This document shows positions 1 to 64,000 of a stretch of DNA of 64,000 nucleotides, piece after piece. The stretch covers positions 19,538 to 83,537 of the forward strand of contig JALNLM010000002.1 of the NCBI GenBank assembly GCA_023254095.1. The letters run 5' to 3'. The position numbers were made by a program, and so were the translations under genes. Source of the DNA: Candidatus Geocrenenecus huangii (lineage in GTDB: Archaea > Thermoproteota > Nitrososphaeria_A > Caldarchaeales > Wolframiiraptoraceae). A model generated the notes under the pieces. The model saw only the letters and a program-made list of their open reading frames with translations. It was not told the origin of the DNA and searched no databases. How positions within the stretch are numbered: the first letter of the stretch is position 1; each line of letters opens with the position of its first letter.

Positions 1-533
1 TCCCAGTCAAGATATCTCTCAGCAATCTTTTCAGCTTTCTCTTCTAACAGATCAAATGGTCCAGAGAACAAAGTAAAGATTTTCGTAGACTTTATACCTA
101 GGCTTAGAGCGTGTTCTCCGAGCTTTTTAACGTTCTCTCCCCAAACGGGTAAGTTCACTGTCAACGCTACCGCAACGTCTCCGGCGGAGCCATTCAACCC
201 AAGCCATGAAAGAAAATGGGTATAGGAGACAGCTTTTATAGAAAGCTTACCATAGTCTAGCCTAATTCTCAATTCATCTGCTAGATTCTGTAATGCTTTC
301 AATGCTTCGTAATCTCCATCTACAAGCATCTTGAAGAACTCTATTTCATCTGGTAGTATAGATCTAGACAATGTGTAGGATAAGGCTTTCAAGTCATGTG
401 GTATAATGTAGAGCTGGTTTTCTACAAACTTGTTTAATACCATTCTACTAGGCTTCTGTAATGACTGATGGTTTATTATCTTCTGATTCAAGTCTCTTAA
501 TTCTTCCCTAAGTCTCCCGATTATATTGTCCAT
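1..533 (-). CDS. Partial CDS. The N-terminal part of the protein lies in the window; the gene continues past position 1. Hypothetical protein, possibly thiamine-salvage related given the adjacent TenA gene.
   Basis: By manual translation of the minus strand, the ATG is at 531-533 and the frame stays open to the window edge (MDNIIGRLREELRDLNQKIINHQSLQKP...). Its start overlaps the TenA stop by a few nt. I recognise no family. It is absent from the supplied ORF track because it has no stop in the window. Confidence 0.35.
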   Translation of the reverse strand, partial: MDNIIGRLREELRDLNQKIINHQSLQKPSRMVLNKFVENQLYIIPHDLKALSYTLSRSILPDEIEFFKMLVDGDYEALKALQNLADELRIRLDYGKLSIKAVSYTHFLSWLGLNGSAGDVAVALTVNLPVWGENVKKLGEHALSLGIKSTKIFTLFSGPFDLLEEKAEKIAERYLDW

Positions 534-1237
534 TCTTCCTCACCATATGCTGCGCTCCAAAACATGTATTCATATTTAGAGGCTAGCTGGAAGTATGGCC
601 ACATCTCATCTACTGACAACCTGGATGAATCAACTTCCTCCTTAAACATGTTGACTATCTCCCGATACTCTTTAGATAGATAAGTCGAGGCCCATTTTCT
701 GTAGAGCGTCGAGGGGTTCGACTCAAGTTTATCTTTATGTCTCTCAGCGATTTCGAGATATGTCCAGAAACATGGTAGTAGGGCGGCCATAGTGGTGTAG
801 TAATCCGTGGCAAAACTTGTAGAAAGGAGGAAATTCATGTATGCGATATTTGATGGATTAGGAATAGTTGATACAGCATCTTCAGTAGTGAGATTGATCT
901 CTGATAAAAGTTTCTCATAATTCTCCATTTCGCCTGTTACGGTCATGTATGCGAGTTGGAGAGCTCTTCTGCTATGCCTAACACTCGGTGCTTTCGCAGC
1001 AACTATACTCAGTACTCTCACCATAGTAACCAGATAGTTATAGTCCTGAAGGATATAGTACTTGAACTTAGAGAATGGCAGCTTGCCTGTGTAGAGCTCT
1101 ACTACGAAGGGGTGGTCCAGTATTTTATCCCATAGGTTTGAAGCCTTCTTTCTGAGGATAGATGAATTAGTCATCACCATCAAAACGTAAATATCGTAAA
1201 AGAAGTATTTTAGAGATTCGCTAAAAGAAGTTTTCAC
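521..1237 (-). CDS. tenA: TenA/thiaminase-II family protein (heme-oxygenase-like fold, aminopyrimidine aminohydrolase)
   Basis: 238 aa. Typical TenA motifs are ILDHPFVVELYTGKLPFSKFKYYILQDYNYL and the C-terminal AALLPCFWTYLEIA. The gene is tightly packed with its neighbours. Confidence 0.7.
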   Translation of the reverse strand: MKTSFSESLKYFFYDIYVLMVMTNSSILRKKASNLWDKILDHPFVVELYTGKLPFSKFKYYILQDYNYLVTMVRVLSIVAAKAPSVRHSRRALQLAYMTVTGEMENYEKLLSEINLTTEDAVSTIPNPSNIAYMNFLLSTSFATDYYTTMAALLPCFWTYLEIAERHKDKLESNPSTLYRKWASTYLSKEYREIVNMFKEEVDSSRLSVDEMWPYFQLASKYEYMFWSAAYGEEEWTI

Positions 1238-3093
1238 TTGAAGCTAGGTCTCCTTGACAATAGCTTTGGGAGGCTAAGAGGTTTGAAAGGTTTTCCTTCA
1301 TTATGCTTCTTTACTTCTTCGATTAACTTTTCTAACTTCATGTACTCTATCCTCCCTGATTCTCTAATCCTTACGGCTAGTTCTCCTCTTTCCTTTTCTC
1401 TATCTCCATAGACTACCACATACGGTATCCATTCAGTCTCAGCATCTTTGATCTTCTTATCAACTGTTTCCTCCCTATCATCTAGGTCGACTCTAATCTT
1501 TTCTCCTTCGATCCTGCTCATGAGATTTAAGCAATCTTCTAAATGCCTTTCAGCAACAGGTATTAATCTAACCTGCGTTGGGGAAAGCCATACTGGAAGC
1601 ATCGGTTTACCTCCTTTTTCCATAGTCATATATGCTTTCTCGAGTAATGCATAGATTACTCTTTCTATTGCACCGCTTGGAGAACAATGAAGGATGATAG
1701 GATGTTTCCTGGCTCCGTCTTCATCTACATAGGTTATACCATATTGTTTAGCATTCTCGATATCTATCTGGTCCGTGGATAGGGCTGCGGCCTTCTTCTG
1801 GCTGTCGATGAAGTTGAACTCCCACTTCAATATGAAGTAGAAGAATCTTTCCTCCCACATCTCGGCGAGGACAGGCTTCCCAAAAGTTCTCACCATGTCA
1901 TAGATGAAATCCTTGTTTTCTTCATAAAATTCTTTTGTAAATCTTATAGCCATCTCTACATCGTCTCGGGTTAAACCGATTCCCTCAAGTACTTCGAGAC
2001 TTAGCTTAAGCCTCTTCTTCATTTCTCTCTTAGCTTGTTCTACATCTTTTACAAATGCATGGACGTCAGGCATCGTGAATGCTCTAAGTCTTCTAAGCCC
2101 TGCTAACTCTCCACTTTTCTCCCTCCTAAAGCTATATCTGGTTAGCTCATAGAGCCAGAAAGGTAGATGACGATATGATAAAACCATGTCGCTCGCCATC
2201 AAGAATTGGCCGAAACATGCTGCGAACCTTAAGAAATATTCTTTATCCTCTGTTTTGATAACGTATTGCCTTGCAGGAAATCTATGTAGATATTTTTCGA
2301 GGCTTGGATGATGCATATCATACATTATCGGGGTCTCAACCTCCACGCCGCCATAATCGATAACCTTGGATGTAACGTATTGTTCAAGCAGAGATTTTAT
2401 CAATCTACCTTTAGCGGGCCACCGCATATTCCCTGGATCACTTCCATTCTCATAATCTGCTATCTCAAGCTTCTTCATTAACTGGACGTGTGGAGGCTGC
2501 TCCAAAACGGCCCTAGATTTAGCGATCTCATATCGTGTTAAGAATTCAAGGTTGCTGCGACCTGTAAAGTCGAACTGCTCCACCGGGATCATCCGACCCT
2601 CTGGAGTAAGGATAAACCAGTAGGACCTCAATTTTTCCTCCATCAGTAATGCTTTCGATACGGGTTCTTCTTTTGACCCCTCTCGGGCTCCATAACTCTT
2701 CAACTGCTCAGCTAGTGGATGACCTTTAACTGCAATAACCAAACGTTTATTCCAGCCGAATGGAGCATAATGTACTTCTATGTTGTTTGACGATGCTTCA
2801 GTCCTAATCTTATTTAGTATGCCTAATGCTTTATGTGGTGGAGCGAGCTCAGTGCTTAGATGAGCATACGGGTATATGACTAGCCTTCTTATCTTCATCC
2901 TATTCATGAATTCAAGAGAGTCCCTAACAACCTCGCTTGCCAAATCCACGACGTCATCTTTCTCCACGCATACAAGAAGTAGGAGAGCATCATCTACTCT
3001 ATATGCCTTTTTTTCCACCTCTTCATAGACTGAGCTCTCCACCTGGATTGGCTCATACTCGACAAGATCAACATGTAGTTGAAGTACTTTCAA
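1234..3093 (-). CDS. thrS: Threonyl-tRNA synthetase, archaeal type with N-terminal editing domain
   Basis: 619 aa. It has class II aaRS core motifs (FTMPDVHAF, RAFTMPD), a C-terminal anticodon-binding domain and the archaeal-type N-terminal editing domain. Length and domain order match archaeal ThrRS. Confidence 0.9.
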   Translation of the reverse strand: MKVLQLHVDLVEYEPIQVESSVYEEVEKKAYRVDDALLLLVCVEKDDVVDLASEVVRDSLEFMNRMKIRRLVIYPYAHLSTELAPPHKALGILNKIRTEASSNNIEVHYAPFGWNKRLVIAVKGHPLAEQLKSYGAREGSKEEPVSKALLMEEKLRSYWFILTPEGRMIPVEQFDFTGRSNLEFLTRYEIAKSRAVLEQPPHVQLMKKLEIADYENGSDPGNMRWPAKGRLIKSLLEQYVTSKVIDYGGVEVETPIMYDMHHPSLEKYLHRFPARQYVIKTEDKEYFLRFAACFGQFLMASDMVLSYRHLPFWLYELTRYSFRREKSGELAGLRRLRAFTMPDVHAFVKDVEQAKREMKKRLKLSLEVLEGIGLTRDDVEMAIRFTKEFYEENKDFIYDMVRTFGKPVLAEMWEERFFYFILKWEFNFIDSQKKAAALSTDQIDIENAKQYGITYVDEDGARKHPIILHCSPSGAIERVIYALLEKAYMTMEKGGKPMLPVWLSPTQVRLIPVAERHLEDCLNLMSRIEGEKIRVDLDDREETVDKKIKDAETEWIPYVVVYGDREKERGELAVRIRESGRIEYMKLEKLIEEVKKHNEGKPFKPLSLPKLLSRRPSFK

Positions 3094-3235
3094 GACTTTA
3101 CACCTGCGTTAAGATTTTTCAGAGACTACTTTAACCTTTCTCAAAATCTCCAATCTACAGATTCTCTAAAAACCTTTTCTACGGATGCTTCTCCCTTAAT
3201 AAATAATAATAAGCAAATGAAAGCATATTCAAAAG

Positions 3236-4810
3236 ATGAAAAGAGATAGACTGATCCCTAAGACAATGGCCTCTCAACATCCTGATAATGCTTCTATACC
3301 GAAGTGGTGTAAGAACGAGGTTATAGCTGGGGAAGATGAAGTCTACGAAGCATATCATGCCTACGTTTTCCTAGGGTGTAGAGAAGCTATGTGGGACGCT
3401 GAGGGCAAAGACATAGACCCGCAAGTAGTTAGAAAACTCTTAACAAATTATCCCGAGTACTTCATTGAGAATAAACTAGGAGAAGATATATTCTTAACTC
3501 TTAGAATTCCTAACCCATTAATAGAAGTAGCTGAGAAGAAGATATTCTTGGAGACTCTTCAATCTATACCTAAACATAATGATGTTGCAATGACCTTCTA
3601 CAACGAGCATCCCCGTAAATCTATCTTCGAAGTAATCCTGCCTTTTACAGTAAGCCATGTTGACCTAATTAGAGTTAGGGAGACATATAGGAAAGTCATC
3701 GTTGAACCATTTAATGAACAGATAGACTACCAAGGATTAAAATTGAAAGAACTGGTAGGAGAAGTTTATCCAAAAGAAATAGAAGTTATACCGTTGATTG
3801 AGGATATGAACTCCCTGATATCATGTGACGAAATAATAATGAGATATATAGAGCTTGTCTCACCAAGCTATCTTAGAGTTTTCCTAGCGAGGTCTGACCC
3901 TGCATTAAACTATGGATATGTGGCCGCCACGCTCCTCGCAAAATTAGCTTTATCAAAGCTCTGGAATATTAGAAACCAGACAGGCATAGACATATACCCT
4001 ATAATCGGGGCAGGATGCTTACCGTTCAGAGGCCATAACTCTCCCATAAACATCGAGGGGTTCGTTGAAGAATATAAGGGAACATGGACTGTTACGATTC
4101 AGTCTGCATACAGATATGATTACCCTGAGAATGAAGTCGTAGAGGCTGTAAAGAAATTGAACAACATGCTACCATACGGTGAGCCTAGAGACCTTACTGA
4201 AGTCGAAGAAACCATTGTTAACGTCATTCAGAAATTTTCACGAAAATATCAGGAGACTCTCGAATCAGCCATAGACGCTGTAAATTATGTGGCGTCTTTC
4301 ATCCCACCTCGCAGGAGTAGAAAGCTACACATCGGGTTATATGGATACTCAAGGAGATTGATAGGAAAATCTCTTCCCCGTGCAATTCCATTTACTGGAG
4401 CATTCTACTCTCTCGGGATCCCCCCAGAATTCATAGGCATGAGAGTATTGAAGGGTCTAGGTGAAGAAGAATATGATGTTCTTAGAGAAGTTCATGTAAG
4501 ATTGAGAGATGACCTAGAAGAAGCAGCTAGAAGAGTTGTATGGGAAGCATTTTCTCTCCTTGTAGAAAATAGAGGAAATCTTCTCAAACACTTCTCTAAA
4601 GAGTTCTATGAAGAGTTTATTCCCTCATACATGGAAGACTTAGAAACGACCTCGGAGTTATTTGGGATAAAGATAGGTGGAAGGAGCTTCTCAGATAGAA
4701 GATACGCTAACATTATAGAGAACTTCTTGATCTCGATTTTAGAAGAAGAATACGATAGAGCTAAGCATGAACTAGTTGAAGCAGCAAGACTTCGGAGATC
4801 CATAGGATAG
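3236..4810 (+). CDS. ppcA: Archaeal-type phosphoenolpyruvate carboxylase (atPEPC)
   Basis: 524 aa. The N-terminus ...IPKTMASQHPDN... carries the hallmark archaeal PEPC motif (TMxTQHPDN). The length of about 510-520 aa is typical of atPEPC rather than bacterial PEPC. Confidence 0.85.
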   Translation: MKRDRLIPKTMASQHPDNASIPKWCKNEVIAGEDEVYEAYHAYVFLGCREAMWDAEGKDIDPQVVRKLLTNYPEYFIENKLGEDIFLTLRIPNPLIEVAEKKIFLETLQSIPKHNDVAMTFYNEHPRKSIFEVILPFTVSHVDLIRVRETYRKVIVEPFNEQIDYQGLKLKELVGEVYPKEIEVIPLIEDMNSLISCDEIIMRYIELVSPSYLRVFLARSDPALNYGYVAATLLAKLALSKLWNIRNQTGIDIYPIIGAGCLPFRGHNSPINIEGFVEEYKGTWTVTIQSAYRYDYPENEVVEAVKKLNNMLPYGEPRDLTEVEETIVNVIQKFSRKYQETLESAIDAVNYVASFIPPRRSRKLHIGLYGYSRRLIGKSLPRAIPFTGAFYSLGIPPEFIGMRVLKGLGEEEYDVLREVHVRLRDDLEEAARRVVWEAFSLLVENRGNLLKHFSKEFYEEFIPSYMEDLETTSELFGIKIGGRSFSDRRYANIIENFLISILEEEYDRAKHELVEAARLRRSIG

Positions 4811-4844
4811 CCGAAGATTTTCAAACACCTATTAAACGAATGTA

Positions 4845-4978
4845 CGCCGGGGGTGGGATTTGAACCCACGAGCCCCGTTTCCCCAATAATTAATGGGGCA
4901 TCGGCTAACTCTTCTCAGTCTGACCATGCTTATTATTGATCTCGAGGCCGACCCTCTACCTGGCTAAGGTACCCCGGC
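4845..4978 (-). tRNA. tRNA-Ser (anticodon CGA) with two introns: about 34 nt in the anticodon loop and a probable 14-nt mini-intron in the variable arm
   Basis: Read by hand on the minus strand: acceptor GCCGGGG/CCCCGGC with discriminator G; D-arm; anticodon stem UCGGC/GCCGA with loop CUCGAG|A; T-arm GUGGG-UUCAAAU-CCCAC. The gene is 134 nt against about 86 nt expected for mature tRNA-Ser. Removing AUCAAUAAUAAGCAUGGUCAGACUGAGAAGAGUU at position 37/38 and AUUAAUUAUUGGGG from the variable arm leaves a canonical Ser variable arm, UGCCCCAAACGGGGCUC. Confidence 0.7.
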
Positions 4979-5023
4979 TCGATGTATATCTCCATCTGGA
5001 GCTATTTATCTTTAAGAAGACGA

Positions 5024-5623
5024 TTATATTCTTGCTGCAAACTCTTCTACGCCTGGATACACTTGTCCGAAGAATTGAATTAACGTATACTCTAATGCAG
5101 CGGCGGCTAATAATAGTATCGCAGTCCCTGCAATTGATATTATCAACCATCTCGACTCTATTCTAGTCTTCTTCTTGAATATGCTGTAAGTAAACAATAT
5201 GCTTTCTGTGAATGCTGTCCCATACGCTAAGAATTCTATCAATCCATAGATTGTTATAATGGTTAAGGATATTAGGAGTATGGGGGGAAAACCTGTGGAG
5301 ACCGATAAGGCTCCTAATAATCTCCCAGTGGTAAAGATTATGTAGCCTCCGACGATCGGTCCAGCTACGGGGATTAACATTATCAATGAGATCAGGAAAT
5401 TGTTTAAGAAGATGTCTATGATTGTAAAGCGTTGTTTAAAGATTTCTTCTGCCTCCTTCATCAATAAATCGGCTTCTTCACTCGATAAAGGTATCGTTGA
5501 TGCAATGTATAAAAGAGAATACAAGGTGAAAGTAAAAATCAATACTATTATAACTCTCTTCTTTACGTCTACTATGCCTGCCGAGACGATCCATCTATAT
5601 CTTTCCAAGTCTCTCATCAACAT
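5024..5623 (-). CDS. Integral membrane protein, possibly SpoIIM/DUF95-like
   Basis: 199 aa with about 5-6 predicted hydrophobic helices. Its start overlaps the 3' end of the upstream PGI/PMI gene by 29 nt. Confidence 0.45.
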   Translation of the reverse strand: MLMRDLERYRWIVSAGIVDVKKRVIIVLIFTFTLYSLLYIASTIPLSSEEADLLMKEAEEIFKQRFTIIDIFLNNFLISLIMLIPVAGPIVGGYIIFTTGRLLGALSVSTGFPPILLISLTIITIYGLIEFLAYGTAFTESILFTYSIFKKKTRIESRWLIISIAGTAILLLAAAALEYTLIQFFGQVYPGVEEFAARI

Positions 5624-6677
5624 TCTTCAATATTTCTTGATAGTTTCTATTGTTATCCTTCAATTTAGGGATTACATAAAGAGCCAGTGGGTCAACATTC
5701 CTAAGTATAGCAGCATATAAGCTAATATAATCGACTAAGATAAGTAGAGAAAGTATCTCACTCAAAAAATTTCCAGCTGTAACTTTCAACTCGATATAGT
5801 TTTCTCTGAGGAAGCTCGAAAGAGCTCTATATGCCTCGTCAATCTCATTCGGTTCATTAGAAAGTCTCGGAGCCAGAAGGACCGTTTTCTCATTAAGTAT
5901 TTCAACATCATTATGGAAAGCTTCAGGGACTTCACAGAAGTGTGAAAAAATCTTACTATTCTCGTTTAACTGGCATTTCAGACGATATGCTATCGGAACC
6001 GCTTTACCATACCCATACACTATTGGAAGCATACCAACTATTTTGGAAGCAGATTTCTTTGCCAGGTTCTTAGCTGTAGGAGTTTCAGGAACAAAATTCT
6101 CTTTAATCTTCCCGGTCTCTACAATACTTCCCGACAGAGTCTCAATTTTTATACCTAGAGATTGAATCAATCCAAGAAGGGCTCCTAGAGTATGTGGGAA
6201 AGCATATCTAGGCGGGATACCAGGTTCTAGGATAATTGAAGGAAAATTCATTTTCTCAGCTAGCTTTCTTAATCTTCCATCTGAAGTGATCATGATCATT
6301 CTACGATTTAGTTCTAGATTTTTTAGGAGCGTTGGAAATATCTCTGCAGTATCCCCTGAATAGCTGACGGCTATTATCAAGTCATCTGGATTAGATCTAA
6401 AAACCATGTAATCTCTGTGAACTATCACTGGAACCTCTTCGGTTATAATATTGATGAAGTCTCCTGCAATCGCTGATCCACCAATGCCTAGGTAAACTAT
6501 TCTAGATGGTATGAAATCCTTTATCTTCTCTCCGACTTCCAACCCTAAATGATAGTATTTGGAAAAACATTCAAGATATCTATCAACGATAGAGAAAGCT
6601 TTCATGTATGGTTCTCTGCGGTATACTTCACTATTATCCAGTAGATTATGGTAGTCTTCACTTCTCATACCCATCAA
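5595..6677 (-). CDS. Bifunctional phosphoglucose/phosphomannose isomerase (SIS-domain PGI/PMI)
   Basis: 360 aa. SIS-domain signatures include VYLGIGGSAIAGD and a second SIS half. Size and architecture match the archaeal bifunctional PGI/PMI family. The true start may be the internal M in ...MKAFSIVDRY.... Confidence 0.65.
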   Translation of the reverse strand: MMGMRSEDYHNLLDNSEVYRREPYMKAFSIVDRYLECFSKYYHLGLEVGEKIKDFIPSRIVYLGIGGSAIAGDFINIITEEVPVIVHRDYMVFRSNPDDLIIAVSYSGDTAEIFPTLLKNLELNRRMIMITSDGRLRKLAEKMNFPSIILEPGIPPRYAFPHTLGALLGLIQSLGIKIETLSGSIVETGKIKENFVPETPTAKNLAKKSASKIVGMLPIVYGYGKAVPIAYRLKCQLNENSKIFSHFCEVPEAFHNDVEILNEKTVLLAPRLSNEPNEIDEAYRALSSFLRENYIELKVTAGNFLSEILSLLILVDYISLYAAILRNVDPLALYVIPKLKDNNRNYQEILKNVDERLGKI

Positions 6678-6919
6678 CTAATGTGTTCAAGATTATCCTG
6701 ATTTTCCTATTTTTAAATATATGCTGAGCAGGTTAAAAGGCGAGCATATAAATAGGCTCTTAAATAATTTAATGCTTTTTCTACTCGGTTTTTACTCGAA
6801 GTATATAGCACCCGAATATTCTATTATTTATTGTTTTTGATTTTATGCTATTTTAGTTTAAGTTCATTTTCAGTAAGGTGTTAATCCATAAAGCCTACAA
6901 TCTACTTGATTAACTTGAA

Positions 6920-7351
6920 ATGAAGTCGCAGAATCTGGAGAAGACTATAGAAGAATTAAGACATAGAGTAGAAACACTTGAACTTGCTCTGGACACCATT
7001 TTGAAGAAGATGCCTGAGATCAGGATAAATGTTGAGGTTCCGAGAATAGTTCTAGAAAAGAAGCCGATACACATAAAAATAAAGGCGAGCGAGCTTCATG
7101 GGAGAATAATGCTTCTTGCTATGGAAGGTTTCTTAGACGATTGGAAAACAGCGGGAGACATCGCCTCCGAGCTTGTGAGAAGAGGTTGGGCACCTAAGGA
7201 CTTCAAGCATGTAAGACCAGTACTAGAACATCTTGTATCTCTAGGTTTAATAGAGAGGATTAGGTCTTCGAAGAAGAAAAGAGGAAGAAAGGCTAAGTGG
7301 CTGTATAGAGCTATGGAGGACTTGTCACAGAAAGTAGAACTGACTCAATAA
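6920..7351 (+). CDS. Hypothetical protein with N-terminal coiled coil and C-terminal winged-helix-like basic domain
   Basis: 143 aa. MKSQNLEKTIEELRHRVETLELALDTILKK is a heptad-like segment. The C-terminus VLEHLVSLGLIERIRSSKKKRGRKAKWLYRA resembles a wHTH followed by a basic tail. It is preceded by a 240-nt AT-rich intergenic region. Confidence 0.4.
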   Translation: MKSQNLEKTIEELRHRVETLELALDTILKKMPEIRINVEVPRIVLEKKPIHIKIKASELHGRIMLLAMEGFLDDWKTAGDIASELVRRGWAPKDFKHVRPVLEHLVSLGLIERIRSSKKKRGRKAKWLYRAMEDLSQKVELTQ

Positions 7352-7387
7352 GCTGAAAGGAGAAAGTTCTTCATAGAATATCATTCT

Positions 7388-7963
7388 TCAGGATTCTATA
7401 GAATCTTCCGGAGATTGGCAGGTTGCCGAAGATATATTCTCTTCTGGATAATCTGTCTTGCATATTTGTTTTATCCTCTCAACCCCTCTAATGGAATCAA
7501 TATACTCTACAACTATCCTTGGAATGTATTGTTTCCAGTCTTCATCTTTAATCATCTTTTTTCTGATGAGCGTCCCTATCACTTCTTCTCTTCTATATAG
7601 TTCAATTTGTTTAACTTGGTATCCCGCATCGGCGAACAATCTTTGAACTAGAGGATTATTAGAGTATACGATATCAAATTTTGGCACAAAAGTCTTTACT
7701 CTTGAAACCCATAAAGAATGTTCACCGATATCTGGTATAGGTACGATAATTACTTTGTCTAATGATATGTTCTCTTCTTTTAGCATCAATCTAATCATTT
7801 CAATTCTCTCTCCGGCTGTAAAAGGATTCTTGAAAGTGTAACTATATTGAGCGCTTCCCACTACTATATTCAATTCATCACACTCTTTCAATATGTTCTT
7901 GATTGCCGTTAAATGACCTATATGTGGAGGCTGGAATCTTCCTACAAATAACCCACGCCTCAA
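7388..7963 (-). CDS. nadM: Nicotinamide-nucleotide adenylyltransferase (archaeal NMNAT)
   Basis: 191 aa. GLFVGRFQPPHIGH is the (H/T)xGH nucleotidyltransferase motif in the archaeal NMNAT context. The apparent start is TTG at 7961-7963, with a TATA-like element about 30 nt upstream. Confidence 0.85.
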   Translation of the reverse strand: MRRGLFVGRFQPPHIGHLTAIKNILKECDELNIVVGSAQYSYTFKNPFTAGERIEMIRLMLKEENISLDKVIIVPIPDIGEHSLWVSRVKTFVPKFDIVYSNNPLVQRLFADAGYQVKQIELYRREEVIGTLIRKKMIKDEDWKQYIPRIVVEYIDSIRGVERIKQICKTDYPEENISSATCQSPEDSIES

Positions 7964-7993
7964 AGACCACCAAGTTAATGGGGTGAGCCCAGT

Positions 7994-8005
7994 ATATTTA
8001 TATTA
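7994..8005 (-). promoter_or_regulatory. TATA-box-like element (TAATATAAATAT) upstream of nadM
   Basis: An AT-rich TATA-like sequence lies about 30-40 nt upstream of the TTG start. This matches archaeal promoter geometry for a leaderless or short-leader transcript. Confidence 0.3.
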
Positions 8006-8098
8006 ACATAAGAAAAGGATAACTATTCAAACGGATGTTGAATTATCTTGCTCCTCTACGGGTTCCATCTGTTCAACATTGTGCTGGGGAACTTCATC

Positions 8099-9169
8099 TC
8101 ACCGTCTCTTAAGACCTATCCCCTCGATAGTTATTGTTGCAGGTTCCCCCTCAACTCCATCCACCTTTATCTTGGCATTAGTTAGAATTCTACATAGCTC
8201 TAAGCTGGTGATAGTATGTCTTGTAAGATTCGTTACTCTGTATTGGGATATGCCTTCTGCAAGACATGCCCATATCACTAACTGGTCTCCCAGATGCTTA
8301 TCAACAGGAGCGTTTCTACTCAATTCATCTAGCAGATCTTTTGCAGCTTCCTCTCCAATCCTTTCTGAGGGAACTCCTTTCTCACCTAACCTATCTACAC
8401 CAATTACGGTTCCATCCTCTGTTTCTGCTAAAAGTATTATTCCACATCCAGGGTCTACTGAGCATCTAGGATTGTCAGGTTGGAGAGCCTCCCTAATTAT
8501 CTCTACATCGTAGCCTTCTCTTCTCAAGATATTTTCTGCTGTGTTCGCCATCCTTTCAACAATATGTCCTGGAAGCCTACAGCTATAGCTTAGCCCACTT
8601 ATCTTTCTAACCTTTCTGATTTCAACCAGTTTTAAAGGTTTGAGAACATCTACCGGAATAGAGCTGGCTCTAACTATTCCCCCACCTCTCGGATAGAATC
8701 CTCTCTTGACAAGCTCGACATTGAATCTTCCACCCATCTTCTCTATTATAGGCAGGAGGACTTGTTGAAGATACTCGACGGGCGGGGCCATGGGATTATT
8801 TGTTCCGCCTCTAAGCTCTACGTTAACAGGTTTTGAAGCATAACACATTGTAGGCATCAAGCTCTGAAGCATTAATGTAGTGGATCCAGCTGTGCCCGCA
8901 TCAAAATTTAGGAAACCCCCCTGAGGTCTCTTTGAAGGCTTAAAGAATATTTCCAGAGACCCTACAGATAGACCTGAGACCTCCGCTGAACATAGTGCTC
9001 CCACCGCCTTAACAGCCGTTAAATGTTGAGGTCTTAGTCCAGGGTTACTCCTCTTGACTCGAATATTCTTTATTCGGACTGGCTTAAGTAAGACCGCAGA
9101 TAACGCTACGGCGTTTCTAAGTATCTGACCTCCTCCTTCACCCATCGATCCATCGATCTCAATGAACAT
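8099..9169 (-). CDS. rtcA: RNA 3'-terminal phosphate cyclase
   Basis: 356 aa. The N-terminus IEIDGSMGEGGGQILRNAVALSAV is the conserved RtcA signature. The full-length RtcA domain architecture is present. Confidence 0.85.
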   Translation of the reverse strand: MFIEIDGSMGEGGGQILRNAVALSAVLLKPVRIKNIRVKRSNPGLRPQHLTAVKAVGALCSAEVSGLSVGSLEIFFKPSKRPQGGFLNFDAGTAGSTTLMLQSLMPTMCYASKPVNVELRGGTNNPMAPPVEYLQQVLLPIIEKMGGRFNVELVKRGFYPRGGGIVRASSIPVDVLKPLKLVEIRKVRKISGLSYSCRLPGHIVERMANTAENILRREGYDVEIIREALQPDNPRCSVDPGCGIILLAETEDGTVIGVDRLGEKGVPSERIGEEAAKDLLDELSRNAPVDKHLGDQLVIWACLAEGISQYRVTNLTRHTITSLELCRILTNAKIKVDGVEGEPATITIEGIGLKRR

Positions 9170-9224
9170 CTCTGTGTAATTCCTTTGACTTCTTGTTTTT
9201 AAGCATAATTCGTTATTGCAATTC

Positions 9225-9234
9225 TATATTAAAT
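9225..9234 (+). promoter_or_regulatory. TATA-box-like element (TATATTAAAT) upstream of the SAM hydrolase gene
   Basis: It lies about 24 nt upstream of ATG 9258. The spacing fits an archaeal leaderless mRNA. Confidence 0.3.
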
Positions 9235-9257
9235 ACCAAGGTTGCAGTATTATTTTT

Positions 9258-10076
9258 ATGATGCTTGGCCCGAGTAATAGACGTTTAGTTGCTTTTATGA
9301 CGGATTACGGTTTAAGGGATACGTATGTCGCCCAGGTAAAAGCGGTGATATTAAGTTATAGGATCGATACAGTGATAATCGATGTTACACATGAAGTTGA
9401 ACCATTCAACGAGCTCGAAGCCGCATTCTTGCTTACAACTTATGTTCAGTATATGCCTCCTGGAACAATCCATCTATGCATAATTGACCCATATGTGGGT
9501 GGAATGAGAAAACCAATAATAATACAGACATCTAGAGGTGATCTATTCGTCGGACCAGATACTGGGGTCATGATCCCGGCCGCAGAACAGTTAGGAATAG
9601 TGTCTGCCTATGAGATTGACGAATCCAATCTTCCTAGGAGGACTGGTGAAACCTTTCATGGTAGAGATGTTTTCGCACACGTCGTAGGTATGATAGTTTC
9701 AGATGTGCCTCTGAGTCGGTTGGGTAGAGAACTAGTAGAATACAGAAAGTTCACGTTACCCAATCCTGTAAAGAGGGAAGATTACATTGAAGCGACTGTA
9801 CTACACGTTGATAGATTTGGAAACATAATAACTAACCTTAAACCTTTAGACATAGGAATAGTTTTCACAGACATTATCGAGATTTCTACCTTCACGGGCT
9901 TAGCGGTTAACTGTCCATTCGTTAAGACTTACAGCGAAGTAGTAGAGGGCTCTTTTCTGACAACTATCGGGGGGTCAGGGTACATCGAAATCTCTAGAAA
10001 TATGGGGTCTGCTAATGAAGAACTAAGACTTAGAGCTGGAGATAAAATAAAAGTTAGGGTGGTTAAAAACATTTAA
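9258..10076 (+). CDS. S-adenosyl-L-methionine hydroxide adenosyltransferase (SAM hydrolase, DUF62; fluorinase/chlorinase-like fold)
   Basis: Family N-terminus ...MTDYGLRDTYVAQVKAVIL... and C-terminal beta-barrel domain. The track ORF begins at TTG 9216, but a TATA-like box at 9225-9234 sits inside that extension. I prefer ATG 9258, which is leaderless relative to the TATA, or ATG 9297. Confidence 0.65.
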   Translation: MMLGPSNRRLVAFMTDYGLRDTYVAQVKAVILSYRIDTVIIDVTHEVEPFNELEAAFLLTTYVQYMPPGTIHLCIIDPYVGGMRKPIIIQTSRGDLFVGPDTGVMIPAAEQLGIVSAYEIDESNLPRRTGETFHGRDVFAHVVGMIVSDVPLSRLGRELVEYRKFTLPNPVKREDYIEATVLHVDRFGNIITNLKPLDIGIVFTDIIEISTFTGLAVNCPFVKTYSEVVEGSFLTTIGGSGYIEISRNMGSANEELRLRAGDKIKVRVVKNI

Positions 10077-10096
10077 GAAGTGGGGAAGAATGTTTT

Positions 10097-10723
10097 ATGG
10101 TTAGAGTAGGTGGTCGTATGTCTTTCCAATATCCTTACCCTGGAGCTACGACTCTCGGCATAAAAGGTAGAGATGCGGTGGTATTAGCTGCGGAGAAGAG
10201 GCTTACTTATGGATACTTTGTTGTGAGTAAGACTGTCAGAAAGGTTTTCCAAATTACATCAAAGATTGGTGCAGCATGCGCAGGCTTCATAGGCGACATG
10301 CAGAACCTTATCCGTGATGCTCAAGCAGAGATTAATCTGTATAGATTCATGTATCAGAGAGAACCTGAAGTTAGAACAGTAGCCAAAGTACTTTCAAACT
10401 ACTTATTCAGTAGTAGGTTCTTCCCATATCTTGCTGAGACAATTGTGGGTGGATTCGATGAAACAGGAGGCCATATACTAGTATTAGACCCATTAGGCTC
10501 AATAATTGAAGATGATTATGCAGTAGTCGGCTCGGGTGCAGAGATAGCCATCGGCGTAATAGAGACATCCTACAAACCAGAAATGAATACAGATGAATTA
10601 AGAGAGCTCGCAGCTAAAGCCATAAGAGCTTCTATAGCTAGAGATGCAGCAAGCGGTAATGGTATAGATATATTGATAATAACCAACGATGGTGTTAAAG
10701 CATTAGAGACGGTCACCTTATAG
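10097..10723 (+). CDS. psmB: Proteasome subunit beta (with propeptide)
   Basis: 208 aa. A propeptide is followed by G|TTLGIKG, with the catalytic Thr after the processing site. Ntn-hydrolase proteasome beta motifs are conserved. Confidence 0.85.
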   Translation: MVRVGGRMSFQYPYPGATTLGIKGRDAVVLAAEKRLTYGYFVVSKTVRKVFQITSKIGAACAGFIGDMQNLIRDAQAEINLYRFMYQREPEVRTVAKVLSNYLFSSRFFPYLAETIVGGFDETGGHILVLDPLGSIIEDDYAVVGSGAEIAIGVIETSYKPEMNTDELRELAAKAIRASIARDAASGNGIDILIITNDGVKALETVTL

Positions 10724-10785
10724 TTATTCGGCTTATAGGATATTCTCTTAAAGTTGATCTACAATTTTTAGAGTAGTATGCTGAG

Positions 10786-11556
10786 TTGTTGAGTAAAATT
10801 TATAAAGGAGTCCACCGATATAACGGTGTGATGAATGCCCAAGGCATATTGAACATGAAGGAGAAATTACTAATATTTCTAGCTCAAAATGGAGCATATA
10901 CTAAGAGGCTTAGGATGTCTACTTCAACTATTGCTCAACATCTTAATACATCTCAACAATCAGTTTCTAGGATACTGATACAGTTAGAGCAAAATGGATA
11001 TATAGAAAAGATAGTAATAGGTAAATCAACCTTGATGAGATTAACAAACAAAGGAATTGATGAATTAAGAAATCTGTACGCGATCCTGAAGAGTATATTT
11101 GAGAAACCAATGGAGATAATCTTGGAGGGTAGAGTATTCTCAGGGTTAGGAGAAGGATTCTACTATATTAGTCTCCCTCAATACTTTGAACAAATAAAAG
11201 AGAAATTAGGGTTTACCCCATATCCTGGAACACTTAATGTCCAGCTACTCTCTAAAGACTCGATAGATAATAGAATGTTATTAGAAAAGATCGCCGACAT
11301 ACCTATAAATGGATTCAGTAATGGTCAGAGAACGTATGGGAAAGCAAAATGCATAAGAGCCTTGTTTAATGGAGAGCAGGAAGCAGCTATTATATTTGTT
11401 GAGAGAACTCATTACGGTAAGGATGTTGTAGAAGTTATCTCACCAGTTTATCTTAGAGGAAAGTACGGTTTGAAAGATGGTGATAAAGTATACTTGAAGG
11501 TGGTTCAAAAAAGCCCAACTCAAGATAACAATATCTTAACAGCAGAGGCAAGATAG
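10786..11556 (+). CDS. ribK: CTP-dependent riboflavin kinase fused to an N-terminal winged-helix DNA-binding domain (RbkR-type regulator/enzyme)
   Basis: 256 aa. The C-terminal about 130 aa aligns with archaeal MJ0056-type riboflavin kinase (LEGRVFSGLGEGFYYISLPQYFEQIKEKLGFTPYPGTLNV...ISPVYLRGKYGLKDGDKVYLKV). The N-terminal about 100 aa is a wHTH (IAQHLNTSQQSVSRILIQLEQNGYIEK). Confidence 0.8.
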   Translation: MLSKIYKGVHRYNGVMNAQGILNMKEKLLIFLAQNGAYTKRLRMSTSTIAQHLNTSQQSVSRILIQLEQNGYIEKIVIGKSTLMRLTNKGIDELRNLYAILKSIFEKPMEIILEGRVFSGLGEGFYYISLPQYFEQIKEKLGFTPYPGTLNVQLLSKDSIDNRMLLEKIADIPINGFSNGQRTYGKAKCIRALFNGEQEAAIIFVERTHYGKDVVEVISPVYLRGKYGLKDGDKVYLKVVQKSPTQDNNILTAEAR

Positions 11557-11560
11557 ATTC

Positions 11561-12010
11561 CTACCGCACTTTAATCTTCTTTAACTTTTTAATAATATCT
11601 GTCGTACTGTTTATGCTGCCGGTTCGGTATCGTCTAGCTTTATATATCTTTATCCTTAGATTCCTTTCTTTAACAAATTTTTCAAATTCTCTCATAAGCT
11701 CTATTTGGTCATATCCGAATACAACTATATCTGGTCTAACCTTCTTGATTACCTTATCAAATGAAAACTTCTTGAACCCCAATATGACTTGGTCCACTGG
11801 CTTGAGATTAGAAACTATGTAGACTCTTGACTTCTCATCGAACAACGGTTTTCTATTTTTTCTTTTCTTGATTGTCTCATCTCTAGCTAGGACGACCACG
11901 AGCTTAGAGTTTTTGCCACCCAGCTTCTTAGCCTCCCATAACATCTTAATATGTCCTGGGTGGACTATGTCGAATGCTCCAGAAGTTAAAATTGTAGTCT
12001 TCTCCGCCAT
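11561..12010 (-). CDS. ribL: FAD synthetase (archaeal RibL, FMN adenylyltransferase)
   Basis: 149 aa. TSGAFDIVHPGH is the nucleotidyltransferase HxGH motif, and ARDETIKKRKNRKPLFDEKSRV...LKPVDQVILG closely parallels MJ1179 RibL. It is convergent with ribK. Confidence 0.8.
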   Translation of the reverse strand: MAEKTTILTSGAFDIVHPGHIKMLWEAKKLGGKNSKLVVVLARDETIKKRKNRKPLFDEKSRVYIVSNLKPVDQVILGFKKFSFDKVIKKVRPDIVVFGYDQIELMREFEKFVKERNLRIKIYKARRYRTGSINSTTDIIKKLKKIKVR

Positions 12011-12039
12011 GGCTACTCCTATAATTATTTAATCAGAAT

Positions 12040-13134
12040 TTAAGGCCATTGGAAATCTATCAGGCTCATCATTCTCAAGCTGTCAAGTAAACCTTCTGCG
12101 TACGTTATAGCTCCTAAGGCATTGAAAAGTTCTCCAGAAGACCAGAACCTCTCAGCGTCCTCTAAATAACTTGAAGCAATCTCTAATATTTTATCTACCT
12201 TTTTGCATGGTTTCATCATTTTGAGATTCTCCATCACTTCTCTAGTCTTTACAATGTATCTCCGTATTCTTTCTTTTTCATATCTGGCTGGTTTGTGTCT
12301 TCTAACTACTTCTTCACTTATATTGTACATCTTGCTCAATGCTTCAACCTCCATGAAATGTAGCTCTCCCGGAAAGATAAGTGCATGGGGAGGCGGAGGA
12401 TAATTAACAGATATCAATTCCTTGACCATTCCTACTTTGATGTACTGGTCCTCTAGACCGACCCTCGATAAACCTATAGCTAAAGTATCTTCTCCTAAGA
12501 TCCCTTGATTAAGTCGATCTTCAGCTTCTAAGAGTCTTCTTAATGCGTTTGGGATAGTTAAACCTCCATCCGCCGTATCTAGAAGTATCATGGTATGTAG
12601 ACCTCTTTCTTGATTTTCTTTAATTATCATGTACGTTTCAGCAGGATCTCCAATTAATGGTAGAGTTGTAGTTTTTCCAAACTTGTATACGTGTAAGCCT
12701 GTGATACTTACAGCTGCCGAATATATTGAGATTCCATGGACTATTTTATAAGGAGTTCTTCTTCTGGAAGCCTCAACTAATAGAGACATATGGGTCGTCG
12801 CGATCAAGGGATCTCCTGGAACGAGTATAGCTACATCGATATTCCTAGCCTCCTCTACAATCTTCTCTAAATTATCTTCGAGGTCTCTCCTGCATGCTAG
12901 CTTCAATCTTCCATCAAGTTTCTTCCTTAACCAATCCACCAGTTCCTCAGATATTAAACCTGTATAAGTATCCAGGTAGGCAATATGGCATTTCATGATC
13001 TCTCTAATCGCTTTCAAGCTCGTATAATCTAGGGAGCCTAAACCTAAACCGATTAAATATAATGCCATGACTTGACCTAAACATATTGAGTCTAGCGACA
13101 ATTTATAGGCTAAACTGGATAATAATGAGGACAA
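12040..13134 (-). CDS. dphB: Diphthine synthase (tetrapyrrole-methylase fold) with a C-terminal extension of about 90 aa
   Basis: MALYLIGLGLGSLDYTSLKAIREIMKCHIAYLDTYT matches the DphB N-terminus. The methyltransferase core is about 260 aa, but the ORF is 342-364 aa depending on start. Confidence 0.7.
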   Translation of the reverse strand: MSSLLSSLAYKLSLDSICLGQVMALYLIGLGLGSLDYTSLKAIREIMKCHIAYLDTYTGLISEELVDWLRKKLDGRLKLACRRDLEDNLEKIVEEARNIDVAILVPGDPLIATTHMSLLVEASRRRTPYKIVHGISIYSAAVSITGLHVYKFGKTTTLPLIGDPAETYMIIKENQERGLHTMILLDTADGGLTIPNALRRLLEAEDRLNQGILGEDTLAIGLSRVGLEDQYIKVGMVKELISVNYPPPPHALIFPGELHFMEVEALSKMYNISEEVVRRHKPARYEKERIRRYIVKTREVMENLKMMKPCKKVDKILEIASSYLEDAERFWSSGELFNALGAITYAEGLLDSLRMMSLIDFQWP

Positions 13135-13238
13135 TTATAACAGTATAAGAGCTTTCATTAGGTGGTTCAAAACTCTCCTAGATTTTCTCTATTATAGATC
13201 TTTTTGAAACATCTGGATGGCCAAACCATCAAAGGGAC

Positions 13239-14321
13239 ATGGTTAAATTTAATTCGCTACAACGATATACGGTGAAAGCTGTAGTATTCGCTGCTGGATT
13301 AGGTAAAAGGCTTAGACCTCTCACAAATACGAGACCCAAGCATCTTCTACCTATCAGTGGTAAACCGATTCTGAGAAGAATCCTCGAATCTCTTCTACTA
13401 AATGGCATCGAAGAAGTCGGTATAGTCGTCTCATATATGCCTGACCTAATCATTGAAGATGTGAAGAATTACGGGTTAAGCATGAAGGTCGAATGGATTC
13501 ATCAGAAAGAACCTCTAGGAACAGGTGATGCTCTCAGAGTCTGCGAAGAATTTCTATGTAACGAAGATTACTTCATAGTTGTTTACGGAGATATAACTTT
13601 AAACACTGTAATTCTCGGAAACATTATCCGATTCTTCAATGAAAATATTTGTGATGGAGTAGTCGAAGGAGTATTAGTTGAAGATACGCTTAGATTCGGT
13701 AGAATAATTTCTAGAAATGGTAGACTAGAAAAGATAGAAGAAAAAACAGCTGGTGGCCCTGGATTAGTGAATACTGGTCTATACATCCTTCCACATGATG
13801 CATTAGAGTTTTCCAGACAGATAAACCTATCTAGAAGAGGTGAATACGAGTTAACGGATGTCTTGAACATCCTTGTTTCTAGAAATTACGAGATACTGGT
13901 TCATACTACTGATCAAGATTGGTGGATGGACATAGGTTCTCCGAGGGATTACCTGAAAGCAAACATTAAGAAATTCATAGAAGAGTATGGGAACAGAGTA
14001 ATATGCAATTCTGAAGTAGGTGAAAAAGTAGTCGTGAAACCTCCGTCCATGATACTTGAAGAAGTCGAAGTAGAGAGAGATACTGTAATAGGTCCGAACA
14101 CATTTATAATGAAGAATGTAAGAATAGGCTCGAATACTATAATAGAAAACTCCATCCTCCTCGAAGGGTCCATCATCGGTAGAAGCTCAGTTCTGAGGAA
14201 TGTGATTATAGGAGAATATGTAAAGATAGGCGACAAAGTGCATGTCGAAGGTGGCCAAGAAGTATTAGTCATCTCTCCTAGAACGGAAATAGGAGACAGC
14301 AGCAAGATCAGCATGGTCTAG
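13239..14321 (+). CDS. Sugar-1-phosphate nucleotidyltransferase with C-terminal left-handed beta-helix (GlmU/GCD1-like bifunctional-type)
   Basis: KAVVFAAGLGKRLRPLTNTRPKHLLPI is the GxGxRL nucleotide-binding motif. The C-terminal hexapeptide repeats (IGPNTFIMKNVRIGSNTIIENSIL...) form the LbH domain. The start is probably the GTG at about 13273 (M/VKAVVFAAG). Confidence 0.75.
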   Translation: MVKFNSLQRYTVKAVVFAAGLGKRLRPLTNTRPKHLLPISGKPILRRILESLLLNGIEEVGIVVSYMPDLIIEDVKNYGLSMKVEWIHQKEPLGTGDALRVCEEFLCNEDYFIVVYGDITLNTVILGNIIRFFNENICDGVVEGVLVEDTLRFGRIISRNGRLEKIEEKTAGGPGLVNTGLYILPHDALEFSRQINLSRRGEYELTDVLNILVSRNYEILVHTTDQDWWMDIGSPRDYLKANIKKFIEEYGNRVICNSEVGEKVVVKPPSMILEEVEVERDTVIGPNTFIMKNVRIGSNTIIENSILLEGSIIGRSSVLRNVIIGEYVKIGDKVHVEGGQEVLVISPRTEIGDSSKISMV

Positions 14322-15003
14322 TCTCAGCACGATATGCCTCCTCCATCACCGCATAAGCGATCGATCTCGCCAACTTAAGTGGTTCAGGTATCCTACCAGA
14401 TACCGTATACTTATTTACTAGATCGAGAGCTTTATCCACATCTAATCCCACAGCTCTAAGATAGACTTTGAATCCATTCTTGTTAACAAGCTCGATTCTA
14501 GGTCCATTCTCTTCGTATACTTTGAATCTCTCCTCCCAATCGTCTGGGAAATACTTGATAAAATATTCTCTGAGACCGGTTGATGGATAATAGGTTAAGC
14601 ATATGGATGGTAGACGTGTTTCTCTATGTAATCTATTCAGGTCCACTACGTTAAACCAGCTAATAATACATCCATTAATTATTAATGCAGATATGTCTTC
14701 TCTCTCTAGTCTATGATACATTTCGAGGATGGAATCGGTTACATCCATTCCGCCTATCTTACATCTTCCCAAGACAACTCCATCAACTAGTAGATCGCTC
14801 CTCATTACGACTCCAGCTAGAAAAGCATACTGTCCAGCCCCTCTCCTATAGCTCTCAGCTATCCCCAGAACCCTGATTGCTTTCTTTTCTAGACTCAGCC
14901 TCAACAAACTCCCTAGTGAATACTCGTTAAAGGATGCTATAATTATTTTATCTCTAGAGAGAAGTAGTTGGAGCGGAACTTTAAGGATTGAATTGTTCTC
15001 CAT
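14308..15003 (-). CDS. DUF99/UPF0215 family protein (conserved archaeal protein of unknown function, predicted RNase-H-like fold)
   Basis: 231 aa. IRVLGIAESYRRG...FLAGVVMRSDLLVDGVVLGRCKIGGMDVTDSILEM matches the DUF99 pattern (vlGiDDg...v.v.R...dG.....i.vDG.D.T). It overlaps the Hjc-like gene by 23 nt. Confidence 0.55.
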   Translation of the reverse strand: MENNSILKVPLQLLLSRDKIIIASFNEYSLGSLLRLSLEKKAIRVLGIAESYRRGAGQYAFLAGVVMRSDLLVDGVVLGRCKIGGMDVTDSILEMYHRLEREDISALIINGCIISWFNVVDLNRLHRETRLPSICLTYYPSTGLREYFIKYFPDDWEERFKVYEENGPRIELVNKNGFKVYLRAVGLDVDKALDLVNKYTVSGRIPEPLKLARSIAYAVMEEAYRAETRPC

Positions 15004-15280
15004 CTTCCAAGTTTATGAAATGTATTCTTCGTTCGTACTTCTTCCTCAAGGCCAATATCGGTTTACCTGATGTGATCTTAGCCATCTCAATCAGCTTAGA
15101 CCTATCTTTATCGCTGATCCTCGAACTGTATTTACATTCGATCAAGAGGATTGACCCCTTCTTTAAAGCAATCAAGTCTAGAGGTTTACTTCTAGCAACT
15201 CTAACCGTTAGCCAGCCCTTATCCTCTAATATTCGTCTAACTTCCCATTCGAATCTTCTACCTTTCCTATAACTCAACAC
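14981..15280 (-). CDS. hjc: Compact Holliday-junction-resolvase-like PD-(D/E)xK nuclease (Hjc/Hje family)
   Basis: 99 aa. KGRRFEWEVRRILEDKGWLTVRVARSKPLDLIALKKGSILLIECKYSS aligns motif-by-motif with Hjc (KGSxxERxLxxxLRxxGFxVVRxxxSG...DIIALKNGxxLLIExKS), including the catalytic D...E.K. It sits between the Hef-like helicase and DUF99 on the same strand. Confidence 0.6.
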   Translation of the reverse strand: MLSYRKGRRFEWEVRRILEDKGWLTVRVARSKPLDLIALKKGSILLIECKYSSRISDKDRSKLIEMAKITSGKPILALRKKYERRIHFINLEDGEQFNP

Positions 15281-15308
15281 TACAACACCGTCATATGGAT
15301 CTCCTCTA

Positions 15309-17603
15309 TCATAGTTCCTTGATTACTCCATGTAGACGGAGATGTAGTCTCCCATCTATACGTACAAGCTTCCCAACGACAATGTATTCAGCCTTCTTTT
15401 TCAAAGATATTAATTCATCATTTAACTCAACAGGTATCACCGCTCTCCACCTATCATTGACTAAAACCGCAATTTTTCCCGGATAGAGTTCCTCGACACA
15501 TATTTTGAATCTCTTCAGATCTCCAGCTATCTCTATGGAATTTTTTAGTTTTTCTTTGACGAAGGGGTGAAGCCTCCCACATTCCTCGAATATTCTCCGA
15601 GATTTCAATAGTTTCTTCAAAGCTTTCTCGATCTCGCTAGCATTATATCCATCATGGATTAATTCTTCTACAAGGAGGTTTCTAGGAAAGCCTCGATCTC
15701 CCATCTTGAGTATTCTCTTATAGATTATCTTGGAAAGCTTCAGTAAACTCGTCTTCGGTTTTATGCTTGTAGAAGTAATCTGTTCAAACCACTCCATATA
15801 CCTATTCGCATGATGCCTCATATATTCGTCTTTTTTGAGAACTTCTTCAAGTTTTTCTCTCCAGCCTTCTTCGAGACAGCTCTTAGAGAAGCTTAAGTTA
15901 GAGTTCTTTTCAGACACATTATTCCCGTCGACTTCTCCGCAAGTTTCTGGAAAAGAATTTCTAAAGACTGATCCAGTATAATCTGTTAGATTCTTTTGCT
16001 TAATTTCTTGGTTTATCTTCTCTAATATGTTTTTTGTTTTCTTAACTTTCCTGTAAGCTGATTCAAGATAAACTTCATCAGACGTATTTTCAGCTACGAG
16101 TATCACGCATCTTCCGGTTCTTAGCCTACCAGTTCTCCCCCTTCTTTGAATAAATCTTATCTCTGAAGTTATCGGTTCATAGAATACCACTAGGCCGCAT
16201 TGTGGAATATCTAGCCCCTCTTCTCCAATACTCGTCGATACGAGAACCTGTATCTCCCCATCATTAAATCTCTTCAATGTCCGGAGCTGTTCTCTCTGAC
16301 TCATATAGATGAAGTTCTTTTCTTTTCTCTGTCCAACAAACACTTCTACCCTAAATCCTCTATCTCTCAGGATATCCACTAAATGTTCTGCCGTATCTCT
16401 ATACTGAGTAAAGACTATCACTCTTCCATTCGGCTCATCGTTAAAGTATTTCTTTAACTCTTCAACCAGTGCAGGAATTTTCGGATGTTCTTCTACTTCT
16501 TTCTCAACCATATTCATTAGTAATCGGAATCTCGGATCTATCACGAGCTTCCTATGGGATTTTTTCTCCAACGTTATAGAGTTCTCCAAGAATTTCCTAA
16601 GTATATGTGCTCCTTGAGATAGTAGAAGCTCTAATTCATGGAGGAGTATAAGAGCGATATTCTGTAGAAGTAGTAGATTCCATGACAAGCCTCTAGCATA
16701 CTTGTTTTTCTCAAGCTTAATCTTTTCGCGTATTTTTTCTCCGACCTCAAGTAGTTCTCTTCTAGATATGTGGCCACAGTCTTTATTGATCAACCCAGCT
16801 TCTCTAAGTTGCGCCAGACAATCTTCAAGCATCTCTCTAATCAAGTTGGCAATCCTTTGATAGCTTACAGGAGGTTCTATCATCTTATATTCTATCTTGA
16901 TATTGTGAATATATGGGGCAACATCTCTATCGTATTCTGAACGGTAGATTATATTCTCAATGAATAGTTTATTTACTATCTCTCTAACTTTGTTAGCATC
17001 TGACCCAGGCGAGGCCGTTAAAGCCAGTATACGGGGATTCTTGCATGAGCTTACATAATGTTTAGCGACCTTCGTATATGCGTACTCTTTCCTAGCTCTA
17101 TGAGCTTCATCAAATACGATCAAGCTGAAATTATCCAGACTCAGCCCATCTTCTAAATCATTCTTGACTACTTCAGGCGTAGTGAAGAATATCATGACAT
17201 CTCTGCTTCTCCACCACAGCTTCCTCTCTTCTGGAGCTACATCGCCGGTCAAGACCCTCAATTGATGTGCTTCTAGTCTTAAGAGTTGAGCAAACTTTTC
17301 TTTATGCTGGTTTACTAGAGGCTTTGTAGGGGCCATGACTAGAATCCTACAGTTGGGCTGAATGTACAAATAATAGGCGGAGACGTATACAGCGATAACT
17401 GTCTTACCTAGAGCCGTAGGTAGCACAACCAATGTATTCCGCCCAATAGATGATTCAGCTATCTTAACCTGGTATTTCCTGATCTCTATCTTCTCTTTTC
17501 GAAGGAGAGGGTTCTCCAATATTATCGATGAACTCATGATATCCGAGCTGTCCATATGATTCGACCTATTTCCAGTGTCTTTCCCCATATCTTCTCGTAT
17601 CAT
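15309..17603 (-). CDS. Hef/FANCM-like SF2 DNA helicase (DEAH, with helical insertion) carrying a unique C-terminal domain of about 200 aa and no ERCC4 nuclease
   Basis: 764 aa. Motif I VVLPTALGKTVIA; motif II DEAH (VFDEAHRA); motif III TASP; motif VI QRRGRTGR. The insertion domain between the RecA lobes is as in Hef. I see no ERKxxxD nuclease motif in the C-terminal region. Confidence 0.75.
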   Translation of the reverse strand: MIREDMGKDTGNRSNHMDSSDIMSSSIILENPLLRKEKIEIRKYQVKIAESSIGRNTLVVLPTALGKTVIAVYVSAYYLYIQPNCRILVMAPTKPLVNQHKEKFAQLLRLEAHQLRVLTGDVAPEERKLWWRSRDVMIFFTTPEVVKNDLEDGLSLDNFSLIVFDEAHRARKEYAYTKVAKHYVSSCKNPRILALTASPGSDANKVREIVNKLFIENIIYRSEYDRDVAPYIHNIKIEYKMIEPPVSYQRIANLIREMLEDCLAQLREAGLINKDCGHISRRELLEVGEKIREKIKLEKNKYARGLSWNLLLLQNIALILLHELELLLSQGAHILRKFLENSITLEKKSHRKLVIDPRFRLLMNMVEKEVEEHPKIPALVEELKKYFNDEPNGRVIVFTQYRDTAEHLVDILRDRGFRVEVFVGQRKEKNFIYMSQREQLRTLKRFNDGEIQVLVSTSIGEEGLDIPQCGLVVFYEPITSEIRFIQRRGRTGRLRTGRCVILVAENTSDEVYLESAYRKVKKTKNILEKINQEIKQKNLTDYTGSVFRNSFPETCGEVDGNNVSEKNSNLSFSKSCLEEGWREKLEEVLKKDEYMRHHANRYMEWFEQITSTSIKPKTSLLKLSKIIYKRILKMGDRGFPRNLLVEELIHDGYNASEIEKALKKLLKSRRIFEECGRLHPFVKEKLKNSIEIAGDLKRFKICVEELYPGKIAVLVNDRWRAVIPVELNDELISLKKKAEYIVVGKLVRIDGRLHLRLHGVIKEL

Positions 17604-17715
17604 CTACATCTCCTTGCTTGTTTTCCCTTAACTACGACTTCTGCTAACAATACACTGACCAGCGTATAGGCTAGCCCCGATAAAAATATTTCAGACCATG
17701 ATGAAAGTGGAGAAG

Positions 17716-18993
17716 TTATGATTTTCTTTCCTTTCTTATTCTACTAAGTATCTCTTGAGCTTTATCAAGCCTTACAGCTTTCTCTCTAACCATCTCTTCT
17801 GCAACTAAGTCTATCTCTCCTCCTACCGCTCCCGCCATCACGGCTATATTCTTCGCATGGAGAGACATGTGTCCAGCCTGTATTCCTTCAGCGGCCAATG
17901 CTCTGAGAGCAGCGAGATTCTGAACCAGTCCAACCGCTCCTATAATTTCTGCTAATTCTTGACTTGTCTTGACTCCCAATATCTTTAGCGATATCTTTGC
18001 TAGAGGATGAGTCTTGGTTGCTCCTCCAACAATTCCTACAGCAATAGGCATCTCTAGAGAACCATATAGATAGCTTCCATCAGTCTCCCATCTACTAAGA
18101 GGCCTATATCTTCCGTCTCTAGCTGCATAGGTATGAGCTCCCGCTTCTACTGCTCTCCAATCATTTCCGGTAGCTATAACGACGGCATCCACGCCATTCA
18201 TTATACCTTTATTGTGGGTTGCAGCCCTGTATGGATCAGCTTCTGCAAAGGCCCAGGCCTCCATGATTCCTTCGGCGACTTCTCTTCCTCCTACTGCTTC
18301 AACGGGAATTTTCGTCCATGCTCTAACAAGTCTACGATCAGCTAGATTCGATATTATTCTTAACCTAAAGTATCCACCTGCTATCGAGGCGAGCCTCGGA
18401 GCTATCGTCTCAGCCATCGTATTTACCGCATTTGCTCCCATAGCATCTCTAACATCTACTATTAGATGAACTATCAGCATGACTCCGCTTCTAGTCTCCA
18501 GAATTCTTGCTTCAAGGTCTTTTGCTCCCCCTCCAAGCCTAACCAGCACGGGGTCACATTGATTGGCTAATTCTAGGATCTCATCTTTCCTCTTTAGTAT
18601 TTCGAGTCTCGCTATAGCGGGCTGTGGAACTTTTACTAATTGTATCTGGCCTATCATGTATGGTCCTGTGCTAGAAGTATATACTCCACCACCTTCTCTA
18701 GCCATTCTGGCAGCATTAGATGCAGCAGCCACGACAGAAGGCTCTTCAATAACCATTGGTATAAGGTAATCTCTACCGTTTATGAGGAAGTTTACCGCTA
18801 TGCCTAAGGGGAGCTCATAGGTTGAAATTACATTCTCTATCATTCTATTCGCAATCTCTATGTCTAGAGCGCCATGCCTCTTCAATGAGCCGATTTCATC
18901 GCTAGTCAAATCTGCAAACTCTGAAACGATCTTTAGTCTCTCTTCTATGCTAAGTTTGTAAAAACCAGAAATTCTCGAACTTCTCCTACTCAA
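17716..18993 (-). CDS. hmgA: 3-hydroxy-3-methylglutaryl-CoA reductase (class I, archaeal)
   Basis: 425 aa. ENVISTYELPLGIAVNFLINGRDYLIPMVIEEPSVVAAASN, DAMGANAVNTMAE and GTVGG are conserved HMGR catalytic-domain motifs. Confidence 0.9.
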   Translation of the reverse strand: MSRRSSRISGFYKLSIEERLKIVSEFADLTSDEIGSLKRHGALDIEIANRMIENVISTYELPLGIAVNFLINGRDYLIPMVIEEPSVVAAASNAARMAREGGGVYTSSTGPYMIGQIQLVKVPQPAIARLEILKRKDEILELANQCDPVLVRLGGGAKDLEARILETRSGVMLIVHLIVDVRDAMGANAVNTMAETIAPRLASIAGGYFRLRIISNLADRRLVRAWTKIPVEAVGGREVAEGIMEAWAFAEADPYRAATHNKGIMNGVDAVVIATGNDWRAVEAGAHTYAARDGRYRPLSRWETDGSYLYGSLEMPIAVGIVGGATKTHPLAKISLKILGVKTSQELAEIIGAVGLVQNLAALRALAAEGIQAGHMSLHAKNIAVMAGAVGGEIDLVAEEMVREKAVRLDKAQEILSRIRKERKS

Positions 18994-19133
18994 TTTCCTC
19001 TAAAAATGACGTCAACTCATATTTTTTATGTTTTTCCAATAATAATATGTCATCTGACGTATACTCGACAAAGGAAATACTTAAAAGAGGCTCATCAAAT
19101 TCTATATATTAGGTTCTGTCAGGAGGTTAGTTC

Positions 19134-20474
19134 TTGACCAAGGAAGAATTATTAAGAAAAGCTCAAATCCCCTCACAGCTTGCTATGAAATATCACCCAT
19201 TCTATAGAGGCAAGATACAGGTAACATTAAAAGTTCCGGTTAGGAGCTACGATGATTTTGCGATCTGGTATACTCCAGGAGTTGCTGAACCATGTAAAGA
19301 AATAAAAAACAACACCGACCTAGTCTTCGAATATACTAATAGAGCTAACACCGTCGCGGTAGTAAGCGATGGAACGAGAGTTTTAGGATTGGGCAATATA
19401 GGACCTGAAGCAGGTCTCCCAGTAATGGAGGGCAAAGCACTACTATTCAAGTATCTGGGGGGCGTAGACGCATTCCCTATAGTCTTGAATGTAAGAGACC
19501 CGGAAGAGATCATCAGAGTGGTAAAAGCTCTAGAACCAAGTTTCGGCGGAATAAACCTAGAAGATATAGAGAAACCAAAATGTTTCTACATCCTAGAAAA
19601 ACTAAGGAAAGAGATGAACATCCCCGTATGGCATGACGACCAGCAGGGTACAGCTACAGTTACTCTTGCAGCTTTGATGAATGCTTTAAAGCTAGTTGGA
19701 AAGAAGATTAACGATGTAGTCGTGGCGTTGATTGGAGCTGGGGCAGCGAACATAGCTATTGCAAGATTGATTATCTCTGCGGGGGTAGATCCTGGTAAGA
19801 TGAGAGTAGTCGATACGAAAGGGATAATCTATGCAGAGAGAGAAGATGTAGACAAACTACAGTTCTCTGATCCATGGAAGTACGATCTAGCAATAAAGAC
19901 CAATCGTGAAAAAATCGTAGGAGATATTCCTGAAGCATTGAAAGGGGCTGACGTAGTTATAGCAATGTCTAAGCCGGGGCCAGGAGTAATAAAGAAAGAA
20001 TGGATCAAATCAATGGCAGATGATGCCATAGTCTTCGCCTGCGCCAACCCTATACCTGAGATATGGCCTTGGGAGGCAAAAGAAGCTGGAGCCAAGATAG
20101 TTTCTACGGGCAGGTCCGATTTCCCCAACCAAGTAAACAACTCTCTAGGATTCCCAGGAATATTCAGGGGAGCGTTAGATGTAAGAGCCAAGACTATAAC
20201 AGATGAAATGTGTATAGCGGCTGCTACTGAGCTAGCTAAAATCGCTGAAGAGAAAGGATTGTCTGAAGATTATATTATACCGACGATGGAAGATTGGGAA
20301 GTATATCCCAGGGAAGCTACGGCAGTAGGCATGAAGGCGATAGAGCTTGGACTAGCAAGAGTAAAGATGAGTGAAGACGAACTCTATGAAACAGCATATA
20401 ATACTATCAAGAACGCCAGAGAACTAGTTCACATGATGATGAGAGAAGGATTCATCCCGTCACCACCAGAATAA
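19134..20474 (+). CDS. NAD(P)-dependent malic enzyme (malate dehydrogenase, decarboxylating)
   Basis: 446 aa. [43 protein letters not shown] and [11 protein letters not shown] are signature malic-enzyme motifs and Rossmann fold. Confidence 0.9.
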
Positions 20475-20591
20475 CCGACGAAAACTTAGAAAACTCTCAG
20501 ACCATTATGTGTTGTTATTGTTTATGCTAAATTGGTTAACCTTAGGGTTTACTACTAATATAAGTTTATTTTTCACTGAATACTCTTAACT

Positions 20592-21362
20592 TTGGATATG
20601 TCGGAAGTATTGGAGGGAGAAATTGTAAAGATAATAGAGTTAGAGCCTATAAGAGAGGGAGTAATAATTATTGAAGGGTTCCCTGACGTAGGTCTAGTTG
20701 GAACGATTGCTGCCTCCTTCTTAATCGAGAAACTCCAGATGAGTGATATAGGTTATATAGAGTCTGACGCTCTACCGCCTCTAATATCCGTAAAGAACGG
20801 TAAAATATTAGACATAGTAAGGATGTATGGTAGGAACAACATAGTTGTATTCTTGTCTGAGATACCTATACCTCTGCCGATTATTAGACCTTTAAGCCAG
20901 AAAATAATAGAATGGGCCATATCTAGAAAAGCCAAGATGATCGTAAGCCTGACGGGGATGCCTGAGCCTGGAAGGTTAAACATTGATGTACCGAAAGTAT
21001 ACGTTCTAGGCAGCAATGAGAAGATCTCAAAGGATGCATTAAAGATAAATGGTGTTGAAGCTTTTACGGATGGATACATCACTGGTGTAAAAGGAATGAT
21101 TCTGAGAGAGAGTATAAAGAGGGATTTCAACGCTCTTCTGGTACTCTCACAAGCGCATTTCAATTATCCAGACCCGGGGTCTGCGGCAGAGATACTGAAG
21201 TATCTATCAAAACTATTATCTATAGAAATAGATGTTAAGCCGCTACTTGAAAGCGCAGAGGAATTAAAGCTGAGGTTGAGAGACTTGATGCGTAGAACGA
21301 GCCAAGCTATGCAAGACGTACAAAAGTCTCGTGAGCTAGAGCTTCCCGCGGTGTATTTGTAG
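20592..21362 (+). CDS. PAC2-family protein (archaeal proteasome-assembly-chaperone-like)
   Basis: 256 aa. IEGFPDVGLVGTIAASFLIEKL is the PAC2 N-terminal signature (GFPgvGlVG). Confidence 0.6.
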   Translation: MDMSEVLEGEIVKIIELEPIREGVIIIEGFPDVGLVGTIAASFLIEKLQMSDIGYIESDALPPLISVKNGKILDIVRMYGRNNIVVFLSEIPIPLPIIRPLSQKIIEWAISRKAKMIVSLTGMPEPGRLNIDVPKVYVLGSNEKISKDALKINGVEAFTDGYITGVKGMILRESIKRDFNALLVLSQAHFNYPDPGSAAEILKYLSKLLSIEIDVKPLLESAEELKLRLRDLMRRTSQAMQDVQKSRELELPAVYL

Positions 21363-21369
21363 GAGGTGA

Positions 21370-21789
21370 TTGAGAACGTCTTATAGAAGGGATCTCTGGA
21401 AGATCATGCTCGACGAATTCAAGAAGATAGAGCAAGAGCTAAGGAATATAGAAGAAGAATTCTACATGAGGATCAAGGGATTGGAAGCCATGAGAGGATG
21501 CATAACCCCTCTCTACAACATCTATGAATCCGGAGATGAGCTAATAATAACCGCCGACATGCCTGGGACAAACAAAGAGGAGATAGACTTAACTGTTGGA
21601 GAAGACTACTTGAAGATTGAGGCACCATGCCGCTCGCCCGCTAGAAGAACAAGAGAAGGAAAATACATGCTTCACGTAAGGCTACCGGTGGAGATCGAGC
21701 CCGAGAGTGTAAAAGCGAGATATAAGGATGGCGTCTTAGAAGTAATTGCCAAAAAGAAGATTAGAGGGGTCAAGATAAGAGTAGAGTAG
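21370..21789 (+). CDS. Small heat shock protein (Hsp20/alpha-crystallin family)
   Basis: The alpha-crystallin domain runs DELIITADMPGTNKEEIDLTV...RYKDGVLEVIAKK and includes the conserved G-x-L motif. The start may be the internal ATG (MLDEF...). Confidence 0.65.
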   Translation: MRTSYRRDLWKIMLDEFKKIEQELRNIEEEFYMRIKGLEAMRGCITPLYNIYESGDELIITADMPGTNKEEIDLTVGEDYLKIEAPCRSPARRTREGKYMLHVRLPVEIEPESVKARYKDGVLEVIAKKKIRGVKIRVE

Positions 21790-21841
21790 GAAAAGGTAGA
21801 TTCGCATAGTTAGGCCTCCATAAAAGTATTCCCGGTTCACG

Positions 21842-22810
21842 TCATACTGGTGGATTAAGTAAATTCGACAAGACTTTTCTCCAAGCTTTTAATACATTCT
21901 CTCTATTGTATCCTCCACCTCCCAACACCAATAGTCTACCGTCACATTCTTCTTCAGAGACTTTGTGAAGTCTAGTCACCGCATGCTCGTGAGCCTTCTC
22001 AGTATACATTAACCCAGTGAGAGGGTCTCCAGCCAACCCATCTGCTCCTGCTTGCAGAATAATGAATTCCGGGCTAAAATTATCTATGAATTCTTCAATC
22101 TTATTCCATGCCTCCATAAATTCTTCATCACCCGCTCCAGGCATTAATGGAATGTTTAGTTTTGTCCCTTCAGCTTCTCCTCCGCCTCTCTCATGACTGA
22201 AGCCTGTTCCCGGATATAGTGTCCTGCCATCCTGATGTATGTCTGCTATTATCACGTTCTTTTCAAAGTAGAAATCATAGAATACTCCATCTCCATGATG
22301 TGCATCAATATCGACGTACAGTACTTGTTTAAGCTTAGCTACTTCAAGCAGGTATTTGATCGCTATCGATGCATCGTTAAATATGCAGAATCCTCCAGCT
22401 CTATCTCTCCTGGCATGATGTAGTCCACCGACAGGATTAAAACCATGATCAATCTCTTTTCTCATTATCATTCTTACAAGCTTAAGTGTTGACCCGACTA
22501 CGTGTAGGGATGCTTCATAACATCCCTTAAAAGCAGGTGTATCACCATAATCGAGATATCCATATCCGTCTTGAGATTTCTTCTTAACAAAATCAACGTA
22601 ATCTGGGTCATGATATAGTAGAACTTCACTCTCACTAGCCAGTTCAGGCTTAACAGCAATTACTTGGTCTGGATAATGTTTTAAGAATGTAGGCATAACC
22701 TCTCTGTAGAATCTTTCAACCCTATCAGACCTGAATGGATGAAATTCTGGAAAAGAATATAGTAAGGCTTCTTCCCCGTAAATAACCCCTACCCTACACT
22801 TCATCACCAC
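21842..22810 (-). CDS. Histone deacetylase/acetoin-utilisation AcuC-family deacetylase (arginase/deacetylase fold)
   Basis: 322 aa. DIDAHHGDGV and GFCIFND are zinc-binding and catalytic motifs of the class I/II HDAC family. Confidence 0.8.
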   Translation of the reverse strand: MVMKCRVGVIYGEEALLYSFPEFHPFRSDRVERFYREVMPTFLKHYPDQVIAVKPELASESEVLLYHDPDYVDFVKKKSQDGYGYLDYGDTPAFKGCYEASLHVVGSTLKLVRMIMRKEIDHGFNPVGGLHHARRDRAGGFCIFNDASIAIKYLLEVAKLKQVLYVDIDAHHGDGVFYDFYFEKNVIIADIHQDGRTLYPGTGFSHERGGGEAEGTKLNIPLMPGAGDEEFMEAWNKIEEFIDNFSPEFIILQAGADGLAGDPLTGLMYTEKAHEHAVTRLHKVSEEECDGRLLVLGGGGYNRENVLKAWRKVLSNLLNPPV

Positions 22811-22904
22811 ATCTACATTCTACAAAGAATATTCTAGAATATTTATAAGTTCTATCACTCCAACCTACTCTAAACAAGATATAAGCATAGATTAATATGC
22901 ATCT

Positions 22905-24191
22905 ATGAAGAGCGGATATGTAATGAAGGTTTTCGTCTTTGAAGATAATGCCTACGTGAATCTTCTCCCGATAACCTATACCAGAGCATCATTTGAAGTC
23001 AGGGTAGGGTCTAGAACATTTTTGGAAAATATCGTTGAGAAACTAAGACCTGAGGAGACAATAGTTTCAGCGAGAAAATATCTTGAACCAGTAATAAAAG
23101 AAAGATACCCTTACGTCTCTTTAGATAGGGAACTCTCAGAAGATGTATTGATTGTTAACGGGCTCCTCTATATTGGTGGAAAAGAGTTAGAGTTAATAAA
23201 AAACCTACTTACCGAGGGGGTAGACAAGGCTTTAATTAAAGATGGGAGGTTGGTTGTCGCCAAGTTATCTGAAAGAAATCTACGAAAGATAAGACAAGAA
23301 TTATTTCAGGATATTGAATTACTGAAGAGATATATGAAAGCCGAGTTCGTTGAAGATGCTAGACTAATAACTTATCCTTGGGAGCTCATTAATTATTTTC
23401 CCGAGATATTGAGAGAAGAATTATCCAAATACGAAAATGAGCATTCAGCCATTCCAAGTGGAGTATATGTTAGGGGTGATGAGAAGAATATTTACGTAGA
23501 AGATGGCTCAGTTATCGAGCCGGGCTCCATCATAGACGTTAGGAATGGCCCAGTCTACATCGGGAGAAATGTTGAGGTTGAGTCACCTTCAAGAATCATC
23601 GGGCCATCATATATTGGTGATAGCAGCATGGTCTTCGCTGCAAGGATTGAAACATCCATAATTGGTGAAGAATGTAGAATTGGGGGAGAAGTAGCCTACT
23701 CGGTAATCCATAAATATTCTAACAAGAGGCATTTCGGTTTTCTCGGTCACTCATATGTAGGTGAATGGGTTAATCTTGGAGCAGGATTCACGAATAGCAA
23801 TCTTAAGAATACGTATGGAGAAATAAGAATGAATATAGGTGGCCGAAATATCAATACCGGGAGAACCTTTCTCGGATGCATTATAGGAGACCACGTTAGA
23901 GCAAGCATCGGCGCATTAGTCTATACAGCTAAGAGGATAGGTGTTGGATCACAGATACACGGGGTCATATTTGAGGATATACCATCATTTACTTTTTACG
24001 CAAAAAGCCTTGGATTAGAATTAATTGAACTAGATATAGAAAAGGTATTGAAGTCGGTGGAAAGAATGATGGCTAGAAGAAGGATTTCTCTAAGACCTGT
24101 AGAAGAGAAATTGCTAAGAAGAATCTATGAAGATACCGCTGCTGAAAGAAGTCTAGCTGGAGCAAAGAAGAAAGAAATAGATTTTAAGTAG
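22905..24191 (+). CDS. GlmU-like protein: degenerate nucleotidyltransferase-like N-domain plus C-terminal left-handed beta-helix (putative acyl/nucleotidyl-transferase)
   Basis: 428 aa. Hexapeptide repeats span residues about 190-330 (IGRNVEVESPSRIIGPSYIGDSSMV...IGGEVAYSVI...). The N-terminal domain lacks the canonical GxGxR motif. Confidence 0.5.
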   Translation: MKSGYVMKVFVFEDNAYVNLLPITYTRASFEVRVGSRTFLENIVEKLRPEETIVSARKYLEPVIKERYPYVSLDRELSEDVLIVNGLLYIGGKELELIKNLLTEGVDKALIKDGRLVVAKLSERNLRKIRQELFQDIELLKRYMKAEFVEDARLITYPWELINYFPEILREELSKYENEHSAIPSGVYVRGDEKNIYVEDGSVIEPGSIIDVRNGPVYIGRNVEVESPSRIIGPSYIGDSSMVFAARIETSIIGEECRIGGEVAYSVIHKYSNKRHFGFLGHSYVGEWVNLGAGFTNSNLKNTYGEIRMNIGGRNINTGRTFLGCIIGDHVRASIGALVYTAKRIGVGSQIHGVIFEDIPSFTFYAKSLGLELIELDIEKVLKSVERMMARRRISLRPVEEKLLRRIYEDTAAERSLAGAKKKEIDFK

Positions 24192-24247
24192 AGGTTAATT
24201 ATCATGATGAAAATATATTACCCTCCAGCAATATTGTAATAACGGAT

Positions 24248-24700
24248 ATGAAGTCTCTGCATGATGAGAAAGACTTGGAGATTTTAAGAATACTTCAGGA
24301 GAACGGGAGAGCATCTTATTCTGAAATAGCTAAGAAGCTGGGATTAAGCGAGGCCGCGGTATATACCAGGATCCAGAAATTGATAAAGCAAGGATTCATA
24401 AAAAAGATTCAAGCTATTGTAGATTCTGAAAAACTCGGATACAATCTTACAGCAATAGTAGCGGTAAAAGCTCAACCAAGCAAGTACGATTCTCTCTTAC
24501 AGGAATTGTCCAATGTCCCCGAGATCGTGGAAATATACGATGTCACCGGGGACTATTATTGTTTACTGAAATTAAGGTTGCCGAACAGGGAAATATTAGC
24601 GAAGATACTTGATAAGATAGGTTCATTGGAGGGTGTTATATCAACCGATACAAGAATTGTTCTAAGAACAATAAAAGAATCCTATAGCCTACCATTATAG
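24248..24700 (+). CDS. Lrp/AsnC-family transcriptional regulator
   Basis: 150 aa. The N-terminal HTH is RASYSEIAKKLGLSEAAVYTRIQKL; the C-terminal RAM domain is IVAVKAQPSKYDS...YDVTGDYYCLLKL. Confidence 0.85.
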   Translation: MKSLHDEKDLEILRILQENGRASYSEIAKKLGLSEAAVYTRIQKLIKQGFIKKIQAIVDSEKLGYNLTAIVAVKAQPSKYDSLLQELSNVPEIVEIYDVTGDYYCLLKLRLPNREILAKILDKIGSLEGVISTDTRIVLRTIKESYSLPL

Positions 24701-24704
24701 ATGC

Positions 24705-25517
24705 TTATATTAGACTAGAATTCAATAAGCATCTATAGAGCTCAAGTAGGTTGTCTACTATATGATCAGGTTTAATCTGGGAGGATGCTTCCTCGACAGT
24801 ATCCTTCGATGTTGCTCCGGAAAGGACTAGGGCTGTGCCAGATCCAATAATCTTGCCTGCAAGAATATCCGTATCTAGCCTATCCCCAACGACTAAGACC
24901 TCACTCGGATTGAAGCCAACCTTTTGTAAAGCTATCTCCATTATTATTCTAGAAGGTTTACCGATAACGATAGGGTCTTTCCCAACGGCTTTTGAGATAG
25001 CGGCAACTATTGATCCTGCGCCCGGCTCAAAACCTTCATCGGATGGAATAGTTGGATCCGTATTCGTAGCTAGAAATCTTGAACCACTCATTATTGCCTT
25101 GTAAGCGGCTCTCAGCTTCACGTAATTGAACTTCCTATCTATACCGACTACAACATAGTTAGCTTTCCACCATTCGTTTATTTTTATGATGGTATGCTTC
25201 ATCCTCTTGCAATATTCCTTGAATCCTTTCTCCGTTATAGGCAACACGTTACTTGGACCTGACTCTCTAAGTATGTATAGTGAAGTCGCCTCACCTGAGG
25301 TCAATATCTCTTCAGGTCTAGCTTCAATGCTGAGACCCCTTAGCTTCCTGGAGTAGCCTTCGGAGGTTAGAGACGAATTATTGGTGATGAACAGGATCTG
25401 GAGATTTTTCTCCCTAAATTTCTCTAAAGCCTCGTTAGCTCCGGATATTAGCTTGTTTCCCCGATATACACATCCATCCAAATCAAGGAAAAGGCATTTG
25501 TACTTTTTCATAATCAT
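24705..25517 (-). CDS. HAD-superfamily hydrolase, subfamily IIA (NagD-like phosphatase)
   Basis: 270 aa. CLFLDLDGCVY is HAD motif I. Motif II (FITNNSS) and the cap of the IIA subfamily are present, and VVGDRLDTDI is motif IV. Confidence 0.8.
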   Translation of the reverse strand: MIMKKYKCLFLDLDGCVYRGNKLISGANEALEKFREKNLQILFITNNSSLTSEGYSRKLRGLSIEARPEEILTSGEATSLYILRESGPSNVLPITEKGFKEYCKRMKHTIIKINEWWKANYVVVGIDRKFNYVKLRAAYKAIMSGSRFLATNTDPTIPSDEGFEPGAGSIVAAISKAVGKDPIVIGKPSRIIMEIALQKVGFNPSEVLVVGDRLDTDILAGKIIGSGTALVLSGATSKDTVEEASSQIKPDHIVDNLLELYRCLLNSSLI

Positions 25518-25839
25518 ATATCAGAAAGAAATACTCTCTTAAATATTTGATTTACTGCTTGTAATGGGAGTTCTAATCTGATGAAGATTTTTCCCGTTGT
25601 ATGAATATAATATTCGGAGCCAAATTATTTCTAGGTTTCTAAGTAATAGTTTTTTATCGATTTTCCTCGAAACAATATTAACTAAAATTAACTATCAAGT
25701 ACTTTCCTTCGTACATACATGAAGATTTAATATAATTGTTTGATACTTCTTCAGAAATCATACTCGCTATCCAAACCTTAAATTTAATTATCCTTCTCTT
25801 CAAAAAATGGTTGGTAGAAGATAACGTTTTCGAATCGTC

Positions 25840-27600
25840 TTAGCTTCTTACTGCACTCTTTCCAGCGAGGTATCCGAAAGTCACGGCTCTACTATGGCTA
25901 AGACCTGGAATTACAACAAGCGAATAATATTGGGCATAGAAGCCTCCTGCAGCATTCCCTGCAGCATATAATCCTGGGATGGGTTTACCCTCTTTATCCA
26001 GAACTTGTAGCCCTTTATTTACTTTTAATCCTCCGCCAACCATGTTTAGGAGTACTGCTATACCTTGAATAGCATAAAATGGAGGATTCTCAATAGGTGC
26101 CATGTATCTAGATGGTTTACCGAAATCTTCATCAACTCCTTTCTTACATAACTCGTTATATCTTTCAATCGTCTTCTTGAAGGTTTCTATAGGAACTCCC
26201 ATCTTCTCTGCAAGTTCTTCTATCGTGTTAGCCGTTACTGCTGCTCCATTATTCAATGCACCCTGTAGAAACTCTTTACCCAGCTCTGGATCAGTTATTC
26301 TTCGATAACCACCACCATGTTTAGTAACTTGCTCCTCCCACTTAGAGTCGAATATCGCCCAATACATAGCTTTAGGTTGTTGTAAAACTCTGTTAATAGT
26401 CCACATCCACGGAAGCGCCTCATTTGTGAATCGCTCTCCTAAAGTGTTTACGAATAAGAAGGGGTTGCATATAAGCATGTATCCTTTACCGGGACCTAAA
26501 CCGGCAAGTGAACTTATAGCGAATCCTACGTCACCCCCAGTCATTATGTAACAGAGTGGGCAGTGTGGTGGTTCATCTAGGGCAGCGCCTATCCATAAGC
26601 CCATTAACTGTCCGTCTCCCGTATTAGTTGGAGTAATCATTGGGTAGATTATTCTATTGGGTATATCTGCTAATCTTGCGACTTCAGGTGGAGCCCAAAG
26701 CTTCAGGAGGTCCTTATTTGACGAATAGTCTCCTGTACAGAGAATCACTGCCTTATTTGAAGTAAATTTTATGTATCTACCGTTAGCGTCTTGCGCGACA
26801 ACCCCCGTAACCTTACCGTTCTCTCGGATAAGTTGAACAGCCCTAGTATTGTAATAGAATTTTGCTCCTTTATCTTTAGCTAGTTTCTCCAATACTGGTG
26901 CGAGCTGAGCTACACCGTCAAAATCTGTTTCATCACTGAATTTATAGGTTGGCCTAGGCCATTCTCTCCATTCATCCTCGAGATATGTTTTAGGCTTTAG
27001 TACTTGAGCTGGAATACCATTTGCTCTCGCAAGGTCAGCGATAAAGTCTGCGATTCTTGAGGAATTAGCTAACCACAACCTAACAAGCGATTCATCAACT
27101 TTATTGCCTGAGATTACATCGATCTGCTCACGGATGGCTTTCTCGTAGTCTACAGATATTCCCGCCTCTTTGAAGAGCTTGCCGGCTGGACCAGGATTTA
27201 TGTGGGCTCCTCTGACATTGGGTCCTTTGTGCTTTTCTATAACAACAGTATTAGCTCCTTCTTCAGCGGCCGAGTATGCGGCCATCAGTCCAGCTAGACC
27301 AGCACCAACGACTACGATGTCGGCAGTAATTTTTTCAGCTATTTTTTCATCAGGTATTGGCAGTGGAGGAGTAAGTATTGCAGGTTCACCTGCAACTGTA
27401 ACTGTTGATGTTTGAGTTACAGTAGTTGGTTTAGTAACCGTTGTTGTCTCAACTTTTGTCTCTGTTATCTTTATTTCTTTCGGAAATACTTGGCTACCAA
27501 TTATTCCACCAACGACAAGTCCTGCAACGCCCGTTGCAGTCGCGGATAAGAAACTCCTACGTGAGACTTTTGCACCTTTTTCGGGAGCTTGTGCACTCAT
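25840..27600 (-). CDS. Exported FAD-dependent oxidoreductase (FAD_binding_2; fumarate-reductase/KstD-like flavoprotein) with Tat-type signal anchor and Thr/Pro-rich stalk
   Basis: 586 aa. The N-terminus KVSRRSFLSATATGVAGLVVGGIIG is a twin-arginine motif followed by a hydrophobic helix. Residues about 45-85 are Thr/Pro-rich (TTVTKPTTVTQTSTVTVAGEPAILTPPLPIPDE). ADIVVVGAGLAGLMAAYSAAEEG is the FAD dinucleotide-binding motif. The C-terminal GLYAAGNAAGG is typical of FAD_binding_2 reductases. Confidence 0.8.
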   Translation of the reverse strand: MSAQAPEKGAKVSRRSFLSATATGVAGLVVGGIIGSQVFPKEIKITETKVETTTVTKPTTVTQTSTVTVAGEPAILTPPLPIPDEKIAEKITADIVVVGAGLAGLMAAYSAAEEGANTVVIEKHKGPNVRGAHINPGPAGKLFKEAGISVDYEKAIREQIDVISGNKVDESLVRLWLANSSRIADFIADLARANGIPAQVLKPKTYLEDEWREWPRPTYKFSDETDFDGVAQLAPVLEKLAKDKGAKFYYNTRAVQLIRENGKVTGVVAQDANGRYIKFTSNKAVILCTGDYSSNKDLLKLWAPPEVARLADIPNRIIYPMITPTNTGDGQLMGLWIGAALDEPPHCPLCYIMTGGDVGFAISSLAGLGPGKGYMLICNPFLFVNTLGERFTNEALPWMWTINRVLQQPKAMYWAIFDSKWEEQVTKHGGGYRRITDPELGKEFLQGALNNGAAVTANTIEELAEKMGVPIETFKKTIERYNELCKKGVDEDFGKPSRYMAPIENPPFYAIQGIAVLLNMVGGGLKVNKGLQVLDKEGKPIPGLYAAGNAAGGFYAQYYSLVVIPGLSHSRAVTFGYLAGKSAVRS

Positions 27601-27651
27601 ATGGAGAAATTCTTCTCAGCTCAATTTAAGATTTCTGAGACATTAGGTAAA

Positions 27652-27661
27652 TTATATAAAT
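27652..27661 (-). promoter_or_regulatory. TATA-box-like element (ATTTATATAA on the minus strand) upstream of the first exported flavoprotein gene
   Basis: It lies about 50-60 nt upstream of the ATG at 27600, within the 285-nt AT-rich spacer between the two paralogous flavoprotein genes. Confidence 0.3.
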
Positions 27662-27885
27662 ACAAAAAGAAACTTCTAAGTATATTCCATATATAACATA
27701 TCAGCAGAGGAGAGACTGTTCTCATCGTGACAAAAAAAGTAAAGGTAGTTTCTCTGGCTGGCTAAAGCACTTACCTAAACTGCAGGGAAATCAATAGCCC
27801 GCTTGTAGGATGATCCTTCGGATTAACGTACTAAATGAAAGGTAGCAGATACTAATTGTAGAATTTTATGGGATCTATGCCTCGG

Positions 27886-29676
27886 TTATTTTTCTCTTGA
27901 AGCGTTTTTTCCCGCTATGTATCCTGTCGTCCAAGCCATACTATGACTTAGCCCTGGACATATAAGTGGATAATCTAATCCAAACCTTCTTCCAACGAGG
28001 TTTCCGGTAACATATAAGCCGGGTATCGCTTTTCCATCTTTATCCACCGGTTGTAGGTTTTCATTTGTGATTAGCCCGCCCATTGTAACTAGGAATGCTG
28101 CTTGAGGAGGGTTCCAGTTTGCGTAAAAAGGCTTCGTGTCCACGGGAAACAAGTAATCCGATCTCTTACCGAAATCCTCGTCTACTCCTTTCCTACATAG
28201 TTCATTGTATCTTTCGACTGTTTTCTTGAATATTGCAACGTCTAATTCCGGAGTAATTCCCCTCATTTTTTCTGCAAGTTCATCAATAGTATTTGCTTCT
28301 ATTATCTGTCCTGACTCTATCTTCTCCTGGAATTCTTTCAATGTTATATCGTCGGCTTTCCAAATTCTGAAAAATCCTGGCCCTAAGTTATATGTATACT
28401 TTGGCCAATTTGAATCGAAAACAACCCATATGCCTCCATTCCTCAAACATTGTATTGGAAATGCTAGAACATTCGAGATTAAGTCCTCGTTGGCGAATCT
28501 TTTACCAAATTTATCGATCATTAAAAATGGGGCGGTCCCCATTGCATGCCAAGCATGAACCATTGCACAATGTGGTCTCGGCTCAATCTGTGCACCTATC
28601 CAATAGGCCATTAAATGCCCATCACCGGTAGGCGAGGGCAATCCAAAGATGCTTCTTAAGTCTGGTAACTTAGCAAATTCCTCAGGTAAGAAATACTCCA
28701 CCATTGCTCGGTTACCTCCATAGTCCCCTGTTGAAAGTATTATGGCCCTTCTAGCCCTAAATCTTATGTATTTTCCATCTTTTGTCTGAGCTATTACTGC
28801 TTTAACCCCTCCATTGTCAGGTCTTTCAAGCCTTAATGCATTCGTCTCATACCTTATCTCTACCCCCAGATCTCTTGCTTTCTTTTCCAGAATTGAGAGT
28901 AGTAAACCCTGATTCGCTGTTGGTGTATCCCCAAATCTATGACATGTTGGATATTCTATATATGTCTGCTTTCTGTAGTCCCATCCAGGTGGAGCCTCAG
29001 TGGGAGGCCACTTATCAACCACGAAAGTGTATTTATCTGTTCTATCCGGAATAACCAGCCAAGTCTTCACGCCCTCCTTTTCACATATATCTATGAGCCA
29101 ATCCATTACCTTGCCAGAATTATAAGCCCATAATCTGATTATTCTTTCGTCAGCTCTATAACCTGAAATTTCCATTAGCTTTTTAATGACTTCCTCAGGC
29201 TCAATATAAATGCCTAGTTGTTTATGTTTCTTGCTATTTAAAGCTGTGTTGTCGCCACCACGTGCAGAAAAAGTAGACTCACGTTCAAGCAAAACTACCT
29301 CTACTCCTTCCTCAGCAGCCGCGACTGCTGCAGCTAATCCAGATGTACCAGCACCGACTATTACTACATCATATTCTAGAGTTTGCGCTATCTGTTCGTC
29401 TGGGATAGGTGGTGGAGGAATTAAGAAGATCGGTTCAGGCGATATAATTGTTGTAGTAGTTGATACTTGAGTTAAAGTAGTGGGTTTGGTTATAGTACTT
29501 GTTTCAGTTTTCGTTTCTGTGGTTCTTACTTCTTTAGGGAAAGCTTGACTACCAATTATTCCCCCTAAGATTAAACCGATTATGCCTGAGGAGATTGATG
29601 CAACAACACTTCTCCTACTAATTTTACCAGTCTCTTCACTCATGATTTCAGAGACCTCAAACTTATTATCTGACAC
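27886..29676 (-). CDS. Exported FAD-dependent oxidoreductase, paralog of 25840..27600 (same Tat-anchor, Thr/Pro-stalk and FAD_binding_2 architecture)
   Basis: 596 aa. KISRRSVVASISSGIIGLILGGIIG is the RR motif plus TM helix. The Thr/Pro-rich linker is TETKTETSTITKPTTLTQVSTTTTIISPEPIFLIPPPPIPDE. YDVVIVGAGTSGLAAAVAAAEEG is the FAD motif, and the C-terminus has GLYVTGNLVGRRFG. It is co-linear with the upstream paralog but clearly diverged. Confidence 0.8.
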   Translation of the reverse strand: MSDNKFEVSEIMSEETGKISRRSVVASISSGIIGLILGGIIGSQAFPKEVRTTETKTETSTITKPTTLTQVSTTTTIISPEPIFLIPPPPIPDEQIAQTLEYDVVIVGAGTSGLAAAVAAAEEGVEVVLLERESTFSARGGDNTALNSKKHKQLGIYIEPEEVIKKLMEISGYRADERIIRLWAYNSGKVMDWLIDICEKEGVKTWLVIPDRTDKYTFVVDKWPPTEAPPGWDYRKQTYIEYPTCHRFGDTPTANQGLLLSILEKKARDLGVEIRYETNALRLERPDNGGVKAVIAQTKDGKYIRFRARRAIILSTGDYGGNRAMVEYFLPEEFAKLPDLRSIFGLPSPTGDGHLMAYWIGAQIEPRPHCAMVHAWHAMGTAPFLMIDKFGKRFANEDLISNVLAFPIQCLRNGGIWVVFDSNWPKYTYNLGPGFFRIWKADDITLKEFQEKIESGQIIEANTIDELAEKMRGITPELDVAIFKKTVERYNELCRKGVDEDFGKRSDYLFPVDTKPFYANWNPPQAAFLVTMGGLITNENLQPVDKDGKAIPGLYVTGNLVGRRFGLDYPLICPGLSHSMAWTTGYIAGKNASREK

Positions 29677-29790
29677 TGGAAATTTTAGCGTTTGGTCAGT
29701 AGAATGTATACCCTTAATACTTAGGTTGTAAAGAATATCTATACTTAGGATGGATAAGGCTAATATTTTAACGATAGATAAACCTCTCTG

Positions 29791-31245
29791 ATGTTTAGGA
29801 AGAATCTTGTCCAGCGATGGGATACTCTTGATAGAATTTCACACCTGATAAATTTATCCGGTATACTTATAGCAATAATTTCTGGTCTTCCTCAATTAAA
29901 TCTTACTTTATTCGGATTTAATTTAGGAGCACAGTTCAGATGGATAACAGACGTAATCGGTGGAGAGGGAGTACGACGAATACTACACAGGTACGTCGTT
30001 ACAGGCTTAATTAGCTTAGCATTTACAGTTCACGTTTTCGGGTTTGGTTTGAAGAAGAAAAAATCTCATATATTATTCACATTCAGAGATTTAAAGGACC
30101 TCGTAGCGTATTACGGACATAAATTCTTTAGGAAGGCTAAGCCTGTTCTCGGGTTTCATGTCCCTGGAGAGAAGCTGCTGTATTGGGTTGCACTAATATG
30201 CCTATTCATTCTCGGCTCTACGGGTATAATAATGTGGACAAGGTTTCTCTATATTGACTACAACTTGCTTAGACTATTTCACAGGATTGCTTCTATTATC
30301 TTGTCGTTATTTGTCTTGGTACATTTCATATTGAACATAATCTTGCCAGAACAGCGTTCAGCAATGAGAGCTATGTTCATTAACGGTAAAGTGCCAGAAG
30401 AATGGGTTAAACAGCACCATCCGAAAATGTTCGAGGAGGAAGAGCAAACATTGTTGACAAGACGTAGAATGATAAAGACGTTTCTCTGGCTTATCCCTGC
30501 AATAGGTTTTTCCTATCTCTTTTCAGAATTACTACAAAAACCACAATGTCGGATAGGAGATATAATAGTAGAACCCCCTAAAGTCATGGTTGGTAAACCA
30601 TTCGTAATATCTGTGGAAGTAACGAATATGGGTTACAGGGAAAGCTCATTTCCAATTCAATTATCAGTAGATGGTAAGATAGTAGCAGAGAAAAATATTG
30701 CTCTACTCGATGGTGAAACAAATCTGATCAATTTCAAGACAACCATCAACGAAATAGGCCGACATACAATAGAAGTAAATGGTGTCTCAAAGATGATCGA
30801 AGTAGTAGAGGCGCCTCCACCAATCGAGAAAGAGTTAGCAGATAAATTCAAAGAACTATTTCCAACAGCATACGATTTTGTCCCGGTTGTGAAAGACGGC
30901 AAAATAGTATATTATGAAATATATGATGCTGAAGGAATGCTAATAGGCTATGGTTTCCATGAAAGAGTATACGCTCCAACGGATAGACTTACCGTGACAG
31001 GAATTATTGACCTAGATTACAAGGTCAGGATGATAGATGTCGAGAAATTAAAACCGGACATTCATGTTCTGAATGATAAGATATTAGATCCCGATTTTGA
31101 AAATCAATTTATAGGTTTAACCATTGAGGAAATGAGGTTGTCTCCTGAAGGAAAGATCGACGCAGTTTCTGGAGCAACGATATCATCGACTCTGATAGTA
31201 GAAACTATAAGAAAAATACTTGAAGAAGTTCAATCGCCTTCGTAA
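29791..31245 (+). CDS. Fusion protein: N-terminal diheme b-type cytochrome (Ni_hydr_CYTB/FdnI-like, 4-5 TM), then CARDB-like Ig-fold domain, then C-terminal FMN-binding domain with covalent-flavinylation motif
   Basis: 484 aa. TM helices carry paired His spaced 13-14 residues apart (HRYVVTGLISLAFTVHVFGF; HRIASIILSLFVLVHFILN) plus His in TM1. The middle region IIVEPPKVMVGKPFVISVEVTNMGYRESSFPIQLSVDGKIVAEKNIALLDGETNLINFKTTINEIGRHTIEV is a CARDB-type fold. The C-terminal ...KIDAVSGATISSTLIVETI matches the FMN_bind D(x)xSGAT flavinylation motif, with the Thr codon at 31177-31179. Confidence 0.75.
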   Translation: MFRKNLVQRWDTLDRISHLINLSGILIAIISGLPQLNLTLFGFNLGAQFRWITDVIGGEGVRRILHRYVVTGLISLAFTVHVFGFGLKKKKSHILFTFRDLKDLVAYYGHKFFRKAKPVLGFHVPGEKLLYWVALICLFILGSTGIIMWTRFLYIDYNLLRLFHRIASIILSLFVLVHFILNIILPEQRSAMRAMFINGKVPEEWVKQHHPKMFEEEEQTLLTRRRMIKTFLWLIPAIGFSYLFSELLQKPQCRIGDIIVEPPKVMVGKPFVISVEVTNMGYRESSFPIQLSVDGKIVAEKNIALLDGETNLINFKTTINEIGRHTIEVNGVSKMIEVVEAPPPIEKELADKFKELFPTAYDFVPVVKDGKIVYYEIYDAEGMLIGYGFHERVYAPTDRLTVTGIIDLDYKVRMIDVEKLKPDIHVLNDKILDPDFENQFIGLTIEEMRLSPEGKIDAVSGATISSTLIVETIRKILEEVQSPS

Positions 31246-32135
31246 ATTCGAAAATTTCTAGTTTTTATTATGTCTCTATTATTTGTGATTATCATTGCCT
31301 CCGCTTCTCCTAATTCTTCAATGAGGTGAATGCTCTCAGATGGATTCATGGCGCATAAGCTGGTGGCGAGAGCATCAGCTATTAAGGCTCTCTCCGTAAT
31401 TACTGTGGCGCTAACCACCTGACTACTCAGTGAATTCTTTAGGTAAGGATTTAAAATATGAGAAAAGTTCCCACTCCCTATTCTACGTTCATAGTTTCCA
31501 CTTGTTGCTACAGAAGAACTATATATCATTAACTTACAGATACTCTTATCTTTCTCAAATGGATTTCTAATAGCTATCCTCCAGGGTTCTCCATCTGTTT
31601 TCTCACCTACTGCTTTCAGGTCTCCTCCGGCATTAATCAACGCGTGCTTAACTCCATGTTTTATTAAATATTCCGATGCCAAATCAACGGCATATCCTTT
31701 AGCTACGCTATTTAAGACGATCTTCATGCCTTTCTTTAAGAATCTTATGCTCTTCCCACTGATCTCGATGAGTGAATAATCGACTAACTCTAGAATTCTT
31801 TCTAATTCTTCCTCATCCAGTTCTCCACGTTTTCTAACGATGTATTCTATTAATGGTAGTATAGTTACATCGTATACTCCTCTAGTTAATTTGCTTATCC
31901 TGATAGCCTCTTTCAAGATATAGATTAATTCATCACTTGCGTGTTCTAGGAATCCTTCCTTATTTAATTTGTTAACTTCACTTTCTTCATCATATATGCT
32001 CATAATTCTTTCTATACGCTTTAATTCGCTAAATGCTTCATCTATTATCCTTTTAGCATATCCTATATCTTCGTGAACTAAGGTTATTGTAACGATGGTG
32101 CCCATTGAAAACGTAGACTTTCTGATGCTGAACAT
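31230..32135 (-). CDS. apbE: ApbE-family FAD:protein FMN transferase (flavin transferase)
   Basis: 301 aa. FSMGTIVTITL is the ApbE N-terminal MGT motif. NSVAKGYAVDLASEYLIKHGVKHALINAGGD, PWRIAIRNPFE and ATSGNYERRIGSGNFSHILNPY align with the conserved ApbE FAD-binding and catalytic blocks. It overlaps the 3' end of the cytochrome-b/FMN_bind fusion gene by 16 nt (convergent). Confidence 0.85.
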   Translation of the reverse strand: MFSIRKSTFSMGTIVTITLVHEDIGYAKRIIDEAFSELKRIERIMSIYDEESEVNKLNKEGFLEHASDELIYILKEAIRISKLTRGVYDVTILPLIEYIVRKRGELDEEELERILELVDYSLIEISGKSIRFLKKGMKIVLNSVAKGYAVDLASEYLIKHGVKHALINAGGDLKAVGEKTDGEPWRIAIRNPFEKDKSICKLMIYSSSVATSGNYERRIGSGNFSHILNPYLKNSLSSQVVSATVITERALIADALATSLCAMNPSESIHLIEELGEAEAMIITNNRDIIKTRNFRIYEGD

Positions 32136-32344
32136 ACTCTAACCTTTATTATAGGGGAAGCGACACTTTAAAAATTGATCGATAAAATAGTTCGTAAAAT
32201 ACACAAAAGTGAAGGTTTCTAGCGATCTACATCTGCCACTGTGAAGATATGCTCCTTATTTATGGTTTTTCGAGAAAGAATAATGGGTGGAAAAGAGGCG
32301 TGATTGAAGAAGGTGCTTATTATTTAAGTTTAACAAGTAAAGGC

Positions 32345-32354
32345 TTATAATATA
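32345..32354 (+). promoter_or_regulatory. TATA-box-like element (TTATAATATA) plus downstream Shine-Dalgarno-like GGTGA (32395-32399) upstream of the thermosome gene
   Basis: An AT-rich box lies about 50 nt upstream of ATG 32405. A GGTGA run ends 6 nt before the ATG. Confidence 0.3.
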
Positions 32355-32404
32355 GCTGAAAAACTATTTTCTCTAGAAAGTATATAGTGTGAGGGTGATG
32401 TGAT

Positions 32405-34063
32405 ATGGCTGCAGCACCTTCTTCAGCAGGAGGTATCCCCGTAATAGTTTTGAAAGAGGGGACGACAAGATCGAGGGGTAGAGAAGCACAACTCTCAAAC
32501 ATCACTGTTGCAAAGATCATCGCTGAGACAATGAAGTCTTCTCTAGGTCCTAGAGGGATGGATAAGATGCTTGTAGACAGTTTTGGAGACGTTGTCATAA
32601 CCAATGACGGCGCAACCATACTCAAAGAAATGGACGTAGAACATCCGGTAGCCAAGATGTTAGTAGAGGTAGCTAAAGCTCAAGATGCAGAAGTCGGCGA
32701 TGGGACAACTACGTCGGTTGTACTGGCTGGAGAACTACTTGCAAAAGCTGAAGAATTAATCGAGAAAGAAGTTCATCCGACCTTGATAATAGAAGGATAC
32801 AAGAAAGCAGCAACTAAAGCGTTAGAGCTATATGATAAGATAGGCGTCTCTGTAAGTCCTAAAGATAACGAGATATTAAAGAAGATAGCTAAGACGGCGA
32901 TGATCAGCAAACTTGTAGGTGAGGAGGCAGATTATCTTGCAGAAATCTCTGTTGAGGCAGTCTTGAAAGTGGCCGAGCTAGCAGAGAATAAATGGAGAGT
33001 CGACTTAGATGACGTAAAGATAGAGAAGAAAGAGGGCGGCTCACTTAGAGATACTAGGCTCATTGAAGGAATAGTACTGGATAAAGAGGTAGTCCATCCT
33101 GGGATGCCAAAAATAGTACATAACGCAAAGATCGCATTACTTGATGCATCATTAGAGATTGAGAAGACGGAATTTGACGCTAAACTTAACATTGAGAGCC
33201 CAGAGCAGATGAGAGCGTTCATGAAGCAAGAAGAAGAAATGCTTAAAGAAATGGTTGAGAAGATCGCTGCCACAGGCGCAAACGTTGTCTTATGCCAAAA
33301 AGGCATCGACGATATGGCTCAGCACTTCTTAGCGAGAAAGGGAATAATGGCGGTTAGAAGAATAAAGAAATCAGATATGGACAAACTAGCTAAAGCGACA
33401 GGTGGAAGAGTAGTAACGAGGATAGAAGAATTATCTGAGCAAGATCTTGGCAGGGCGAAGATAGTAGAAGAAAGAAGGGTCGGAGAAGACAAAATGGTCT
33501 TCGTGGAAGGATGCGAGGATCCCAAATCTATAACCATACTTATAAGAGGGGGAACGAAGAGGATAGTAGATGAGGCTGAACGTTCCATCAAGGATGCATT
33601 GAACGTAGTCAAAGACGTAGTTATCGAAGGAAAAATAGTAGCGGGCGGTGGAGCGCCTGAAACAGAAGTAGCTCTTGGACTTAGAGATTATGCCAAGACA
33701 CTGGCCGGGAAAGAACAGCTCGCAGTAGAGAAATTCGCTGAAGCCATTGAGATAGTTCCATCTCAGCTAGCAGAGAATGCTGGAATGGATCCTATTGAGA
33801 CTATAGTTAATCTTAGAGCCAGGCATAAAGAAGGAGAGAAATGGGCTGGAGTTAACGTCTTCGCAGGCAAGATAGACGATATGTGGAAGCTGGAGGTTCT
33901 AGAACCTTTACTGGTGAAGAAGCAGGTAATTAAATCAGCAGTCGAAGCAGCATCGATGATCTTGAAGATCGATGACATCATAGCGGCATCAAAATTAGAA
34001 GAGAAGAAACCCGGAAAAGAAAAAGAGAAGGAGAAGGAAGAGTCGGAGTTTGGAGAGGACTGA
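32405..34063 (+). CDS. ths: Thermosome subunit (group II chaperonin, Cpn60/TCP-1 family)
   Basis: 552 aa. [18 protein letters not shown], the ATP-binding GDGTTT motif and the VAGGGAPE block are present. The C-terminal Lys/Glu-rich tail ([20 protein letters not shown]) is typical of thermosome subunits. Confidence 0.95.
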
Positions 34064-34316
34064 AGACAAATACTACAGAAGACCTCTTACAAAGTATGAG
34101 ATAGCGAGAATAATTGGAGGAAGAGCACTACAATTATCTCTAGGTGCCTTCCCTCTTGTCGAAGTAAAGCCTAACGATAGCCCAATAGATATTGCAAAGA
34201 GAGAACTCGAAGCCGGGGTCTTACCAATAATAATAAGGAGAAGAAAACCAGACGGAACATACGTAGACATACCGGTTAATGAGCTTCTTAAACCAATCGA
34301 GCAAACAGTAGAGTAG
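34050..34316 (+). CDS. rpoK: DNA-directed RNA polymerase subunit K (Rpo6/RpoK, omega/Rpb6 homolog)
   Basis: 88 aa. [21 protein letters not shown] is the conserved Rpb6/RpoK core. The start overlaps the thermosome stop by 14 nt. Confidence 0.8.
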
Positions 34317-34318
34317 AT

Positions 34319-34519
34319 ATGGATGAAGATACAACTTCATGGATGATCGCCACCATCGTATTGTCTCTAGTAACCGCATTCCTCACGGTATACCAGGTGA
34401 GAGAATCCTACATCCTCCAACCTACTTTTTTCTTTTTTGTATTTCAACTCTCTTCTCTGATATGTTTCCTAATCCTTTTTTCCCTCTTAGCCAGGAAGCA
34501 TATATCTGGAAATAAATAA
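34319..34519 (+). CDS. Small hypothetical single-pass membrane protein
   Basis: 66 aa with one strongly hydrophobic helix (WMIATIVLSLVTAFLTVY). It begins 3 nt after rpoK. No family recognised; it could be spurious. Confidence 0.25.
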   Translation: MDEDTTSWMIATIVLSLVTAFLTVYQVRESYILQPTFFFFVFQLSSLICFLILFSLLARKHISGNK

Positions 34520-34644
34520 TAGGAGGAAGTAGAGAATTTTCACATCTCCTTAGAAGGCCGAATATACCTCGTGTAATCTCAAGGTATAACTCGGATATTC
34601 TAAAAAAGTAAAGGATTAATTGTTCTAGACCAATCATTTAAAAG

Positions 34645-35727
34645 ATGTATCGTAGTGGGCTGAGAGACCTTGAAATTCACTACACGTATAGGTCTAGATG
34701 GTATTATGAGAGAGCTGAAAAAATCTTAACAGCCCTCGTAGACTCATATCTTAGCTTACATGGTCCTAGGAAGTTCTTGAGAGGTTTATCATCGCCAGTT
34801 TTCTTTGATGCTTTATCCGTTGCTTCGTTTCTCGACGAACTCGAAGGCGGGGCTACGACTATAATGGCGACAGTTTTCAAGAATATTATCAGACCTGAGG
34901 ATGGTTTAGCGGTCGTAGGAGGGAAAAGATTAGAAGGATATAGAGTACCAGCCGAGCTAGATATTGTGGGGAGAGAATTCGGCTTCAGTTCAGAGAAGCT
35001 GGAGAAGTTAAAGTATGCAAGTAGAATGGTTGCAAAAGTAGATAACGTGGCTATACAGGATGGGTTCCCCCTATACTTCCACATGATGATAGTTTCAAGA
35101 GATGGTGAATGGACTGTCGTCCAGCAAGGAATAAAAACACTAGAAGGTTTAGTCAGAAGATACCACTGGACATCTATAAAGATAAAGAGCTTCGTGGAAG
35201 AACCTCATACAGGTATAATCTCAGCCCATCGAGAAAAGATCGTGATAGATATGACGAGTATGAAGAGTGATGAAGCTAGGAAGGCATGTGTTGAACTAGT
35301 AACACAGGATTTCAAAAAACTGAAAAGATTACATGAAGCTTTCTCGAAAGGCCTCCAAATGAGGTTGACGGATCTAGATGAATCAGTTGGAGATATAAAG
35401 CTTGAAGTTCCAAGTATAAAATGGGTCTACCTCCAATCTCTGTATAATCAGCAGCCGAGGAATTTTGAGGAACTATTGTCACATAGAGGGATAGGGGTAC
35501 AGACGTTGAGATTTCTAGTATTCGCGTGTATACAGCTATACCAGGTTTATCCAAGCTTCGAGGATCCAGCCATATCTTTTGATGAAGCTTATAGGCTGAC
35601 TGAAACTCTAGATGATGAACGTATCTATGAAGTGATGGACGCTTTAAAAGAATCTTCCTTGGAAATATTCTTGAAGAAAGTCTCCTACAATAGATTATCT
35701 AACTTTATCCAGGGTATGGAGAGTTAG
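34645..35727 (+). CDS. Conserved hypothetical protein (possibly DUF763-like; uncertain)
   Basis: 360 aa, soluble, with no recognised catalytic motif. Codon usage is consistent with the neighbours and the reading frame is clean. Confidence 0.45.
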   Translation: MYRSGLRDLEIHYTYRSRWYYERAEKILTALVDSYLSLHGPRKFLRGLSSPVFFDALSVASFLDELEGGATTIMATVFKNIIRPEDGLAVVGGKRLEGYRVPAELDIVGREFGFSSEKLEKLKYASRMVAKVDNVAIQDGFPLYFHMMIVSRDGEWTVVQQGIKTLEGLVRRYHWTSIKIKSFVEEPHTGIISAHREKIVIDMTSMKSDEARKACVELVTQDFKKLKRLHEAFSKGLQMRLTDLDESVGDIKLEVPSIKWVYLQSLYNQQPRNFEELLSHRGIGVQTLRFLVFACIQLYQVYPSFEDPAISFDEAYRLTETLDDERIYEVMDALKESSLEIFLKKVSYNRLSNFIQGMES

Positions 35728-35785
35728 AGAAAGTTTTATCCATCTAATAGATGCTCGGACTTCGAAAATAATAATTTTTAATTTT

Positions 35786-36904
35786 TTAACGTTCTCTTTT
35801 CCCTTGTATGAATTCTTCAACCATCTGTCTAGCGACTTCGTCTGGATACTGTATTGGTGGAGACTTCATGAAGTATGCTGAAGGGCTTATCAATGGTCCA
35901 GCTACTCCCCTGTCCTTACCAATCTTAGCGCATCTCACTGCATCTATGACTACCCCTGCAGAGTTCGGGCTATCCCATACTTCAAGCTTGGCCTCAATAG
36001 TTAAAGGAGCTCCTCCGAATGCTGTTCCTTCAAGTCTTATGTAAGCCCATTTTCTATCTCTTAGCCATGGAACGTAGTCGCTTGGACCAATATGTATGCA
36101 TTCATCTGGAATACTGTACGGGATTATACTTCTCACAGCATCCGTCTTAGATATCTTCTTAGAGGAAAGTCGTTCTCTTTCAAGCATGTTTAGGAAATCA
36201 GTGTTTCCTCCAAAGTTTAATTGGTAAGTCCTCTCCACCTTGACACCTCTATCAAGAAATAGCTTTACTAGGTATCTATGAAGTATGGTGGCTCCTACTT
36301 GGCTTTTAACGTCGTCTCCTATTATTGGTAGGCCACGCTTAGTGAAGACCTCCTGCCATCTAGGCTCTCTAGCGATGAAGACAGGTATACCATTAACGAA
36401 TGCTGCTCCAGCTTCTAGAACTTGTTCTACGTACCATTTAGTTGCAGACTCACTCCCTACAGGCAGAAAGTTCACTACGACGTCTGCACCACTGCTCCTT
36501 AATACATCTACAACATCTACCGTCGGTGAAGGATGCTTCTCTATTACTTGTGAAACATATTTACCTAAGCTATCATGAGTCATTCCACGGGAAACCTCAA
36601 CACCTAGCTTAGGAACATCTGCAAATTTTAATGTACAATTAGGTGGAGCAAAAATAGCCTCCGATAAGTCTTTTCCAACCTTATTCTTATCTATATCGAA
36701 TGCGGCCACGAATTCTATATCTCCAACATGGTAAGGTCCTAGTCGGACATGCATGAGTCCTGGAATGAATTCATTCTCATCGGCATCTTTATAGTAGTGT
36801 ACTCCTTGCACAAGTGCTGAGGCACAATTACCTACACCTATTATAGCAACTCTTACCTTCGGCATGTTATATATTGTATAGAAGGGAGCATATAAGTATT
36901 TCAT
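35786..36904 (-). CDS. myo-Inositol-1-phosphate synthase (archaeal MIPS/Ino1 family)
   Basis: [19 protein letters not shown] is the NAD-binding N-terminus typical of archaeal MIPS, and the central and C-terminal blocks are consistent. The likely true start is [10 protein letters not shown] at about 36862. Confidence 0.65.
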
Positions 36905-36945
36905 GATTGTAAAATAGTCTCACAGGGATGCCGGACCCTTTAAAC

Positions 36946-37281
36946 TCAGTGAATAGTATTAACAAGGTCTTGCAATAATCTCTTTGCTATTTCAAGTTCT
37001 TTCAAACCCTTCTCTGTAATATCGTAGTATCTTCGAGGCGCACCCTTACTCTTCTCGGAAACTTCTCTAGATGATATGAGGCCTTCTCTCTCGAGTTTGT
37101 AGAGTACGACATAGCAGGTTATCTTCCCAGGCTTAAACCTAAACCTCTCAAAGATCTTGTCTCTTATCTCATAACCGTATAGTGGGCCATCCCTCAATAA
37201 AGTTAGAACATATATCCAGAGATTCTCAATAGTAATTTTTCTGATGAACCTACTTATTGCTTTGCTCTCCATACCTTCCAT
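36946..37281 (-). CDS. PadR-family transcriptional regulator
   Basis: 111 aa. LLRDGPLYGYEIRDKIFERF...ITCYVVLYKLEREGLISS is the PadR wHTH signature. Confidence 0.7.
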   Translation of the reverse strand: MEGMESKAISRFIRKITIENLWIYVLTLLRDGPLYGYEIRDKIFERFRFKPGKITCYVVLYKLEREGLISSREVSEKSKGAPRRYYDITEKGLKELEIAKRLLQDLVNTIH

Positions 37282-37437
37282 ATAATTCTCATCTAAACCT
37301 TAAACCCCTCCTCTATATTTAACTTAAGAGCTCCTTCTCCATGAAGACACCTTCTATGATAAACAAACAATCTAGAGAGATTTCGTTGTCTTGTTAGGTA
37401 TTCAATTTATATAACCTAGTGCAATGATTCCGTAGGC

Positions 37438-38262
37438 ATGGACATATTAACTTTAATGCTGATTTCTATTCCGTCGGGTTTACTTGGAGCGATTGCGGGT
37501 CTGGGCGGTGGAATAGTATTGACCCCTATCTTGGTTACTTTGGGTGTCCCTATAAAGTATGCTATTGCTTCAAGTATGGTAGCTGTAATTGGAACCTCGA
37601 GTGGGTCGGCTGCAGCCTATGTTAGAGGAGGTCTAACGAATCTTAGAGTAGCTATGTTTCTAGAGATGTTCACTATCGCGGGAGCGGTTACCGGCGCAAT
37701 TCTCACAGTTTATGTTTCTTCTAAGCCTCTATACTTTGTTTTTGCATCATTCCTAATAGCATCTCTAATATTTATGAGAAAGAGAATATTAACAGAATTG
37801 CCGATCGTCAAGAAGCAGGATAGATTATCATCATGGTTGAAGCTAGAAGGCTCTTATTTTGACGAGAAGCTGGGAAGGGTTGTTGAGTACAAGATTACGA
37901 ATGCTCTCTGGGGTGGAGTAGGTATGATCTTCGCCGGGATAGCGGGAGGTATGTTAGGTATAGGTGCAGGCATATTCAAGGTGTCGATACTCGAGCTTAT
38001 AATGAAGATGCCTTCGAAGCCTTCTTCGACAACGAGCAACTTCGTAATCGGTATGACGGCGTTAGCTGGAGCAGGCGTATATCTATTCTCAGGATTAATC
38101 CAAACATATCTAGTAGCGCCAGTAATCGCCGGTATGCTGATAGGTTCCATGCTGGGAGCCAGGATCTTAAACAAGCTCAGTAGCAAGACTATAAGAATAA
38201 TCTTTGTTGCAGTTCTACTGTACTCAGTTTTTTTGATCATGTATAAGGGGTTAACATTATGA
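37438..38262 (+). CDS. TauE/SafE (DUF81, TSUP) family membrane exporter
   Basis: 274 aa. It has two internal repeats, each with the Gly-rich GLGGGIVLTPIL-type motif (GAIAGLGGGIVLTPILV; GIAGGMLGIGAGIF), and about 8 TM helices. Confidence 0.75.
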   Translation: MDILTLMLISIPSGLLGAIAGLGGGIVLTPILVTLGVPIKYAIASSMVAVIGTSSGSAAAYVRGGLTNLRVAMFLEMFTIAGAVTGAILTVYVSSKPLYFVFASFLIASLIFMRKRILTELPIVKKQDRLSSWLKLEGSYFDEKLGRVVEYKITNALWGGVGMIFAGIAGGMLGIGAGIFKVSILELIMKMPSKPSSTTSNFVIGMTALAGAGVYLFSGLIQTYLVAPVIAGMLIGSMLGARILNKLSSKTIRIIFVAVLLYSVFLIMYKGLTL

Positions 38263-38612
38263 GGGGACAAGAATCTCTTGAAAAAATTATAAGCTACATA
38301 TTAACGGTGAGCGTCTTAGTAGGCCTGACACTGTACTTTGCTGGTCTGGCATCCTACTATTTTGAAAACAAAATGTGCCTGGAGATATCAATAAATGACC
38401 AGTCATCCCTGCAACTAGATAATTTTCTTAACCAGTTTAATCAATTAAATTCTTACATAGTACTATCAACTAGTATATTGGTGGTTATGTTTACCCCATA
38501 CATTAGAGTTCTCACATCAATAATCTACTTCCTAAAAAACAAGGATTACAAATATTCGGTCTTGGCCCTCTTCGTCTTTTCAGCATTAACAATACTCTTT
38601 TTGATACGGTAA
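38259..38612 (+). CDS. Small membrane protein (DUF1634-like partner commonly following TauE genes)
   Basis: 117 aa with 2-3 TM helices. Its start overlaps the TauE stop by 4 nt (ATGA), suggesting translational coupling. Confidence 0.4.
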   Translation: MRGQESLEKIISYILTVSVLVGLTLYFAGLASYYFENKMCLEISINDQSSLQLDNFLNQFNQLNSYIVLSTSILVVMFTPYIRVLTSIIYFLKNKDYKYSVLALFVFSALTILFLIR

Positions 38613-38678
38613 AGAAGCAATAGTTCCATGATGAAATCACGTATGGAAAAGATCTAGATATTAAATTACTGAATATGG

Positions 38679-39377
38679 TTATGAATGGACAGACATTTTT
38701 CTAATAATAATGACGGTGAGCATTCTAATATGCGTAAATATTATTCCGACGACGCTTAACCTAAATTTTTCTAAAAGATTGATTAGATCGCATTTGTCTA
38801 AAATATCCAAATGATTGTACCTCCATACTTTTCCAACAGAATTCACCCAGAGAAACCATATTATCTTGAAGAGTCGGCTTCGGGAATTCGGAATCATCAG
38901 TATTGTTTTTCCCGCTATCCTTAGACACCTAGAAATCTCTTCAAGACATCTAATTGGATACGGGAGGTGCTCTAAGACCTCTATACATGTAATCAGATCT
39001 ATACTCCTGTCTCTGAAGGGGAGGCTTTGAGCGTCTGCAATTATGAAAGAGATCTGCTTATATTTTCTGGAGGCATATTTCACAGCAGCTTCATGTACAT
39101 CTATCCCAATAATTATTGAACCATTGGCTTCTGAAAATATTTTATTGGTTATGGTTCCCGAATTACACCCTATGTCTAGGATTACCTTATCTACTCTACT
39201 ACTTACTTGACCGATGCATAACCTCAGTATGTTAACTCTATGTTGATGCCATAATAATTGTAATGGAAATATAGGGTTCTCATAATAATCTATTGGGACA
39301 GCCTCATGAGATTTTTTCATCTTCTCAATGTTAGATGTTTTTAAAATATTGCTATTTTTCTCCTCATTATTGCTCAA
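38679..39377 (-). CDS. Class I SAM-dependent methyltransferase
   Basis: 232 aa. ILDIGCNSGTIT is motif I (GxGxG), and DLITCIEVLEHLPYP is the motif III/post-II region of the Methyltransf_11/12 type. Confidence 0.75.
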   Translation of the reverse strand: MSNNEEKNSNILKTSNIEKMKKSHEAVPIDYYENPIFPLQLLWHQHRVNILRLCIGQVSSRVDKVILDIGCNSGTITNKIFSEANGSIIIGIDVHEAAVKYASRKYKQISFIIADAQSLPFRDRSIDLITCIEVLEHLPYPIRCLEEISRCLRIAGKTILMIPNSRSRLFKIIWFLWVNSVGKVWRYNHLDILDKCDLINLLEKFRLSVVGIIFTHIRMLTVIIIRKMSVHS

Positions 39378-39586
39378 GAATTCTTCCTTACGTTGTTTTC
39401 TTCCTTAAGCATTTATAAATTTTTCTATTCTTTTCATGAGGACTTTCTAGAACATTCACGGAGATGGATGAAGCATACACGATACAAAATATAATTGTTG
39501 AAACATTATAATAGTTGGGAATACTCGTTAGAATTTATCAAGATTAAAGATTTTAAGAGCATAAAGAATAAATAAGAACAGAAGCT

Positions 39587-40813
39587 ATGGATAAGAAGTA
39601 TCCAAAGGAAATATGTGGAATCGTAGGAAAAGCTAACGTCGGTAAGAGTACGTTATTCTCAGCTATGACTCTCGCTCCAGTCGAGATCGGTAATTATCCT
39701 TTCACAACCATTAAACCCAATAGAGGAGTTACCTACCTAAGAATAAACTGCGTATGCAGAGAACTAAACGTTAAGGATAATCCAAAGAATAGTAAATGTA
39801 TAGACGGTAACAGATTTATCCCAATCGAGCTCATAGACTGCCCTGGCATAATTAGGGGAGCACATAAGGGAAGAGGTCTCGGCTTAAAATTCTTGGATGA
39901 GATTAGGCAAGCTTCAGCATTAATAGTTGTTGCCGATGCTGCGGGAGCAACAGACTCAGATGGCAACCCCGTAGAACCTGGTACAGGAGAACCTGTTGAA
40001 GATGTTAAGATCGTTGAAGAGGAAGTCTCCCATTGGGTGACAGATATACTCTATATGGACTGGCCAAGAATATGTAGAATCGTCGAGAATAGATTCGGAG
40101 AGCTTGATGAGGAATTATGGAAGAAACTTTCAGGACTTGGGATATCGATAGAGTCTATAAGAGAAGTTGCTACAGAGCTGGGCTTGAATCATCATCGGCC
40201 ATCTCAATGGACCATAGAGAAGCTTTATGATTTCTCATCAATACTGATAAAGAAAGAGAAACCGATAATTGTTGCAGCAAATAAAATCGATATGAAAGAA
40301 GCTAGAAGAGGGGTTGAGAAGTTAAAGAATGCGGGGTACAATGTTATTCCTACAAGCGGTGAAGCTGAGAGAATTCTAAGATTAGCTTCAGAGAAAGGTT
40401 TTATCAATTATCTTCCAGGAGATAGAGAATTCAAGGTTCTAGATGAATCAAAGCTTACAAATGCTCAGAAGAAAGCTCTCGAGAAGATTTATGAAACTGT
40501 TTTTAAACCATGGGGTTCGACAGGAGTCCAAGAACTCGTAAACACAGCATACTTTAACCTACTCCAGTATATCCCAGTATATCCTGTTGAAGATCCGGAG
40601 AAACTTTCAGATCATGATGGAAACGTTTTACCAGATGTGTACTTGGTCCGTAAAGGGTCTAAACCTAGAGAATTAGCATACAAGATACATACCGACCTTG
40701 GGAGAACATTCCTATACGCTATAGATGCTAAAAAGAAAATTAGAGTTGGAGAAGAATACCAACTGAGATGGGGGGACATAATCTCCATAGTTTCAGCAGC
40801 CAAAGAAGCTTAG
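39587..40813 (+). CDS. Obg-family GTPase with C-terminal TGS domain (DRG/Ygr210-like)
   Basis: 408 aa. GIVGKANVGKSTLFSAMT is the G1 motif, NYPFTTIKPNRGV the G2 region, and DCPGII the G3 motif. The C-terminal TGS domain is ELAYKIHTDLGRTFLYAIDAKKKIRVGEEYQLRWGDIISIV. Confidence 0.75.
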   Translation: MDKKYPKEICGIVGKANVGKSTLFSAMTLAPVEIGNYPFTTIKPNRGVTYLRINCVCRELNVKDNPKNSKCIDGNRFIPIELIDCPGIIRGAHKGRGLGLKFLDEIRQASALIVVADAAGATDSDGNPVEPGTGEPVEDVKIVEEEVSHWVTDILYMDWPRICRIVENRFGELDEELWKKLSGLGISIESIREVATELGLNHHRPSQWTIEKLYDFSSILIKKEKPIIVAANKIDMKEARRGVEKLKNAGYNVIPTSGEAERILRLASEKGFINYLPGDREFKVLDESKLTNAQKKALEKIYETVFKPWGSTGVQELVNTAYFNLLQYIPVYPVEDPEKLSDHDGNVLPDVYLVRKGSKPRELAYKIHTDLGRTFLYAIDAKKKIRVGEEYQLRWGDIISIVSAAKEA

Positions 40814-40825
40814 AGTAATAAGATT

Positions 40826-41194
40826 CTAAGGGTTAACTTCTCTGAGGTATTTCTCCGAGTAGTATCCCCACTCTTTCTTTGACCCAAAGCTTCTTACACC
40901 ATACATTTTCACTTGCTCTCTTAGTCTTTCCGCTTCTTCACTAGTTATCTCTCTTCTTCTCTCTAGGTAATCTATCACTACCAATGCCTCACCATCATTT
41001 TCACATCTTCTAAGATAATCTATTGGAGTTGGAAGAGATGGGGCATCTCTGCTTTTTCTAGCTTCTTCTTCACCTTCCTCTATTGATGTTCTCGCCTCAT
41101 CTATTCGTAGCCTCATTTTCTTCTCGACGATCTCTCGGTAAAGGTTGGGGAAAAGCTTCTTGAAGGTTTTCTCATCTAATTCCATTACTTCCAC
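40826..41194 (-). CDS. Conserved hypothetical protein (charged, helical)
   Basis: 122 aa. Its start overlaps the upstream nucleotidyltransferase-domain gene by 10 nt. No family recognised with confidence. Confidence 0.4.
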   Translation of the reverse strand: MEVMELDEKTFKKLFPNLYREIVEKKMRLRIDEARTSIEEGEEEARKSRDAPSLPTPIDYLRRCENDGEALVVIDYLERRREITSEEAERLREQVKMYGVRSFGSKKEWGYYSEKYLREVNP

Positions 41195-41802
41195 CTAGGT
41201 ATGAACAATCTTAAAGGCTCATCCCCCATTATTTTCTTTAGCTCGGTAAGTGTTAAGCCTTTCTTTAAGTCTCCGTAAACGTCGCATCTGGAAGGATTCA
41301 GGTAAGCTGTATGTTCTTTCAGTATGATCTCGGCATCATACTCTTTCTCTGTTTTTATCTTTATCTTTACCACGCTTCCTTCTCTAAGAGGTTCAGGTAG
41401 ATCTACTTCTTCGATCCCTAAGATCTCGAATCGACTTTCTCTAAGTTTTTCAAGCACTATTTCAGGTTCTTCGCAATCTACCTCGATATCGATATCACTG
41501 TTCGGCTTAACTATTCCTCTCCACACGCTTCCAACCAATCTAGGGTTAAAATCCGAAAGTGTCTCCATAAGTCTTAAAGCCTCATTTCTCATATCAATTA
41601 GCCTCTTCCAGTATTCTTGACTCTCGGATTCTAGTGCCACCTCTAGCAGTTTCAGAGCTACTTCAAAATTCTTTGGAAAAACCTTTGTACCAAATTCTTG
41701 TGCCGCTATCTTCTTTGCCTCAATATATTCTTGTGCTCTCCCACTATAGAGGATCTGTGCTGCATGCTTAGCTATTTTTTCTCTAAGAGCTCTCTTAGAC
41801 AT
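41185..41802 (-). CDS. Nucleotidyltransferase-domain protein (Pol-beta-like minimal NTase fold)
   Basis: 205 aa. GSVWRGIVKPNSDIDIEV is the G[SG]x9-13Dx[DE] NTase motif. The start overlaps the S3Ae gene by 8 nt. Confidence 0.55.
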   Translation of the reverse strand: MSKRALREKIAKHAAQILYSGRAQEYIEAKKIAAQEFGTKVFPKNFEVALKLLEVALESESQEYWKRLIDMRNEALRLMETLSDFNPRLVGSVWRGIVKPNSDIDIEVDCEEPEIVLEKLRESRFEILGIEEVDLPEPLREGSVVKIKIKTEKEYDAEIILKEHTAYLNPSRCDVYGDLKKGLTLTELKKIMGDEPLRLFIPRWK

Positions 41803-42454
41803 CGCTGGATCCAGATACAGAAGAAACCGCCTCTTCTACTCTTTTACCTTCATAAACCCATTCTGGAATCTTTAACACCTTTGACTTGACTATGCCTACA
41901 TGTCTTAGTAAGGTAATCTTTTTTGCTTCTTGGAATATGTCGGATGCTGTCTTCCCTAAAACCATTTCTTGAGCTAGCTGGTCGTGTGTCAGATTCCTTG
42001 AAGCTTCTTCTAGGATCTTCTGCATTATCTTCCTTATCATTCTAACTTTTAAGCAGTGGGGAGTTAGACGCCTAACTGTAAAAGCTATAGCCTGTGCCCT
42101 TAATTTGAACCCATCCTTAGTCGTTAAATTGAAGGTTCCCTCTATTCTTGTTGTACCTCTTCTTACTAAGCTACGGAGAAACTCTCTACCATATTCATGT
42201 CCATAGAAGATGGTTTCAGCAATCATGTCTTCTTTCACCCTCACAATCTTGAATCTTATTAGCAGATACTGTTTTGCGAAGTCACCCGTTAGATTGTATA
42301 AACTTGCCCAAAGGGTTCTACCGATAGCCTCTCCAGGCTCGTTTACCAAAGTAGTACCTATTTCCTTATATCCAAAATATTCAGGAGAATATACGGTGAC
42401 GACCTGTTTAGGCCCCTTTTTTTCTACGTTCTTCTTCTTCGACATCAAAATCAT
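41795..42454 (-). CDS. rps3ae: 30S ribosomal protein S3Ae (eS1)
   Basis: 219 aa. It has the conserved eS1 core LLIRFKIVRVKEDMIAETIFYGHEYGREFLRSLVRRGTTRIEG. Confidence 0.85.
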   Translation of the reverse strand: MILMSKKKNVEKKGPKQVVTVYSPEYFGYKEIGTTLVNEPGEAIGRTLWASLYNLTGDFAKQYLLIRFKIVRVKEDMIAETIFYGHEYGREFLRSLVRRGTTRIEGTFNLTTKDGFKLRAQAIAFTVRRLTPHCLKVRMIRKIMQKILEEASRNLTHDQLAQEMVLGKTASDIFQEAKKITLLRHVGIVKSKVLKIPEWVYEGKRVEEAVSSVSGSSDV

Positions 42455-42635
42455 TTCTCATCTGGCTTCAATAAGAGGATTGACGTTTTAAGAGAAGGCT
42501 TATTCAATAAGGCTTATATACAACACTTTCATCGACAGGACTAAAATTCTAGGTCCCCCGATCTATACAAGCTTATGTATTGGAAAAAAGTTTTATGATA
42601 TAAAACTTATAAAAAACACTAACCAATAAAAAGGC

Positions 42636-43694
42636 ATGCTAGGAAAACCTGATCGTGTAAATTCAACTAGTTTATTGTTGATGTTTTTACTCATATCTCT
42701 GCAGGTTGCTCCATGTACTTTATCGCTTTCTGAGGAATCCATAAATGATGAGAAAATAGTTGTTTTAACGGTTATTGAGCAGTTAGCTTCAGTAGTGAAG
42801 GAAGTTGGTGGAGAAAGGGTTAAAGTAGAATCGATTATCCCCTCAAATGTTGACCCACATCATTATGAACCTTCTCTAGATATCATTATTAAAACCCTGT
42901 CGCAAGCCGACATCATAGTAACCACTGCCCAACATCATTTCCCAGTCGAAGAAAAAATTCATCAAATCGTTAGTGAAGGATTGATAAAAGTAAGAGTGCT
43001 AAGTATATCAGACTATGAGAAAACTGGCTTAAGATTGTTAAGAAATCCTAAGACGAATGATTTCAATATTCATGGTTTCCATTTATCTATTGGTGGTCTT
43101 AGAGCGATAGCATTAGCGGTAGTTGAAGAATTAGCAATTATTGATAAAGTTAACAGTCTATACTATTATGAGAGATTGAATACCTATCTAGGCAACTTAG
43201 AAAAAATAGAGAGGACAATCAGTTTGTTACTAAAAGATAAAAGAGGTATCAAGGTCCTCCTGTATACTCCTCTACTACAATATGTTGTTGAAGATTTAGG
43301 ATTGGGGATAACAAGTATCGTTGTAAGCGAATTGGATGTAGAGCCTACCGAGAAAGATGTTTCAGAGATGCTGAGGAGTCTAGGTGGTGGAGAAGCAGAT
43401 TACATGTTAATCTCTGATATAGAAGTTTCACAGAATCCTAAGCTGATAGAATTACTGGATAGACAAAGCTTACCATATGTTATTGTACCGTTAAGCCGGT
43501 TTACCGAAACACCGCAGCTAGTTTCTCTATCCACAGCAGTACTCATATCTTCGTACATCCCAACGAGTAGTGAAAGCTTGATAGGCTTTTCCCATTATAG
43601 TCTATTATTAATATTTTCTATTATTGCCAACGTAATATTCTTAATCATAATCATTCTACTAGTGATCAAGGAGAAGAAGCATCATGGTGAATGA
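42636..43694 (+). CDS. Metal (Zn/Mn-type) ABC transporter substrate-binding protein, cluster A-I/ZnuA-TroA-like, with C-terminal TM anchor
   Basis: 352 aa. An N-terminal signal/hydrophobic segment precedes the ZnuA-like fold (NVDPHHYEPSLDII metal-ligand region). A C-terminal hydrophobic helix (IIANVIFLIIIILLVI) comes before a short basic tail. Confidence 0.7.
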   Translation: MLGKPDRVNSTSLLLMFLLISLQVAPCTLSLSEESINDEKIVVLTVIEQLASVVKEVGGERVKVESIIPSNVDPHHYEPSLDIIIKTLSQADIIVTTAQHHFPVEEKIHQIVSEGLIKVRVLSISDYEKTGLRLLRNPKTNDFNIHGFHLSIGGLRAIALAVVEELAIIDKVNSLYYYERLNTYLGNLEKIERTISLLLKDKRGIKVLLYTPLLQYVVEDLGLGITSIVVSELDVEPTEKDVSEMLRSLGGGEADYMLISDIEVSQNPKLIELLDRQSLPYVIVPLSRFTETPQLVSLSTAVLISSYIPTSSESLIGFSHYSLLLIFSIIANVIFLIIIILLVIKEKKHHGE

Positions 43695-44451
43695 ATTACT
43701 AGTTGAGAATTTAACAGTGCTCTACGATGGGTTAACAGCTTTAGAAAATGTATCATTTACTCTAGACTCTCCTTTTTTCACAGTCGTCATGGGGCCGAAT
43801 GGCGCTGGTAAGACAACATTACTTAAAACGATTCTTGGATTAGTTAAACCTGCCTCAGGAAATATAAGAGTTTATGGTCTTAACGTCTTCAAAGAGAATA
43901 AGAAAATTAAACATCTGGCAGGATACATACCTCAAGTTATTAACATAAATCTCCATATACCTATGACTGTAAAAGAGGTCGTGGGAATGGGTGCATTGAG
44001 TAAAACTTTTCCACCAAGGATCCTAGACAAGAAGACTGAAGAAGAAGTGGAGAGAACTCTTAGATTGGTTGAGCTTGAAAATTACTCAGAGAAAGAATTC
44101 AAGACATTAAGCGGTGGGGAAAGACAGAGGGTTCTTATTGCTAGAGCATTGATCAAGAAACCTAGGCTTCTCCTACTCGATGAGCCTTTCTCGATGCTAG
44201 ACTTTGATATAAAATGTGATATTGCGAACCTATTGGTCAAGCTTCACAGAGAGATGAATGTTGACGTGCTTTTGGTGGCTCACGAAATAAGCCCATGTAT
44301 TTCATTCGAGCCGGAAGTAATCTTGCTGAATAAGAAAGTCTATGCTGTGGGTAGAGCAGCTGATGTTCTCCGATTGGATATCCTGAGAAAAGCTTATCCA
44401 GGCGTAACCGAGCTTCCGCAAGGATTTATCATAGGTGAGGATCATGCTTGA
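43684..44451 (+). CDS. Metal ABC transporter ATP-binding protein (ZnuC-like)
   Basis: 255 aa. GPNGAGKTTLLK is Walker A, LSGGERQRV the ABC signature, and LLLLDEP Walker B. Confidence 0.85.
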   Translation: MVNELLVENLTVLYDGLTALENVSFTLDSPFFTVVMGPNGAGKTTLLKTILGLVKPASGNIRVYGLNVFKENKKIKHLAGYIPQVININLHIPMTVKEVVGMGALSKTFPPRILDKKTEEEVERTLRLVELENYSEKEFKTLSGGERQRVLIARALIKKPRLLLLDEPFSMLDFDIKCDIANLLVKLHREMNVDVLLVAHEISPCISFEPEVILLNKKVYAVGRAADVLRLDILRKAYPGVTELPQGFIIGEDHA

Positions 44452-45250
44452 ATTCTTCATCTTAAGTTACTCTGTAGCATCTCTCAGCGGGTTGCTGGTA
44501 GGCTCTGTAAGTAATATCTTAAGTACTTCTAGAAGTATAACATTTGGGTTAACGATGCTCCACGCGATCCTTGGTGGAAGTCTACTAGGAGTCTACCTTA
44601 ACTTAATCTTTAATCTTGATCTGCCTATCCCGCTAATCTCTACTCTAGTAGCTATATGCTTATCTATTATGGTGGGAGAGCTGGTTGAGAAAGGGTTCTC
44701 TGAAGATATGTCGATCGCATTTACTGTATCTATCGCTACAACGATGACTATCGTTTTCGGATATCTTTCAAGCCAGATATCCAGTATAGCTCTAGCTAGG
44801 GCCTGGTCCTACATTGCTGGAACATCCGCTATAAGCACTTTCCAAGACTTACTTAAATTAGCCATAACTTTATTTATAGTATTGCCGATAACACATTTGT
44901 TTTTCAGAGAATTCAAATACATAGCTTTCGATGAGGATGGGTCAAAAGCCTTGGGTCTAAACATAAGAGTCTACAGGTACATGTTTTACAGTCTTGCAGC
45001 GATCTCTGCCTCAGTACTGTCTTCGACAATAGGGGTCTTAGCTACACATGTAGTACTATCTGTCCCTGGATTTCTAATTCTCAAATTCTCCAAAAGATTA
45101 AGTATTGCTTTTACCTATCTATCTTCAGTTAGCATAATGATTCTGGGATATTATTTAGCAAGCCTTTTATCTATTCCTCCAAGCGGCGGAGTAGGGCTAG
45201 TATCGATAGTTGCTGTCCTAGGAGTGGTAGTATATGGAAGACGATATTAA
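44435..45250 (+). CDS. Metal ABC transporter permease (ABC-3/ZnuB-like)
   Basis: 271 aa, polytopic. It overlaps the ATPase gene by 17 nt. Topology and length match ABC-3 family permeases. Confidence 0.75.
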   Translation: MRIMLEFFILSYSVASLSGLLVGSVSNILSTSRSITFGLTMLHAILGGSLLGVYLNLIFNLDLPIPLISTLVAICLSIMVGELVEKGFSEDMSIAFTVSIATTMTIVFGYLSSQISSIALARAWSYIAGTSAISTFQDLLKLAITLFIVLPITHLFFREFKYIAFDEDGSKALGLNIRVYRYMFYSLAAISASVLSSTIGVLATHVVLSVPGFLILKFSKRLSIAFTYLSSVSIMILGYYLASLLSIPPSGGVGLVSIVAVLGVVVYGRRY

Positions 45251-45683
45251 GATTAGTCTTAGAGAATTGGATTACCTTCTAGCCATATTCAAGAAGTCTA
45301 GGGGGTCTGGATATGCTAGAAACAAACATGTTGTAGAAGAACTCGGAGTCTCTAAGTCTACGGCATCTCTGATGATTAAGAAGTTACGGAGAATAGGGTT
45401 AGTCTGTGGTAGTAGAAAGCTTAAGCTAACAAGTGTAGGTGAAGATATATTGATAGAGAAGTTCTGGAAGCATGGAGTTATAGAGAATGCATTACATCGC
45501 CTGGGGATCCCTCTGGATGAATCGTGTAGATTAAGCTGGAGGATTGAGCCTCTACTATCGAGAGAACTCGTTGAACACATATGGAAGACATTAGACGAGC
45601 CTAGTAGATGCCCATGCGGAATAAATCTCCCAGATAAGAGATCAAGCAAATCATTAAGAGAATACAATATATGCATTGCTTAG
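45234..45683 (+). CDS. DtxR/MntR-family metal-dependent transcriptional repressor
   Basis: 149 aa. The N-terminal wHTH is ELGVSKSTASLMIKKLRRIGLV. The C-terminal dimerisation/metal-binding region has a Cys/His cluster (SRCPCGINL). It is co-directional with, and overlaps, the metal ABC transporter operon. Confidence 0.65.
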   Translation: MEDDIKISLRELDYLLAIFKKSRGSGYARNKHVVEELGVSKSTASLMIKKLRRIGLVCGSRKLKLTSVGEDILIEKFWKHGVIENALHRLGIPLDESCRLSWRIEPLLSRELVEHIWKTLDEPSRCPCGINLPDKRSSKSLREYNICIA

Positions 45684-45964
45684 CCTTTATGGGAGATAGA
45701 TCTGATGGAGTTCAAGACAAGTTTTATCATGGATAATATATCGTCCAGGGTTGTAAGAAGAGATAAGATAGTCCTATCGGAGTTGACGTAGACTTCAAGT
45801 TTTTCTCCTTCAACCTTCATGTTCAGTTCGAGGCCTCTTGGAAGTGGATAGTTGTCGGGATATATAGATTTCAAAACAATCTCGGCTTCTTCAGCAGTTT
45901 CGAAATACAGCTCCATCCTCGCATAAGTTTTAACTTGCGAGTACTTCTCCGACAATGGAGTCAA
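45680..45964 (-). CDS. Small conserved protein, possibly KEOPS subunit Pcc1-like
   Basis: 94 aa. MELYFETAEEAEIVLKSIYPDN...VNSDRTILSLLTTLDDILSMIKL resembles the Pcc1 fold pattern. The assignment is tentative. Confidence 0.35.
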   Translation of the reverse strand: MTPLSEKYSQVKTYARMELYFETAEEAEIVLKSIYPDNYPLPRGLELNMKVEGEKLEVYVNSDRTILSLLTTLDDILSMIKLVLNSIRSISHKG

Positions 45965-47357
45965 CCTCTGCCAGGAACATAGTCTTCTTAGCTAGCGGTA
46001 TCTCTGCTCCGGCGGCTACGTTATGCCCTCCTCCTACGCCTCCAACTCTCTCAGCTGCTTTCTTCATCACTATGCCTAGATTTAATCCCCTCTTTACTAA
46101 CTTCATCGAAGCTCTCGCAGAAGCTTTAACTCTATCTCCCTTTGTAGCTAACATTATTAGAGGCTTATCTTCTGGAAGTAGGTCTGAAGATGAGAGTATT
46201 GATGAAGCTGAGCTAACCATTCTCTCTTCTATCATTGTTCCACCATCTATCGCAATTATATATTTAAGTTCTTGCCAGTTCTCTCTTCTAATTAAATATT
46301 CTAAGACTTCTGAGAGTCTTCTCTTATATTCTTCGAGTATCTTCTGCGCTTGTAGTAGTATCTCTCCCCTTGAACCCATAGCTATTGCTATGCCTACCCA
46401 CTCATTCTCTGTTTTACCGCAAGCATTAAGTAAAGATGCATATTCTCTGGCATCCTTCAACGGGGTCCATTCTTCTTCTCTAGTAAGCTCATACACTTTT
46501 CCAACTAATTCATTTACGATGCTAGGAGGGAAATTAAGGGAAGATAGATACTTCATTAAACCATTATAGATCGTTTTCTTCTCATCTTCGCTTAGTTCTG
46601 CGAAAACTCTCCATCTATCATCTTCCTTAAGTCTTATCTGAATAGAATTGAGGAAGCTTACTGCATGAGCTTCACTTCCAGAGATTCCTGGAATATATGG
46701 GCTTGTTGTTGAAGCTAATGCTAAATGTATGGGACGGTAGCTCCTACCATAGAATAAGAGGTCGTCTGAAACTTTTAGTAGACCTGACCTCACAGCATCT
46801 TCGACTATTAGCTTATTTAATCCATCTAGCTCTCTTTTCCCAGAAGACTTATCCTGCAGATCTCCAAGCGCCCCAACTATTGCTACAGGCGAGAGCGAGA
46901 TGTTTTCCTCTGATAGAGACTTAGCTACGAGGTATGCTATTCCTGAGCTACTTATCTCTTTTGCACCGTCGATACCGCATAAATGTGGGTTAACGTGTAC
47001 CCAATGCTTTTCTGATTCTCCGTCAGGTTGGTGATGGTCTAGTATAACGAATTTTCTATCAGCGAATTTTTCTCTTAGTATTCTTATGTATCCGCTTCCA
47101 ATATCGGTTAAGAGTATCACTATATCTTTCTGGAGATTGGGAATACTCTCTATGACCTCATCGATGTTTTTTACCGATCTAGTGATAAATCTTGCATTCA
47201 TTCTCAATAACATTACCGAAGATATGGACCCAGAAGATAATCCATCAGCATCTATATGACAGAATACCATAAAGCTGTTTCCATTCTCAACAAGTTCTCT
47301 AATCTTTTCAGAAGCATTACCTACCATTGCTAGAAAATCTCTATGACTCATGGTCAA
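45930..47357 (-). CDS. DHH-family phosphoesterase, RecJ/Cdc45-like (archaeal GAN/RecJ homolog)
   Basis: 475 aa. FCHIDADGLSSGSI is DHH motif I, ILLTDIGSG motif II, and VILDHHQP motif III (DHH). DHHA1-like C-terminal glycine-rich motifs (GGGHNVAAGA) are present. Confidence 0.75.
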   Translation of the reverse strand: MTMSHRDFLAMVGNASEKIRELVENGNSFMVFCHIDADGLSSGSISSVMLLRMNARFITRSVKNIDEVIESIPNLQKDIVILLTDIGSGYIRILREKFADRKFVILDHHQPDGESEKHWVHVNPHLCGIDGAKEISSSGIAYLVAKSLSEENISLSPVAIVGALGDLQDKSSGKRELDGLNKLIVEDAVRSGLLKVSDDLLFYGRSYRPIHLALASTTSPYIPGISGSEAHAVSFLNSIQIRLKEDDRWRVFAELSEDEKKTIYNGLMKYLSSLNFPPSIVNELVGKVYELTREEEWTPLKDAREYASLLNACGKTENEWVGIAIAMGSRGEILLQAQKILEEYKRRLSEVLEYLIRRENWQELKYIIAIDGGTMIEERMVSSASSILSSSDLLPEDKPLIMLATKGDRVKASARASMKLVKRGLNLGIVMKKAAERVGGVGGGHNVAAGAEIPLAKKTMFLAEVDSIVGEVLAS

Positions 47358-47410
47358 GGCTCCTCGTGCTATCCAGCTACATATTATATGGAGACTTACC
47401 CTTAATTAAT

Positions 47411-47857
47411 CTACTTGTATGTATATAGTAGTTTAGGCTCCCAATCTTCTGGCAGCTCTCCTATACGCTTATAGTATTTAACCAATCTGTGGATTTTCGC
47501 TTCAACAAGCTGTAGTCTATGTCTATTGTATTTGTCGGATCTATTCTTCTCGATGTGATTCCTCATCCTCCTAGCTCTCTCAATTAAATTCATCAAGTCA
47601 TCTGGTATGCTGGGTTTGACTCCATTCTCTTCAAGTATTTGCTTTACGGTCTTCCCAGTAACCTGCTTAACTAGAGGGACGCCGTGACGGTCTCTGAGTA
47701 TAACACCTATCAAGCTTGGGGAATAACCCTCCTTAGCATATTTTACCACGAGGGCCTCAACTTCTTCTGGAGTAACTTTTAACCATGAAGGAGGTAGCCT
47801 ACTAATAGGTCTCTTGGAACCCGACTTCCCTCTTCTCCTAGCATGCATCCTAGCCAT
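47411..47857 (-). CDS. rps15: 30S ribosomal protein S15 (uS15, archaeal S13e type)
   Basis: 148 aa. The N-terminus [17 protein letters not shown] and the C-terminal helical S15 domain with conserved [18 protein letters not shown] are present. Confidence 0.9.
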
Positions 47858-48094
47858 ACTAGATGAACCGAGAGATAATTCTAGGAACTAATATTTAACT
47901 TAAAAGTATCTCAGGATAATAAGCCGTACAGGATATGGGCTCAGATTCCCAAAATAGGATGATAAATAATTAATGTGTAGGATTAAGATTAAGAGAAGAT
48001 AAATGTTTTAACAGATGGAAAACTATCCATGTAAGCAATAGAACGAATATGCTTATTCCAACTTTCATGTCAAGGAAAAGGAATTTTAAGTATG

Positions 48095-48216
48095 TAGCCC
48101 GGGCCGGATTCGAACCGGCGTCCCCGGGGGTCCCCTCATATAGATTTGATCCAGAGCCCGGGATCCCTGGCCCATACTCATCCGACCAGCATGTTTGGCC
48201 GCTAGACGACCGGGCT
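48095..48216 (-). tRNA. tRNA-Gln (anticodon CUG) with two introns: about 28 nt in the D-loop and about 21 nt at/next to anticodon-loop position 37/38
   Basis: Minus-strand read: acceptor AGCCCGG/CCGGGCU with discriminator A; D-stem GUCU...GGAU; anticodon stem CCGGG/CCCGG with loop CUCUGGA; T-arm GCCGG-UUCGAAU-CCGGC. The gene is 122 nt against about 73 nt mature. The extra sequence sits as one block in the D-loop and one after the anticodon loop. Confidence 0.7.
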
Positions 48217-48467
48217 TTCGATAATATAGATTGAATAGCGGTTCTTAAATCTATCCTTCAGTCCGACCTACTAATCATCCTGATGGACGTTCCTCATCTA
48301 AACTTATCTATAGGGGATTTTCGATATTATATGATCTTGTTTCATGTTCTGATTTTTTCCAGGCCTTGCTAAGGATATTTTATTCAACTTCTGGTATGTC
48401 TCTTCTACCTTTATGGAAAACTTTTTATGAATGGTCTACTTAACATATTTACAAGGAGGGGTTATCG

Positions 48468-48611
48468 ATGAAATTAATCTCTGTCAAGATGCCTGAAGCT
48501 TTGATTGAAGGTATGGATGAGCTCGTAAAGAGAGGCGTTTACCCAAGTAGGAGTGCGTTGATGAGAACTGCTGTTAGAGACTTATTAAAGAAAGAATTAT
48601 GGAAACAGTAA
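48468..48611 (+). CDS. Ribbon-helix-helix (CopG/Arc/MetJ-type) DNA-binding protein, 47 aa (not in the supplied ORF track)
   Basis: MKLISVKMPEALIEGMDELVKRGVYPSRSALMRTAVRDLLKKELWKQ fits the RHH beta-strand/helix/helix pattern (compare ...ISVxLPxELLEELDELAKRGGYxNRSExIREAIR...). A strong SD-like AGGAGGGG lies 6-13 nt upstream of the ATG. Confidence 0.55.
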   Translation: MKLISVKMPEALIEGMDELVKRGVYPSRSALMRTAVRDLLKKELWKQ

Positions 48612-48618
48612 TTTTGAG

Positions 48619-49332
48619 CTATGTTCTCCCTCTTCTAGATTCTAGGAAAGGCATATTGTTAACGGTGACTATTCTACCGTAGAAATACTTCATGTCTGAG
48701 ACGTAAGGCGTATACGATATCTCTTCTTTACTATTTGAAGCAAGATATTTTATGAATGGGGTTGATGGAGGTTCTAAGCTTTCAAAGTAAAAGAAGACTG
48801 GTAAAGCATTTGCCTCATAGTAATCGAAGAACGGTACTATCAATCCAAGTATGTGTCGTTTCTTGTCTTTCATAAAATGCCATAGGGGTGGAGATACAGA
48901 AGCATCACTCATCATTACCAGAACTCTCATAAGGGAATTGAGATCTTTTGTTTTTATCGTTAATGGCTTCTGAGTTAACTGTTTCCTTCTACCTAACGCT
49001 TTACTTATCAATTCCGGTTCATCTTCTGTCTCGATTATAGGTCCATAAGCATATTTTGTATCATCGGAACTATTAGTAAAGAATACCTCCTCCTTCCCTA
49101 TATTAGTGTATGCCACGTAGCCTTTTGGTTCTTCTTCAATATATGTGTAGGCGAAGATCGGTAGATTTCCTCTCCAGTATGGTATCGAGGATAAGTGGCC
49201 GATTATCCATTTCCCGTTTCTATTGAATGTCCAGTATAGAGGTTGAATATCTGTTCTAGACATGGCAAGTCTTGCCAGATTTAATAAGTCTGCAACCTGT
49301 ATAGCGATTGGAGGTTTACGGAGTCTTTCCAC
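48619..49332 (-). CDS. Hypothetical protein, no recognisable family
   Basis: 237 aa, Trp/Tyr/Phe-rich and soluble. It is convergent with the RHH gene and co-directional with aIF2 beta 89 nt downstream. Confidence 0.4.
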   Translation of the reverse strand: MERLRKPPIAIQVADLLNLARLAMSRTDIQPLYWTFNRNGKWIIGHLSSIPYWRGNLPIFAYTYIEEEPKGYVAYTNIGKEEVFFTNSSDDTKYAYGPIIETEDEPELISKALGRRKQLTQKPLTIKTKDLNSLMRVLVMMSDASVSPPLWHFMKDKKRHILGLIVPFFDYYEANALPVFFYFESLEPPSTPFIKYLASNSKEEISYTPYVSDMKYFYGRIVTVNNMPFLESRRGRT

Positions 49333-49421
49333 GTCTGACTCTAATCTGTATATTCACCTACTTAAATATTAGTTTTCGATTATTACAATTCTGAAAAGTC
49401 GGAACTTTAAGCTTCTCTCTA

Positions 49422-49865
49422 TTATATTTTTCTAATTGCACTCTTAGCGCCACATACCTCGCATAGCAGAAACCTGAATCTTTTTTCGGCTACTATTCTT
49501 GTATCTAGTCCTCCGCAAACTGGGCATTTAACAAATTCTTTAACGTATAATTCTAAAAGTTTTCTTAATTCTTCATTCGTAACTCTTCCTTGTATTAAGA
49601 GCCTCTCTCCTTGAATAGTTCCTGCTTTTGCAGATTCTTTCAAGATAAATCTTGCCAGATGTTCAGGTTCTCTATTCAACGTATTCGCTATATTAGTAAA
49701 GTTTGATATTACCGTCCTCTTAGATTCATGTATGATTACTGGATTAACTACTAAGACTCTATCCCCGATTTTTCCAAGAGTTTGAGGAAGATCGGCCATA
49801 ACTTTCTCTAAGAAAAACTGGTAACCTTCTCTCGTCTTAGCGAATTCAATAATATTTTTATCCAA
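49422..49865 (-). CDS. eif2b: Translation initiation factor 2 subunit beta (aIF2-beta)
   Basis: 147 aa. The core domain and C-terminal zinc ribbon CPVCGGLDT...LCEVCGA are typical of a/eIF2 beta. Confidence 0.85.
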   Translation of the reverse strand: MDKNIIEFAKTREGYQFFLEKVMADLPQTLGKIGDRVLVVNPVIIHESKRTVISNFTNIANTLNREPEHLARFILKESAKAGTIQGERLLIQGRVTNEELRKLLELYVKEFVKCPVCGGLDTRIVAEKRFRFLLCEVCGAKSAIRKI

Positions 49866-49998
49866 TTCCGGTAATCCACCTGGATATACAGGCTCAACCT
49901 AGGAATTAAACTTTAGCTTACGGGCCGACCCACTCAAGGTTAAAAAAAGAATAACGTTAATGAATGACCTTACACATTCTCCACGTTAGTGATTCATC

Positions 49999-51321
49999 GT
50001 GGGATTAAAAGACTACTGGATAAAAGATCAGAGTCTAGACAGTATCGGTGATAAGAAGATCCGCTGGGCGGAACGTGAAATGCCTGTATTGAGAATGATT
50101 AGAGAAAGATTCTCAAAAGAAAAACCTTTAAAGAATATCAGGATCGGTGCATGTCTTCACATAACGAAGGAGACAGCTGTACTCGTCAAAACTCTACGGG
50201 ACGGAGGGGCTGAAGTCTATCTATGCGCATCAAACCCTCTAAGCACCCAAGACGATGTGGCCGCAGCCCTAGTCAATGAAGGTTTCCACGTCTACGGGTG
50301 GAGAGGTATGAATCAAAAAGAATACTACGAATGTATTGGGCACGTCTTGTATAGTAGGCCAAACGTAACGATCGATGATGGAGCCGACTTAGTTACTTCT
50401 ATACACAAAATACGCTATGGAATTATTTCAAGCGAGATACAGCACGCGATCAGTATTCTCGGTAGCGTAACAGGAGAAGAAATCGTCAAGAATATCATGG
50501 GCGGCTGCGAGGAGACCACAACTGGAGTGTATCGTCTAAGGTCTCTTTCAAGTCAGGGTAAACTTCTGTATCCGATCATAGCCGTAAACGATGCAGCTTC
50601 TAAAAGCTTATTCGATAATCCAGTTGGAACTGGTCAATCAGCTTTAGATGGGATAATTAGAGCTACGGGCACCCTCATTGCAGGCAAAGACATAGTAGTT
50701 GCAGGCTATGGTAGAGTAGGTTCGGGGATAGCTGTTAAAGCTAGAGGATTAGGTGCAAGAGTAACGATTGTCGAGGTAGATCCTATAAATGCTCTACGTG
50801 CAGCAATGGAGGGATTTAGAGTTGAATCTATGTCTACGGCTGCGAAACATGGAGACATCTTCATAACAGCCACAGGGAACATAAACGTGATAAGGAGGGA
50901 GCATTTCCAAGTAATGAAGGATGATGCAATATTGGCAAATGCAGGACACTTCGATGTAGAGATATGTAAGAAAGATCTAGAAGAACAGAGTGTACGAGTT
51001 GAGACGGTTACCGACTGCATAACCACATACTTGATGAAAGATGGTAGAAGGCTGCATCTCCTCGGAGAGGGGAGGCTGGTGAACCTTGCATGCGCAGAAG
51101 GGCATCCGAGTGCTGTAATGGACATGTCGTTTAGTCTTCAAGCACTCTCATCAGAATACATCGTCAAGAATCGTGGAGTTCTCCCGGTAGAAGTTATCAC
51201 TGTGCCTAGAGAGATTGATCTTACAGTTGCAAAATTAAAATTAGCGTCGATGGGGCTTGAGCTAGAAGAATTGACTGATGAGCAGAAGAAGTATCTAGAG
51301 TCTTGGCATCTTGGAACTTAG
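49999..51321 (+). CDS. ahcY: Adenosylhomocysteinase (SAHH)
   Basis: 440 aa. The GTG start fits the conserved N-terminus ...DYWIKDQSLDSIGDKKIRWAEREMPVL. GYGRVGSGIAVKARGLGARVTIVEVDPI is the NAD-binding motif; HFDVEI and other SAHH blocks are present. Confidence 0.9.
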   Translation: MGLKDYWIKDQSLDSIGDKKIRWAEREMPVLRMIRERFSKEKPLKNIRIGACLHITKETAVLVKTLRDGGAEVYLCASNPLSTQDDVAAALVNEGFHVYGWRGMNQKEYYECIGHVLYSRPNVTIDDGADLVTSIHKIRYGIISSEIQHAISILGSVTGEEIVKNIMGGCEETTTGVYRLRSLSSQGKLLYPIIAVNDAASKSLFDNPVGTGQSALDGIIRATGTLIAGKDIVVAGYGRVGSGIAVKARGLGARVTIVEVDPINALRAAMEGFRVESMSTAAKHGDIFITATGNINVIRREHFQVMKDDAILANAGHFDVEICKKDLEEQSVRVETVTDCITTYLMKDGRRLHLLGEGRLVNLACAEGHPSAVMDMSFSLQALSSEYIVKNRGVLPVEVITVPREIDLTVAKLKLASMGLELEELTDEQKKYLESWHLGT

Positions 51322-51325
51322 TCAG

Positions 51326-51763
51326 CTATTTCCGGACCCCTGCTTCTCTAATCTTCTCAGATAATACTTCTATTATGCTTTTTAGTTCTTCCGCTCTATT
51401 AAGGTATTGTTGAAGTCTCTGCTCGAAGTTTTGAATTGCTTGTAGAAGATTTTCTCTCCTCTTCTCAATAATCTCTCTTCCCTCGGCTGGAGTTTTAGTA
51501 ATTACTATGCCAGCTCCGACGCTTACCTCAATCTTATCTTTATCAACTATTTCTGCGTGGACGTAATTTCCTCCACCTATAGGTAGCAGAACCTTCATAC
51601 CCGATTCGGTTTTTATCAGTTCCTCAACGAAGTTCAATGCACCTTCATGCTCTGCCGCGATAGCCTGGAGGGTGGTGATCCTAGCCCTCACATCATTTAT
51701 CAACTGATCTAAGAGCTGGAGCTCTCCGATAGCTCTATTTAATTGTTCTTCTAAACTAGACAA
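51326..51763 (-). CDS. pfdA: Prefoldin subunit alpha
   Basis: 145 aa. Two long coiled-coil segments flank the central double beta-hairpin (LLPIGGGNYVHAEIVDKDKIEVSVGAGIVITK), the architecture specific to prefoldin alpha. Confidence 0.7.
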   Translation of the reverse strand: MSSLEEQLNRAIGELQLLDQLINDVRARITTLQAIAAEHEGALNFVEELIKTESGMKVLLPIGGGNYVHAEIVDKDKIEVSVGAGIVITKTPAEGREIIEKRRENLLQAIQNFEQRLQQYLNRAEELKSIIEVLSEKIREAGVRK

Positions 51764-51984
51764 TGACTCTACACCTTTGATTTCTAATTGTTGAAGGCTA
51801 TATATGTTTATTTTCCTTCAAGGGGAAAAAGCCTAACCAGTAACGTTCCCACTTCTACACAATGGTCCTGCGCACAATGCTAGAAGTGTTTAAATCTAGT
51901 TAAAGATTGCTGGGTTTAAATACAATGGTCGCCAGATGCAAGATGTTTTATTAGGGGGATTATCTACCCTCGATTTGAGGTAAG

Positions 51985-52374
51985 GTGTATAAAGATGAAT
52001 GCAGGATTCAGTGGAGGTGGCTGAGCATGGAGATAAGAGAAGCCCAGAAGATCGTATTGAGATTCGAGGAAGCTAGAAGATGGAATCTTTTCAAGGAATC
52101 CCAGATATTCACACATTTAATCGAGGAGATTTCTGAAATAGGGAGGCACATACTTGTTAGAGAGGGATACAAAGCTCGTGAGCTGGGACATCAGGTCCCC
52201 GATGAAGATGTTTCAAGAGAATTTGCTCAAGCATTTACTCTCTTTCTCCAGCTAGCAAATAGGATGAACGTAGACCTTGAAGACGCCTTTGTTAGAGAGA
52301 TGGAGATAATGGAGAAGAGATTCAGCCGAGAAGATTGGAGAAAATACATGGACTCCTCATACCCTAAGGCTTAA
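51985..52374 (+). CDS. MazG-like nucleotide pyrophosphohydrolase domain protein
   Basis: About 110-129 aa; the likely start is MEIREAQK at about 52024. EExxE-type helical NTP-PPase motifs are present (THLIEEISEIGRHIL...; ...LANRMNVDLEDAFVREMEIMEKR). Confidence 0.5.
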   Translation: MYKDECRIQWRWLSMEIREAQKIVLRFEEARRWNLFKESQIFTHLIEEISEIGRHILVREGYKARELGHQVPDEDVSREFAQAFTLFLQLANRMNVDLEDAFVREMEIMEKRFSREDWRKYMDSSYPKA

Positions 52375-53380
52375 GCATAATTCTTCCGAAATGCTTTCTC
52401 TCTCTAATCATCCTATGAGCTTCTTCAACCTCTTCTAATGGGAAGACTTTTGTAACCGGATTAACTTTCCCAGTTCTATGAAGTTCTAATGCTTCAGCCA
52501 GTTCTTTACGAGTACAAGAAAGCGATCCATGCAGGCTTACTTCTTTTAAGATGAAGTGACCTAGGGCTAGCGGGATAGGCTCCGGCTTAATGTTTCCTAC
52601 CTGAATTATTCTCCCACCCCATCTAACAGACCTCAAGCTCTCAATTATTGTTAACCCAACGCACTCCAAAACCATATCTACCCCCATTCCACCAGTAATC
52701 TTCTTCACTTCTTCTGAGTATGCTCCATCCCTTGAAACAATTACGTGGTCTGCTCCTATTTTGTATAAATTATCAACAAACTCTACTCTACCCGTAACCG
52801 CTACTACTTCTGCTCCATAGCTCTTAGCGACTTGGATAGCGTGTACTCCTACACCTCCAGTTGCACCCGTTATCAATACTTTTTCATCCTCCTTTAGTCC
52901 ACCCCTACTCTCTAGAGCATGTATCAGCATAGCTGTTACACATGCAGATATGGCTACGGCCTCTGATGATACGTCTTCGGGGGCTTTCACCAGGCTTCGA
53001 AAGTTAGTTTTGAGATACTCTGCATAAGAACCGTGGATATCTTCTCCGAACCATAACCTTCTTCTACAGATGTTTTCTTCCCCTCTTCTACATTCGGGGC
53101 ATTGACCACACGGTATATAGGTCAAGCTTGCGACTCTATCACCTTTCTTAAATTCACTTACCTCTTCTCCGACATCTACGACTCTTCCACATACTTCGTG
53201 GCCCAGTATTATCGGCAATCTCGTCTTCGGAAAGTATCCATCAACTGTCAGTATATCTCTATAGCAAACCCCGGTCATCTCCATCTTTAATAGAACTTCA
53301 CCTTTTCCTAAGGCTTCTATATCCTCTACCTCTTCTAATCTTAAGGGAGTCTTGAACCCTCTCAGTACGACTGCTTTCAC
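52364..53380 (-). CDS. Zinc-dependent alcohol dehydrogenase (medium-chain dehydrogenase/reductase family)
   Basis: 338 aa. GHEVCGRVVDVGEEV is the catalytic Zn site, CGQCPECRRGEENIC the structural Zn Cys4 site, and VLITGATGGVGVHAIQVAK the Rossmann motif. Confidence 0.85.
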   Translation of the reverse strand: MKAVVLRGFKTPLRLEEVEDIEALGKGEVLLKMEMTGVCYRDILTVDGYFPKTRLPIILGHEVCGRVVDVGEEVSEFKKGDRVASLTYIPCGQCPECRRGEENICRRRLWFGEDIHGSYAEYLKTNFRSLVKAPEDVSSEAVAISACVTAMLIHALESRGGLKEDEKVLITGATGGVGVHAIQVAKSYGAEVVAVTGRVEFVDNLYKIGADHVIVSRDGAYSEEVKKITGGMGVDMVLECVGLTIIESLRSVRWGGRIIQVGNIKPEPIPLALGHFILKEVSLHGSLSCTRKELAEALELHRTGKVNPVTKVFPLEEVEEAHRMIRERKHFGRIMLKP

Positions 53381-53395
53381 ATTCTCACTCCATCC

Positions 53396-54082
53396 TTAAA
53401 GTAGGGTTTGGGCTGCTGCTAAAGCACCATACTTTGCTTCTCTGTAATCATCTGCGCCTGTTATTATTATCGTATCACCTTCTTTAGGTTTAATATTTTT
53501 GATGACTTCTGCTGCAAATTCCGGCTTCTCTCTGGAGAGTATGCTAACACCCGGCATATGGAGCTCATCGCCTAAGTATGTCATTACTAAAGCTGCTTGG
53601 GCGCCTGCTCTAATTGCTGCATCTCTTTGTTCGAGACCCCTCTTTAGTAAGTGTGAGCGTCCCCTGAGTACTACAGCATAGTTATACTTGTGATCCCATG
53701 GCATTCTTATATTAACTAGACCTATATCCACAAGCTTACCACTCACTTCATTGTATATCTTTATTCCTTTACTCGTTAAGACACATCCTTCACTAGTTAC
53801 ATCTACTATTCCAGCCTTAACTAGTCTTTTAAGCATGCTTCTAATCGCTCCCTCGCCAATCTTGAGACTCGAGCTTAATTTCTTCCTGCCTACTGGTGCT
53901 TCTCTACCCAAGTATAAGAGTAGCTCGAGAAGGTGTATAGGAGTAAATGAAGGTGTAGGTCCAGGCTGCTCCTCGACAAGCTTTTCCAACAAATGCTTAA
54001 CATTAATTGTTCTCAACATACCCGATCTATCTTCTTCAGCTTTATATTTTTTTCCCGCAATCATTAGACTCAACCTATTCAT
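53396..54082 (-). CDS. Hypothetical protein with N-terminal winged-helix-like segment
   Basis: 228 aa. IRSMLKRLVKAGIVDV resembles a wHTH recognition region; the C-terminal half is unassigned. It is co-directional with ftsY and 78 nt downstream of it. Confidence 0.4.
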   Translation of the reverse strand: MNRLSLMIAGKKYKAEEDRSGMLRTINVKHLLEKLVEEQPGPTPSFTPIHLLELLLYLGREAPVGRKKLSSSLKIGEGAIRSMLKRLVKAGIVDVTSEGCVLTSKGIKIYNEVSGKLVDIGLVNIRMPWDHKYNYAVVLRGRSHLLKRGLEQRDAAIRAGAQAALVMTYLGDELHMPGVSILSREKPEFAAEVIKNIKPKEGDTIIITGADDYREAKYGALAAAQTLL

Positions 54083-54159
54083 TTCATGTTATCTCTTCTC
54101 CTCGATTTTTATCTTGCATATTATCCTTCTTGCTGACTTGAGTAGAAGACGAGCTCTCA

Positions 54160-55071
54160 TTAATGAGGAAAAAGTAAGTGTTGTATGAATTTTTTGTTGA
54201 ATGGCCTGATATCTTCTAGTCTTTGACCAATGCCAACGAATAGTAATGGTTTTCCAGTAACATAGCTTATGGAGAGGGCCGCTCCTCCTTTTGCATCCGC
54301 GTCAAGTTTAGCGAGTACTACGAAGTCTATCCCGACATATTGATTGAATTTCTTAGCCTGCTCTATTGCGACATTACCCATCAATGCATCGCCGACATAT
54401 ATGACGAGGTCAGGCTTGGTAACCCTCTTAATCTTCTTCATTTCTTCGAGTAGGTTTATATCCACCTCCGTCCTCCCAGCCGTATCTATCAAAACTAGAG
54501 GTACCTTATCTGAGCGAGCACTCATTACGGCATCCAAAGCTACTGCAGCCGGGTCTGCTCCATACTTCTGACTGATAACCTTAGCCCTTATAGTTTCTCC
54601 CAGCTTCTTAATCTGCTCTATCGCTCCAGCTCTAAAGGTATCTGAAGCAGCTATAACGGAACTGTAGCCTCTGTCTTTAAAATATTTTGCAATCTTTGCT
54701 ACTGTAGTCGTCTTTCCTCCTCCATTTGGACCAACAAATAGTATAACTAGCGGCTCGCCCCGGCTCTTTTTCTCTTCTATCATCGCTATAATCTTTTCAA
54801 CAAATCCTTCGGGAGGTAGAACTTCGTCAATCATCTTGTAGACGATTTCTCTAACCTGGTCATATGGGTCGGTAAACCTCTTAAACCTCAACTGAGATAA
54901 CTCTACTCTAAGTTTTTCAGATAGCTTTTCTACTACTTCGACTGCTACGTCGCACGAAATTAGCTCTAGTCTAAATTCATCAACGTATTTCTCAATATCT
55001 TTCTCAGATAAGCTGGTTGTCTTCGCTCTTTCAACGATTTGTGTAAAAGCCTTTTTTAAACTCTCAAACAT
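54160..55071 (-). CDS. ftsY: Signal recognition particle receptor FtsY (SR-alpha homolog)
   Basis: 303 aa. The N-domain is followed by a G-domain with LFVGPNGGGKTTTVAKIA (G1), DTAGR (G3) and the remaining SRP-GTPase motifs. Confidence 0.9.
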   Translation of the reverse strand: MFESLKKAFTQIVERAKTTSLSEKDIEKYVDEFRLELISCDVAVEVVEKLSEKLRVELSQLRFKRFTDPYDQVREIVYKMIDEVLPPEGFVEKIIAMIEEKKSRGEPLVILFVGPNGGGKTTTVAKIAKYFKDRGYSSVIAASDTFRAGAIEQIKKLGETIRAKVISQKYGADPAAVALDAVMSARSDKVPLVLIDTAGRTEVDINLLEEMKKIKRVTKPDLVIYVGDALMGNVAIEQAKKFNQYVGIDFVVLAKLDADAKGGAALSISYVTGKPLLFVGIGQRLEDIRPFNKKFIQHLLFPH

Positions 55072-55219
55072 CTATATTATCATGGAAACCTTACACTATA
55101 ACTTTTAACTTTAATCCGAGGTCCTTACTTTGACTTTCACCGCATAAATCTGCAATCAGACAGATACGATTGTTAAATGTCTTCCCGTTAGATAACTATC
55201 CCTAGGAATCTATGTTTTG

Positions 55220-55915
55220 TCATATCTTCTTCGCTTCGTTTTCTAAAGACTCAACCATGGTCTTAGCTACCAAGAGGAGGTCTCTAGCATTTAAGTAGAA
55301 TTTTACAGAACTGTTAAAAGATATATTTGCAGCTGGTTGGGAAAACTCTTCTCTAATTTTCCATAGTTGCGTCAATAGCTGAACCTTAGGTAGGAAATAG
55401 AAAGAGTAGCTTATTCCACCAAGTTTTTCTTTCTTTCCCCCCATCCTCCTACATACTAACTCGTATTTTTCGGGGTTACTACCGAAGGTTTTTATAAATG
55501 GTCTCGTAACATTTCTCCTAAATAATTCTAGATATTTTCTCGAATCCGGGAGATTCTCATAGGGTATCCAAGTTTCAGAACCTCTACCCCCACTCGAATA
55601 AGCTAGATATCTTAAAATAACTAGTGCTAATTCTTTAGAAGCAGGTTTACCGGAAATTAGATCCATGACTTCTCTAGTCTCCAATTCCACAGAATAAGTT
55701 TTGTTCAAAACATTTACAACATATCTTTTGTAGCTTTTCTTACCGGACCCTCTAAGAAATACTACTCCGCATTTTTTGCTTAATTCTTCACCTTCACATT
55801 TAGATAAATCATTGAAAGCAGTTGAAATTTCCTCGTCGATCGATTTATTGTAGATTTTCTTCATATCCAAGTCAATGACACCTGCCGCTGAACGATCTAG
55901 AGTATTAAGTGTCAA
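55220..55915 (-). CDS. Conserved hypothetical protein (family not confidently recognised)
   Basis: 231 aa, soluble. Clean ORF with consistent codon usage. Confidence 0.4.
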   Translation of the reverse strand: MTLNTLDRSAAGVIDLDMKKIYNKSIDEEISTAFNDLSKCEGEELSKKCGVVFLRGSGKKSYKRYVVNVLNKTYSVELETREVMDLISGKPASKELALVILRYLAYSSGGRGSETWIPYENLPDSRKYLELFRRNVTRPFIKTFGSNPEKYELVCRRMGGKKEKLGGISYSFYFLPKVQLLTQLWKIREEFSQPAANISFNSSVKFYLNARDLLLVAKTMVESLENEAKKI

Positions 55916-56008
55916 TTATGGTTTTTAACTCTTTCTTATATTGACTTTTAAGCTTGCATTAAAAGAATTTAGGATTATTAATTACGTAATGGAAAGTTAC
56001 TGTCAGGT

Positions 56009-56854
56009 ATGTGGGCCAGATATGCGGATTTTAAACAAACATTATTTGAGTTAATTACGATTGGCTATGAAATACTCGACGGCAGAATTCTCAATACAAA
56101 TTCTAAATGGCTAGCTGAAAATATAACGGCTATGGGTGGAAAAGTAACTAGAATGGTGACGGTTGGGGACTCTATAAAGGATATAAGCTCATCTATAAGA
56201 GAAGCACTTAAAAGAAAAGTTGATTGGATTATAACTTCTGGGGGTCTTGGACCCACGTATGACGATCTTACCCTTCAGGGAGTTGCCAAGGCTATAAACA
56301 GAAGACTAGTCTTGAATAAAACTGCTTACGAGATGCTTAAGGAAAGATACAGGATGCTTGCAGAAAAAGGAGTAGTAGAATCCCCTGAGCTTACTCCCGC
56401 TAGGCTTAAAATGGCTATGCTTCCAAGAGGAGCTAAGCCTCTACGGAATAGAGTTGGCTCAGCTCCGGGAGTCTTACTAAAGTATGGAAAAACGTGGGTA
56501 GCCTGTCTTCCAGGTGTCCCATCAGAACTATATAGTATATTCGATGAAGAATTGAAACCTCTTCTATTGAAGACTATTAGAAAAGTATTCAGAATAGATA
56601 AAACCCTTAACATAAGAAAGGTTGCAGAATCGAGTCTCGCCCCCAAGATTGAGCAAATAATTAGAAAATACCATGGAGTGTATGTAAAAACACATCCTAA
56701 GACTATTGAGGGCGGAATATCTAGGATAGAGATACAGATCTCCGTTATGTCAAATAAAGAAGAGCACGCAATCGAGAAAGCGGACTACGTAGAGAAGATC
56801 ATCAAAGACATAGTAGTAGACATGGGGGGAGAACTGGAGGCCACTGAACATTAA
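56009..56854 (+). CDS. CinA-like/molybdopterin-binding (MoCF_biosynth) domain protein
   Basis: 281 aa. ITIGYEILDGRILNTNSKWLAENITAMGGKV...DWIITSGGLGPTYDDLT is a MogA/MoaB-type fold with a GGLGPT motif, as in the CinA N-terminal domain. Confidence 0.6.
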   Translation: MWARYADFKQTLFELITIGYEILDGRILNTNSKWLAENITAMGGKVTRMVTVGDSIKDISSSIREALKRKVDWIITSGGLGPTYDDLTLQGVAKAINRRLVLNKTAYEMLKERYRMLAEKGVVESPELTPARLKMAMLPRGAKPLRNRVGSAPGVLLKYGKTWVACLPGVPSELYSIFDEELKPLLLKTIRKVFRIDKTLNIRKVAESSLAPKIEQIIRKYHGVYVKTHPKTIEGGISRIEIQISVMSNKEEHAIEKADYVEKIIKDIVVDMGGELEATEH

Positions 56855-56869
56855 AAAATCCGAATATAC

Positions 56870-57244
56870 TTGGAAAATGGGGGCATCATGTTTAGGTTTA
56901 AGCAAGCTGTCGTCGTTAGAAGCGACTTAAAGATGAGTATTGGCAAGACAGCTGTTCAAGTAGCTCATGCGTCAGTATCTTCCGCTGAAGAATGTAGAAG
57001 AATGAATGTTGAATGGTATAATCAATGGCTTATTGAAGGGCAAAAGAAAATAGTCCTGAAAGTTCAAAATCTTGACGAACTACTAAAACTCTATGATAGA
57101 GCTAGATCGATGAAACTTCCAGTAGCTTTAATCGAAGATGCGGGATTAACGGAACTAGAACCCGGCACGATTACTGCTATCGGCATAGGTCCCGCACCTT
57201 CAGAACAAGTCGACAAGATTACTGGAGACCTCTCGTTACTCTAA
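56870..57244 (+). CDS. pth2: Peptidyl-tRNA hydrolase, archaeal/eukaryotic Pth2 type
   Basis: KQAVVVRSDLKMSIGKTAVQVAHASV is the Pth2 signature. The likely start is MFRFKQ at 56878. Length is about 120 aa. Confidence 0.8.
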   Translation: MENGGIMFRFKQAVVVRSDLKMSIGKTAVQVAHASVSSAEECRRMNVEWYNQWLIEGQKKIVLKVQNLDELLKLYDRARSMKLPVALIEDAGLTELEPGTITAIGIGPAPSEQVDKITGDLSLL

Positions 57245-57268
57245 TTTGTTCAGGGATCAAAAATTGTT

Positions 57269-58687
57269 ATGCTTATATTATTGATGAATGATATAGTGGC
57301 GTTCATGATCTATTACAAGCCTGTTCTATCATCTCTAAGAATAGAAGATATTGAAAGATTCATTGGAATAACGAGTTACGTTACTGGACATGAAGGAATA
57401 GGCGGAGTAATAAAGATGAGATCTGAAGACTTCTTGGTCTGGGAGGTTCTCGAGACAGGTTTAGATGCGAAAAAATTATTCGAATCGTCTTCATTTGTAG
57501 GAGATTTCGGCAACTATATTTTATGCGTCTTGAAGAAGGTTGGAGTTGACTCTATTAGAGCGGTAAGCCTGCTCGCCTCAAGACTATCCATAAGAAGTAA
57601 GGAGATAGGGATATGCGGTATCAAAGACAAGATGAGCGTTAGCTGGCAATTCATAACTATTCCATCTTCCATAACAGAAAAAATACTAGAAGATGGAAAG
57701 ACAATATCGGTGGGTAATCTAATAGAAGTCAAACCTATTAGATGGTTTCAACATAGATTATCCTCTAGACTACTCAGAAATAATGTATTCAGGGTGAGAA
57801 TCAGAAATCCGAAAACTACTGATGTACAAAAGGTCGAAGAAATAATTAAAGAATTGAGGGGTAAGGGGGTTCCTAACTATTTTGGGCATCAACGCTTTGG
57901 AATAACGAGGCCTATTACACCGGTTGTTGGAAGATTGATCTTAAAGAGGAGACTCGGAGAAGCTGTAGCTGCTTTCCTCTCAGATTATTCGAACCTTGAA
58001 AATGAGAAAAATAGATTGGTCAGGAAAGAATTAGGAGAAGGATGGGATCTAGGACGGGCTATAGAGATTTTTCCGAAAAGCCTAGTTTATGAAAGAAGGA
58101 TGATAGAGTCTCTTATAAAAAATCCCGGAGACTATGTTAAATGTTTAAGGACTCTTCCATTAAGGCTTAGGAGGCTGATCGTCGAATCCGTGGGGGCCAG
58201 GATATTCAATCTAGCTCTCTCAGAGATAATCGAAGAAGATAGATTAAACGAGATAGAAGTTGGAGATATCGTTCTACCTGTAGATTCGAGCGGCCGAGCC
58301 GATAAAAATAGGCCAATAACTGTGACAAGTAGAAATATCAAACAGGTCGAGAAGCTTGTCAAAGATGAGAAGATGGTGAACGCGTTACCTATACTTGGAT
58401 ATCTTTCCCCGATACCTAGAAGTTCAAAGGGAGAGATAATTCTTGAGATTATGGAGAAGGAAGAAATAGATCTAAAAGACTTCATGATCGTTGATATGCC
58501 TGAAGCTTCTACAAAAGGGTCTCTACGACCAGTAATAATCACGAAATGGTCATGCTCGGTGCTCTCCGTAGATGATGAATCCTTTACTCTTGAATTCTCC
58601 CTTCCTCCAGGCTCATATGCGACAATCTTGTTAAGAGAGATAATGAAGTCTGAAAACCCATTATCATATATAGGTAGGCATTCTTGA
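57269..58687 (+). CDS. truD: tRNA pseudouridine synthase TruD/Pus7 family (tRNA Psi13 synthase)
   Basis: 472 aa. EDFLVWEV is the N-terminal TruD motif. GICGIKDKMSVS contains the catalytic Asp in the GxKDxxA motif. Confidence 0.7.
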   Translation: MLILLMNDIVAFMIYYKPVLSSLRIEDIERFIGITSYVTGHEGIGGVIKMRSEDFLVWEVLETGLDAKKLFESSSFVGDFGNYILCVLKKVGVDSIRAVSLLASRLSIRSKEIGICGIKDKMSVSWQFITIPSSITEKILEDGKTISVGNLIEVKPIRWFQHRLSSRLLRNNVFRVRIRNPKTTDVQKVEEIIKELRGKGVPNYFGHQRFGITRPITPVVGRLILKRRLGEAVAAFLSDYSNLENEKNRLVRKELGEGWDLGRAIEIFPKSLVYERRMIESLIKNPGDYVKCLRTLPLRLRRLIVESVGARIFNLALSEIIEEDRLNEIEVGDIVLPVDSSGRADKNRPITVTSRNIKQVEKLVKDEKMVNALPILGYLSPIPRSSKGEIILEIMEKEEIDLKDFMIVDMPEASTKGSLRPVIITKWSCSVLSVDDESFTLEFSLPPGSYATILLREIMKSENPLSYIGRHS

Positions 58688-58814
58688 TATCGCTATCTAA
58701 AAAGACTTTGGCTTAATACGTCCCCAGAATGAGAATCTTTAACGATATAAAGCATAGTGAATTTCATCTAGAGTCATGTGGGTACTTCAACTATTACCTC
58801 TTCTTTAGACATGG

Positions 58815-59510
58815 GTGCGAAGTAAAGTATTGTTTATATTCTCTTCAACTTCAGGTATTCTCAAGGTCTGGGGAATGTATGTAGCTAGAAGTGAGAACTC
58901 TTATCTTACATGGTTTATCATACTAACGAATATTGCCGTCTTTATCTTGGTAAGAATTAATCCAAGGATTATATTGGAATATGCAACTATACCTATCCTT
59001 ACTGTTACTTTTACCCAGCCCTACAGATTGCTAACCTCAATGTTTATCCATTATGATGTCTTCCACCTCTTCTTCAATATGTTTGCACTCTTCATATTTG
59101 GTCCAGATATTGAGAAAGTTCTCGGGAAGCCACGTTATCTCTTGTTATATTTTTTAAGCGGGTTTATGGCGGCTATCGTTCATGCATACTATATCTTTAT
59201 CTTCTTTCCAGTTAGAGAATTACTTGCTACTCCTGCAATTGGTGCTTCAGGAGCTATATACGGCGTGATGGCTGCTTTTGGAATACTGTTTCCTTTGAGG
59301 AGGCTTGTAGTTTTCTTCGGGTTCCCGATAATGGCTCCGGCAATAATCGTAATCATAGTACTTGCTCTAATACAGACCTTGTATGCTTTCGTTGCCCCGT
59401 ATTCTCAAGTCGCATATGCAGCGCATGTTGGGGGGTTCATAACAGGGCTATTAATCACCTTCATCTACAAACCTGGATTGAAGAGATTCATACCGTACCG
59501 TTATTTCTAA
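58815..59510 (+). CDS. Rhomboid-family intramembrane serine protease
   Basis: 231 aa with 6 TM helices. GASGAIYGVMAA carries the catalytic Ser in GxSG, and AHVGGFITGLL carries the catalytic His in TM6. Confidence 0.8.
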   Translation: MRSKVLFIFSSTSGILKVWGMYVARSENSYLTWFIILTNIAVFILVRINPRIILEYATIPILTVTFTQPYRLLTSMFIHYDVFHLFFNMFALFIFGPDIEKVLGKPRYLLLYFLSGFMAAIVHAYYIFIFFPVRELLATPAIGASGAIYGVMAAFGILFPLRRLVVFFGFPIMAPAIIVIIVLALIQTLYAFVAPYSQVAYAAHVGGFITGLLITFIYKPGLKRFIPYRYF

Positions 59511-59605
59511 AAACAAGCATGTCCTCTCCAGGTTCTATGCAATGCATATTTAAATAGACCTTCATACTAGATGAAGCTGAACTATACAATAGGATAGTAG
59601 AGGTT

Positions 59606-60271
59606 ATGTGGATGGCTCTTGATCAATTCAATCTTCTTAGAAAGATTCCGAGAAAAACAGGAATTTTCGGTTATACTTTAGCATGCTCGAAAAACATCAT
59701 CGAATCGATAGTTGAAGAAGTTGTTCCTGAAGAAGAAAGAGAAGAAGCAATCAGAGAATACGGGTTGGGTAGGCCTTTAAAGATCATCAAGGAAGGAGAA
59801 ACTAACTACATTCTACAAGTAATCAAGAATAATTCATTGATTAGATACCTCGTTAATTGGGGTAGGATGGCTTCTTTATGGCCAGCACACTTAACGACTG
59901 CTTGCTGCAGTGTAGAGTTTGGAGCAGTTTCCAGTTCTAGATATGACCCTGAGAGATTTGGATGGATACCCGCAACGGGAAGTCTAAGACAGTCAGACGT
60001 ATTACTGATAGAAGGAACAGTAAATACTAAGATGGCTCAGAGAGTTAGGATTATCTATGACCAGATGCCAAACCCGAAATGGGTGATTGCCATGGGTGCC
60101 TGCGCCATATCTGGAGGGCTCTATGCTAAGGACTCCTACAATGTTCTACAAGGACTCAATGACGTAGTTCCAGTAGATGTATATGTTCCAGGATGTCCTC
60201 CTAGGCCTGAGACACTATTTCAAGGATTCCTACTCTTAAGAGATAAGATACTCAAATCAAGGTTGGAATGA
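59606..60271 (+). CDS. nuoB: NADH-quinone oxidoreductase subunit B (NuoB/PSST, N2 cluster subunit) with an N-terminal extension of about 60 aa
   Basis: LVNWGRMASLWPAHLTTACCSVEF, GACAISGG and VPGCPPRPE supply the four conserved Cys of the N2 [4Fe-4S] site. Confidence 0.85.
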   Translation: MWMALDQFNLLRKIPRKTGIFGYTLACSKNIIESIVEEVVPEEEREEAIREYGLGRPLKIIKEGETNYILQVIKNNSLIRYLVNWGRMASLWPAHLTTACCSVEFGAVSSSRYDPERFGWIPATGSLRQSDVLLIEGTVNTKMAQRVRIIYDQMPNPKWVIAMGACAISGGLYAKDSYNVLQGLNDVVPVDVYVPGCPPRPETLFQGFLLLRDKILKSRLE

Positions 60272-60272
60272 T

Positions 60273-60767
60273 ATGACGTGGGAGAAACTCAGGAAGATAT
60301 TGGACGATGTGAAAGAAGCGTTTGGAGAAGATATAGAAGGAGAGGTGTTCTTGGAGAAGAAGATAGCTAAGGTTATAGTGAAGAAAGAAGCTTTAGTAGA
60401 AGTTGCGAGATATCTTAAAGATAGGCATGGATTTGACCACGTTAAGGGTGTTACGGGAGTAGACTTATCAAGATTAAAAGAAGGTGGTGGACCATTCATC
60501 GAGGTAATATATCATCTGGGAAGCCTAGGAGACCAAGAACTAGCCGATAGCATACTTAATCTATCTGTAAAACTAGATTTAGAGAAGCCCATGGTAAGTT
60601 CCCTATTCTCTATTTGGCCCAGCGTCGAGTATCATGAGAGAGAAGTATACGATATGCTGGGAGTAATCTTCGAGGGTCATCCAGACTTGAAAAGGATACT
60701 TCTTCCCGAATATTGGATGGATATACCGCCGCTTAGAAAAGAATACAAGATTCCTGGGAGAGAGTAG
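60273..60767 (+). CDS. nuoC: NADH-quinone oxidoreductase subunit C (30 kDa subunit)
   Basis: 164 aa. EREVYDMLGVIFEGHPDLKRILLPEYW is the conserved NuoC C-terminal block. The start is 2 nt after the nuoB stop. Confidence 0.8.
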   Translation: MTWEKLRKILDDVKEAFGEDIEGEVFLEKKIAKVIVKKEALVEVARYLKDRHGFDHVKGVTGVDLSRLKEGGGPFIEVIYHLGSLGDQELADSILNLSVKLDLEKPMVSSLFSIWPSVEYHEREVYDMLGVIFEGHPDLKRILLPEYWMDIPPLRKEYKIPGRE

Positions 60768-60769
60768 GT

Positions 60770-61990
60770 ATGGTGTTAGAGGAGAAAAAGAAGATAGAAG
60801 TATACGATATAGGTGGACCGAGGTTAACTTTCAGTTACGGGCCACAGCATCCTGGTACAGGTCATTTTAGAATGATAGTAACAGTTAGTGGAGATACTGT
60901 AGTAGACCTTGAGCCCGACCCAGGCTTTGTTCATAGAGGTGAAGAGAAGATGGCTGAATATAAGACTTGGATAACCAATATTCCACATTTAGAGAGACCG
61001 TCTATCCTTGATGCTGCGGGGATGGTGATACCCTACTGTTTGACGGTTGAGAAACTTATGGAGGTCGAGATACCTGAAAGAGCAAAATATCTTAGGACAC
61101 TTATCGCTGAACTGGACCGTATTGCAAGCCATCTATACTGGTTCTCATTATACGGCATATTCCTCGGGCATTCAACAATGTTTCTATGGTGCGTAAACGA
61201 TAGAGAGTTCATCCTAGACTTATCACAGCATATCACTGGTCAGAGATTCACGCACGCCTACTATGTCCCTGGAGGAGTTAGGAATGACGCCCCCAGAAAA
61301 GTCTCAAAAGAACTCGTTAAAGAATTCAAACTATATTATTCAAGGATGCTAGGCAGAGAGCCTAGTGAAGATGAATTGAGCGAAGACTTTAAGAAGTATG
61401 TAGTAGCGGTAACACACTTCATGGATCTGAGACTGGACCATTATTATGAGATGTTCTTTAACAGTGAGATATTTATCGAGAGAGTAAGACGAGTAGGTGT
61501 ACTAAAGAGGGAAGATGCGATTAGGCTAGGTGTTCCAGGAACAACTCTGAGAGCCTCGGGAGTAAAGTACGATACTAGAATAAATGACCCATACGATGCT
61601 TACCCACTCTTGAAATTCGAAATACCTGTAAGAACAGAAGGAGACTGTTATGCCAGGGCAATGATTGGATTTCAAGAGATAAGAGAAAGTTTGAAGATAA
61701 TAAGACAGTCGGTCGAACAGATGCCTGAGGGGCCATTCAAACTGAAACAACATCCGCTCATAATAAGAGTACCTAAAGGTGAAGCATTGGGTAGAGCTGA
61801 GGCAGCTAGAGGAGAAATGATCTACTATATCGTAAGTGATGGTACAGACAGACCATACAGACTAAGGATGGTGACTCCTAGCTTTAGACTTCTACCAGCC
61901 TTAAGACATCTATCCTTGGGTGCCAGAATAGCAGACATACCACCAATATACTGGAGCTTAAACTATTGGCCCGTAGAAGCAGACAGATAA
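60770..61990 (+). CDS. nuoD: NADH-quinone oxidoreductase subunit D (49 kDa subunit)
   Basis: 406 aa. The N-terminus FSYGPQHPGTGHFRMIV, RAEAARGEMIYYIV and the C-terminal NuoD fold are present. The start is 3 nt after the nuoC stop. Confidence 0.85.
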   Translation: MVLEEKKKIEVYDIGGPRLTFSYGPQHPGTGHFRMIVTVSGDTVVDLEPDPGFVHRGEEKMAEYKTWITNIPHLERPSILDAAGMVIPYCLTVEKLMEVEIPERAKYLRTLIAELDRIASHLYWFSLYGIFLGHSTMFLWCVNDREFILDLSQHITGQRFTHAYYVPGGVRNDAPRKVSKELVKEFKLYYSRMLGREPSEDELSEDFKKYVVAVTHFMDLRLDHYYEMFFNSEIFIERVRRVGVLKREDAIRLGVPGTTLRASGVKYDTRINDPYDAYPLLKFEIPVRTEGDCYARAMIGFQEIRESLKIIRQSVEQMPEGPFKLKQHPLIIRVPKGEALGRAEAARGEMIYYIVSDGTDRPYRLRMVTPSFRLLPALRHLSLGARIADIPPIYWSLNYWPVEADR

Positions 61991-62165
61991 TATAGATAGC
62001 CTTCACAGAAAAAATATTTCTTTCACAGTAATTATTACTGGAGATGCCTAAAAGAATATGAGGAATAGAACAAAGGCACGCTCTTTAAATGAGTACGTGG
62101 AAACGTTCTCAAGGTTTAGAAAGAAACTGATTAATCAGATATCTCGTGTAGTATCGGATAAAGTA

Positions 62166-62289
62166 TAGCCCGGGCCGGATTCGAACCGGCGTCCCCGGGT
62201 ATCCCCTCATAGCGGCCAATGATCCAAAGCCCGGGATCCATAACCCATACTCATCCGACCAGCATGTTTGGCCGCTAGACGACCGGGCT
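62166..62289 (-). tRNA. tRNA-Gln (anticodon UUG) with two introns: D-loop intron near-identical to that of the CUG copy, and a 23-nt anticodon-loop intron
   Basis: The acceptor, D-stem, T-arm and D-loop intron match the 48095-48216 gene. The anticodon loop reads CUUUGGA, giving UUG. The second intron, AUCAUUGGCCGCUAUGAGGGGAU, differs from the CUG copy. The gene is 124 nt. Confidence 0.7.
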
Positions 62290-62465
62290 CTATCTATTAT
62301 TAATCGCATGCCTGTTTTTGTAGTTTTTGGGTATAGTATATTAGCATGCTAAGATCATCTATTAGATATCTGGGCGTTCTCAGAAAATACTGTAAGGCCT
62401 TCTTTAGAGGGATTTCTCTCTTGTTACTATTGCTTAAATAGATCGAGATCTCTCTTTATTCAGGA

Positions 62466-62798
62466 ATGAGCGGTACTTCTATTTCTTCAGCAATCTCTAC
62501 CCTGGAAGATTTTGAGAAAAAGATTGACGAGATACTTTCAAGAAGTGAAGATTTCAAGAAAAAGATCTTGGAGGTAGCTGAAGAAGAATCTAGGAGGATC
62601 CGGGAGAAGGTGATCTCGGAGGTTAGAGCCGAACTAGAGAACTTCTTGAAGAGTGTCGAGAGCGAAGTTCAGAGGGAAGCTGAACAGTTATTGAGGAAGG
62701 GAGATGAGGAAGCTAAGAAGATCAAGGAAAGATTCCATGAGAGATTCGATGAAATAGTGAATCATGTCTTGAATTTGGTACTTGAAGGAGAGAAATAA
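62466..62798 (+). CDS. Coiled-coil protein, probable A-type ATP synthase peripheral-stalk subunit (AtpH-like)
   Basis: 110 aa, almost entirely heptad-repeat and charged (EDFKKKILEVAEEESRRIREKVISEVRAELENFLKSVESE...). It lies immediately upstream of, and overlaps, the AtpC-like gene. Confidence 0.4.
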   Translation: MSGTSISSAISTLEDFEKKIDEILSRSEDFKKKILEVAEEESRRIREKVISEVRAELENFLKSVESEVQREAEQLLRKGDEEAKKIKERFHERFDEIVNHVLNLVLEGEK

Positions 62799-63861
62799 TA
62801 TGTCTGCTATAAATCTTGGAAGCCTCTATCCCGTGGTTCGTTCATACGCTTTGAAAGGAATGCTTCTCGAATATTCTGTGTATGAAGATCTAGCGAACTC
62901 TAAAAGTCTAGGAGAATTGGTTGATAAGCTGAGACCTACAGTATACGGCAACGTGTTAACGGAACTTCCTAAACCATTAACTTCTGAGAATCTTGAAAAA
63001 ATTTTTCAAACAAATCTGATAGAGGTAGAATATTCTCTAATAAGATATATTCCTAAAGCAATATTCCTCAAAACATATTTCCTTAGACATGTTTATAGAA
63101 ATCTTAAGACTATCTTGAAAGCTAGGGCTTTAGGAATACCATACGAGGAAGTATCTCCGAAAATGAATCTTAGAGCTGAAGAACATCTCAAGATAAGAGA
63201 TCTAGTTGTAAAAGCATTGGTTGAGAAAGACTTGGAAACAACTATAGAGAGTCTTAAGGGAACGCAAATGTATCCAGATCTTAAAGGCGCACTAGAAGTT
63301 TATGAAAAAGAGAAAGACCCATTAATATTCGAGACATCTCTAGATAGGTCATTTTATGAGCAGTTATTAAGAGCGTTAAAGAAGACTAAAAGAGATGAGA
63401 GAAACCAGCTACTTCTTCTCTTAGTATACGAGATAGATGGATATATTCTAACCGCGGCTTTAAGGTCTAGGCTATGGAATCTTACGCCAGCTGAAACTAG
63501 AAAATTTATGTTATCTTCTGGAATTAAGTTCAGTAATAGGAAGATCGAGAAGGTAATCCATGCCACGAATATAGAAGAGGTTCTAAAAGAGTTAGAAGAT
63601 ACATACTATGAAGATTTGTTGAAAATAGTCGATCTATCCCGACCGTTAGAGACGATTAACTCGATAGACTCATGGTTTAAAGAGGAAGCTGTAAAGAACG
63701 CTAGGAGAGCATTTCTACAAAGCGTATTCAAACTGGCGATAGTATACTCATTCATAAAACTGAAAGAGGTGGAAGTCAGGAATTTAACATCGATAGCTTT
63801 TGGAGTAGAGTATGGGCTGACGCCTTCCGAGATTCTGGAACCCCTCAGAAAAGTTATCTAG
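62782..63861 (+). CDS. atpC: A-type/V-type ATP synthase subunit C (V0 d-subunit family, vATP-synt_AC39)
   Basis: 359 aa. The N-terminus LYPVVRSYALKGMLLEYSVYEDLANSKSLGELVDKLRPTVYGNVL fits the subunit C/d pattern (Y.Y.naR.r.M...LL....L....sl.E....L..T.Y). The protein is all-helical and of the expected length. Confidence 0.55.
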   Translation: MKERNNMSAINLGSLYPVVRSYALKGMLLEYSVYEDLANSKSLGELVDKLRPTVYGNVLTELPKPLTSENLEKIFQTNLIEVEYSLIRYIPKAIFLKTYFLRHVYRNLKTILKARALGIPYEEVSPKMNLRAEEHLKIRDLVVKALVEKDLETTIESLKGTQMYPDLKGALEVYEKEKDPLIFETSLDRSFYEQLLRALKKTKRDERNQLLLLLVYEIDGYILTAALRSRLWNLTPAETRKFMLSSGIKFSNRKIEKVIHATNIEEVLKELEDTYYEDLLKIVDLSRPLETINSIDSWFKEEAVKNARRAFLQSVFKLAIVYSFIKLKEVEVRNLTSIAFGVEYGLTPSEILEPLRKVI

Positions 63862-63885
63862 TATTAGCATTATGCAAACCGGTCT

Positions 63886-64000
63886 ATGAGGAAACGAGTC
63901 TACAAAGTCGTTTTATGTAAGAATTGTGGCCACATCCAGATAACCTACGCGGAAAACAGCTACCAATGTTTTAGATGTGGGACGATAATGGAATTGGAGA
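63886..64000 (+). CDS. Partial CDS (runs off the window end): small zinc-ribbon protein
   Basis: MRKRVYKVVLCKNCGHIQITYAENSYQCFRCGTIMELE... carries two CxxC pairs 17 residues apart. It begins 25 nt after atpC and is not in the ORF track because it is truncated. Confidence 0.3.
   Translation, partial: MRKRVYKVVLCKNCGHIQITYAENSYQCFRCGTIMELE

Follow-up and report, generated by a model that had tools for sequence, protein, structure and literature searches.

A nuclease-less Hef-type helicase and a compact Hjc-family nuclease as plausible, facultative partners next to Endo_dU in Candidatus Geocrenenecus huangii

Introduction

Euryarchaeal Hef (as in P. furiosus and H. volcanii, with FANCM and Mph1 as eukaryotic counterparts) joins an SF2 helicase core carrying a Hef-specific helical insertion to an ERCC4 nuclease and HhH2, whereas in Caldiarchaeum subterraneum and Thaumarchaeota the COG1111 helicase stands alone and the ERCC4 nuclease has a gene of its own (Nunoura et al. 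2011, PMC3082918). The Hjc and Hje resolvases (PDB 1gef, 1hh1, 2wcw, 1ob8 and 2eo0) have a PD-(D/E)xK fold, an E-D-E-K catalytic set and a basic N-terminal 'YRKG'. The hef and hjc genes of Haloferax volcanii form a synthetically lethal pair (Lestini 2010, as cited in PMC3905845), and both families are implicated in the rescue of stalled forks through parallel, alternative pathways, with no linkage of the two genes described in that account (Lestini, Duan & Allers 2010). A 2024 study characterised DUF99 proteins as Endo_dU, an endonuclease that cuts 3' of deoxyuridine and whose genes co-localise with UDG in haloarchaea (Li et al. 2024, PMC11585767).

Here we analysed a cluster of three DNA-maintenance genes within a stretch of 64 kb (the window) from the hot-spring archaeon Ca. 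Geocrenenecus huangii. A first-pass annotation had read the cluster as a split module for fork processing or the repair of branched DNA in a crenarchaeal setting; the host belongs to the Caldarchaeales ("Aigarchaeota") and is not a crenarchaeon in the strict sense.

Results

The features of the locus, in positions of the window, are as follows:

15309 to 17603, minus strand: Hef-type helicase, 764 aa, ATG start (ORF list)
16041 to 17507, minus strand: helicase core, two RecA-like domains with the Hef-specific helical insertion, residues 33-521 (residue-by-residue alignment to 1wp9)
15312 to 15761, minus strand: helicase C-terminal domain, residues 615-764 (conserved in the nuclease-less helicase family)
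14981 to 15280, minus strand: mini-Hjc, a compact Hjc-family PD-(D/E)xK nuclease (Pfam Hjc, catalytic residues, fold)
14308 to 15003, minus strand: Endo_dU (formerly DUF99/UPF0215), dU-specific endonuclease, longest ORF 231 aa with ATG start (PF01949)
14937 to 14951, minus strand: A/T-rich sequence ATAAAATAATTATAG, a putative TATA-like box that precedes the conserved TTG of Endo_dU by some 35-45 nt
17680 to 17691, minus strand: putative TATA-like box AAATATTTTTAT, within the 112 nt that separate the HMG-CoA reductase and helicase genes

All three genes are intact and co-directional, and the ORF list reproduces both the 28-nt gap between helicase and Hjc and the 23-nt overlap between Hjc and DUF99 that had been annotated; profile and structure searches likewise agree with the earlier domain calls for all three ORFs. 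Comparison with two congeners revealed purifying selection on each gene, with dN/dS of 0.04-0.07 (Hjc), 0.12 (helicase) and 0.09-0.12 (Endo_dU), values that are rough given saturated dS. We detected neither a second Hjc nor an ERCC4 motif within the 64-kb window.

The helicase carries the Pfam domains DEAD, RNA_helicase_helical and Helicase_C, with PF21210 spanning residues 256-360, and it aligns with 1wp9, the structure of the P. furiosus Hef helicase, over ~490 residues (33-521; E 6e-110) with its motifs intact (GKT 66-68, DEAH 165-168, TASPG 196-200 and QRRGRTGR 486-493). The NCBIfam Hef profile was matched only at positions 5-526 of 781 (547 bits, below the cut-off of 610), and domain profile searches returned no family match beyond about residue 560. 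The core match and the lack of ERCC4 bear out the description as a Hef/FANCM-type helicase without nuclease, the latter feature setting it apart from H. volcanii Hef. As ERCC4 is absent from all of the best 120 homologues and separate helicase and ERCC4 genes have been known since 2011 (PMC3082918), the "split Hef" is no novelty of this locus: the protein is a member of a widespread nuclease-less COG1111 family, the usual form in Aigarchaeota and Thaumarchaeota, and shares lineage and architecture with the Caldiarchaeum and thaumarchaeal helicase. That study, however, describes neither a conserved C-terminal domain nor linkage to Hjc, whereas the window helicase lies immediately upstream of mini-Hjc and ends in a conserved region of ~150 aa that differs from the euryarchaeal C-terminus, stands in place of ERCC4 and HhH2, and is kept across the nuclease-less family. 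A profile of this domain found only weak winged-helix matches in the PDB (4ham, E 0.0096; MCM4 WHD), and a fold search with its poor AF2 model (pLDDT 53) gave only weak OB/S1-type matches (best E 3.7e-3). We tentatively predict a winged helix and, after it, an OB-like beta-domain of five strands, together a probable nucleic-acid-binding unit.

The second ORF encodes 99 aa if translation begins at GTG 15280 and 98 aa if it begins at TTG 15277, the latter start yielding the family-typical 'MSYRKGR' N-terminus. Pfam Hjc recognises the 99-aa ORF well above threshold (E 7.5e-14; 51.9 bits against a cut-off of 21.1), and E11, D35, E48 and K50 align with E9, D33, E46 and K48 of P. furiosus Hjc, a catalytic set that is invariant among 17 homologues and retained down to ~60% identity. 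When the AF2 model (pLDDT 90.2) was searched with Foldseek, the best 27 PDB matches were all Hjc or Hje (query-normalised TM 0.62-0.80). Alignment and predicted structure thus both identify the protein as a genuine nuclease of the Hjc fold whose catalytic centre is complete, as had been proposed. It nonetheless differs from archaeal Hjc/Hje in being ~25-45 residues shorter, in lacking the C-terminal part and in having 4 fewer residues than P. furiosus Hjc in the loop after strand 3, and it scores 32 bits against the 70-bit NCBIfam Hjc equivalog cut-off. Its action as a junction-cutting dimer is a prediction, and many of its relatives reside in contexts resembling mobile elements (see below).

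The third ORF matches PF01949 (E 1.3e-56, 191 bits) and PDB 2qh9, the AfuEndo_dU structure (E 2.6e-14); it keeps motif III (G-D-T) as G-x-D-x-T at residues 85-89 and carries a basic residue, R213, where AfuEndo_dU has H166, a residue important for function, while falling below the haloarchaeal NCBIfam equivalog cut-off (154 versus 200 bits). With the function of the family already established (PMC11585767), the guilt-by-association hint once drawn for DUF99 from its neighbours is superseded, and haloarchaeal Endo_dU pairs with UDG where the window gene adjoins mini-Hjc. Because stop codons shut the Endo_dU frame upstream of the TTG at 'M-RLSLEKK' in every relative (seven compared), the window gene likely starts at TTG 14904 (or 14907) and encodes a 198-aa protein. 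A start at TTG 14904 leaves a spacer of ~76 nt after the Hjc stop in place of the 23-nt overlap, which is therefore probably a product of longest-ORF calling.

Spacers and candidate promoters were also compared among relatives. The 28-nt helicase-Hjc spacing is confined to the window species, with 81-86 nt in relatives, where a conserved TATA-like box precedes mini-Hjc that is gone from the shortened spacer. Boxes like ATAAAATAATTATAG occupy the equivalent place before Endo_dU in L007, L009, L014 and L020, and AAATATTTTTAT upstream of the helicase is also conserved in L013, L009 and L026; as promoters, these boxes are putative readings of A/T-rich sequence.

The order HMG-CoA reductase, helicase, mini-Hjc, Endo_dU (architecture A) was found in Geocrenenecus and is confined to one syntenic clade, in which the whole 20-kb neighbourhood, including housekeeping flanks such as HMG-CoA reductase and NTP-transferase, is syntenic too. 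Conserved gene order is therefore uninformative on function here, even though mini-Hjc adjoins Endo_dU in 10/10 distinct architecture-A loci. Nor is the helicase a conserved part of a module: of nine architecture-A lineages, four retain an intact helicase, three a frameshifted or eroded one, and two have none. It is missing from L007/L018 and L020, survives only as scraps in L015/L035/L036 and is multiply broken in L019/L039, and two identical frameshifts recur in four independent assemblies (L016, L024, L025 and L037). Mini-Hjc and Endo_dU are intact in every one of these lineages. The helicase is thus dispensable at this locus and mini-Hjc is independent of it, since mini-Hjc persists wherever the helicase decayed. 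Orthologous helicases in Bathyarchaeia (L028) and in another lineage (L027) have unrelated neighbours, with neither Hjc nor Endo_dU beside them.

The link between helicase and Hjc gained support from a second, differently ordered arrangement (architecture B), in which mini-Hjc is followed by genes for a 72-aa protein, a Topo IA-like protein, DUF7557, a 110-aa protein, the helicase, a 118-aa protein and DUF87. The architecture-B helicase belongs to a sister clade, is 45% identical to the window helicase and has the same C-terminal domain. This arrangement occurs with the helicase in seven distinct metagenomic loci (L030, L040, L042, L048, L051, L055 and L060) and in the Wolframiiraptor sp. EX4484-121 MAG (L109), and without it in some B-type loci (L045, L052 and L058); of the more distant mini-Hjc loci, the five whose flanks are good contain no helicase. 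Endo_dU was never found in architecture B, nor beside the other mini-Hjc genes or orthologous helicases examined. With one such helicase per 1.6-Mb genome, the chance of a given gene lying within +/-10 kb of it is ~1%, yet one linkage in a common ancestor may underlie both architectures, which could then count as one event.

Several distant mini-Hjc genes lie in mobile-element-like contexts, beside an intein-bearing tyrosine integrase (L071), a DNA methylase (L077), a PLD nuclease with a HerA-like ATPase (L064) or a serine recombinase (L022), or in a virus-like array of small ORFs (L011). The Topo-like protein of architecture B matches phrog_13226 (1.8e-63), its DUF87 ATPase a terminase-like PHROG (1.9e-22), and this cassette contains or adjoins a TFB paralogue and an RM gene. 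IMG/VR scans detected no relatives of mini-Hjc, the 110-aa protein or the Topo-like protein, and the window locus showed no integrase, att-like repeat or compositional anomaly, with a GC of 0.39 for the helicase and mini-Hjc genes versus 0.40 for the window.

Discussion

We favour, with a probability of about one half, a partnership of helicase and mini-Hjc that recurs but is facultative, with Endo_dU only a syntenic neighbour. Such a partnership is plausible and would be common to the Geocrenenecus locus and to a variable, mobile-element-like DNA-processing cassette in the sister genus Wolframiiraptor and hot-spring metagenomes.

That the three are merely housekeeping genes inherited in synteny, namely the lineage's resolvase, an ordinary stand-alone Hef homologue and a uracil endonuclease without functional coupling, seems to us rather doubtful. 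The clade-wide synteny that deprives gene order of signal, a TATA-like box for each gene in most relatives, helicase loss or breakage in 5/9 lineages that leaves the other two genes unaffected, and the unrelated neighbours of distant orthologues all fit this account, but the meeting of mini-Hjc with a sister-clade helicase in a reordered cassette at no fewer than eight loci, including the Wolframiiraptor MAG, is unlikely to be due to chance. Less probable still, we consider, is descent of helicase and mini-Hjc from the replication/recombination module of a plasmid or virus inserted beside Endo_dU, with the helicase now decaying and mini-Hjc domesticated or not yet lost. The company kept by distant mini-Hjc genes and the viral, TFB and RM signatures of architecture B agree with such an origin, as does the patchy, pseudogenised helicase, whereas the unremarkable window locus, the absence of IMG/VR relatives and a mini-Hjc that is intact throughout architecture A, under strong constraint in the window's genus and with its catalytic residues preserved, speak against it.

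We regard as quite improbable, and not supported by the data, the three-gene machine, in which Endo_dU might, for instance, nick the DNA at a uracil in front of a fork, leaving the helicase to remodel and Hjc to cleave. Tight co-directional spacing in G. huangii, DNA as the substrate of all three proteins and invariant mini-Hjc/Endo_dU adjacency in architecture A speak for it, but that adjacency is limited to a block with equally conserved unrelated flanks, Endo_dU is absent from the other mini-Hjc and helicase loci examined and pairs with UDG elsewhere, the overlap vanishes with the conserved TTG start, and the helicase is dispensable.

For the facultative partnership, we infer the biochemical activities and the co-operation of the two proteins by analogy with Hef and Hjc: the helicase would remodel or branch-migrate stalled forks and other branched DNA, and a mini-Hjc dimer could then cut the resulting four-way junctions. 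In G. huangii, a deletion of ~55 nt has removed the TATA-like box of mini-Hjc and drawn the gene towards the helicase, with which it is probably co-transcribed. Endo_dU, which would nick DNA 3' of deoxyuridine apart from this pair, is a syntenic neighbour with a separate role in uracil repair.

Gene layout and species-specific tightening of the locus

The gene trio lies on the minus strand of the window, between the gene for HMG-CoA reductase and a convergent gene on the plus strand:

13239..14321, plus strand: NTP-transferase/hexapeptide gene, convergent with Endo_dU
14308..15003, minus strand: Endo_dU (formerly DUF99/UPF0215) ORF, 231 aa
14981..15280, minus strand: mini-Hjc ORF (compact Hjc-family PD-(D/E)xK nuclease), 99 aa, GTG start
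15309..17603, minus strand: helicase ORF (Hef/FANCM-type, COG1111), 764 aa
17716..18993, minus strand: HMG-CoA reductase, 112 nt upstream of the helicase, same strand

Taken as longest ORFs, these coordinates reproduce the co-directional array described in the first-pass annotation, with a 28-nt gap between helicase and mini-Hjc and a 23-nt overlap between mini-Hjc and Endo_dU. The 3' ends of Endo_dU and the NTP-transferase gene overlap by 14 nt (14308-14321), and their convergence is kept in all relatives. The start of Endo_dU probably lies further downstream: in 7/7 relatives, stop codons close the frame shortly before a TTG opening "M-RLSLEKK", and the equivalent TTG of the window, at 14904, would yield a 198-aa Endo_dU and replace the 23-nt overlap by a 76-nt spacer, inside which we found a TATA-like box.

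The spacers of the relatives measure 81-86 nt between helicase and mini-Hjc and 54-83 nt between mini-Hjc and Endo_dU, with conserved TATA-like boxes preceding both downstream genes. The box upstream of mini-Hjc, ATAGATTTATCTT, lies ~35-45 nt upstream of the gene (compared in the stretch L013:9918-10000 and in L014, L016, L035, L036 and L007). Judged by sequence, each of the three genes in the relatives has its own conserved TATA-like box, a putative promoter element. The window's spacer at 15281-15308 is cut to 28 nt and has lost the mini-Hjc box, which is gone only there among the compared species. A deletion of ~55 nt in G. huangii alone removed this box and left the 28-nt spacer and, since it is confined to this species, the operon-like tightness is a derived, species-specific trait. 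The co-directionality of the proposed operon-like array stands, but its tight spacing is confined to G. huangii, the relatives having wider spacers with TATA-like boxes. A bacterial-type promoter and terminator scan gave counts equal to the shuffled expectation, a method that does not apply to archaea. Elsewhere in the window, Rfam matched a tRNA of 134 nt at 4845-4978 on the minus strand (44.9 bits), presumably containing an intron, and ARAGORN reported 0 tRNA anywhere in the window despite this match.

A Hef-type helicase without nuclease in a lineage known for it

The helicase carries the Pfam domains DEAD, Hef-type helical bundle (PF21210, E 2.3e-11) and Helicase_C, its motifs I, II, III and VI are unbroken, and the structure of the P. 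furiosus Hef helicase (1wp9) aligns with residues 33-521 at E 6e-110. The NCBIfam Hef model NF010337 is covered only at positions 5-526 of 781 (547 bits versus a cut-off of 610), so that the Hef core is matched and the C-terminal ERCC4 nuclease and HhH2 part is not. Pfam finds no ERCC4 domain in the chain, confirming the assignment as a Hef-type helicase without nuclease, and none of the ORFs in the 64-kb window carries the ERCC4 signature ERK-x3-D.

The same holds for its relatives, as none of the 120 best homologues (690-865 aa; from Nitrososphaerota, Bathyarchaeia and Hadarchaeales) has ERCC4. Most of the 120 align over 94-100% of the query, and the C-terminal region is therefore common to them; conservation of its last 150 residues extends recognisably to Bathyarchaeia. 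On thin evidence, this domain seems to consist of a winged helix and, behind it, a five-strand β-domain: a profile of 20 sequences searched against the PDB gave only marginal winged-helix matches (E 0.0096), and an AF2 model built from an alignment of three sequences was poor (pLDDT 53), with a fold search returning weak OB/S1-type matches only (best E 3.7e-3), a hint and not a result. When the C-terminal domain was used on its own, a word-indexed protein search retrieved only two fragments, both pieces of frameshifted helicase genes.

Proteins identical to the 99-aa ORF product assign the window to MAGs of Ca. Geocrenenecus. According to the supplement of PMC9246946, the contig set JALNKX belongs to Ca. 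Geocrenenecus huangii JZ-1.bins.116, a 1.6-Mb genome of 40.8% GC from a spring at 75.6 °C, classified in Thermoproteota; Nitrososphaeria; Caldarchaeales. Because of its place in Caldarchaeales the host is an "aigarchaeon" and not, as initially supposed, a crenarchaeon in the strict sense. Caldiarchaeum, like Thaumarchaeota, has an ERCC4-like helicase (COG1111) and an ERCC4 nuclease in separate genes (Nunoura et al. 2011, PMC3082918). The window's helicase, nuclease-less and from a host in Caldarchaeales, belongs with these stand-alone COG1111 helicases of Aigarchaeota and Thaumarchaeota, and the "split Hef" is therefore a state already documented for the lineage, in keeping with the lack of ERCC4 in all 120 homologues.

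mini-Hjc is a compact, selected member of a large nuclease population

The 99-aa ORF matches the Pfam Hjc family PF01870 over profile positions 1-88 of 93, with 51.9 bits against a gathering threshold of 21.1 (E 7.5e-14). By alignment, E11, D35, E48 and K50 correspond to the catalytic E9, D33, E46 and K48 of P. furiosus Hjc, and none of the four varies among 17 homologues of 91-106 aa. An AF2 monomer model was confident (pLDDT 90.2, pTM 0.83), and its best 27 PDB fold matches are all Hjc or Hje (E 1e-6 to 1e-4; TM 0.62-0.80 normalised to the query). The Hjc motifs and fold ascribed to the ORF are thus borne out by a complete E-D-E-K set and by the model. Compared with canonical Hjc (~120-145 aa), mini-Hjc is short, lacking at least 22 C-terminal residues of P. 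furiosus Hjc, and it scores 32 bits against the cut-off of 70 of the NCBIfam equivalog NF040854. Its dN/dS of 0.04-0.07 relative to two congeners indicates a real gene under selection.

We found no second Hjc in the window when the mini-Hjc-family profile and the Hjc proteins of P. furiosus and S. solfataricus were searched against all six-frame ORFs, and an Hjc/K03552 annotation is absent from the supplementary tables of the Wolframiiraptoraceae paper (PMC9246946). An exhaustive HMMER scan for Hjc-like proteins yielded 2,993 clusters (50% identity, E ≤ 1e-3); among the best 150 of these, most proteins have 90-120 aa, with canonical Hjc proteins, e.g. from Methanocaldococcus, scoring in their midst. 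Six proteins of the scan (P0150, P0159, P0173, P0195, P0217 and P0232) are 220-360 aa long and carry a C-terminal Hjc domain behind an N-terminal region of 130-270 aa. A mini-Hjc relative from Methanomethylicota (L022:997-1284) has E-C-R at the catalytic E-x-K, and a serine recombinase and a 927-aa AAA+/Lon-like protein adjoin it.

Endo_dU belongs to a characterised family

The third gene encodes a clear member of the Endo_dU family (PF01949, 191.3 bits versus a gathering threshold of 32.7), with the solved member 2qh9 matched at E 2.6e-14. In the alignment to 2qh9, motif III is kept (G85-M-D87-V-T89), and the motif VII position, that of H166 in AfuEndo_dU, is occupied by the basic R213; the motif definitions and the functional importance of H166 are described in PMC11585767. 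DUF99 proteins cut DNA 3' of deoxyuridine, for which the family was renamed Endo_dU (Li et al. 2024, PMC11585767), and such cleavage is predicted for the window's protein as well. In haloarchaea the Endo_dU gene adjoins UDG (PMC11585767). With the family characterised, the guilt-by-association hint that the locus had been thought to give for DUF99 is superfluous.

The helicase decays repeatedly in a conserved neighbourhood

In Geocrenenecus and close Caldarchaeales relatives the genes follow one order, HMG-CoA reductase > [helicase] > mini-Hjc > Endo_dU < NTP-transferase (architecture A). As 20 kb of unrelated housekeeping genes in the flanks are likewise conserved, this order is uninformative on function. 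Four lineages (G. huangii, G. arthurdayi, G. sp. J15 and G. dongiae) retain an intact helicase. In a fifth, the gene has two frameshifts, near query residues 404 and 489, that are shared by four independent assemblies (L016:7746-9936, L024:4398-6588, L025 and L037; from GTDB MAG, JGI, Logan and ENA sources); this agreement shows the breaks to be genuine rather than errors of sequencing. Further copies are multiply broken (L019/L039) or mere scraps (L015, L035 and L036), and in L007/L018 and L020 there is no helicase, mini-Hjc directly following HMG-CoA reductase. mini-Hjc and Endo_dU are intact across all these lineages.

Outside the clade, neither mini-Hjc nor Endo_dU was found beside orthologous helicases of 41-47% identity (L027, and L028 from Bathyarchaeia). 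The expected conservation of gene order is thus seen within one clade, together with the flanks, but with a helicase that is often broken or absent.

Helicase and mini-Hjc are linked again in a second arrangement

The closest outgroup helicases (810-865 aa, 45% identity to the window's, with the same C-terminal domain) sit in a differently ordered cassette, architecture B. Its co-directional genes run [120 aa] – mini-Hjc – 72-aa zinc-ribbon – Topo IA-like (567 aa) – DUF7557 – 110-aa – helicase – 118-aa – DUF87/HerA-like ATPase – 308-aa winged-helix (wHTH), and the cassette recurs at L030:346-8792, L040, L048, L060 and L109:183-8890. Its mini-Hjc has 101 aa and ~55% identity to the window's, the 110-aa and 118-aa proteins matched no family, and Endo_dU is never part of it. 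The L109 copy, from the MAG of Wolframiiraptor sp. EX4484-121 of the sister genus, carries an inserted type IIG Eco57I/MmeI-like RM gene.

A metagenome scan for mini-Hjc gave 77 loci that, together with the earlier loci, collapsed to 65 distinct ones: 10 of type A, 25 of type B and 30 others. The helicase is present in seven distinct B loci (L030, L040, L042, L048, L051, L055 and L060) and missing from three B loci with adequate flank; among the 30 others it occurs in none of the five that are well flanked.

Distant mini-Hjc genes neighbour an intein-bearing integrase, a methylase, a PLD nuclease and a serine recombinase. In L071, a distant mini-Hjc (9944-10342) is immediately preceded by a tyrosine (phage-type) integrase (7812-9893) that is split by an intein bearing a LAGLIDADG homing endonuclease. 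In a Nitrososphaerota MAG (L031:1-1597), E2 (UQ_con), ubiquitin and a JAB deubiquitinase make up a eukaryote-like ubiquitin system; within a few kb of it there is a cassette of DUF7557 – 109-aa – helicase, beside which lies an IS605-type TnpB gene.

Weighing the readings of the locus

We favour, with a probability of about 0.5, a facultative partnership of helicase and mini-Hjc in which Endo_dU is a bystander. The two genes are linked in two arrangements across one archaeal family, and this recurrence is unlikely to be due to chance because any gene has only a ~1% probability of lying within ±10 kb of this single-copy helicase; a pure coincidence of neighbouring genes, against which both points speak, is accordingly rather unlikely. 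The association is also in line with Haloferax genetics, which revealed an interplay and redundancy of Hef and Hjc (Lestini 2010, as cited in PMC3905845). It is facultative: the helicase has decayed more than once, and members of the two families mostly lie apart. For the former reason, any coupling is not essential. A more specific proposal makes mini-Hjc the trans-acting nuclease partner of the nuclease-less helicase, a two-gene analogue of Hef with an Hjc-type nuclease in place of ERCC4, which a mobile cassette (mini-Hjc, Topo IA-like, DUF7557, 110-aa, helicase, 118-aa and HerA-like ATPase) would carry and exchange among elements and chromosomes of hot-spring Caldarchaeales; we regard this as unlikely.

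That the locus is the eroding remnant of a mobile element would fit the MGE-like or variable-island settings of distant mini-Hjc genes and the matches of the architecture B Topo-like and DUF87 proteins to PHROG families. Yet no relatives turned up in three IMG/VR scans, whose queries were the mini-Hjc alignment and, from cassette B, the 110-aa and Topo-like proteins; a viral origin of cassette B is thus unproven. PADLOC matches were confined to SF2 and HerA, generic and partial in both cases, with none for mini-Hjc or Endo_dU. We judge this remnant reading improbable. The same PADLOC result led us to reject a defence reading. Around helicase and mini-Hjc, the search for insertion signs turned up short chance repeats only, and GC was unremarkable. 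The three-gene module for split fork processing or branched-DNA repair proposed in the first-pass annotation is very improbable: the three genes do adjoin, but Endo_dU never occurs in architecture B, the helicase has decayed several times, and nothing but shared synteny supports the adjacency of Endo_dU.

Implications

With all three genes belonging to known families, the locus itself is unsurprising. Modestly new are the large, little-noticed population of ~100-aa Hjc-like nucleases and the fact that one of them, mini-Hjc, is repeatedly linked to a Hef-type helicase without nuclease, in two different gene orders. If the favoured partners do co-operate, the locus would offer a natural experiment on the coupling of Hef/FANCM-type fork remodelling to junction cleavage, and would bear on the Hef/Hjc redundancy of Haloferax.

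Follow-up and report, generated by a model that had tools for sequence, protein, structure and literature searches.

A candidate flavin-based electron-transfer module without c-type cytochromes in a Caldarchaeales genome

How might an archaeon pass electrons between its quinone pool and the outside of the cell by way of flavins, and on which side of the membrane would the flavin be attached? Both questions are raised by four adjacent genes in a MAG recovered from a hot spring. The organism belongs to the Aigarchaeota/Caldarchaeales (annotated as Nitrososphaerota/Aigarchaeota) and not to the Thermoproteales/Desulfurococcales that the preliminary description had in view.

Layout and conservation of the locus

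All four open reading frames reported earlier are present (Table 1), and their domains are real: two genes encode FAD_binding_2 proteins, one a fusion of Ni_hydr_CYTB, CARDB and FMN_bind, and one ApbE. The ApbE and fusion genes are convergent, and their 3' ends share 16 nt (31230-31245). The spacer between FAD2 and the fusion gene presumably holds promoter and regulatory sequence for both, and this divergent arrangement is kept in loci L001-L009. There is no c-type heme motif in the products of the four-gene locus, and neither tatA nor tatC was found within the 64-kb window (the whole stretch of DNA analysed).

Table 1. Positions of genes, domains and motifs in the locus
Feature	Position (nt)	Strand	Residues	Description
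FAD1	25840-27600	-	586 aa	predicted Tat-anchored FAD_binding_2 oxidoreductase
FAD1 signal anchor	27493-27600	-	1-36	SRRSFL, then hydrophobic segment
FAD1 stalk	27331-27492	-	37-90	Thr/Pro-rich
FAD1 catalytic part	25843-27330	-		FAD_binding_2, 3.7e-47
FAD2	27886-29676	-	596 aa	GTG start; FAD_binding_2 paralogue of FAD1
FAD2 signal anchor	29539-29676	-	1-46	SRRSVV, then hydrophobic segment
FAD2 stalk	29380-29538	-		Thr/Pro
FAD2 catalytic part	27889-29379	-		FAD_binding_2, 3.9e-42
FAD2/fusion intergenic region	29677-29790	.		114 bp, divergent; ATACTTAGG present twice
Fusion gene	29791-31245	+	484 aa	cytochrome b/CARDB/FMN_bind
Fusion part 1	29791-30450	+	1-220	FdnI-type diheme cytochrome b, 4 TM helices; Ni_hydr_CYTB
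Heme ligand	29842-29844	+	H18	predicted
Heme ligand	29986-29988	+	H66	predicted
Cytochrome b loop	30142-30186	+		PVLGFHVPGEKLLYW, nearly invariant
Heme ligand	30280-30282	+	H164	predicted
Heme ligand	30322-30324	+	H178	predicted
Fusion part 2	30454-30558	+	222-229; 229-248	putative internal twin-arginine signal anchor: LTRRRMIK, TM5, then QKPQCRIG with K and R
Fusion part 3	30541-30810	+	251-340	CARDB-like beta-sandwich; Pfam, Foldseek, profile matches
Fusion part 4	30823-31242	+	345-484	RnfG-like FMN_bind domain; Pfam, RnfG_Methano
Flavinylation motif	31159-31179	+	457-463	DAVSGAT; T463 predicted FMN attachment site
ApbE	31230-32135	-	301 aa	FAD:protein FMN transferase, leaderless

The full-length fusion architecture is common to ~16 independent clusters of proteins, 53–100% identical and drawn from NCBI, JGI, ENA and Logan assemblies, which shows that the fusion is, as had been supposed, one real gene and not an assembly chimera. 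The genes for the FAD enzyme, the fusion and ApbE occur as a trio with differing flanking genes and in two gene orders, a linkage far beyond chance, and where a locus extends far enough to tell, the fusion nearly always has a Tat-anchored FAD_binding_2 gene beside it. The earlier view of the four genes as one conserved functional module is borne out by the recurrence of the trio across these varied contexts. Modularity is further supported by locus L086, where the gene for the stand-alone Tat CARDB-FMN_bind protein is grouped with those for a Tat ferredoxin, a DmsC anchor and a FAD_binding_2 protein.

The fusion protein and the FAD enzymes

The cytochrome part of the fusion matches Ni_hydr_CYTB (3e-13; 50.4 bits, cut-off 30.1) and TIGR01583 (8e-17), and its top PDB fold match is FdnI (1kqf_C, TM-score 0.67). 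In a phmmer comparison with FdnI (2.8e-9), H66, H164 and H178 align with FdnI H57, H155 and H169. All four FdnI heme-ligand histidines are retained and are conserved across the family, and the cytochrome is predicted to bind heme. At the other end of the protein, the C-terminal domain matches FMN_bind (7.3e-5; 23.8 bits, cut-off 22) and RnfG_Methano (3.5e-20), with pLDDT values of ~80-89 except in the cofactor loop, 451-461. The flavinylation motif was described earlier as intact, and it is: D457, A458, G461, A462 and T463 are invariant across 16 homologs, and FMN would be bound covalently at T463.

Between these parts lie a fifth helix and a CARDB-like domain. The Pfam score of the latter (2.3e-4, 21.8 bits) is slightly under the cut-off of 22.7, but the assignment rests on a Foldseek match to 3idu, the CARDB domain of PF1109, and on the thousands of CARDB-repeat proteins that match profile positions 246-344. 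The domain is probably a spacer that raises the flavin domain off the membrane. Lysines and arginines number 4 at the N-terminus and 10 in the TM2-3 loop, and RRR precedes TM5, whereas the TM3-4 loop has 1. This positive-inside pattern and the fifth helix agree with the outside placement of CARDB and FMN_bind given previously, as far as predicted topology goes.

FAD1 and FAD2 are 43% identical. Each has the twin-arginine anchor and Thr/Pro stalk ascribed to it in the preliminary description. The N-terminus of FAD1 scores 24.0 bits against the Tat-signal model TIGR01409, above its cut-off of 16.7; that of FAD2 matches neither PF10518 nor TIGR01409, though its orthologs keep the RR motif and anchor. 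No flavinylation motif occurs in either protein. The proposed analogy with fumarate and urocanate reductases holds at the superfamily level only, as neither enzyme has the residues that serve substrate binding and catalysis in Fcc3: Fcc3 H365, R402, H504 and R545 are all replaced in FAD1, and the active-site residues of FAD2 are unlike those of Fcc3 and of FAD1.

Direction of electron flow

The reading we favour, with moderate confidence, is an outward flavin chain that would run from quinol to an external acceptor without a c-type cytochrome, its components being loaded in the cytoplasm and exported by Tat. The four-helix diheme cytochrome b would link the chain to the membrane quinone pool, and its two hemes would carry electrons across the membrane to the FMN on T463 of the same polypeptide, held outside, beyond the fifth helix, on the CARDB spacer. 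The next carrier would be the non-covalent FAD in either of the two separately anchored, stalked oxidoreductases, which would dock with the fusion and, in the likeliest direction, serve as terminal reductases of substrates other than fumarate. A quinone site on the cytoplasmic side, as in FdnI, would make the chain a membrane-potential-assisted "reverse redox loop". The AF2 model of the fusion has a low pTM (0.45) and so does not demonstrate that the FMN, set off by the CARDB spacer, can come close to the outer heme.

The reductase direction is favoured because the best curated family matches of the FAD enzymes are reductases (VprA, flavocytochrome c) and because their tandem homologs in Thermacetogenium (~42% identity) adjoin a NapC/CymA-type multiheme cytochrome c, a quinol dehydrogenase. 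The membrane anchor had been called "quinol-oxidising", but this was assumed; its nearest relative, FdnI of formate dehydrogenase-N, is a quinone reductase that receives electrons from outside, so that for a cytochrome of the FdnI type outward flow is only the likelier direction. It is possible, if rather less probable, that the same architecture, assembled in the same way, runs in reverse. FAD1 and FAD2 would then be external KstD-like dehydrogenases that oxidise an outside substrate; its electrons would travel by way of FMN and both hemes and reduce quinone on the cytoplasmic side, in a proton-motive redox loop as in formate dehydrogenase-N. Three observations point in this direction: FdnI is what the cytochrome most resembles in its sequence, fold and heme ligands; the best PDB matches of FAD1 and FAD2 alike include 3-ketosteroid dehydrogenases; and the proton-donating catalytic Arg that Fcc3-type reductases possess is missing from both. 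Weighing against reversal, though not decisively, are the curated reductase matches, the tie of the nearest bacterial homologs to a cytochrome that is normally quinol-oxidising, the absence of any terminal quinol oxidase seen near the locus, and the anaerobic habit of described relatives of the host lineage (PMC9246946).

Flavin attachment and export

The window ApbE matches the whole Pfam domain (1.9e-69) from residue 11. No signal, lipobox or TM segment was found in it or in any other ApbE of the ~10 non-redundant loci of this type. A longer N-terminus is excluded by stop codons: in the window one lies in frame two codons 5' of the start, and in all related loci, too, stops close off the reading frame shortly before the gene, so that even in the longest ORF the domain begins between residues 1 and 11. 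Leaderless in every locus, the enzyme cannot act on the outer membrane face, where the preliminary description had put it.

The location of ApbE covaries with the export signal of its target. Among ~65 non-redundant loci, ten pair a Tat-type target with a leaderless ApbE and none pairs one with an exported ApbE, while 55 pair a Sec-type target with an exported ApbE and none with a leaderless one (Fisher p = 5.6e-12, uncorrected for phylogeny). In a neighbour-joining tree of ApbE, drawn without support values, the leaderless enzymes occupy three branches, with Tat-leader ApbEs between them. The covariation has a phylogenetic structure, with about three leaderless lineages.

The best reading of these sequences is that the fusion is flavinylated in the cytoplasm and then exported by Tat after dual Sec/Tat insertion. 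Helices 1-4 would be inserted by Sec/YidC, and the CARDB-FMN_bind part would be held inside until flavinylated by the leaderless ApbE and then translocated, with the RR-TM5 segment serving as an internal Tat signal anchor. The FAD enzymes would leave through their N-terminal twin-arginine anchors, so that every outward domain would receive its cofactor in the cytoplasm and cross the membrane already folded. In 16 homologs R224 and R225 do not vary, and they align with the SRRSFL found at the N-terminus of a stand-alone homolog, P0016; eight more stand-alone relatives all begin with [ST]RRxF[LI]-type motifs, and one relative, P0092, passes TIGR01409. To our knowledge, experiments have so far shown an internal anchor to depend on Tat in bacterial proteins only. 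TM5 is the least hydrophobic of the helices (mean Kyte-Doolittle 1.68, versus 1.95-2.66 for the others; 1.48 in the window protein) and is followed by K/R in 16/16 fusion members. The RR motif, weakly hydrophobic helix and trailing K/R are features by which dual Sec/Tat proteins are defined (PMC5449189), which supports an internal Tat anchor. Against Tat export count the Tat HMMs PF10518 and TIGR01409, which match neither the internal RR-TM5 segment nor FAD2 and score P0016 and P0026 below threshold, and the lack of tatA and tatC in the window.

The route implied by the preliminary description, in which Sec inserts TM5 as an ordinary helix and the FMN_bind domain crosses the membrane unfolded, to be flavinylated by ApbE on the outer side, we regard as unlikely. 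It is the mode of the characterised bacterial systems NqrC, RnfG, PplA and UrdA (PMC8238504, PMC12052999), and the Tat HMMs do not match the internal RR-TM5 segment. Against it stand the leaderless ApbE, the leaders found on ApbE in all loci with Sec-type targets, and the need of an outer reaction for exported FAD, no exporter of which was seen in the locus.

We give little credence to the reading in which the hydrophobic segment 229-248 fails to cross the membrane, leaving CARDB, FMN_bind and ApbE in the cytoplasm. Electrons would then enter at the flavin on the cytoplasmic side, an arrangement recalling MsrQ-like proteins with cytosolic NAD-binding domains, and the hemes would feed the external FAD enzymes directly. 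A leaderless ApbE and a weakly hydrophobic TM5 would suit this arrangement, but the AF2 model has a 23-residue helix at 226-248, the RR motif is invariant and stand-alone homologs of the domain carry N-terminal Tat signals. CARDB domains, moreover, are typical of cell-surface proteins, and we know of no cytoplasmic electron donor to an isolated FMN_bind domain. It is very improbable that ApbE modifies a different protein and that the fusion passes no electrons to the FAD enzymes: the FAD partner varies by lineage, but ApbE stays beside the fusion in both gene orders and many flanking contexts, a Tat-anchored FAD_binding_2 gene is its near-constant neighbour, and FAD1 and FAD2 have no flavinylation motif of their own.

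The favoured outward chain has bacterial counterparts. The combination of ApbE, FMN_bind, a transmembrane b cytochrome and FRD-like enzymes has already been described in bacteria (PMC8238504, PMC11334425), and the locus is a variant of it; its novelty is therefore narrower than first claimed. Where the bacterial homologs of the FAD enzymes have a multiheme cytochrome c as neighbour, the archaeal locus has a cytochrome b fused to FMN_bind instead, which fits replacement of the cytochrome c by a cytochrome b-FMN unit. NqrC, RnfG, PplA and UrdA are served by an outer-face ApbE, whereas the archaeal module has a leaderless one, and its likely route, flavinylation in the cytoplasm followed by export, appears to be previously undescribed. 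Such systems would thereby gain a new route of assembly, if the flavin is indeed attached inside the cell and the domain exported afterwards in folded form.

The four-gene module and its hosts

An ORF check and a Pfam search confirmed that the four ORFs of the preliminary description are real and carry the domains assigned to them (see table). Its interpretation of the module was supported in part, and had to be corrected in the location of ApbE, the host taxon, the substrate analogy and the direction of electron flow. The module consists of two paralogous, twin-arginine-anchored flavoproteins (FAD1 and FAD2), a protein in which a cytochrome b is joined to CARDB and FMN_bind domains (the fusion), and an FAD:protein FMN transferase (ApbE).

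Coordinates of the module, of other features in the window, and of features in compared loci
Feature	Sequence	Position	Strand	Remarks
tRNA match (Rfam)	window	4845-4978	(-)	44.9 bits; 134 nt
FAD1	window	25840-27600	(-)	586 aa; Pfam FAD_binding_2 3.7e-47
FAD2	window	27886-29676	(-)	596 aa, GTG start; Pfam FAD_binding_2 3.9e-42
FAD2/fusion intergenic region	window	29677-29790		114 bp, divergent
Fusion	window	29791-31245	(+)	484 aa; Ni_hydr_CYTB 3e-13, CARDB, FMN_bind
Overlap of fusion gene and apbE	window	31230-31245		16 nt, convergent 3' ends
ApbE	window	31230-32135	(-)	301 aa; Pfam ApbE 1.9e-69
TauE ORF	window	37438-38262		8 TM
ORF resembling ABC-transporter permease	window	44435-45250		
Rhomboid ORF	window	58815-59510		5 TM
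NuoB, NuoC, NuoD homologs	window	59606-61990	(+)	complex I 20, 30 and 49 kDa subunits, in a row
V-type ATPase subunit C gene	window	62782-63861		
Third Tat-anchored FAD_binding_2 gene	L002, L008, L009	~840-3355		505 aa; PEP carboxykinase gene between it and apbE
More divergent fusion member	L095	441-2048		longest ORF 535 aa; true start probably later
Tandem FAD_binding_2 paralogs, then NapC/CymA-like multiheme cytochrome c	L087 (Thermacetogenium phaeum)	6001-10326		
P0016 after Tat-signal 4Fe-4S ferredoxin and DmsC-type anchor	L086	1553-4923		
Stand-alone RR-anchored CARDB-FMN_bind gene and neighbours	L097	1-7468		

ApbE aligns with PF02424 over model positions 1-266/266 at 234.6 bits (cut-off 25.6) and is thus a full-length member; it also contains an ADALAT-type motif. 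The FMN_bind domain of the fusion (PF04205) scores 23.8 bits against a cut-off of 22. Its DAVSGAT sequence, at residues 457-463, fits D-x-x-[ST]-G-A-[ST], and D, A, G, A and T are invariant in 16 homologs; this is the predicted substrate domain of ApbE. A PDB sequence search returned no significant match to the domain alone. The CARDB domain scores slightly under its Pfam cut-off (21.8 versus 22.7 bits), and two results back the assignment: its fold matches that of the CARDB structure 3idu, and thousands of CARDB-repeat proteins match profile positions 246-344. NCBIfam models relate the N-terminal part to the formate dehydrogenase gamma subunit and the C-terminal part to RnfG (3.5e-20), all of them far under the equivalog cut-offs. 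RnfG of the Rnf complex was rejected on the RnfG_Methano score (72.4 bits, cut-off 230), and rnf genes were absent from the window and from the compared loci L001-L009; judged by its sequence, the C-terminal domain is RnfG-like, not RnfG.

The cytochrome part has four transmembrane helices and belongs to Ni_hydr_CYTB (50.4 bits against a Pfam cut-off of 30.1). The best solved-structure match to an AF2 model of the fusion (mean pLDDT 74, pTM 0.45) is FdnI (1kqf_C, target TM-score 0.67), which is also the sole match in a direct sequence search (2.8e-9). H66, H164 and H178 align with the FdnI heme ligands H57, H155 and H169, and H18 occupies the position of FdnI H18; these four residues and the loop PVLGFHVPGEKLLYW before TM3 are conserved in the fusion family. 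The FdnI segment aligned with the loop lies, we presume, on the cytoplasmic side, near the quinone site. The N-terminal part is accordingly predicted to be an FdnI-type diheme cytochrome b. It is not a formate dehydrogenase gamma subunit, for TIGR01583 scores 61.9 bits against 115.85 and the locus has no genes for molybdopterin or FeS subunits. Ferric_reduct (PF01794; 17.5 versus 28 bits) and DUF4405 (PF14358; 20.1 versus 26.7 bits) also fall under their cut-offs, making any kinship with the MsrQ-like and DUF4405 families distant at most. None of the four module proteins contains a CxxCH motif.

Three kinds of evidence indicate that the fusion family is real and narrow and belongs to Caldarchaeales. 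First, 16 protein clusters with the full-length architecture, at 53-100% identity, were found in NCBI, JGI, ENA and Logan assemblies, and the named ones come from MAGs of Nitrososphaerota or Aigarchaeota. The same architecture in 16 clusters from independent assemblies rules out an assembly chimera. Second, the full fusion is present in four species-representative genomes: an Aigarchaeota MAG, Ca. Geocrenenecus dongiae, Ca. Terraquivivens tengchongensis, and a Desulfurococcaceae-labelled bin whose locus is nearly identical to that of Terraquivivens. Third, in a profile search of 50%-identity clusters (1.84 billion representatives), one representative among the top 150 matches listed covered the whole fusion, although that search was swamped by CARDB-repeat proteins, so that distant cytochrome b-FMN_bind fusions lacking CARDB could rank below the top 150. 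The orders named earlier, Thermoproteales and Desulfurococcales, are thus replaced by Caldarchaeales (Aigarchaeota). The module proteins of the Desulfurococcaceae-labelled locus L009 (JAWAJB010000021.1) share N-termini and lengths with those of L008 (Ca. Terraquivivens) and L002, and its label may reflect mis-binning or a taxonomy error.

Gene neighbourhoods agreed with the expectation that the module is conserved: FAD, fusion and ApbE genes stay together amid differing flanking genes. Even where the flanks are quite different, the fusion gene and a gene for a Tat-anchored FAD_binding_2 protein invariably point away from each other, and apbE is never far off, either convergent with and overlapping the 3' end of the fusion gene (the window, L001, L003-L005, L090-L094) or downstream of the FAD gene (L002, L007-L009). 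The number of FAD partners varies from one to three, as does their type; FAD1 and FAD2 are 43% identical, whereas the partner encoded in the loci of Terraquivivens and Geocrenenecus shares only ~33% identity with them. Fusion and ApbE make up the constant core, with flavoenzymes that look interchangeable.

Several further observations concern these loci. The 16-nt convergent overlap is kept across several lineages at 54-73% protein identity. The intergenic region that separates the divergent FAD2 and fusion genes carries the 9-mer ATACTTAGG twice, 23 nt from start to start, which could be a regulator site. Three loci have a third Tat-anchored FAD_binding_2 gene (see table). The divergent member in L095 has the motif TTRRRFV before TM5, nearer the Tat consensus, and its convergent apbE is broken off at the contig end. 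Elsewhere in the window, Rfam gives a tRNA match, and ARAGORN finds no tRNA over the whole of the window; at 134 nt the match is too long for a plain tRNA, and probably contains an intron.

ApbE location and the fifth helix of the fusion

The preliminary description placed ApbE on the outer face of the membrane. The sequence points the other way: the window ApbE lacks a hydrophobic segment, its domain starts with residue 11, and two codons before the start codon there is an in-frame stop. Every ApbE adjoining a fusion gene is likewise leaderless, with stops just upstream. An extracytosolic-type ApbE of the kind that matures NqrC, RnfG and PplA was considered, and no signal peptide, lipobox or membrane anchor was found in the window or in related loci.

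Charge distribution in the fusion indicates the orientation of FdnI, with both ends of the four-helix bundle inside: Lys and Arg together number 4 among the N-terminal 15 residues, 10 between TM2 and TM3 and 1 between TM3 and TM4, and they form a cluster including RRR after TM4. A fifth helix (226-248 in the AF2 model) is predicted to take CARDB and FMN_bind outside. The inter-domain geometry of that model is unreliable, and with it the modelled reach of FMN to the outer heme past the CARDB spacer.

Because ApbE lacks a signal or anchor, and a domain threaded through the membrane during translation would be out of reach for a cytoplasmic enzyme, we examined the fifth helix. It is directly preceded by T-R-R-R-M-I-K. 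R224 and R225 are invariant in 16/16 homologs, and the same columns in P0016, a stand-alone CARDB + FMN_bind homolog (43% identity), form its N-terminal signal ISRRSFLAKLL. Eight more stand-alone relatives all start with [ST]RRxF[LI]-type motifs, and one of them (P0092) passes TIGR01409. Of the five helices TM5 has the lowest hydrophobicity (mean Kyte-Doolittle 1.68 versus 1.95-2.66), Lys or Arg follows it by 3-10 residues in 16/16 members, and the TM4-TM5 loop has ~40 aa. The fusion thus shows the feature set described for dual Sec/Tat proteins (PMC5449189): RR, a weak last helix, positive charges after it, a loop of at least 8 aa before it, and a C-terminal cofactor domain.

Two results count against an internal Tat signal. 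The Tat-signal models PF10518 and TIGR01409, which are built on N-terminal cleavable signals, did not match fusion residues 209-265, nor did they match FAD2, and the 64-kb window contains no tatA or tatC. Of three membrane-protein ORFs considered, the 8-TM one is TauE, another looks like an ABC-transporter permease and the 5-TM one is a rhomboid. The N-terminal regions of FAD1 and FAD2 each combine an RR motif with a hydrophobic segment and a ~50-residue Thr/Pro-rich stalk, and FAD1 passes TIGR01409 (24.0 bits, cut-off 16.7). We propose that TM5 would act as an internal Tat signal anchor: the leaderless ApbE would flavinylate its target in the cytoplasm, and Tat would then export the folded domain.

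The association between transferase and target was evaluated in loci from genome and metagenome scans, scored for FMN_bind anchor type and ApbE leader after removal of duplicates. Tat-type anchored targets occur with leaderless ApbE in 10 loci (7 cytochrome-fused, 3 stand-alone) and with a leader-bearing ApbE in 0; for Sec-type anchored targets the numbers are 0 and 55. The leaders are lipobox/TM in 42 cases and Tat-type in 12, plus L019 (Tat-type). Fisher's exact test gives p = 5.6e-12 for loci that are not phylogenetically independent. In a neighbour-joining tree without support values, leaderless ApbEs lie on three branches amid the Tat-leader ApbEs of Methanocellales/Methanosarcinales, in one archaeal clade, a pattern suggesting that switches occurred more than once, each time with a matching anchor type on the target. 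Read most simply, Tat carries one of the two partners across the membrane, enzyme or substrate, and in the window module it would be the substrate, after flavinylation.

In L012-L019, L096, L053, L151 and L156, where apbE adjoins an RnfG-like gene, ApbE has a twin-arginine leader of the MINRRKFIKG type. The first nine of these are from Methanosarcinales and Methanocellales, with L017 labelled Halobacteriota and L019 an uncultured archaeon, and L053, L151 and L156 are bacterial or unlabelled. In all of them the transferase itself appears to be the Tat substrate, as in NosX.

Flavoenzymes and direction of electron flow

The best PDB sequence matches of FAD1 and FAD2 are flavocytochrome c fumarate reductases, urocanate reductase and 3-ketosteroid dehydrogenases (E 1e-20 to 1e-26), UrdA, FrdA and Fcc3 among them. 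The top match to a curated family is to vinyl phenol reductase, at a score far under its cut-off. The analogy to fumarate and urocanate reductases drawn earlier fails for fumarate. In a multiple alignment the columns of Fcc3 H365/R402/H504/R545 hold C/W/N/V in FAD1 and C/S/V/I in FAD2, and pairwise HMMER alignments place other, also non-matching residues there. Since these residues are replaced, TIGR01813 stays under its cut-off of 285 (163.7 bits for FAD1, 124.2 for FAD2) and CxxCH is missing, we reject a fumarate reductase identity for both proteins. Their sequences suggest that FAD1 and FAD2 probably differ in substrate. The FAD partners encoded in L002, L005 and L086, by contrast, do have R, HH and R.

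Homologs ~40% identical to FAD1 occur in many anaerobic bacteria. In L087 the two tandem paralogs are ~42% identical to FAD1, and ResB/CcsA heme c maturation genes lie upstream of them. In L086 the Tat-anchored P0016 directly follows the ferredoxin and DmsC-type genes, and a convergent FAD_binding_2 gene keeps the Fcc3-like R/HH/R; here the same flavin adaptor sits on a different quinol module. L097 has its stand-alone gene beside genes that, judged by eye, resemble those for cytochrome c maturation (ABC ATPase, membrane proteins, thioredoxin-like); it also encodes a protein of 478 aa in which a TM helix and a Thr-rich linker are present. For the homolog in the cultured archaeon Conexivisphaera calida, no genomic context is on record.

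In the proposed path, electrons would pass from the quinone pool to the inner heme, the outer heme, covalent FMN on T463 (the predicted FMN site), the FAD of FAD1 or FAD2, and an external substrate. The preliminary description had taken this direction, with quinol oxidation, as given; we lean towards it, the reductase direction being somewhat the likelier. Curated matches and CymA-linked bacterial homologs speak for it, and the FdnI-like cytochrome and the lost Arg proton donor speak for a dehydrogenase in a redox loop. If the quinone site is cytoplasmic as in FdnI, outward flow by the reductase path would be aided by, and would consume, membrane potential, and would help to reduce low-potential flavins. 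Membrane-potential-assisted flow has been proposed for thiosulfate reductase.

The NuoB, NuoC and NuoD homologs of the window stand in a row, followed by the V-type ATPase subunit C gene and not by more nuo genes. The row lends weak support to a membrane electron-transport chain in the organism.

Significance and comparison with known systems

Flavinylation by ApbE has been regarded as extracytosolic and as needing flavin export. What the findings add up to may be that, in several archaeal lineages, a cytoplasmic ApbE flavinylates a folded domain that Tat then exports, a third solution to cofactor supply besides sending out the enzyme along with FAD, and that in Aigarchaeota this has yielded a new dual Sec/Tat flavin family in which an FdnI-type cytochrome b is joined to its flavinylated partner and which, as a universal adaptor free of cytochrome c, links the quinone pool to interchangeable surface flavoenzymes; we put the chances of this at about even. 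If it is true, modification before Tat export is a new biogenesis route, a flavoprotein family joins the short list of dual Sec/Tat membrane proteins, and the module shows how archaea without c-type cytochrome machinery wire the quinone pool to outside reactions. It also points to uncharacterised external flavoenzymes in hot-spring archaea. For us the most interesting part is the testable biogenesis model itself, with flavinylation in the cytoplasm and then Tat export by way of this putative flavin-carrying dual Sec/Tat family.

ApbE, FMN_bind domains, transmembrane cytochromes and FRD-like enzymes are already known together in bacteria (PMC8238504, PMC11334425), and the module is therefore of a known kind. 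Our incomplete coverage of the literature on ApbE with Tat, Aigarchaeota and archaea yielded no account of the window system or of a leaderless ApbE serving a Tat-exported target, and two Caldarchaeales genome papers do not mention the module. The surveys in PMC8238504 and PMC11334425 retained a component only if a signal peptide or a lipidation site was predicted for it, a filter that would have removed a leaderless ApbE with a Tat-anchored target; they contain few archaeal cases and do not mention a cytochrome b, PF01292 or an FdnI/Ni_hydr_CYTB partner. The part of the supplementary tables of PMC8238504 that was accessible shows no occurrence of PF01292, CARDB or Aigarchaeota.

Listeria-type extracellular electron transfer (Ndh2, EetA, EetB, PplA, FmnB) is rejected as an identity of the module, whose neighbours are a deacetylase, an AsnC-type regulator, a HAD hydrolase and a thermosome subunit, and whose ApbE, unlike Listeria FmnB, is not a lipoprotein; by analogy, the module may work in a similar manner without belonging to that system. 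The cytoplasmic ApbE of Klebsiella pneumoniae (PMC12052999) is leaderless as well, but its target stays cytoplasmic, whereas the window target is predicted outside, so that modification would precede export. Tat-exported ApbE homologs are known, namely NosX (PMC7660919), and similar ones were seen here in Methanocellales/Methanosarcinales loci.

Like UrdA of Shewanella and FrdA of Listeria, the window enzymes have a catalytic FAD_binding_2 domain, predicted to lie outside the membrane, that would receive electrons from covalent FMN. They differ from UrdA, FrdA and Fcc3 in that the FMN domain is on the cytochrome and not on the reductase, they have no heme c domain, they are Tat-anchored on Thr-rich stalks, and the Fcc3 fumarate-site residues are replaced. 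The combination of a NapC/CymA-type tetraheme quinol dehydrogenase with periplasmic FAD reductases, as in L087, is alike in placing tandem ~42% identical FAD paralogs beside a small membrane protein for electron input; there electrons enter through a multiheme cytochrome c, which depends on genes for heme c maturation, whereas in the window the input would be cytochrome b with FMN. FdnI (1kqf_C) shares the four-helix fold, the four heme-ligand His at equivalent positions and the conserved loop before TM3, but the window locus lacks FdnGH, the fusion has a fifth helix and a CARDB-FMN_bind extension, and flow may be reversed.

The MsrQ-like, PepSY-like and DUF4405 systems (PMC8238504, PMC11334425) likewise combine a b-type transmembrane cytochrome with an ApbE-flavinylated extracytosolic domain; their cytochromes are sometimes fused to it, and FRD-like enzymes are frequent clients. 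The window module differs from the MsrQ-like and DUF4405 systems in being FdnI-type and archaeal, with a leaderless ApbE and a Tat-anchored target. A further close parallel is with dual Sec/Tat proteins of the Sco3746 type. Tooke et al. 2017 (PMC5449189) found that RR, low hydrophobicity and the charges that follow govern the Sec-to-Tat hand-over, and listed no flavin family. In Sco3746, a heme b-molybdenum cofactor protein, a four-helix part that holds two b hemes is followed by RR-TM5 and by a cofactor domain that is exported, and the halves of the protein occur in other organisms as separate Sec-dependent and Tat-dependent proteins (PMC5449189). The fusion is alike in its four helices and two predicted b hemes, in RR directly before a weakly hydrophobic TM5 followed by positive charges, in a C-terminal cofactor domain predicted to be exported, and in having the outer half also as a separate protein with an N-terminal Tat signal. 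It differs in that its cytochrome is of the FdnI/Ni_hydr_CYTB type and not MsrQ-like, and in that its cofactor would be covalent FMN supplied by a cytoplasmic transferase.

Follow-up and report, generated by a model that had tools for sequence, protein, structure and literature searches.

Architecture of the two flavoproteins

We begin with the question of what two neighboring archaeal genes for FAD enzymes, each led by a twin-arginine motif and a hydrophobic helix, do at the cell envelope and where their electrons come from. Both lie in a 64-kb stretch of DNA that is analyzed as a whole (the window). Gene A (25840..27600, minus strand) encodes 586 residues and is 100% identical to an NCBI record named "FAD-dependent oxidoreductase" of a Nitrososphaerota archaeon. 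Gene B (27886..29676, minus strand) encodes 596 residues from a GTG or 585 residues from the ATG at 29643; the ATG is most likely the start, since the 90% identical ortholog of B (P0008) begins there. The original prediction gave both genes one architecture, and this is confirmed. Both ORFs contain an RR motif, a hydrophobic helix, a Thr-rich linker and a FAD_binding_2 domain (PF00890; E 3.7e-47 in A, 3.9e-42 in B), and the two proteins are 41% identical across their full length (BLASTP, E 2e-102). The AlphaFold model of A (pLDDT 86.7) falls below 50 over residues 1-69 and has high confidence beyond; its best Foldseek match is the urocanate reductase UrdA (6t86, TM 0.84, E 6e-35), which has the fold shared with Fcc3 and KstD.

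The N-termini of A (KVSRRSFLSATATGVAGLVVGGIIGSQVFPKE) and B (KISRRSVVASISSGIIGLILGGIIGSQAFPKE) carry the features that bear on location. In A, residues 1-39 (27484..27600, minus strand) consist of an n-region, the twin-arginine motif SRRSFL and a Gly-rich helix of 25 uncharged residues that ends in GGIIGSQVFP, and residues 40-75 (27376..27483, minus strand) form a linker with 12 Thr and pLDDT below 50. The corresponding signal-anchor of B (ISRRSVV...GGIIGSQAFP) and its linker occupy 29425..29643 (minus strand). Directly after the RR both proteins have 25 uncharged residues, and hydropathy peaks at residues 17-35 of A and 24-42 of B. Threonine accounts for 12 of 35 linker residues in A (binomial P 3e-8) and 14 of 37 in B (P 4e-9), relative to a background, taken per protein outside the linker, of 4.7-5.5%. 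Among the 113 ORFs of at least 70 residues in the window, only A and B combine an RR motif, a hydrophobic N-terminus and a Thr-rich segment. The stalk of about 40 residues had been described as Thr/Pro-rich and probably O-glycosylated; the glycosylation is a putative modification. Its threonine content stands but its proline content does not: the linkers are rich in Thr, Val, Glu and Lys with just 2-3 Pro, and it is the catalytic domain that opens with the conserved Pro-rich element PPxPIP, which leaderless homologs have as well.

Is this N-terminus a Tat signal? The N-terminus of A lies above the cut-off of the curated profile TIGR01409 (TAT_signal_seq; 24.3 vs 16.7 bits). Two results count against export: the Tat profile search gave no match for the N-terminus of B, and neither tatA nor tatC was found within the 64-kb window. 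Putative Tat export, as originally proposed, is still the most economical reading for both proteins. Canonical SRRxFLK signals, in many cases together with a lipobox, are found on bacterial homologs about 40% identical to them, and in one such locus a neighboring gene encodes TatA.

Relatives and substrate class

The N-terminal modules of A and B are 58% identical and the catalytic domains 44%, and only this module is common to the lineage. An old duplication with substrate specialization had been suggested, and the phylogeny contradicts it. All 100 bootstraps join B to bacterial enzymes and leave A outside, none of the 100 recovers an archaea-only clade of A and B, and the identity of B with the Anaerolineae-type enzymes of bacteria (46-52%) exceeds that with A. 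By this tree A and B are members of two PF00890 subfamilies and not lineage-specific duplicates. The host, originally called a crenarchaeon, is a hot-spring archaeon of the Aigarchaeota/Caldarchaeales, the closest records being Nitrososphaerota/Aigarchaeota MAGs and Wolframiiraptoraceae genera.

Of the 120 best homologs of A, 87 carry the RR motif; in 71 of 156 scorable homologs of A and B a lipobox Cys accompanies the RR, and the linker behind it has a median length of 27 residues. The nearest archaeal relatives of A (Conexivisphaera, P0007) and of B (P0139-P0144) have no signal, a point against export that would make it a lineage-specific trait rather than a property of the family. The bacterial homologs of about 40% identity adjoin genes for NapC/NirT tetrahaem quinol dehydrogenases, cytochrome c maturation, TatA and PucR-type regulators, an arrangement that Little et al. 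described for respiratory flavin reductases (10.1101/2022.12.26.521950). Those enzymes of anaerobic bacteria (Eggerthella, Sutterella, Holdemania), together with uncharacterized Thermacetogenium and Syntrophomonadaceae homologs, are PF00890 proteins about 40-50% identical to A and B, with a Tat-type signal, a membrane tether and a linker, several reductase genes per locus, and active sites that have no Arg pair and have a conserved Tyr in the region of the second Arg. They differ from A and B in host, which is archaeal here, in tether (lipobox Cys and an Ala/Pro/Glu linker there, an uncleaved-looking RR helix and a Thr-rich linker here) and in donor (a NapC/NirT tetrahaem cytochrome c there, a neighboring cytochrome b-FMN fusion and ApbE here).

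We turn to the substrate. The fumarate reductase Fcc3/FccA, a flavocytochrome c3 of Shewanella (1qjd, 1d4c), and UrdA (6t85, 6t86) share with A and B the two-domain FAD fold and, as predicted for A and B, an extracytoplasmic location and a quinol-linked supply. Identity is about 23-25%, however, neither haem c nor an FMN domain is fused to A or B, and the residues H365/Y373, R402/R411, H504 and R545 are all replaced. At the four Fcc3 positions, A has C350, W398, LLNMVGGG and a hydrophobic residue, and B has Val, Ser, FLVTMGG and a hydrophobic residue. The blocks LNMVGGGL and LVTMGGLI, from which a non-fumarate substrate had been suspected, are both present, and the alignment bears that suspicion out: with all four equivalents replaced, A and B are very unlikely to act on fumarate. 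In the 3-ketosteroid Δ1-dehydrogenase KstD1 (4c3x), which has the same fold, Tyr487 and Gly491 polarize the carbonyl, and the family-invariant residues Y559 and G566 fall on these two positions. In the column of the catalytic base Tyr318, in contrast, A has Trp and B has Ser, KstD1 is cytoplasmic whereas A and B are predicted to be exported, and the NCBIfam KstD models score A and B at 120-163 bits, far under their cut-offs of 788-789.

A cytochrome b-FMN fusion and a flavin transferase

Divergent from B, across a presumed promoter region (29677..29790), lies gene C (29791..31245, plus strand). The intergenic region holds a direct repeat of ATACTTAGG with copies 24 nt apart; the motif occurs 5 times in the window against 1.4 expected, and the repeats show no exact conservation in the related locus L008. 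The 484-residue protein C comprises an FdnI-type di-haem cytochrome b of four transmembrane helices, an RRR motif with a fifth helix (TM5), an Ig-like CARDB domain and an FMN_bind domain (Pfam Ni_hydr_CYTB, CARDB, FMN_bind; RnfG-like). Its N-terminal 219 residues align end to end with E. coli FdnI (1kqf_C, E 7e-12), with H18, H66, H164 and H178 on the four haem ligands. C differs from FdnI in its predicted extracellular CARDB and FMN_bind domains and in its partner, a flavoenzyme instead of a Mo/FeS dehydrogenase. Residues 457-463 (31159..31179, plus strand) match a regex for the ApbE flavinylation motif as DAVSGAT, with Thr463 as the predicted FMN acceptor; G461, A462 and T463 are invariant among homologs, and the motif aligns at SGAT with the solved FMN domain 8p2b. 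The same regex finds no such motif in A or B.

Residues 222-248 of C (30454..30534, plus strand) contain TRRRMIK and TM5, a helix of weak hydrophobicity; together they are a candidate Tat signal-anchor inside the protein, with R224 and R225 invariant across 12 homologs. The Tat profile search gave no match for TM5, which counts against this assignment. Two observations argue for a Tat route of the FMN domain: TM5 lines up with the SRRSFL signal at the N-terminus of P0136, a stand-alone homolog, and other stand-alone proteins homologous to the C-terminal half of C likewise begin with SRRSFL-type signals; and TM5 has, by a crude calculation, low hydrophobicity and is followed by K/R, as in proven dual Sec/Tat proteins. 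The latter are polytopic and include the actinobacterial Rieske protein, the haem b-MoCo protein Sco3746 and a polyferredoxin, these last two with 5 TM each (Tooke et al. 2017, PMC5449189). C resembles them in its four Sec-type helices, which bear the haem-ligand His and lead to a cytoplasmic loop, in the invariant RR just before a weakly hydrophobic last helix with positive charges after it, and in a cofactor domain predicted to lie outside. It differs in its predicted covalent FMN, which is absent from the described families, and in its archaeal host.

Next to C is a 301-residue FAD:protein FMN transferase, ApbE (31230..32135, minus strand; Pfam ApbE E 1.9e-69, full length). It has no hydrophobic segment that could be a signal peptide or a TM helix and is thus probably cytoplasmic; an in-frame stop stands two codons upstream of its ATG, with one Ser codon in between, and its orthologs in loci L009 and L010 are leaderless too. 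A leaderless ApbE would fail the survey filter for flavinylation systems, as probably would the internal RR helix of C.

Listeria FrdA/PplA-type extracytosolic electron transfer, which relies on flavinylation (ApbE/FmnB; PMC8238504, PMC11334425), likewise clusters ApbE, an FMN_bind domain with Dxx(S/T)GA(T/S) and a PF00890 reductase, and the MsrQ-like, PepSY-like and DUF4405 systems have a membrane cytochrome b feeder conceptually like C. Here, in contrast, ApbE has no signal peptide, and in C the FMN domain lies behind an RR helix and is fused to a cytochrome b of FdnI type (PF01292), a fusion that is absent from the partners given in Meheust et al. 2021 (PMC8238504) and Huang et al. 2024 (PMC11334425).

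Recurrence of the genes

The cluster of A, B, C and ApbE is syntenic in related MAGs, and C, reductase genes and ApbE occur together in all orthologous loci. The module of C and ApbE is also found in three further Aigarchaeota species genomes and in one bin labeled Desulfurococcaceae. The reductases of this recurring module differ yet carry the same anchor: in Geocrenenecus and Terraquivivens, C and a leaderless ApbE stand beside different PF00890 enzymes with this anchor, and one such enzyme of the recurring loci has the canonical HHTMGG, R402 and R545 motifs. In Terraquivivens, genes like cytochrome bd oxidase subunit I directly adjoin C. The original prediction concerned A and B; likely they belong to a four-gene system that it missed, in which C and ApbE would supply the electron path.

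Proposed mechanism and alternatives

Our preferred reading, to which we give a probability of roughly 55%, is that A and B are Tat-exported, membrane-tethered terminal reductases fed by C, which is flavinylated by ApbE. A and B would load FAD and fold in the cytoplasm before Tat export, and would stay on the outer face by the uncleaved signal-anchor and the flexible linker, about 35-40 residues long and rich in Thr, an archaeal counterpart of the lipobox and linker of the bacterial homologs. Partner swaps of fumarate-reductase-like enzymes between flavinylated proteins and cytochromes c are documented (PMC8238504). For C, we propose the role of a quinol-to-reductase electron conduit: helices 1-4 would be inserted by Sec, FMN would be attached in the cytoplasm by the leaderless ApbE, and the folded CARDB-FMN domain would cross by Tat via TM5. 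Electrons would pass from quinol to the haem b of C, whose haems would take them across the membrane to the covalent FMN on the extracellular domain, then to the FAD of A or B and to two different organic acceptors. Neither would be fumarate or urocanate; activated C=C or carbonyl-conjugated compounds are the likely substrates.

Classically, FdnI-type cytochromes b are fed by periplasmic dehydrogenases and have their quinone site on the cytoplasmic side, and C keeps such a membrane domain with all four haem ligands. A and B may instead be extracellular KstD-like dehydrogenases or desaturases, with electrons running from FAD through FMN and haem b to quinone at the cytoplasmic face in a pmf-generating half loop like that of formate dehydrogenase-N, and from there passing on to some quinol oxidase or other acceptor. 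The Tyr/Gly pair shared with KstD and the bd oxidase-like genes beside C in Terraquivivens would suit this direction, which we consider unlikely though worth keeping in mind. Several points speak against it. The thiosulfate reductase subunit PhsC is a precedent for an FdnI-like protein working in the quinol-oxidizing direction. Canonical fumarate/urocanate-type enzymes fill the same slot in sister genera, the KstD base is replaced in A and B, and the bacterial homologs adjoin NapC-type quinol dehydrogenases in strict anaerobes. Moreover, the characterized PF00890 enzymes with signals are reductases (10.1101/2022.12.26.521950; PMC8238504), and the lineage has been described as one of anaerobes (PMC9246946).

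The alternatives on location concern the helix. Small residues at -3 and -1 (SQA|F) form a candidate cleavage site in B and most A orthologs, and the bacterial homologs are processed lipoproteins, so that A and B could be cleaved after GSQA, which would leave them soluble or let the Thr-rich N-terminal tail attach them to the S-layer. This is doubtful: A of the window has SQV, with a poor -1 residue, the 25-residue uncharged segment is long enough to span a membrane, a linker beside a removed signal would have nothing to tether, and the helix sequence is kept on reductases whose catalytic domains share just about 30% identity, which argues for a retained, functional helix. We regard it as highly improbable that A and B stay inside, with the RR helix a plain anchor, the enzymes facing the cytoplasm, and C and ApbE either coincidental neighbors or serving a cytoplasmic flavinylated partner. 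A cytosolic ApbE does flavinylate a cytosolic fumarate reductase in Klebsiella (PMC12052999), ApbE is predicted to be cytoplasmic here, and the closest archaeal relatives are leaderless. Yet A and B have no flavinylation motif, and the positive-inside rule would put the passenger outside, K/R residues standing in front of the helix and not behind it. A also passes the curated Tat model, the N-terminal module is positionally equivalent to the bacterial Tat lipoprotein signals, the four Sec-type helices of C would end in the cytoplasm so that TM5 places the FMN domain outside, and the gene cluster is conserved across genera.

With A and B as tethered reductases and C as their conduit, the four genes look like a small respiratory chain for organic compounds.

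The N-terminal module of A and B

We begin by considering the two flavoenzyme genes A (25840-27600) and B (27886-29676), which an ORF check confirms at their predicted positions on the minus strand. A is an ORF of 586 aa with an ATG start and B one of 596 aa counted from a GTG, and the two proteins align over their full length with 41% identity (E 2e-102). In both, a short, charged n-region is followed by an RR motif (SRRSFL in A, SRRSVV in B) and by 25 uncharged residues ending in GGIIGSQ(V/A)FPKE. The segment after this anchor contains 12 Thr in 35 residues in A (binomial P 3e-8) and 14 in 37 in B (P 4e-9), against about 5% Thr outside the linker in either protein. The window holds 113 ORFs of 70 aa or more, and A and B alone pair an RR/hydrophobic N-terminus with a Thr-rich stretch, so this front end is no compositional accident. 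The feature behind the original prediction is real and non-random, and its reading as a pair of exported flavoenzymes other than fumarate reductases is supported. The Pro content of its Thr/Pro-rich stalk does not hold, however: the linker proper is rich in Thr, Val, Glu and Lys, and the prolines sit at the start of the catalytic domain, in a conserved PPxPIP(D/E) element that leaderless homologs have as well. O-glycosylation of the linker, originally called probable, is a conjecture. In the AlphaFold model of A (pLDDT 86.7) the first 70 or so residues are disordered and the rest is confident.

Is the N-terminus a Tat signal? A scores 24.3 bits against TIGR01409 (cut-off 16.7) and 17.7 bits, below the cut-off of 22.7, against Pfam PF10518. 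The N-terminus of B matches no Tat profile, but it resembles the module of A in its RR, its 25-residue uncharged stretch and 58% identity, so that the Tat assignment of B is made by homology rather than by profile. Checked by hand against a TATFIND-type rule, which asks for an RR among the first 35 residues and an uncharged h-region of 13 residues or more after it, both proteins agree, each with 25 uncharged residues and with the RR at positions 14-15 in A and 21-22 in B (10-11 counted from an ATG). This ATG, at 29643 and 11 codons 3' of the GTG, gives a protein of 585 aa that begins MSEETGKISRR, close to the 586 aa of A, and is most likely the start of B, because P0008, the 90% identical ortholog of B, has the same start. 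Signal cleavage at the end of the anchor, at SQA/F, is conceivable. No TatA or TatC gene is found within the 64-kb window, where TatA was sought by motif and by Pfam on 20 neighbouring ORFs.

Relatives and origin of the pair

The closest matches of A are a 'Nitrososphaerota archaeon' MAG protein (100% identity) and an Aigarchaeota MAG protein (87%), which makes the host a Caldarchaeales/Aigarchaeota archaeon and not, as originally described, a crenarchaeon in the strict sense. Apart from a few archaeal sequences the family is bacterial, with about 1500 matches at about 40% identity and members in Thermacetogenium, Syntrophomonadaceae, Sporomusa, Thermincola and Anaerolineae. The RR motif, typically SRRxFLKG, is present in 87 of the 120 best homologs of A. 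Of 156 scorable A/B homologs, 71 also have a lipobox Cys, followed by an Ala/Pro/Glu/Ser/Thr linker of median length 27 residues. From these counts the bacterial homologs are predicted to be Tat lipoproteins on a flexible leash, and the archaeal RR helix and Thr-rich linker occupy the exactly equivalent position.

B has closer relatives than A has. Nearest to it are leaderless proteins of other Nitrososphaerota MAGs (59-66% identity), and next are Tat-signal proteins of Anaerolineae-type bacteria (46-50%). The nearest archaeal relatives of A and B outside the Aigarchaeota lineage are P0007, a Conexivisphaera protein 52% identical to A, and P0139-P0144, 59-66% identical to B. They begin at the PPxPIP element, without RR helix or linker, and are presumably cytoplasmic versions of these enzymes.

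The next question is "did the pair arise by duplication in the host lineage?" A neighbour-joining tree built on the catalytic domains of 48 taxa (458 columns, 100 bootstraps) groups B with bacterial sequences to the exclusion of A in 100 of 100 bootstraps, while a clade of the archaeal A and B alone appears in 0 of 100. This argues that A and B are two subfamilies and not duplicates that arose in the lineage, and it contradicts the earlier suggestion of an old duplication followed by specialisation. The N-modules are nevertheless more alike than the catalytic domains (58% vs 44% identity), as a recent tandem duplication or a gene conversion might leave them. The tree speaks against this explanation, and so do the third codon positions, which are no more alike in the N-module (26 of 49 identical) than in the catalytic domain (95 of 204). 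Similarity in protein but not at synonymous sites points to conservation at the protein level.

Active sites of the catalytic domains

Both catalytic domains belong to PF00890 FAD_binding_2 (A 161.9 bits, E 3.7e-47; B 145.3 bits, E 3.9e-42; cut-off 20.4), with the GxGxxG dinucleotide motif as GAGLAG at residue 99 of A and GAGTSG at residue 108 of B. Foldseek gives UrdA, Fcc3 and KstD as best matches, and by sequence and fold the nearest solved structures are Shewanella flavocytochrome c fumarate reductases, UrdA and 3-ketosteroid dehydrogenases, at 22-25% identity. To map the active site, a profile of 36 family members is aligned to the structures 1d4c and 6t85. The column of Fcc3 H365 (UrdA Y373) holds Cys in A and Val in B, and that of Fcc3 R402 (UrdA R411) holds Trp in A and Ser in B. 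Fcc3 H504, from the 'HHTMGG' block, aligns with Val in the family block 'LLVTLGG' (LLNMVGGG in A, FLVTMGG in B), and Fcc3 R545, from 'NRLGGN', falls on a hydrophobic residue in the A/B family, which carries at this position a three-residue insertion with an invariant Tyr. None of the four residues for binding and protonating fumarate or urocanate therefore has an equivalent in A, in B or in the family consensus, and the original proposal of non-fumarate substrates is well supported.

The alignment with Fcc3, UrdA and KstD that had been suggested as a check shows, besides the replacement of the canonical residues, a KstD-like Tyr/Gly pair. Y559 and G566 of A, invariant in 36 homologs, align with chain residues 507 and 511 of KstD1 (native Tyr487 and Gly491; PDB accession code: 4c3x), which together polarise the C3 carbonyl of the steroid. 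The column of the KstD catalytic base Tyr318, however, is W398 in A and Ser in B, and the KstD equivalog model NF009478 gives 163 (A) and 120 (B) bits against a cut-off of 789, so that A and B are not KstD equivalogs. A soluble fumarate reductase of the Fcc3 type is rejected by the four replaced residues and by TIGR01813 (163.7 and 124.2 bits, cut-off 285), and urocanate reductase by the replacement of R411, the 'NRLGGN' Arg and Tyr373 in the alignment to 6t85. The top-scoring NCBIfam model, the vinyl phenol reductase VprA (NF053717), reaches 177.7 bits for A and 178.5 for B, still under its cut-off of 600; scores for the TcuA and flavocytochrome c NCBIfam models are under their cut-offs as well. 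Respiratory flavin reductases keep the Arg pair in one clade only and have a conserved Tyr at the position of the second Arg in others (Little et al., 10.1101/2022.12.26.521950), and it is these clades without the pair that the active sites of A and B match. The variable active-site columns differ between A and B, for which reason the two enzymes probably act on different substrates.

The cytochrome b-FMN fusion and its ApbE

We turn our attention to the neighbours of the pair. Gene C (29791-31245, plus strand; 484 aa) is divergent from B, and the gene for the flavin transferase ApbE (31230-32135, minus strand) is convergent with C, the 3' ends overlapping by 16 bp (31230-31245) as they do in the related locus L001 (6260-6275). 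Residues 1-219 of C match E. coli FdnI from one end to the other (1kqf_C, E 7e-12), and H18, H66, H164 and H178 correspond to the FdnI haem ligands H18, H57, H155 and H169, all four of which are kept. With 50.4 bits against PF01292 (cut-off 30.1), four helices and four His, this part is a di-haem cytochrome b of the FdnI type; hydropathy and charge distribution place both of its ends in the cytoplasm. After helix 4 come a cytoplasmic stretch ending in TRRRMIK, a weakly hydrophobic helix 5 (TM5), a CARDB β-sandwich and an RnfG-like FMN_bind domain, in which the flavinylation motif DAVSGAT (residues 457-463) is invariant. ApbE is full-length (234.6 bits, E 1.9e-69), and its presence in one conserved cluster with an FMN_bind domain carrying Dxx(S/T)GA(S/T) identifies a flavinylated electron-transfer system. 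A signal peptide on this ApbE is impossible, because the protein lacks any hydrophobic segment and its ATG is preceded, two codons 5', by an in-frame stop; the orthologs are leaderless too. This differs from the bacterial paradigm, where ApbE is extracytoplasmic and carries a signal peptide or is a lipoprotein.

How, then, would the FMN domain of C reach the outside? R224 and R225 are invariant in an alignment of 12 C homologs that includes P0136, a stand-alone CARDB-FMN_bind protein. The N-terminus of P0136, KKISRRSFLAKLLWIVPAAAVG, reads as a classic Tat signal and lines up with RRR-TM5 in C. Further stand-alone relatives (P0247, P0248, P0258) start with SRR(G/S)FL-type signals. TM5 gives no Tat profile match. 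Its Hessa sum, a crude measure, is positive (+0.8 to +5.4), and it is followed by LLQKPQCR with one or two Lys/Arg. C thus combines an invariant RR, a weakly hydrophobic last transmembrane segment, positive charges and a C-terminal cofactor domain, as a candidate dual Sec/Tat protein would. In the actinobacterial Rieske protein, the haem b-MoCo protein Sco3746 and a polyferredoxin, these features are what makes Sec hand over to Tat (Tooke et al., PMC5449189), and the RR-TM5 of C is alike. Together with the leaderless ApbE they give a coherent scheme: ApbE would attach FMN to C in the cytoplasm, and the folded domain would then be exported via Tat. Extracellular FAD, which has to be supplied in Listeria, would not be required. 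Our search of a limited set of papers found none on cytoplasmic flavinylation combined with Tat export of an FMN domain. The partners listed for such domains are MsrQ-like, PepSY-like, NapH-like, DsbD and Nqr/Rnf-like (PMC8238504), to which DUF4405 was added (PMC11334425); a PF01292 fusion is in neither list. In L069 (1553-4046), P0136 itself comes after a DmsB-like 4Fe-4S ferredoxin with a Tat signal and a membrane subunit of the DmsC type, its FMN module being paired with a quinol-interacting membrane partner other than that of C.

Conservation of the C-ApbE hub

Aigarchaeota MAGs keep the syntenic gene order ApbE / C / B / A, and their proteins share 69-88% identity with the proteins in the window. 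The C fusion has an extremely narrow distribution: it accounts for 16 clusters in 5.8 billion proteins, all at 53% identity or above, has one full-length representative in 1.84 billion 50%-identity cluster representatives, and occurs in 4 of 185,579 species genomes. These are an Aigarchaeota MAG, Ca. Geocrenenecus dongiae, Ca. Terraquivivens tengchongensis and a bin labelled 'Desulfurococcaceae', the last with the C locus layout of Terraquivivens. In Geocrenenecus and Terraquivivens, C divergently adjoins a PF00890 gene, followed by a leaderless ApbE, and the reductases there share only some 30% identity with A and B. Two have the canonical HHTMGG, 'E(L/R)xRD' and 'NR(L/I)G' blocks of the fumarate/urocanate type and a third has the KstD-like Tyr. 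All begin K-(V/I)-(S/T)-R-R ... GI(I/A)GL(I/V)VGG(I/V)xGSQAFP(K/R)E, continued by a Thr/Val/Glu linker. Divergent reductases that share an N-module beside C and ApbE suggest that C plus ApbE is the conserved unit, and that the reductases are exchangeable cargo with a lineage-specific anchor.

Between ApbE and an intact reductase of Ca. Geocrenenecus (L009, 1343-1975, minus strand) lies an ORF of 210 aa reading 'AVRHTMGGTGIN', the collapsed remnant, with an internal deletion, of a canonical fumarate/urocanate-type reductase, which indicates turnover of the cargo at the hub. In Ca. Terraquivivens (L010) a PEP-carboxykinase-like gene lies between two reductase genes (5444-7249, minus strand), and two cytochrome bd oxidase subunit-I-like genes are directly downstream of C (11700-14011, minus strand). 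These neighbours hint at a quinone-linked neighbourhood, possibly with fumarate metabolism. The remaining neighbourhood of the four genes in the window consists of housekeeping genes. The ApbE neighbour is a thermosome gene in the window and PadR in related Aigarchaeota MAGs, and the block of thermosome, (Rpb6), DUF763, inositol-1-phosphate synthase and PadR (32405-37281) is inverted relative to the four-gene cluster when compared with L001 (279-5200).

Promoter regions and the wider window

B and A, on the same strand, are separated by a gap of 285 bp (27601-27885) with an AT-rich, TATA-like tract, TTTATATAA, about 65 nt 5' of the ATG of A; from this tract A probably has its own promoter. A 10-mer, WATACTTAGR (the ATACTTAG element), occurs 5 times in the window vs 1.4±1.1 expected, with copies before A (27675-27684) and, 24 nt apart, between B and C (29716-29725 and 29740-29749). 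It is not exactly conserved in the 87% identical locus L008, which has only the degenerate copy TATACTTAAAG; as a weak lead, it may mark a promoter or a site for a regulator. The sigma-70 promoter scan of the window (24 vs 19±3 expected) uses a bacterial model that is not applicable to an archaeon, and neither is the intrinsic-terminator scan (0 found). Rfam places a tRNA at 4845-4978 (minus strand; 44.9 bits, full model 1-71) whose span of 134 nt presumably includes an intron, whereas ARAGORN finds no tRNA in the whole window.

Proposed electron path and direction of flow

In the best-supported model, electrons would pass from quinol through the two b haems and the covalent FMN of C to the FAD of A or B and on to an organic acceptor. 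Such reductive flow through C would be assisted by the membrane potential, as has been proposed for the thiosulfate reductase PhsC. The reductase direction is supported by the bacterial homolog loci, where tandem reductase genes stand beside NapC/NirT tetrahaem quinol dehydrogenases, cytochrome c maturation, TatA and PucR-type regulators. The reverse flow, in which A and B oxidise a substrate and the electrons end at quinone, also fits. FdnI-type subunits, to which the membrane part of C belongs, usually serve periplasmic dehydrogenases, whose electrons they pass to quinone on the cytoplasmic side; the KstD-like Tyr/Gly pair of the A/B family and the cytochrome bd-like genes adjoining C in Terraquivivens are likewise consistent with an oxidative role. 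We favour the path from quinol to an organic acceptor, since, besides the bacterial contexts, fumarate-reductase-like enzymes are documented to have cytochrome c and flavinylated modules swapped for one another (PMC8238504).

Implications

On the genomic evidence, A and B would be better described as two different terminal flavin oxidoreductases plugged into a lineage-restricted cytochrome b-FMN hub. The leaderless ApbE and the RR helices on all three exported parts imply cofactor loading in the cytoplasm followed by Tat export, as appears to be the case for the hub cofactors, and with such loading and export no extracellular flavin delivery would be needed. In the full proposal, the cytoplasmic ApbE would attach FMN covalently to the C-terminal domain of the five-helix cytochrome b fusion, Tat would move this domain across the membrane via the internal RR helix, and interchangeable Tat-anchored reductases would dock on C through their conserved Gly-rich anchor helix. 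That the four genes form such an undescribed extracytoplasmic flavin wire, with all cofactors installed inside the cell, internal-RR Tat export and anchor-docked interchangeable reductases, is a tentative reading to which we give a probability of about 0.4. The arrangement is a variation on Tat-exported respiratory flavin reductases, ApbE-dependent flavin wires and dual Sec/Tat proteins, and no new category.

If the proposal is true, C would be a new (fifth) dual Sec/Tat membrane protein family and the first with a covalent flavin, and it would explain how covalent FMN reaches the outside of the cell without a flavin exporter. Extracytoplasmic flavin reductases are emerging as a large, poorly charted respiratory class in anaerobic bacteria. 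The locus extends them to thermophilic archaea with different wiring, a lineage-restricted cytochrome b-FMN fusion standing here in place of the NapC-type cytochrome c of the bacterial systems. For the Wolframiiraptoraceae-type Aigarchaeota, described from their genomes as anaerobic fermenters, the four genes would provide a candidate respiratory electron sink, an outlet onto organic acceptors that would need neither a c-type cytochrome nor an extracellular flavin supply.
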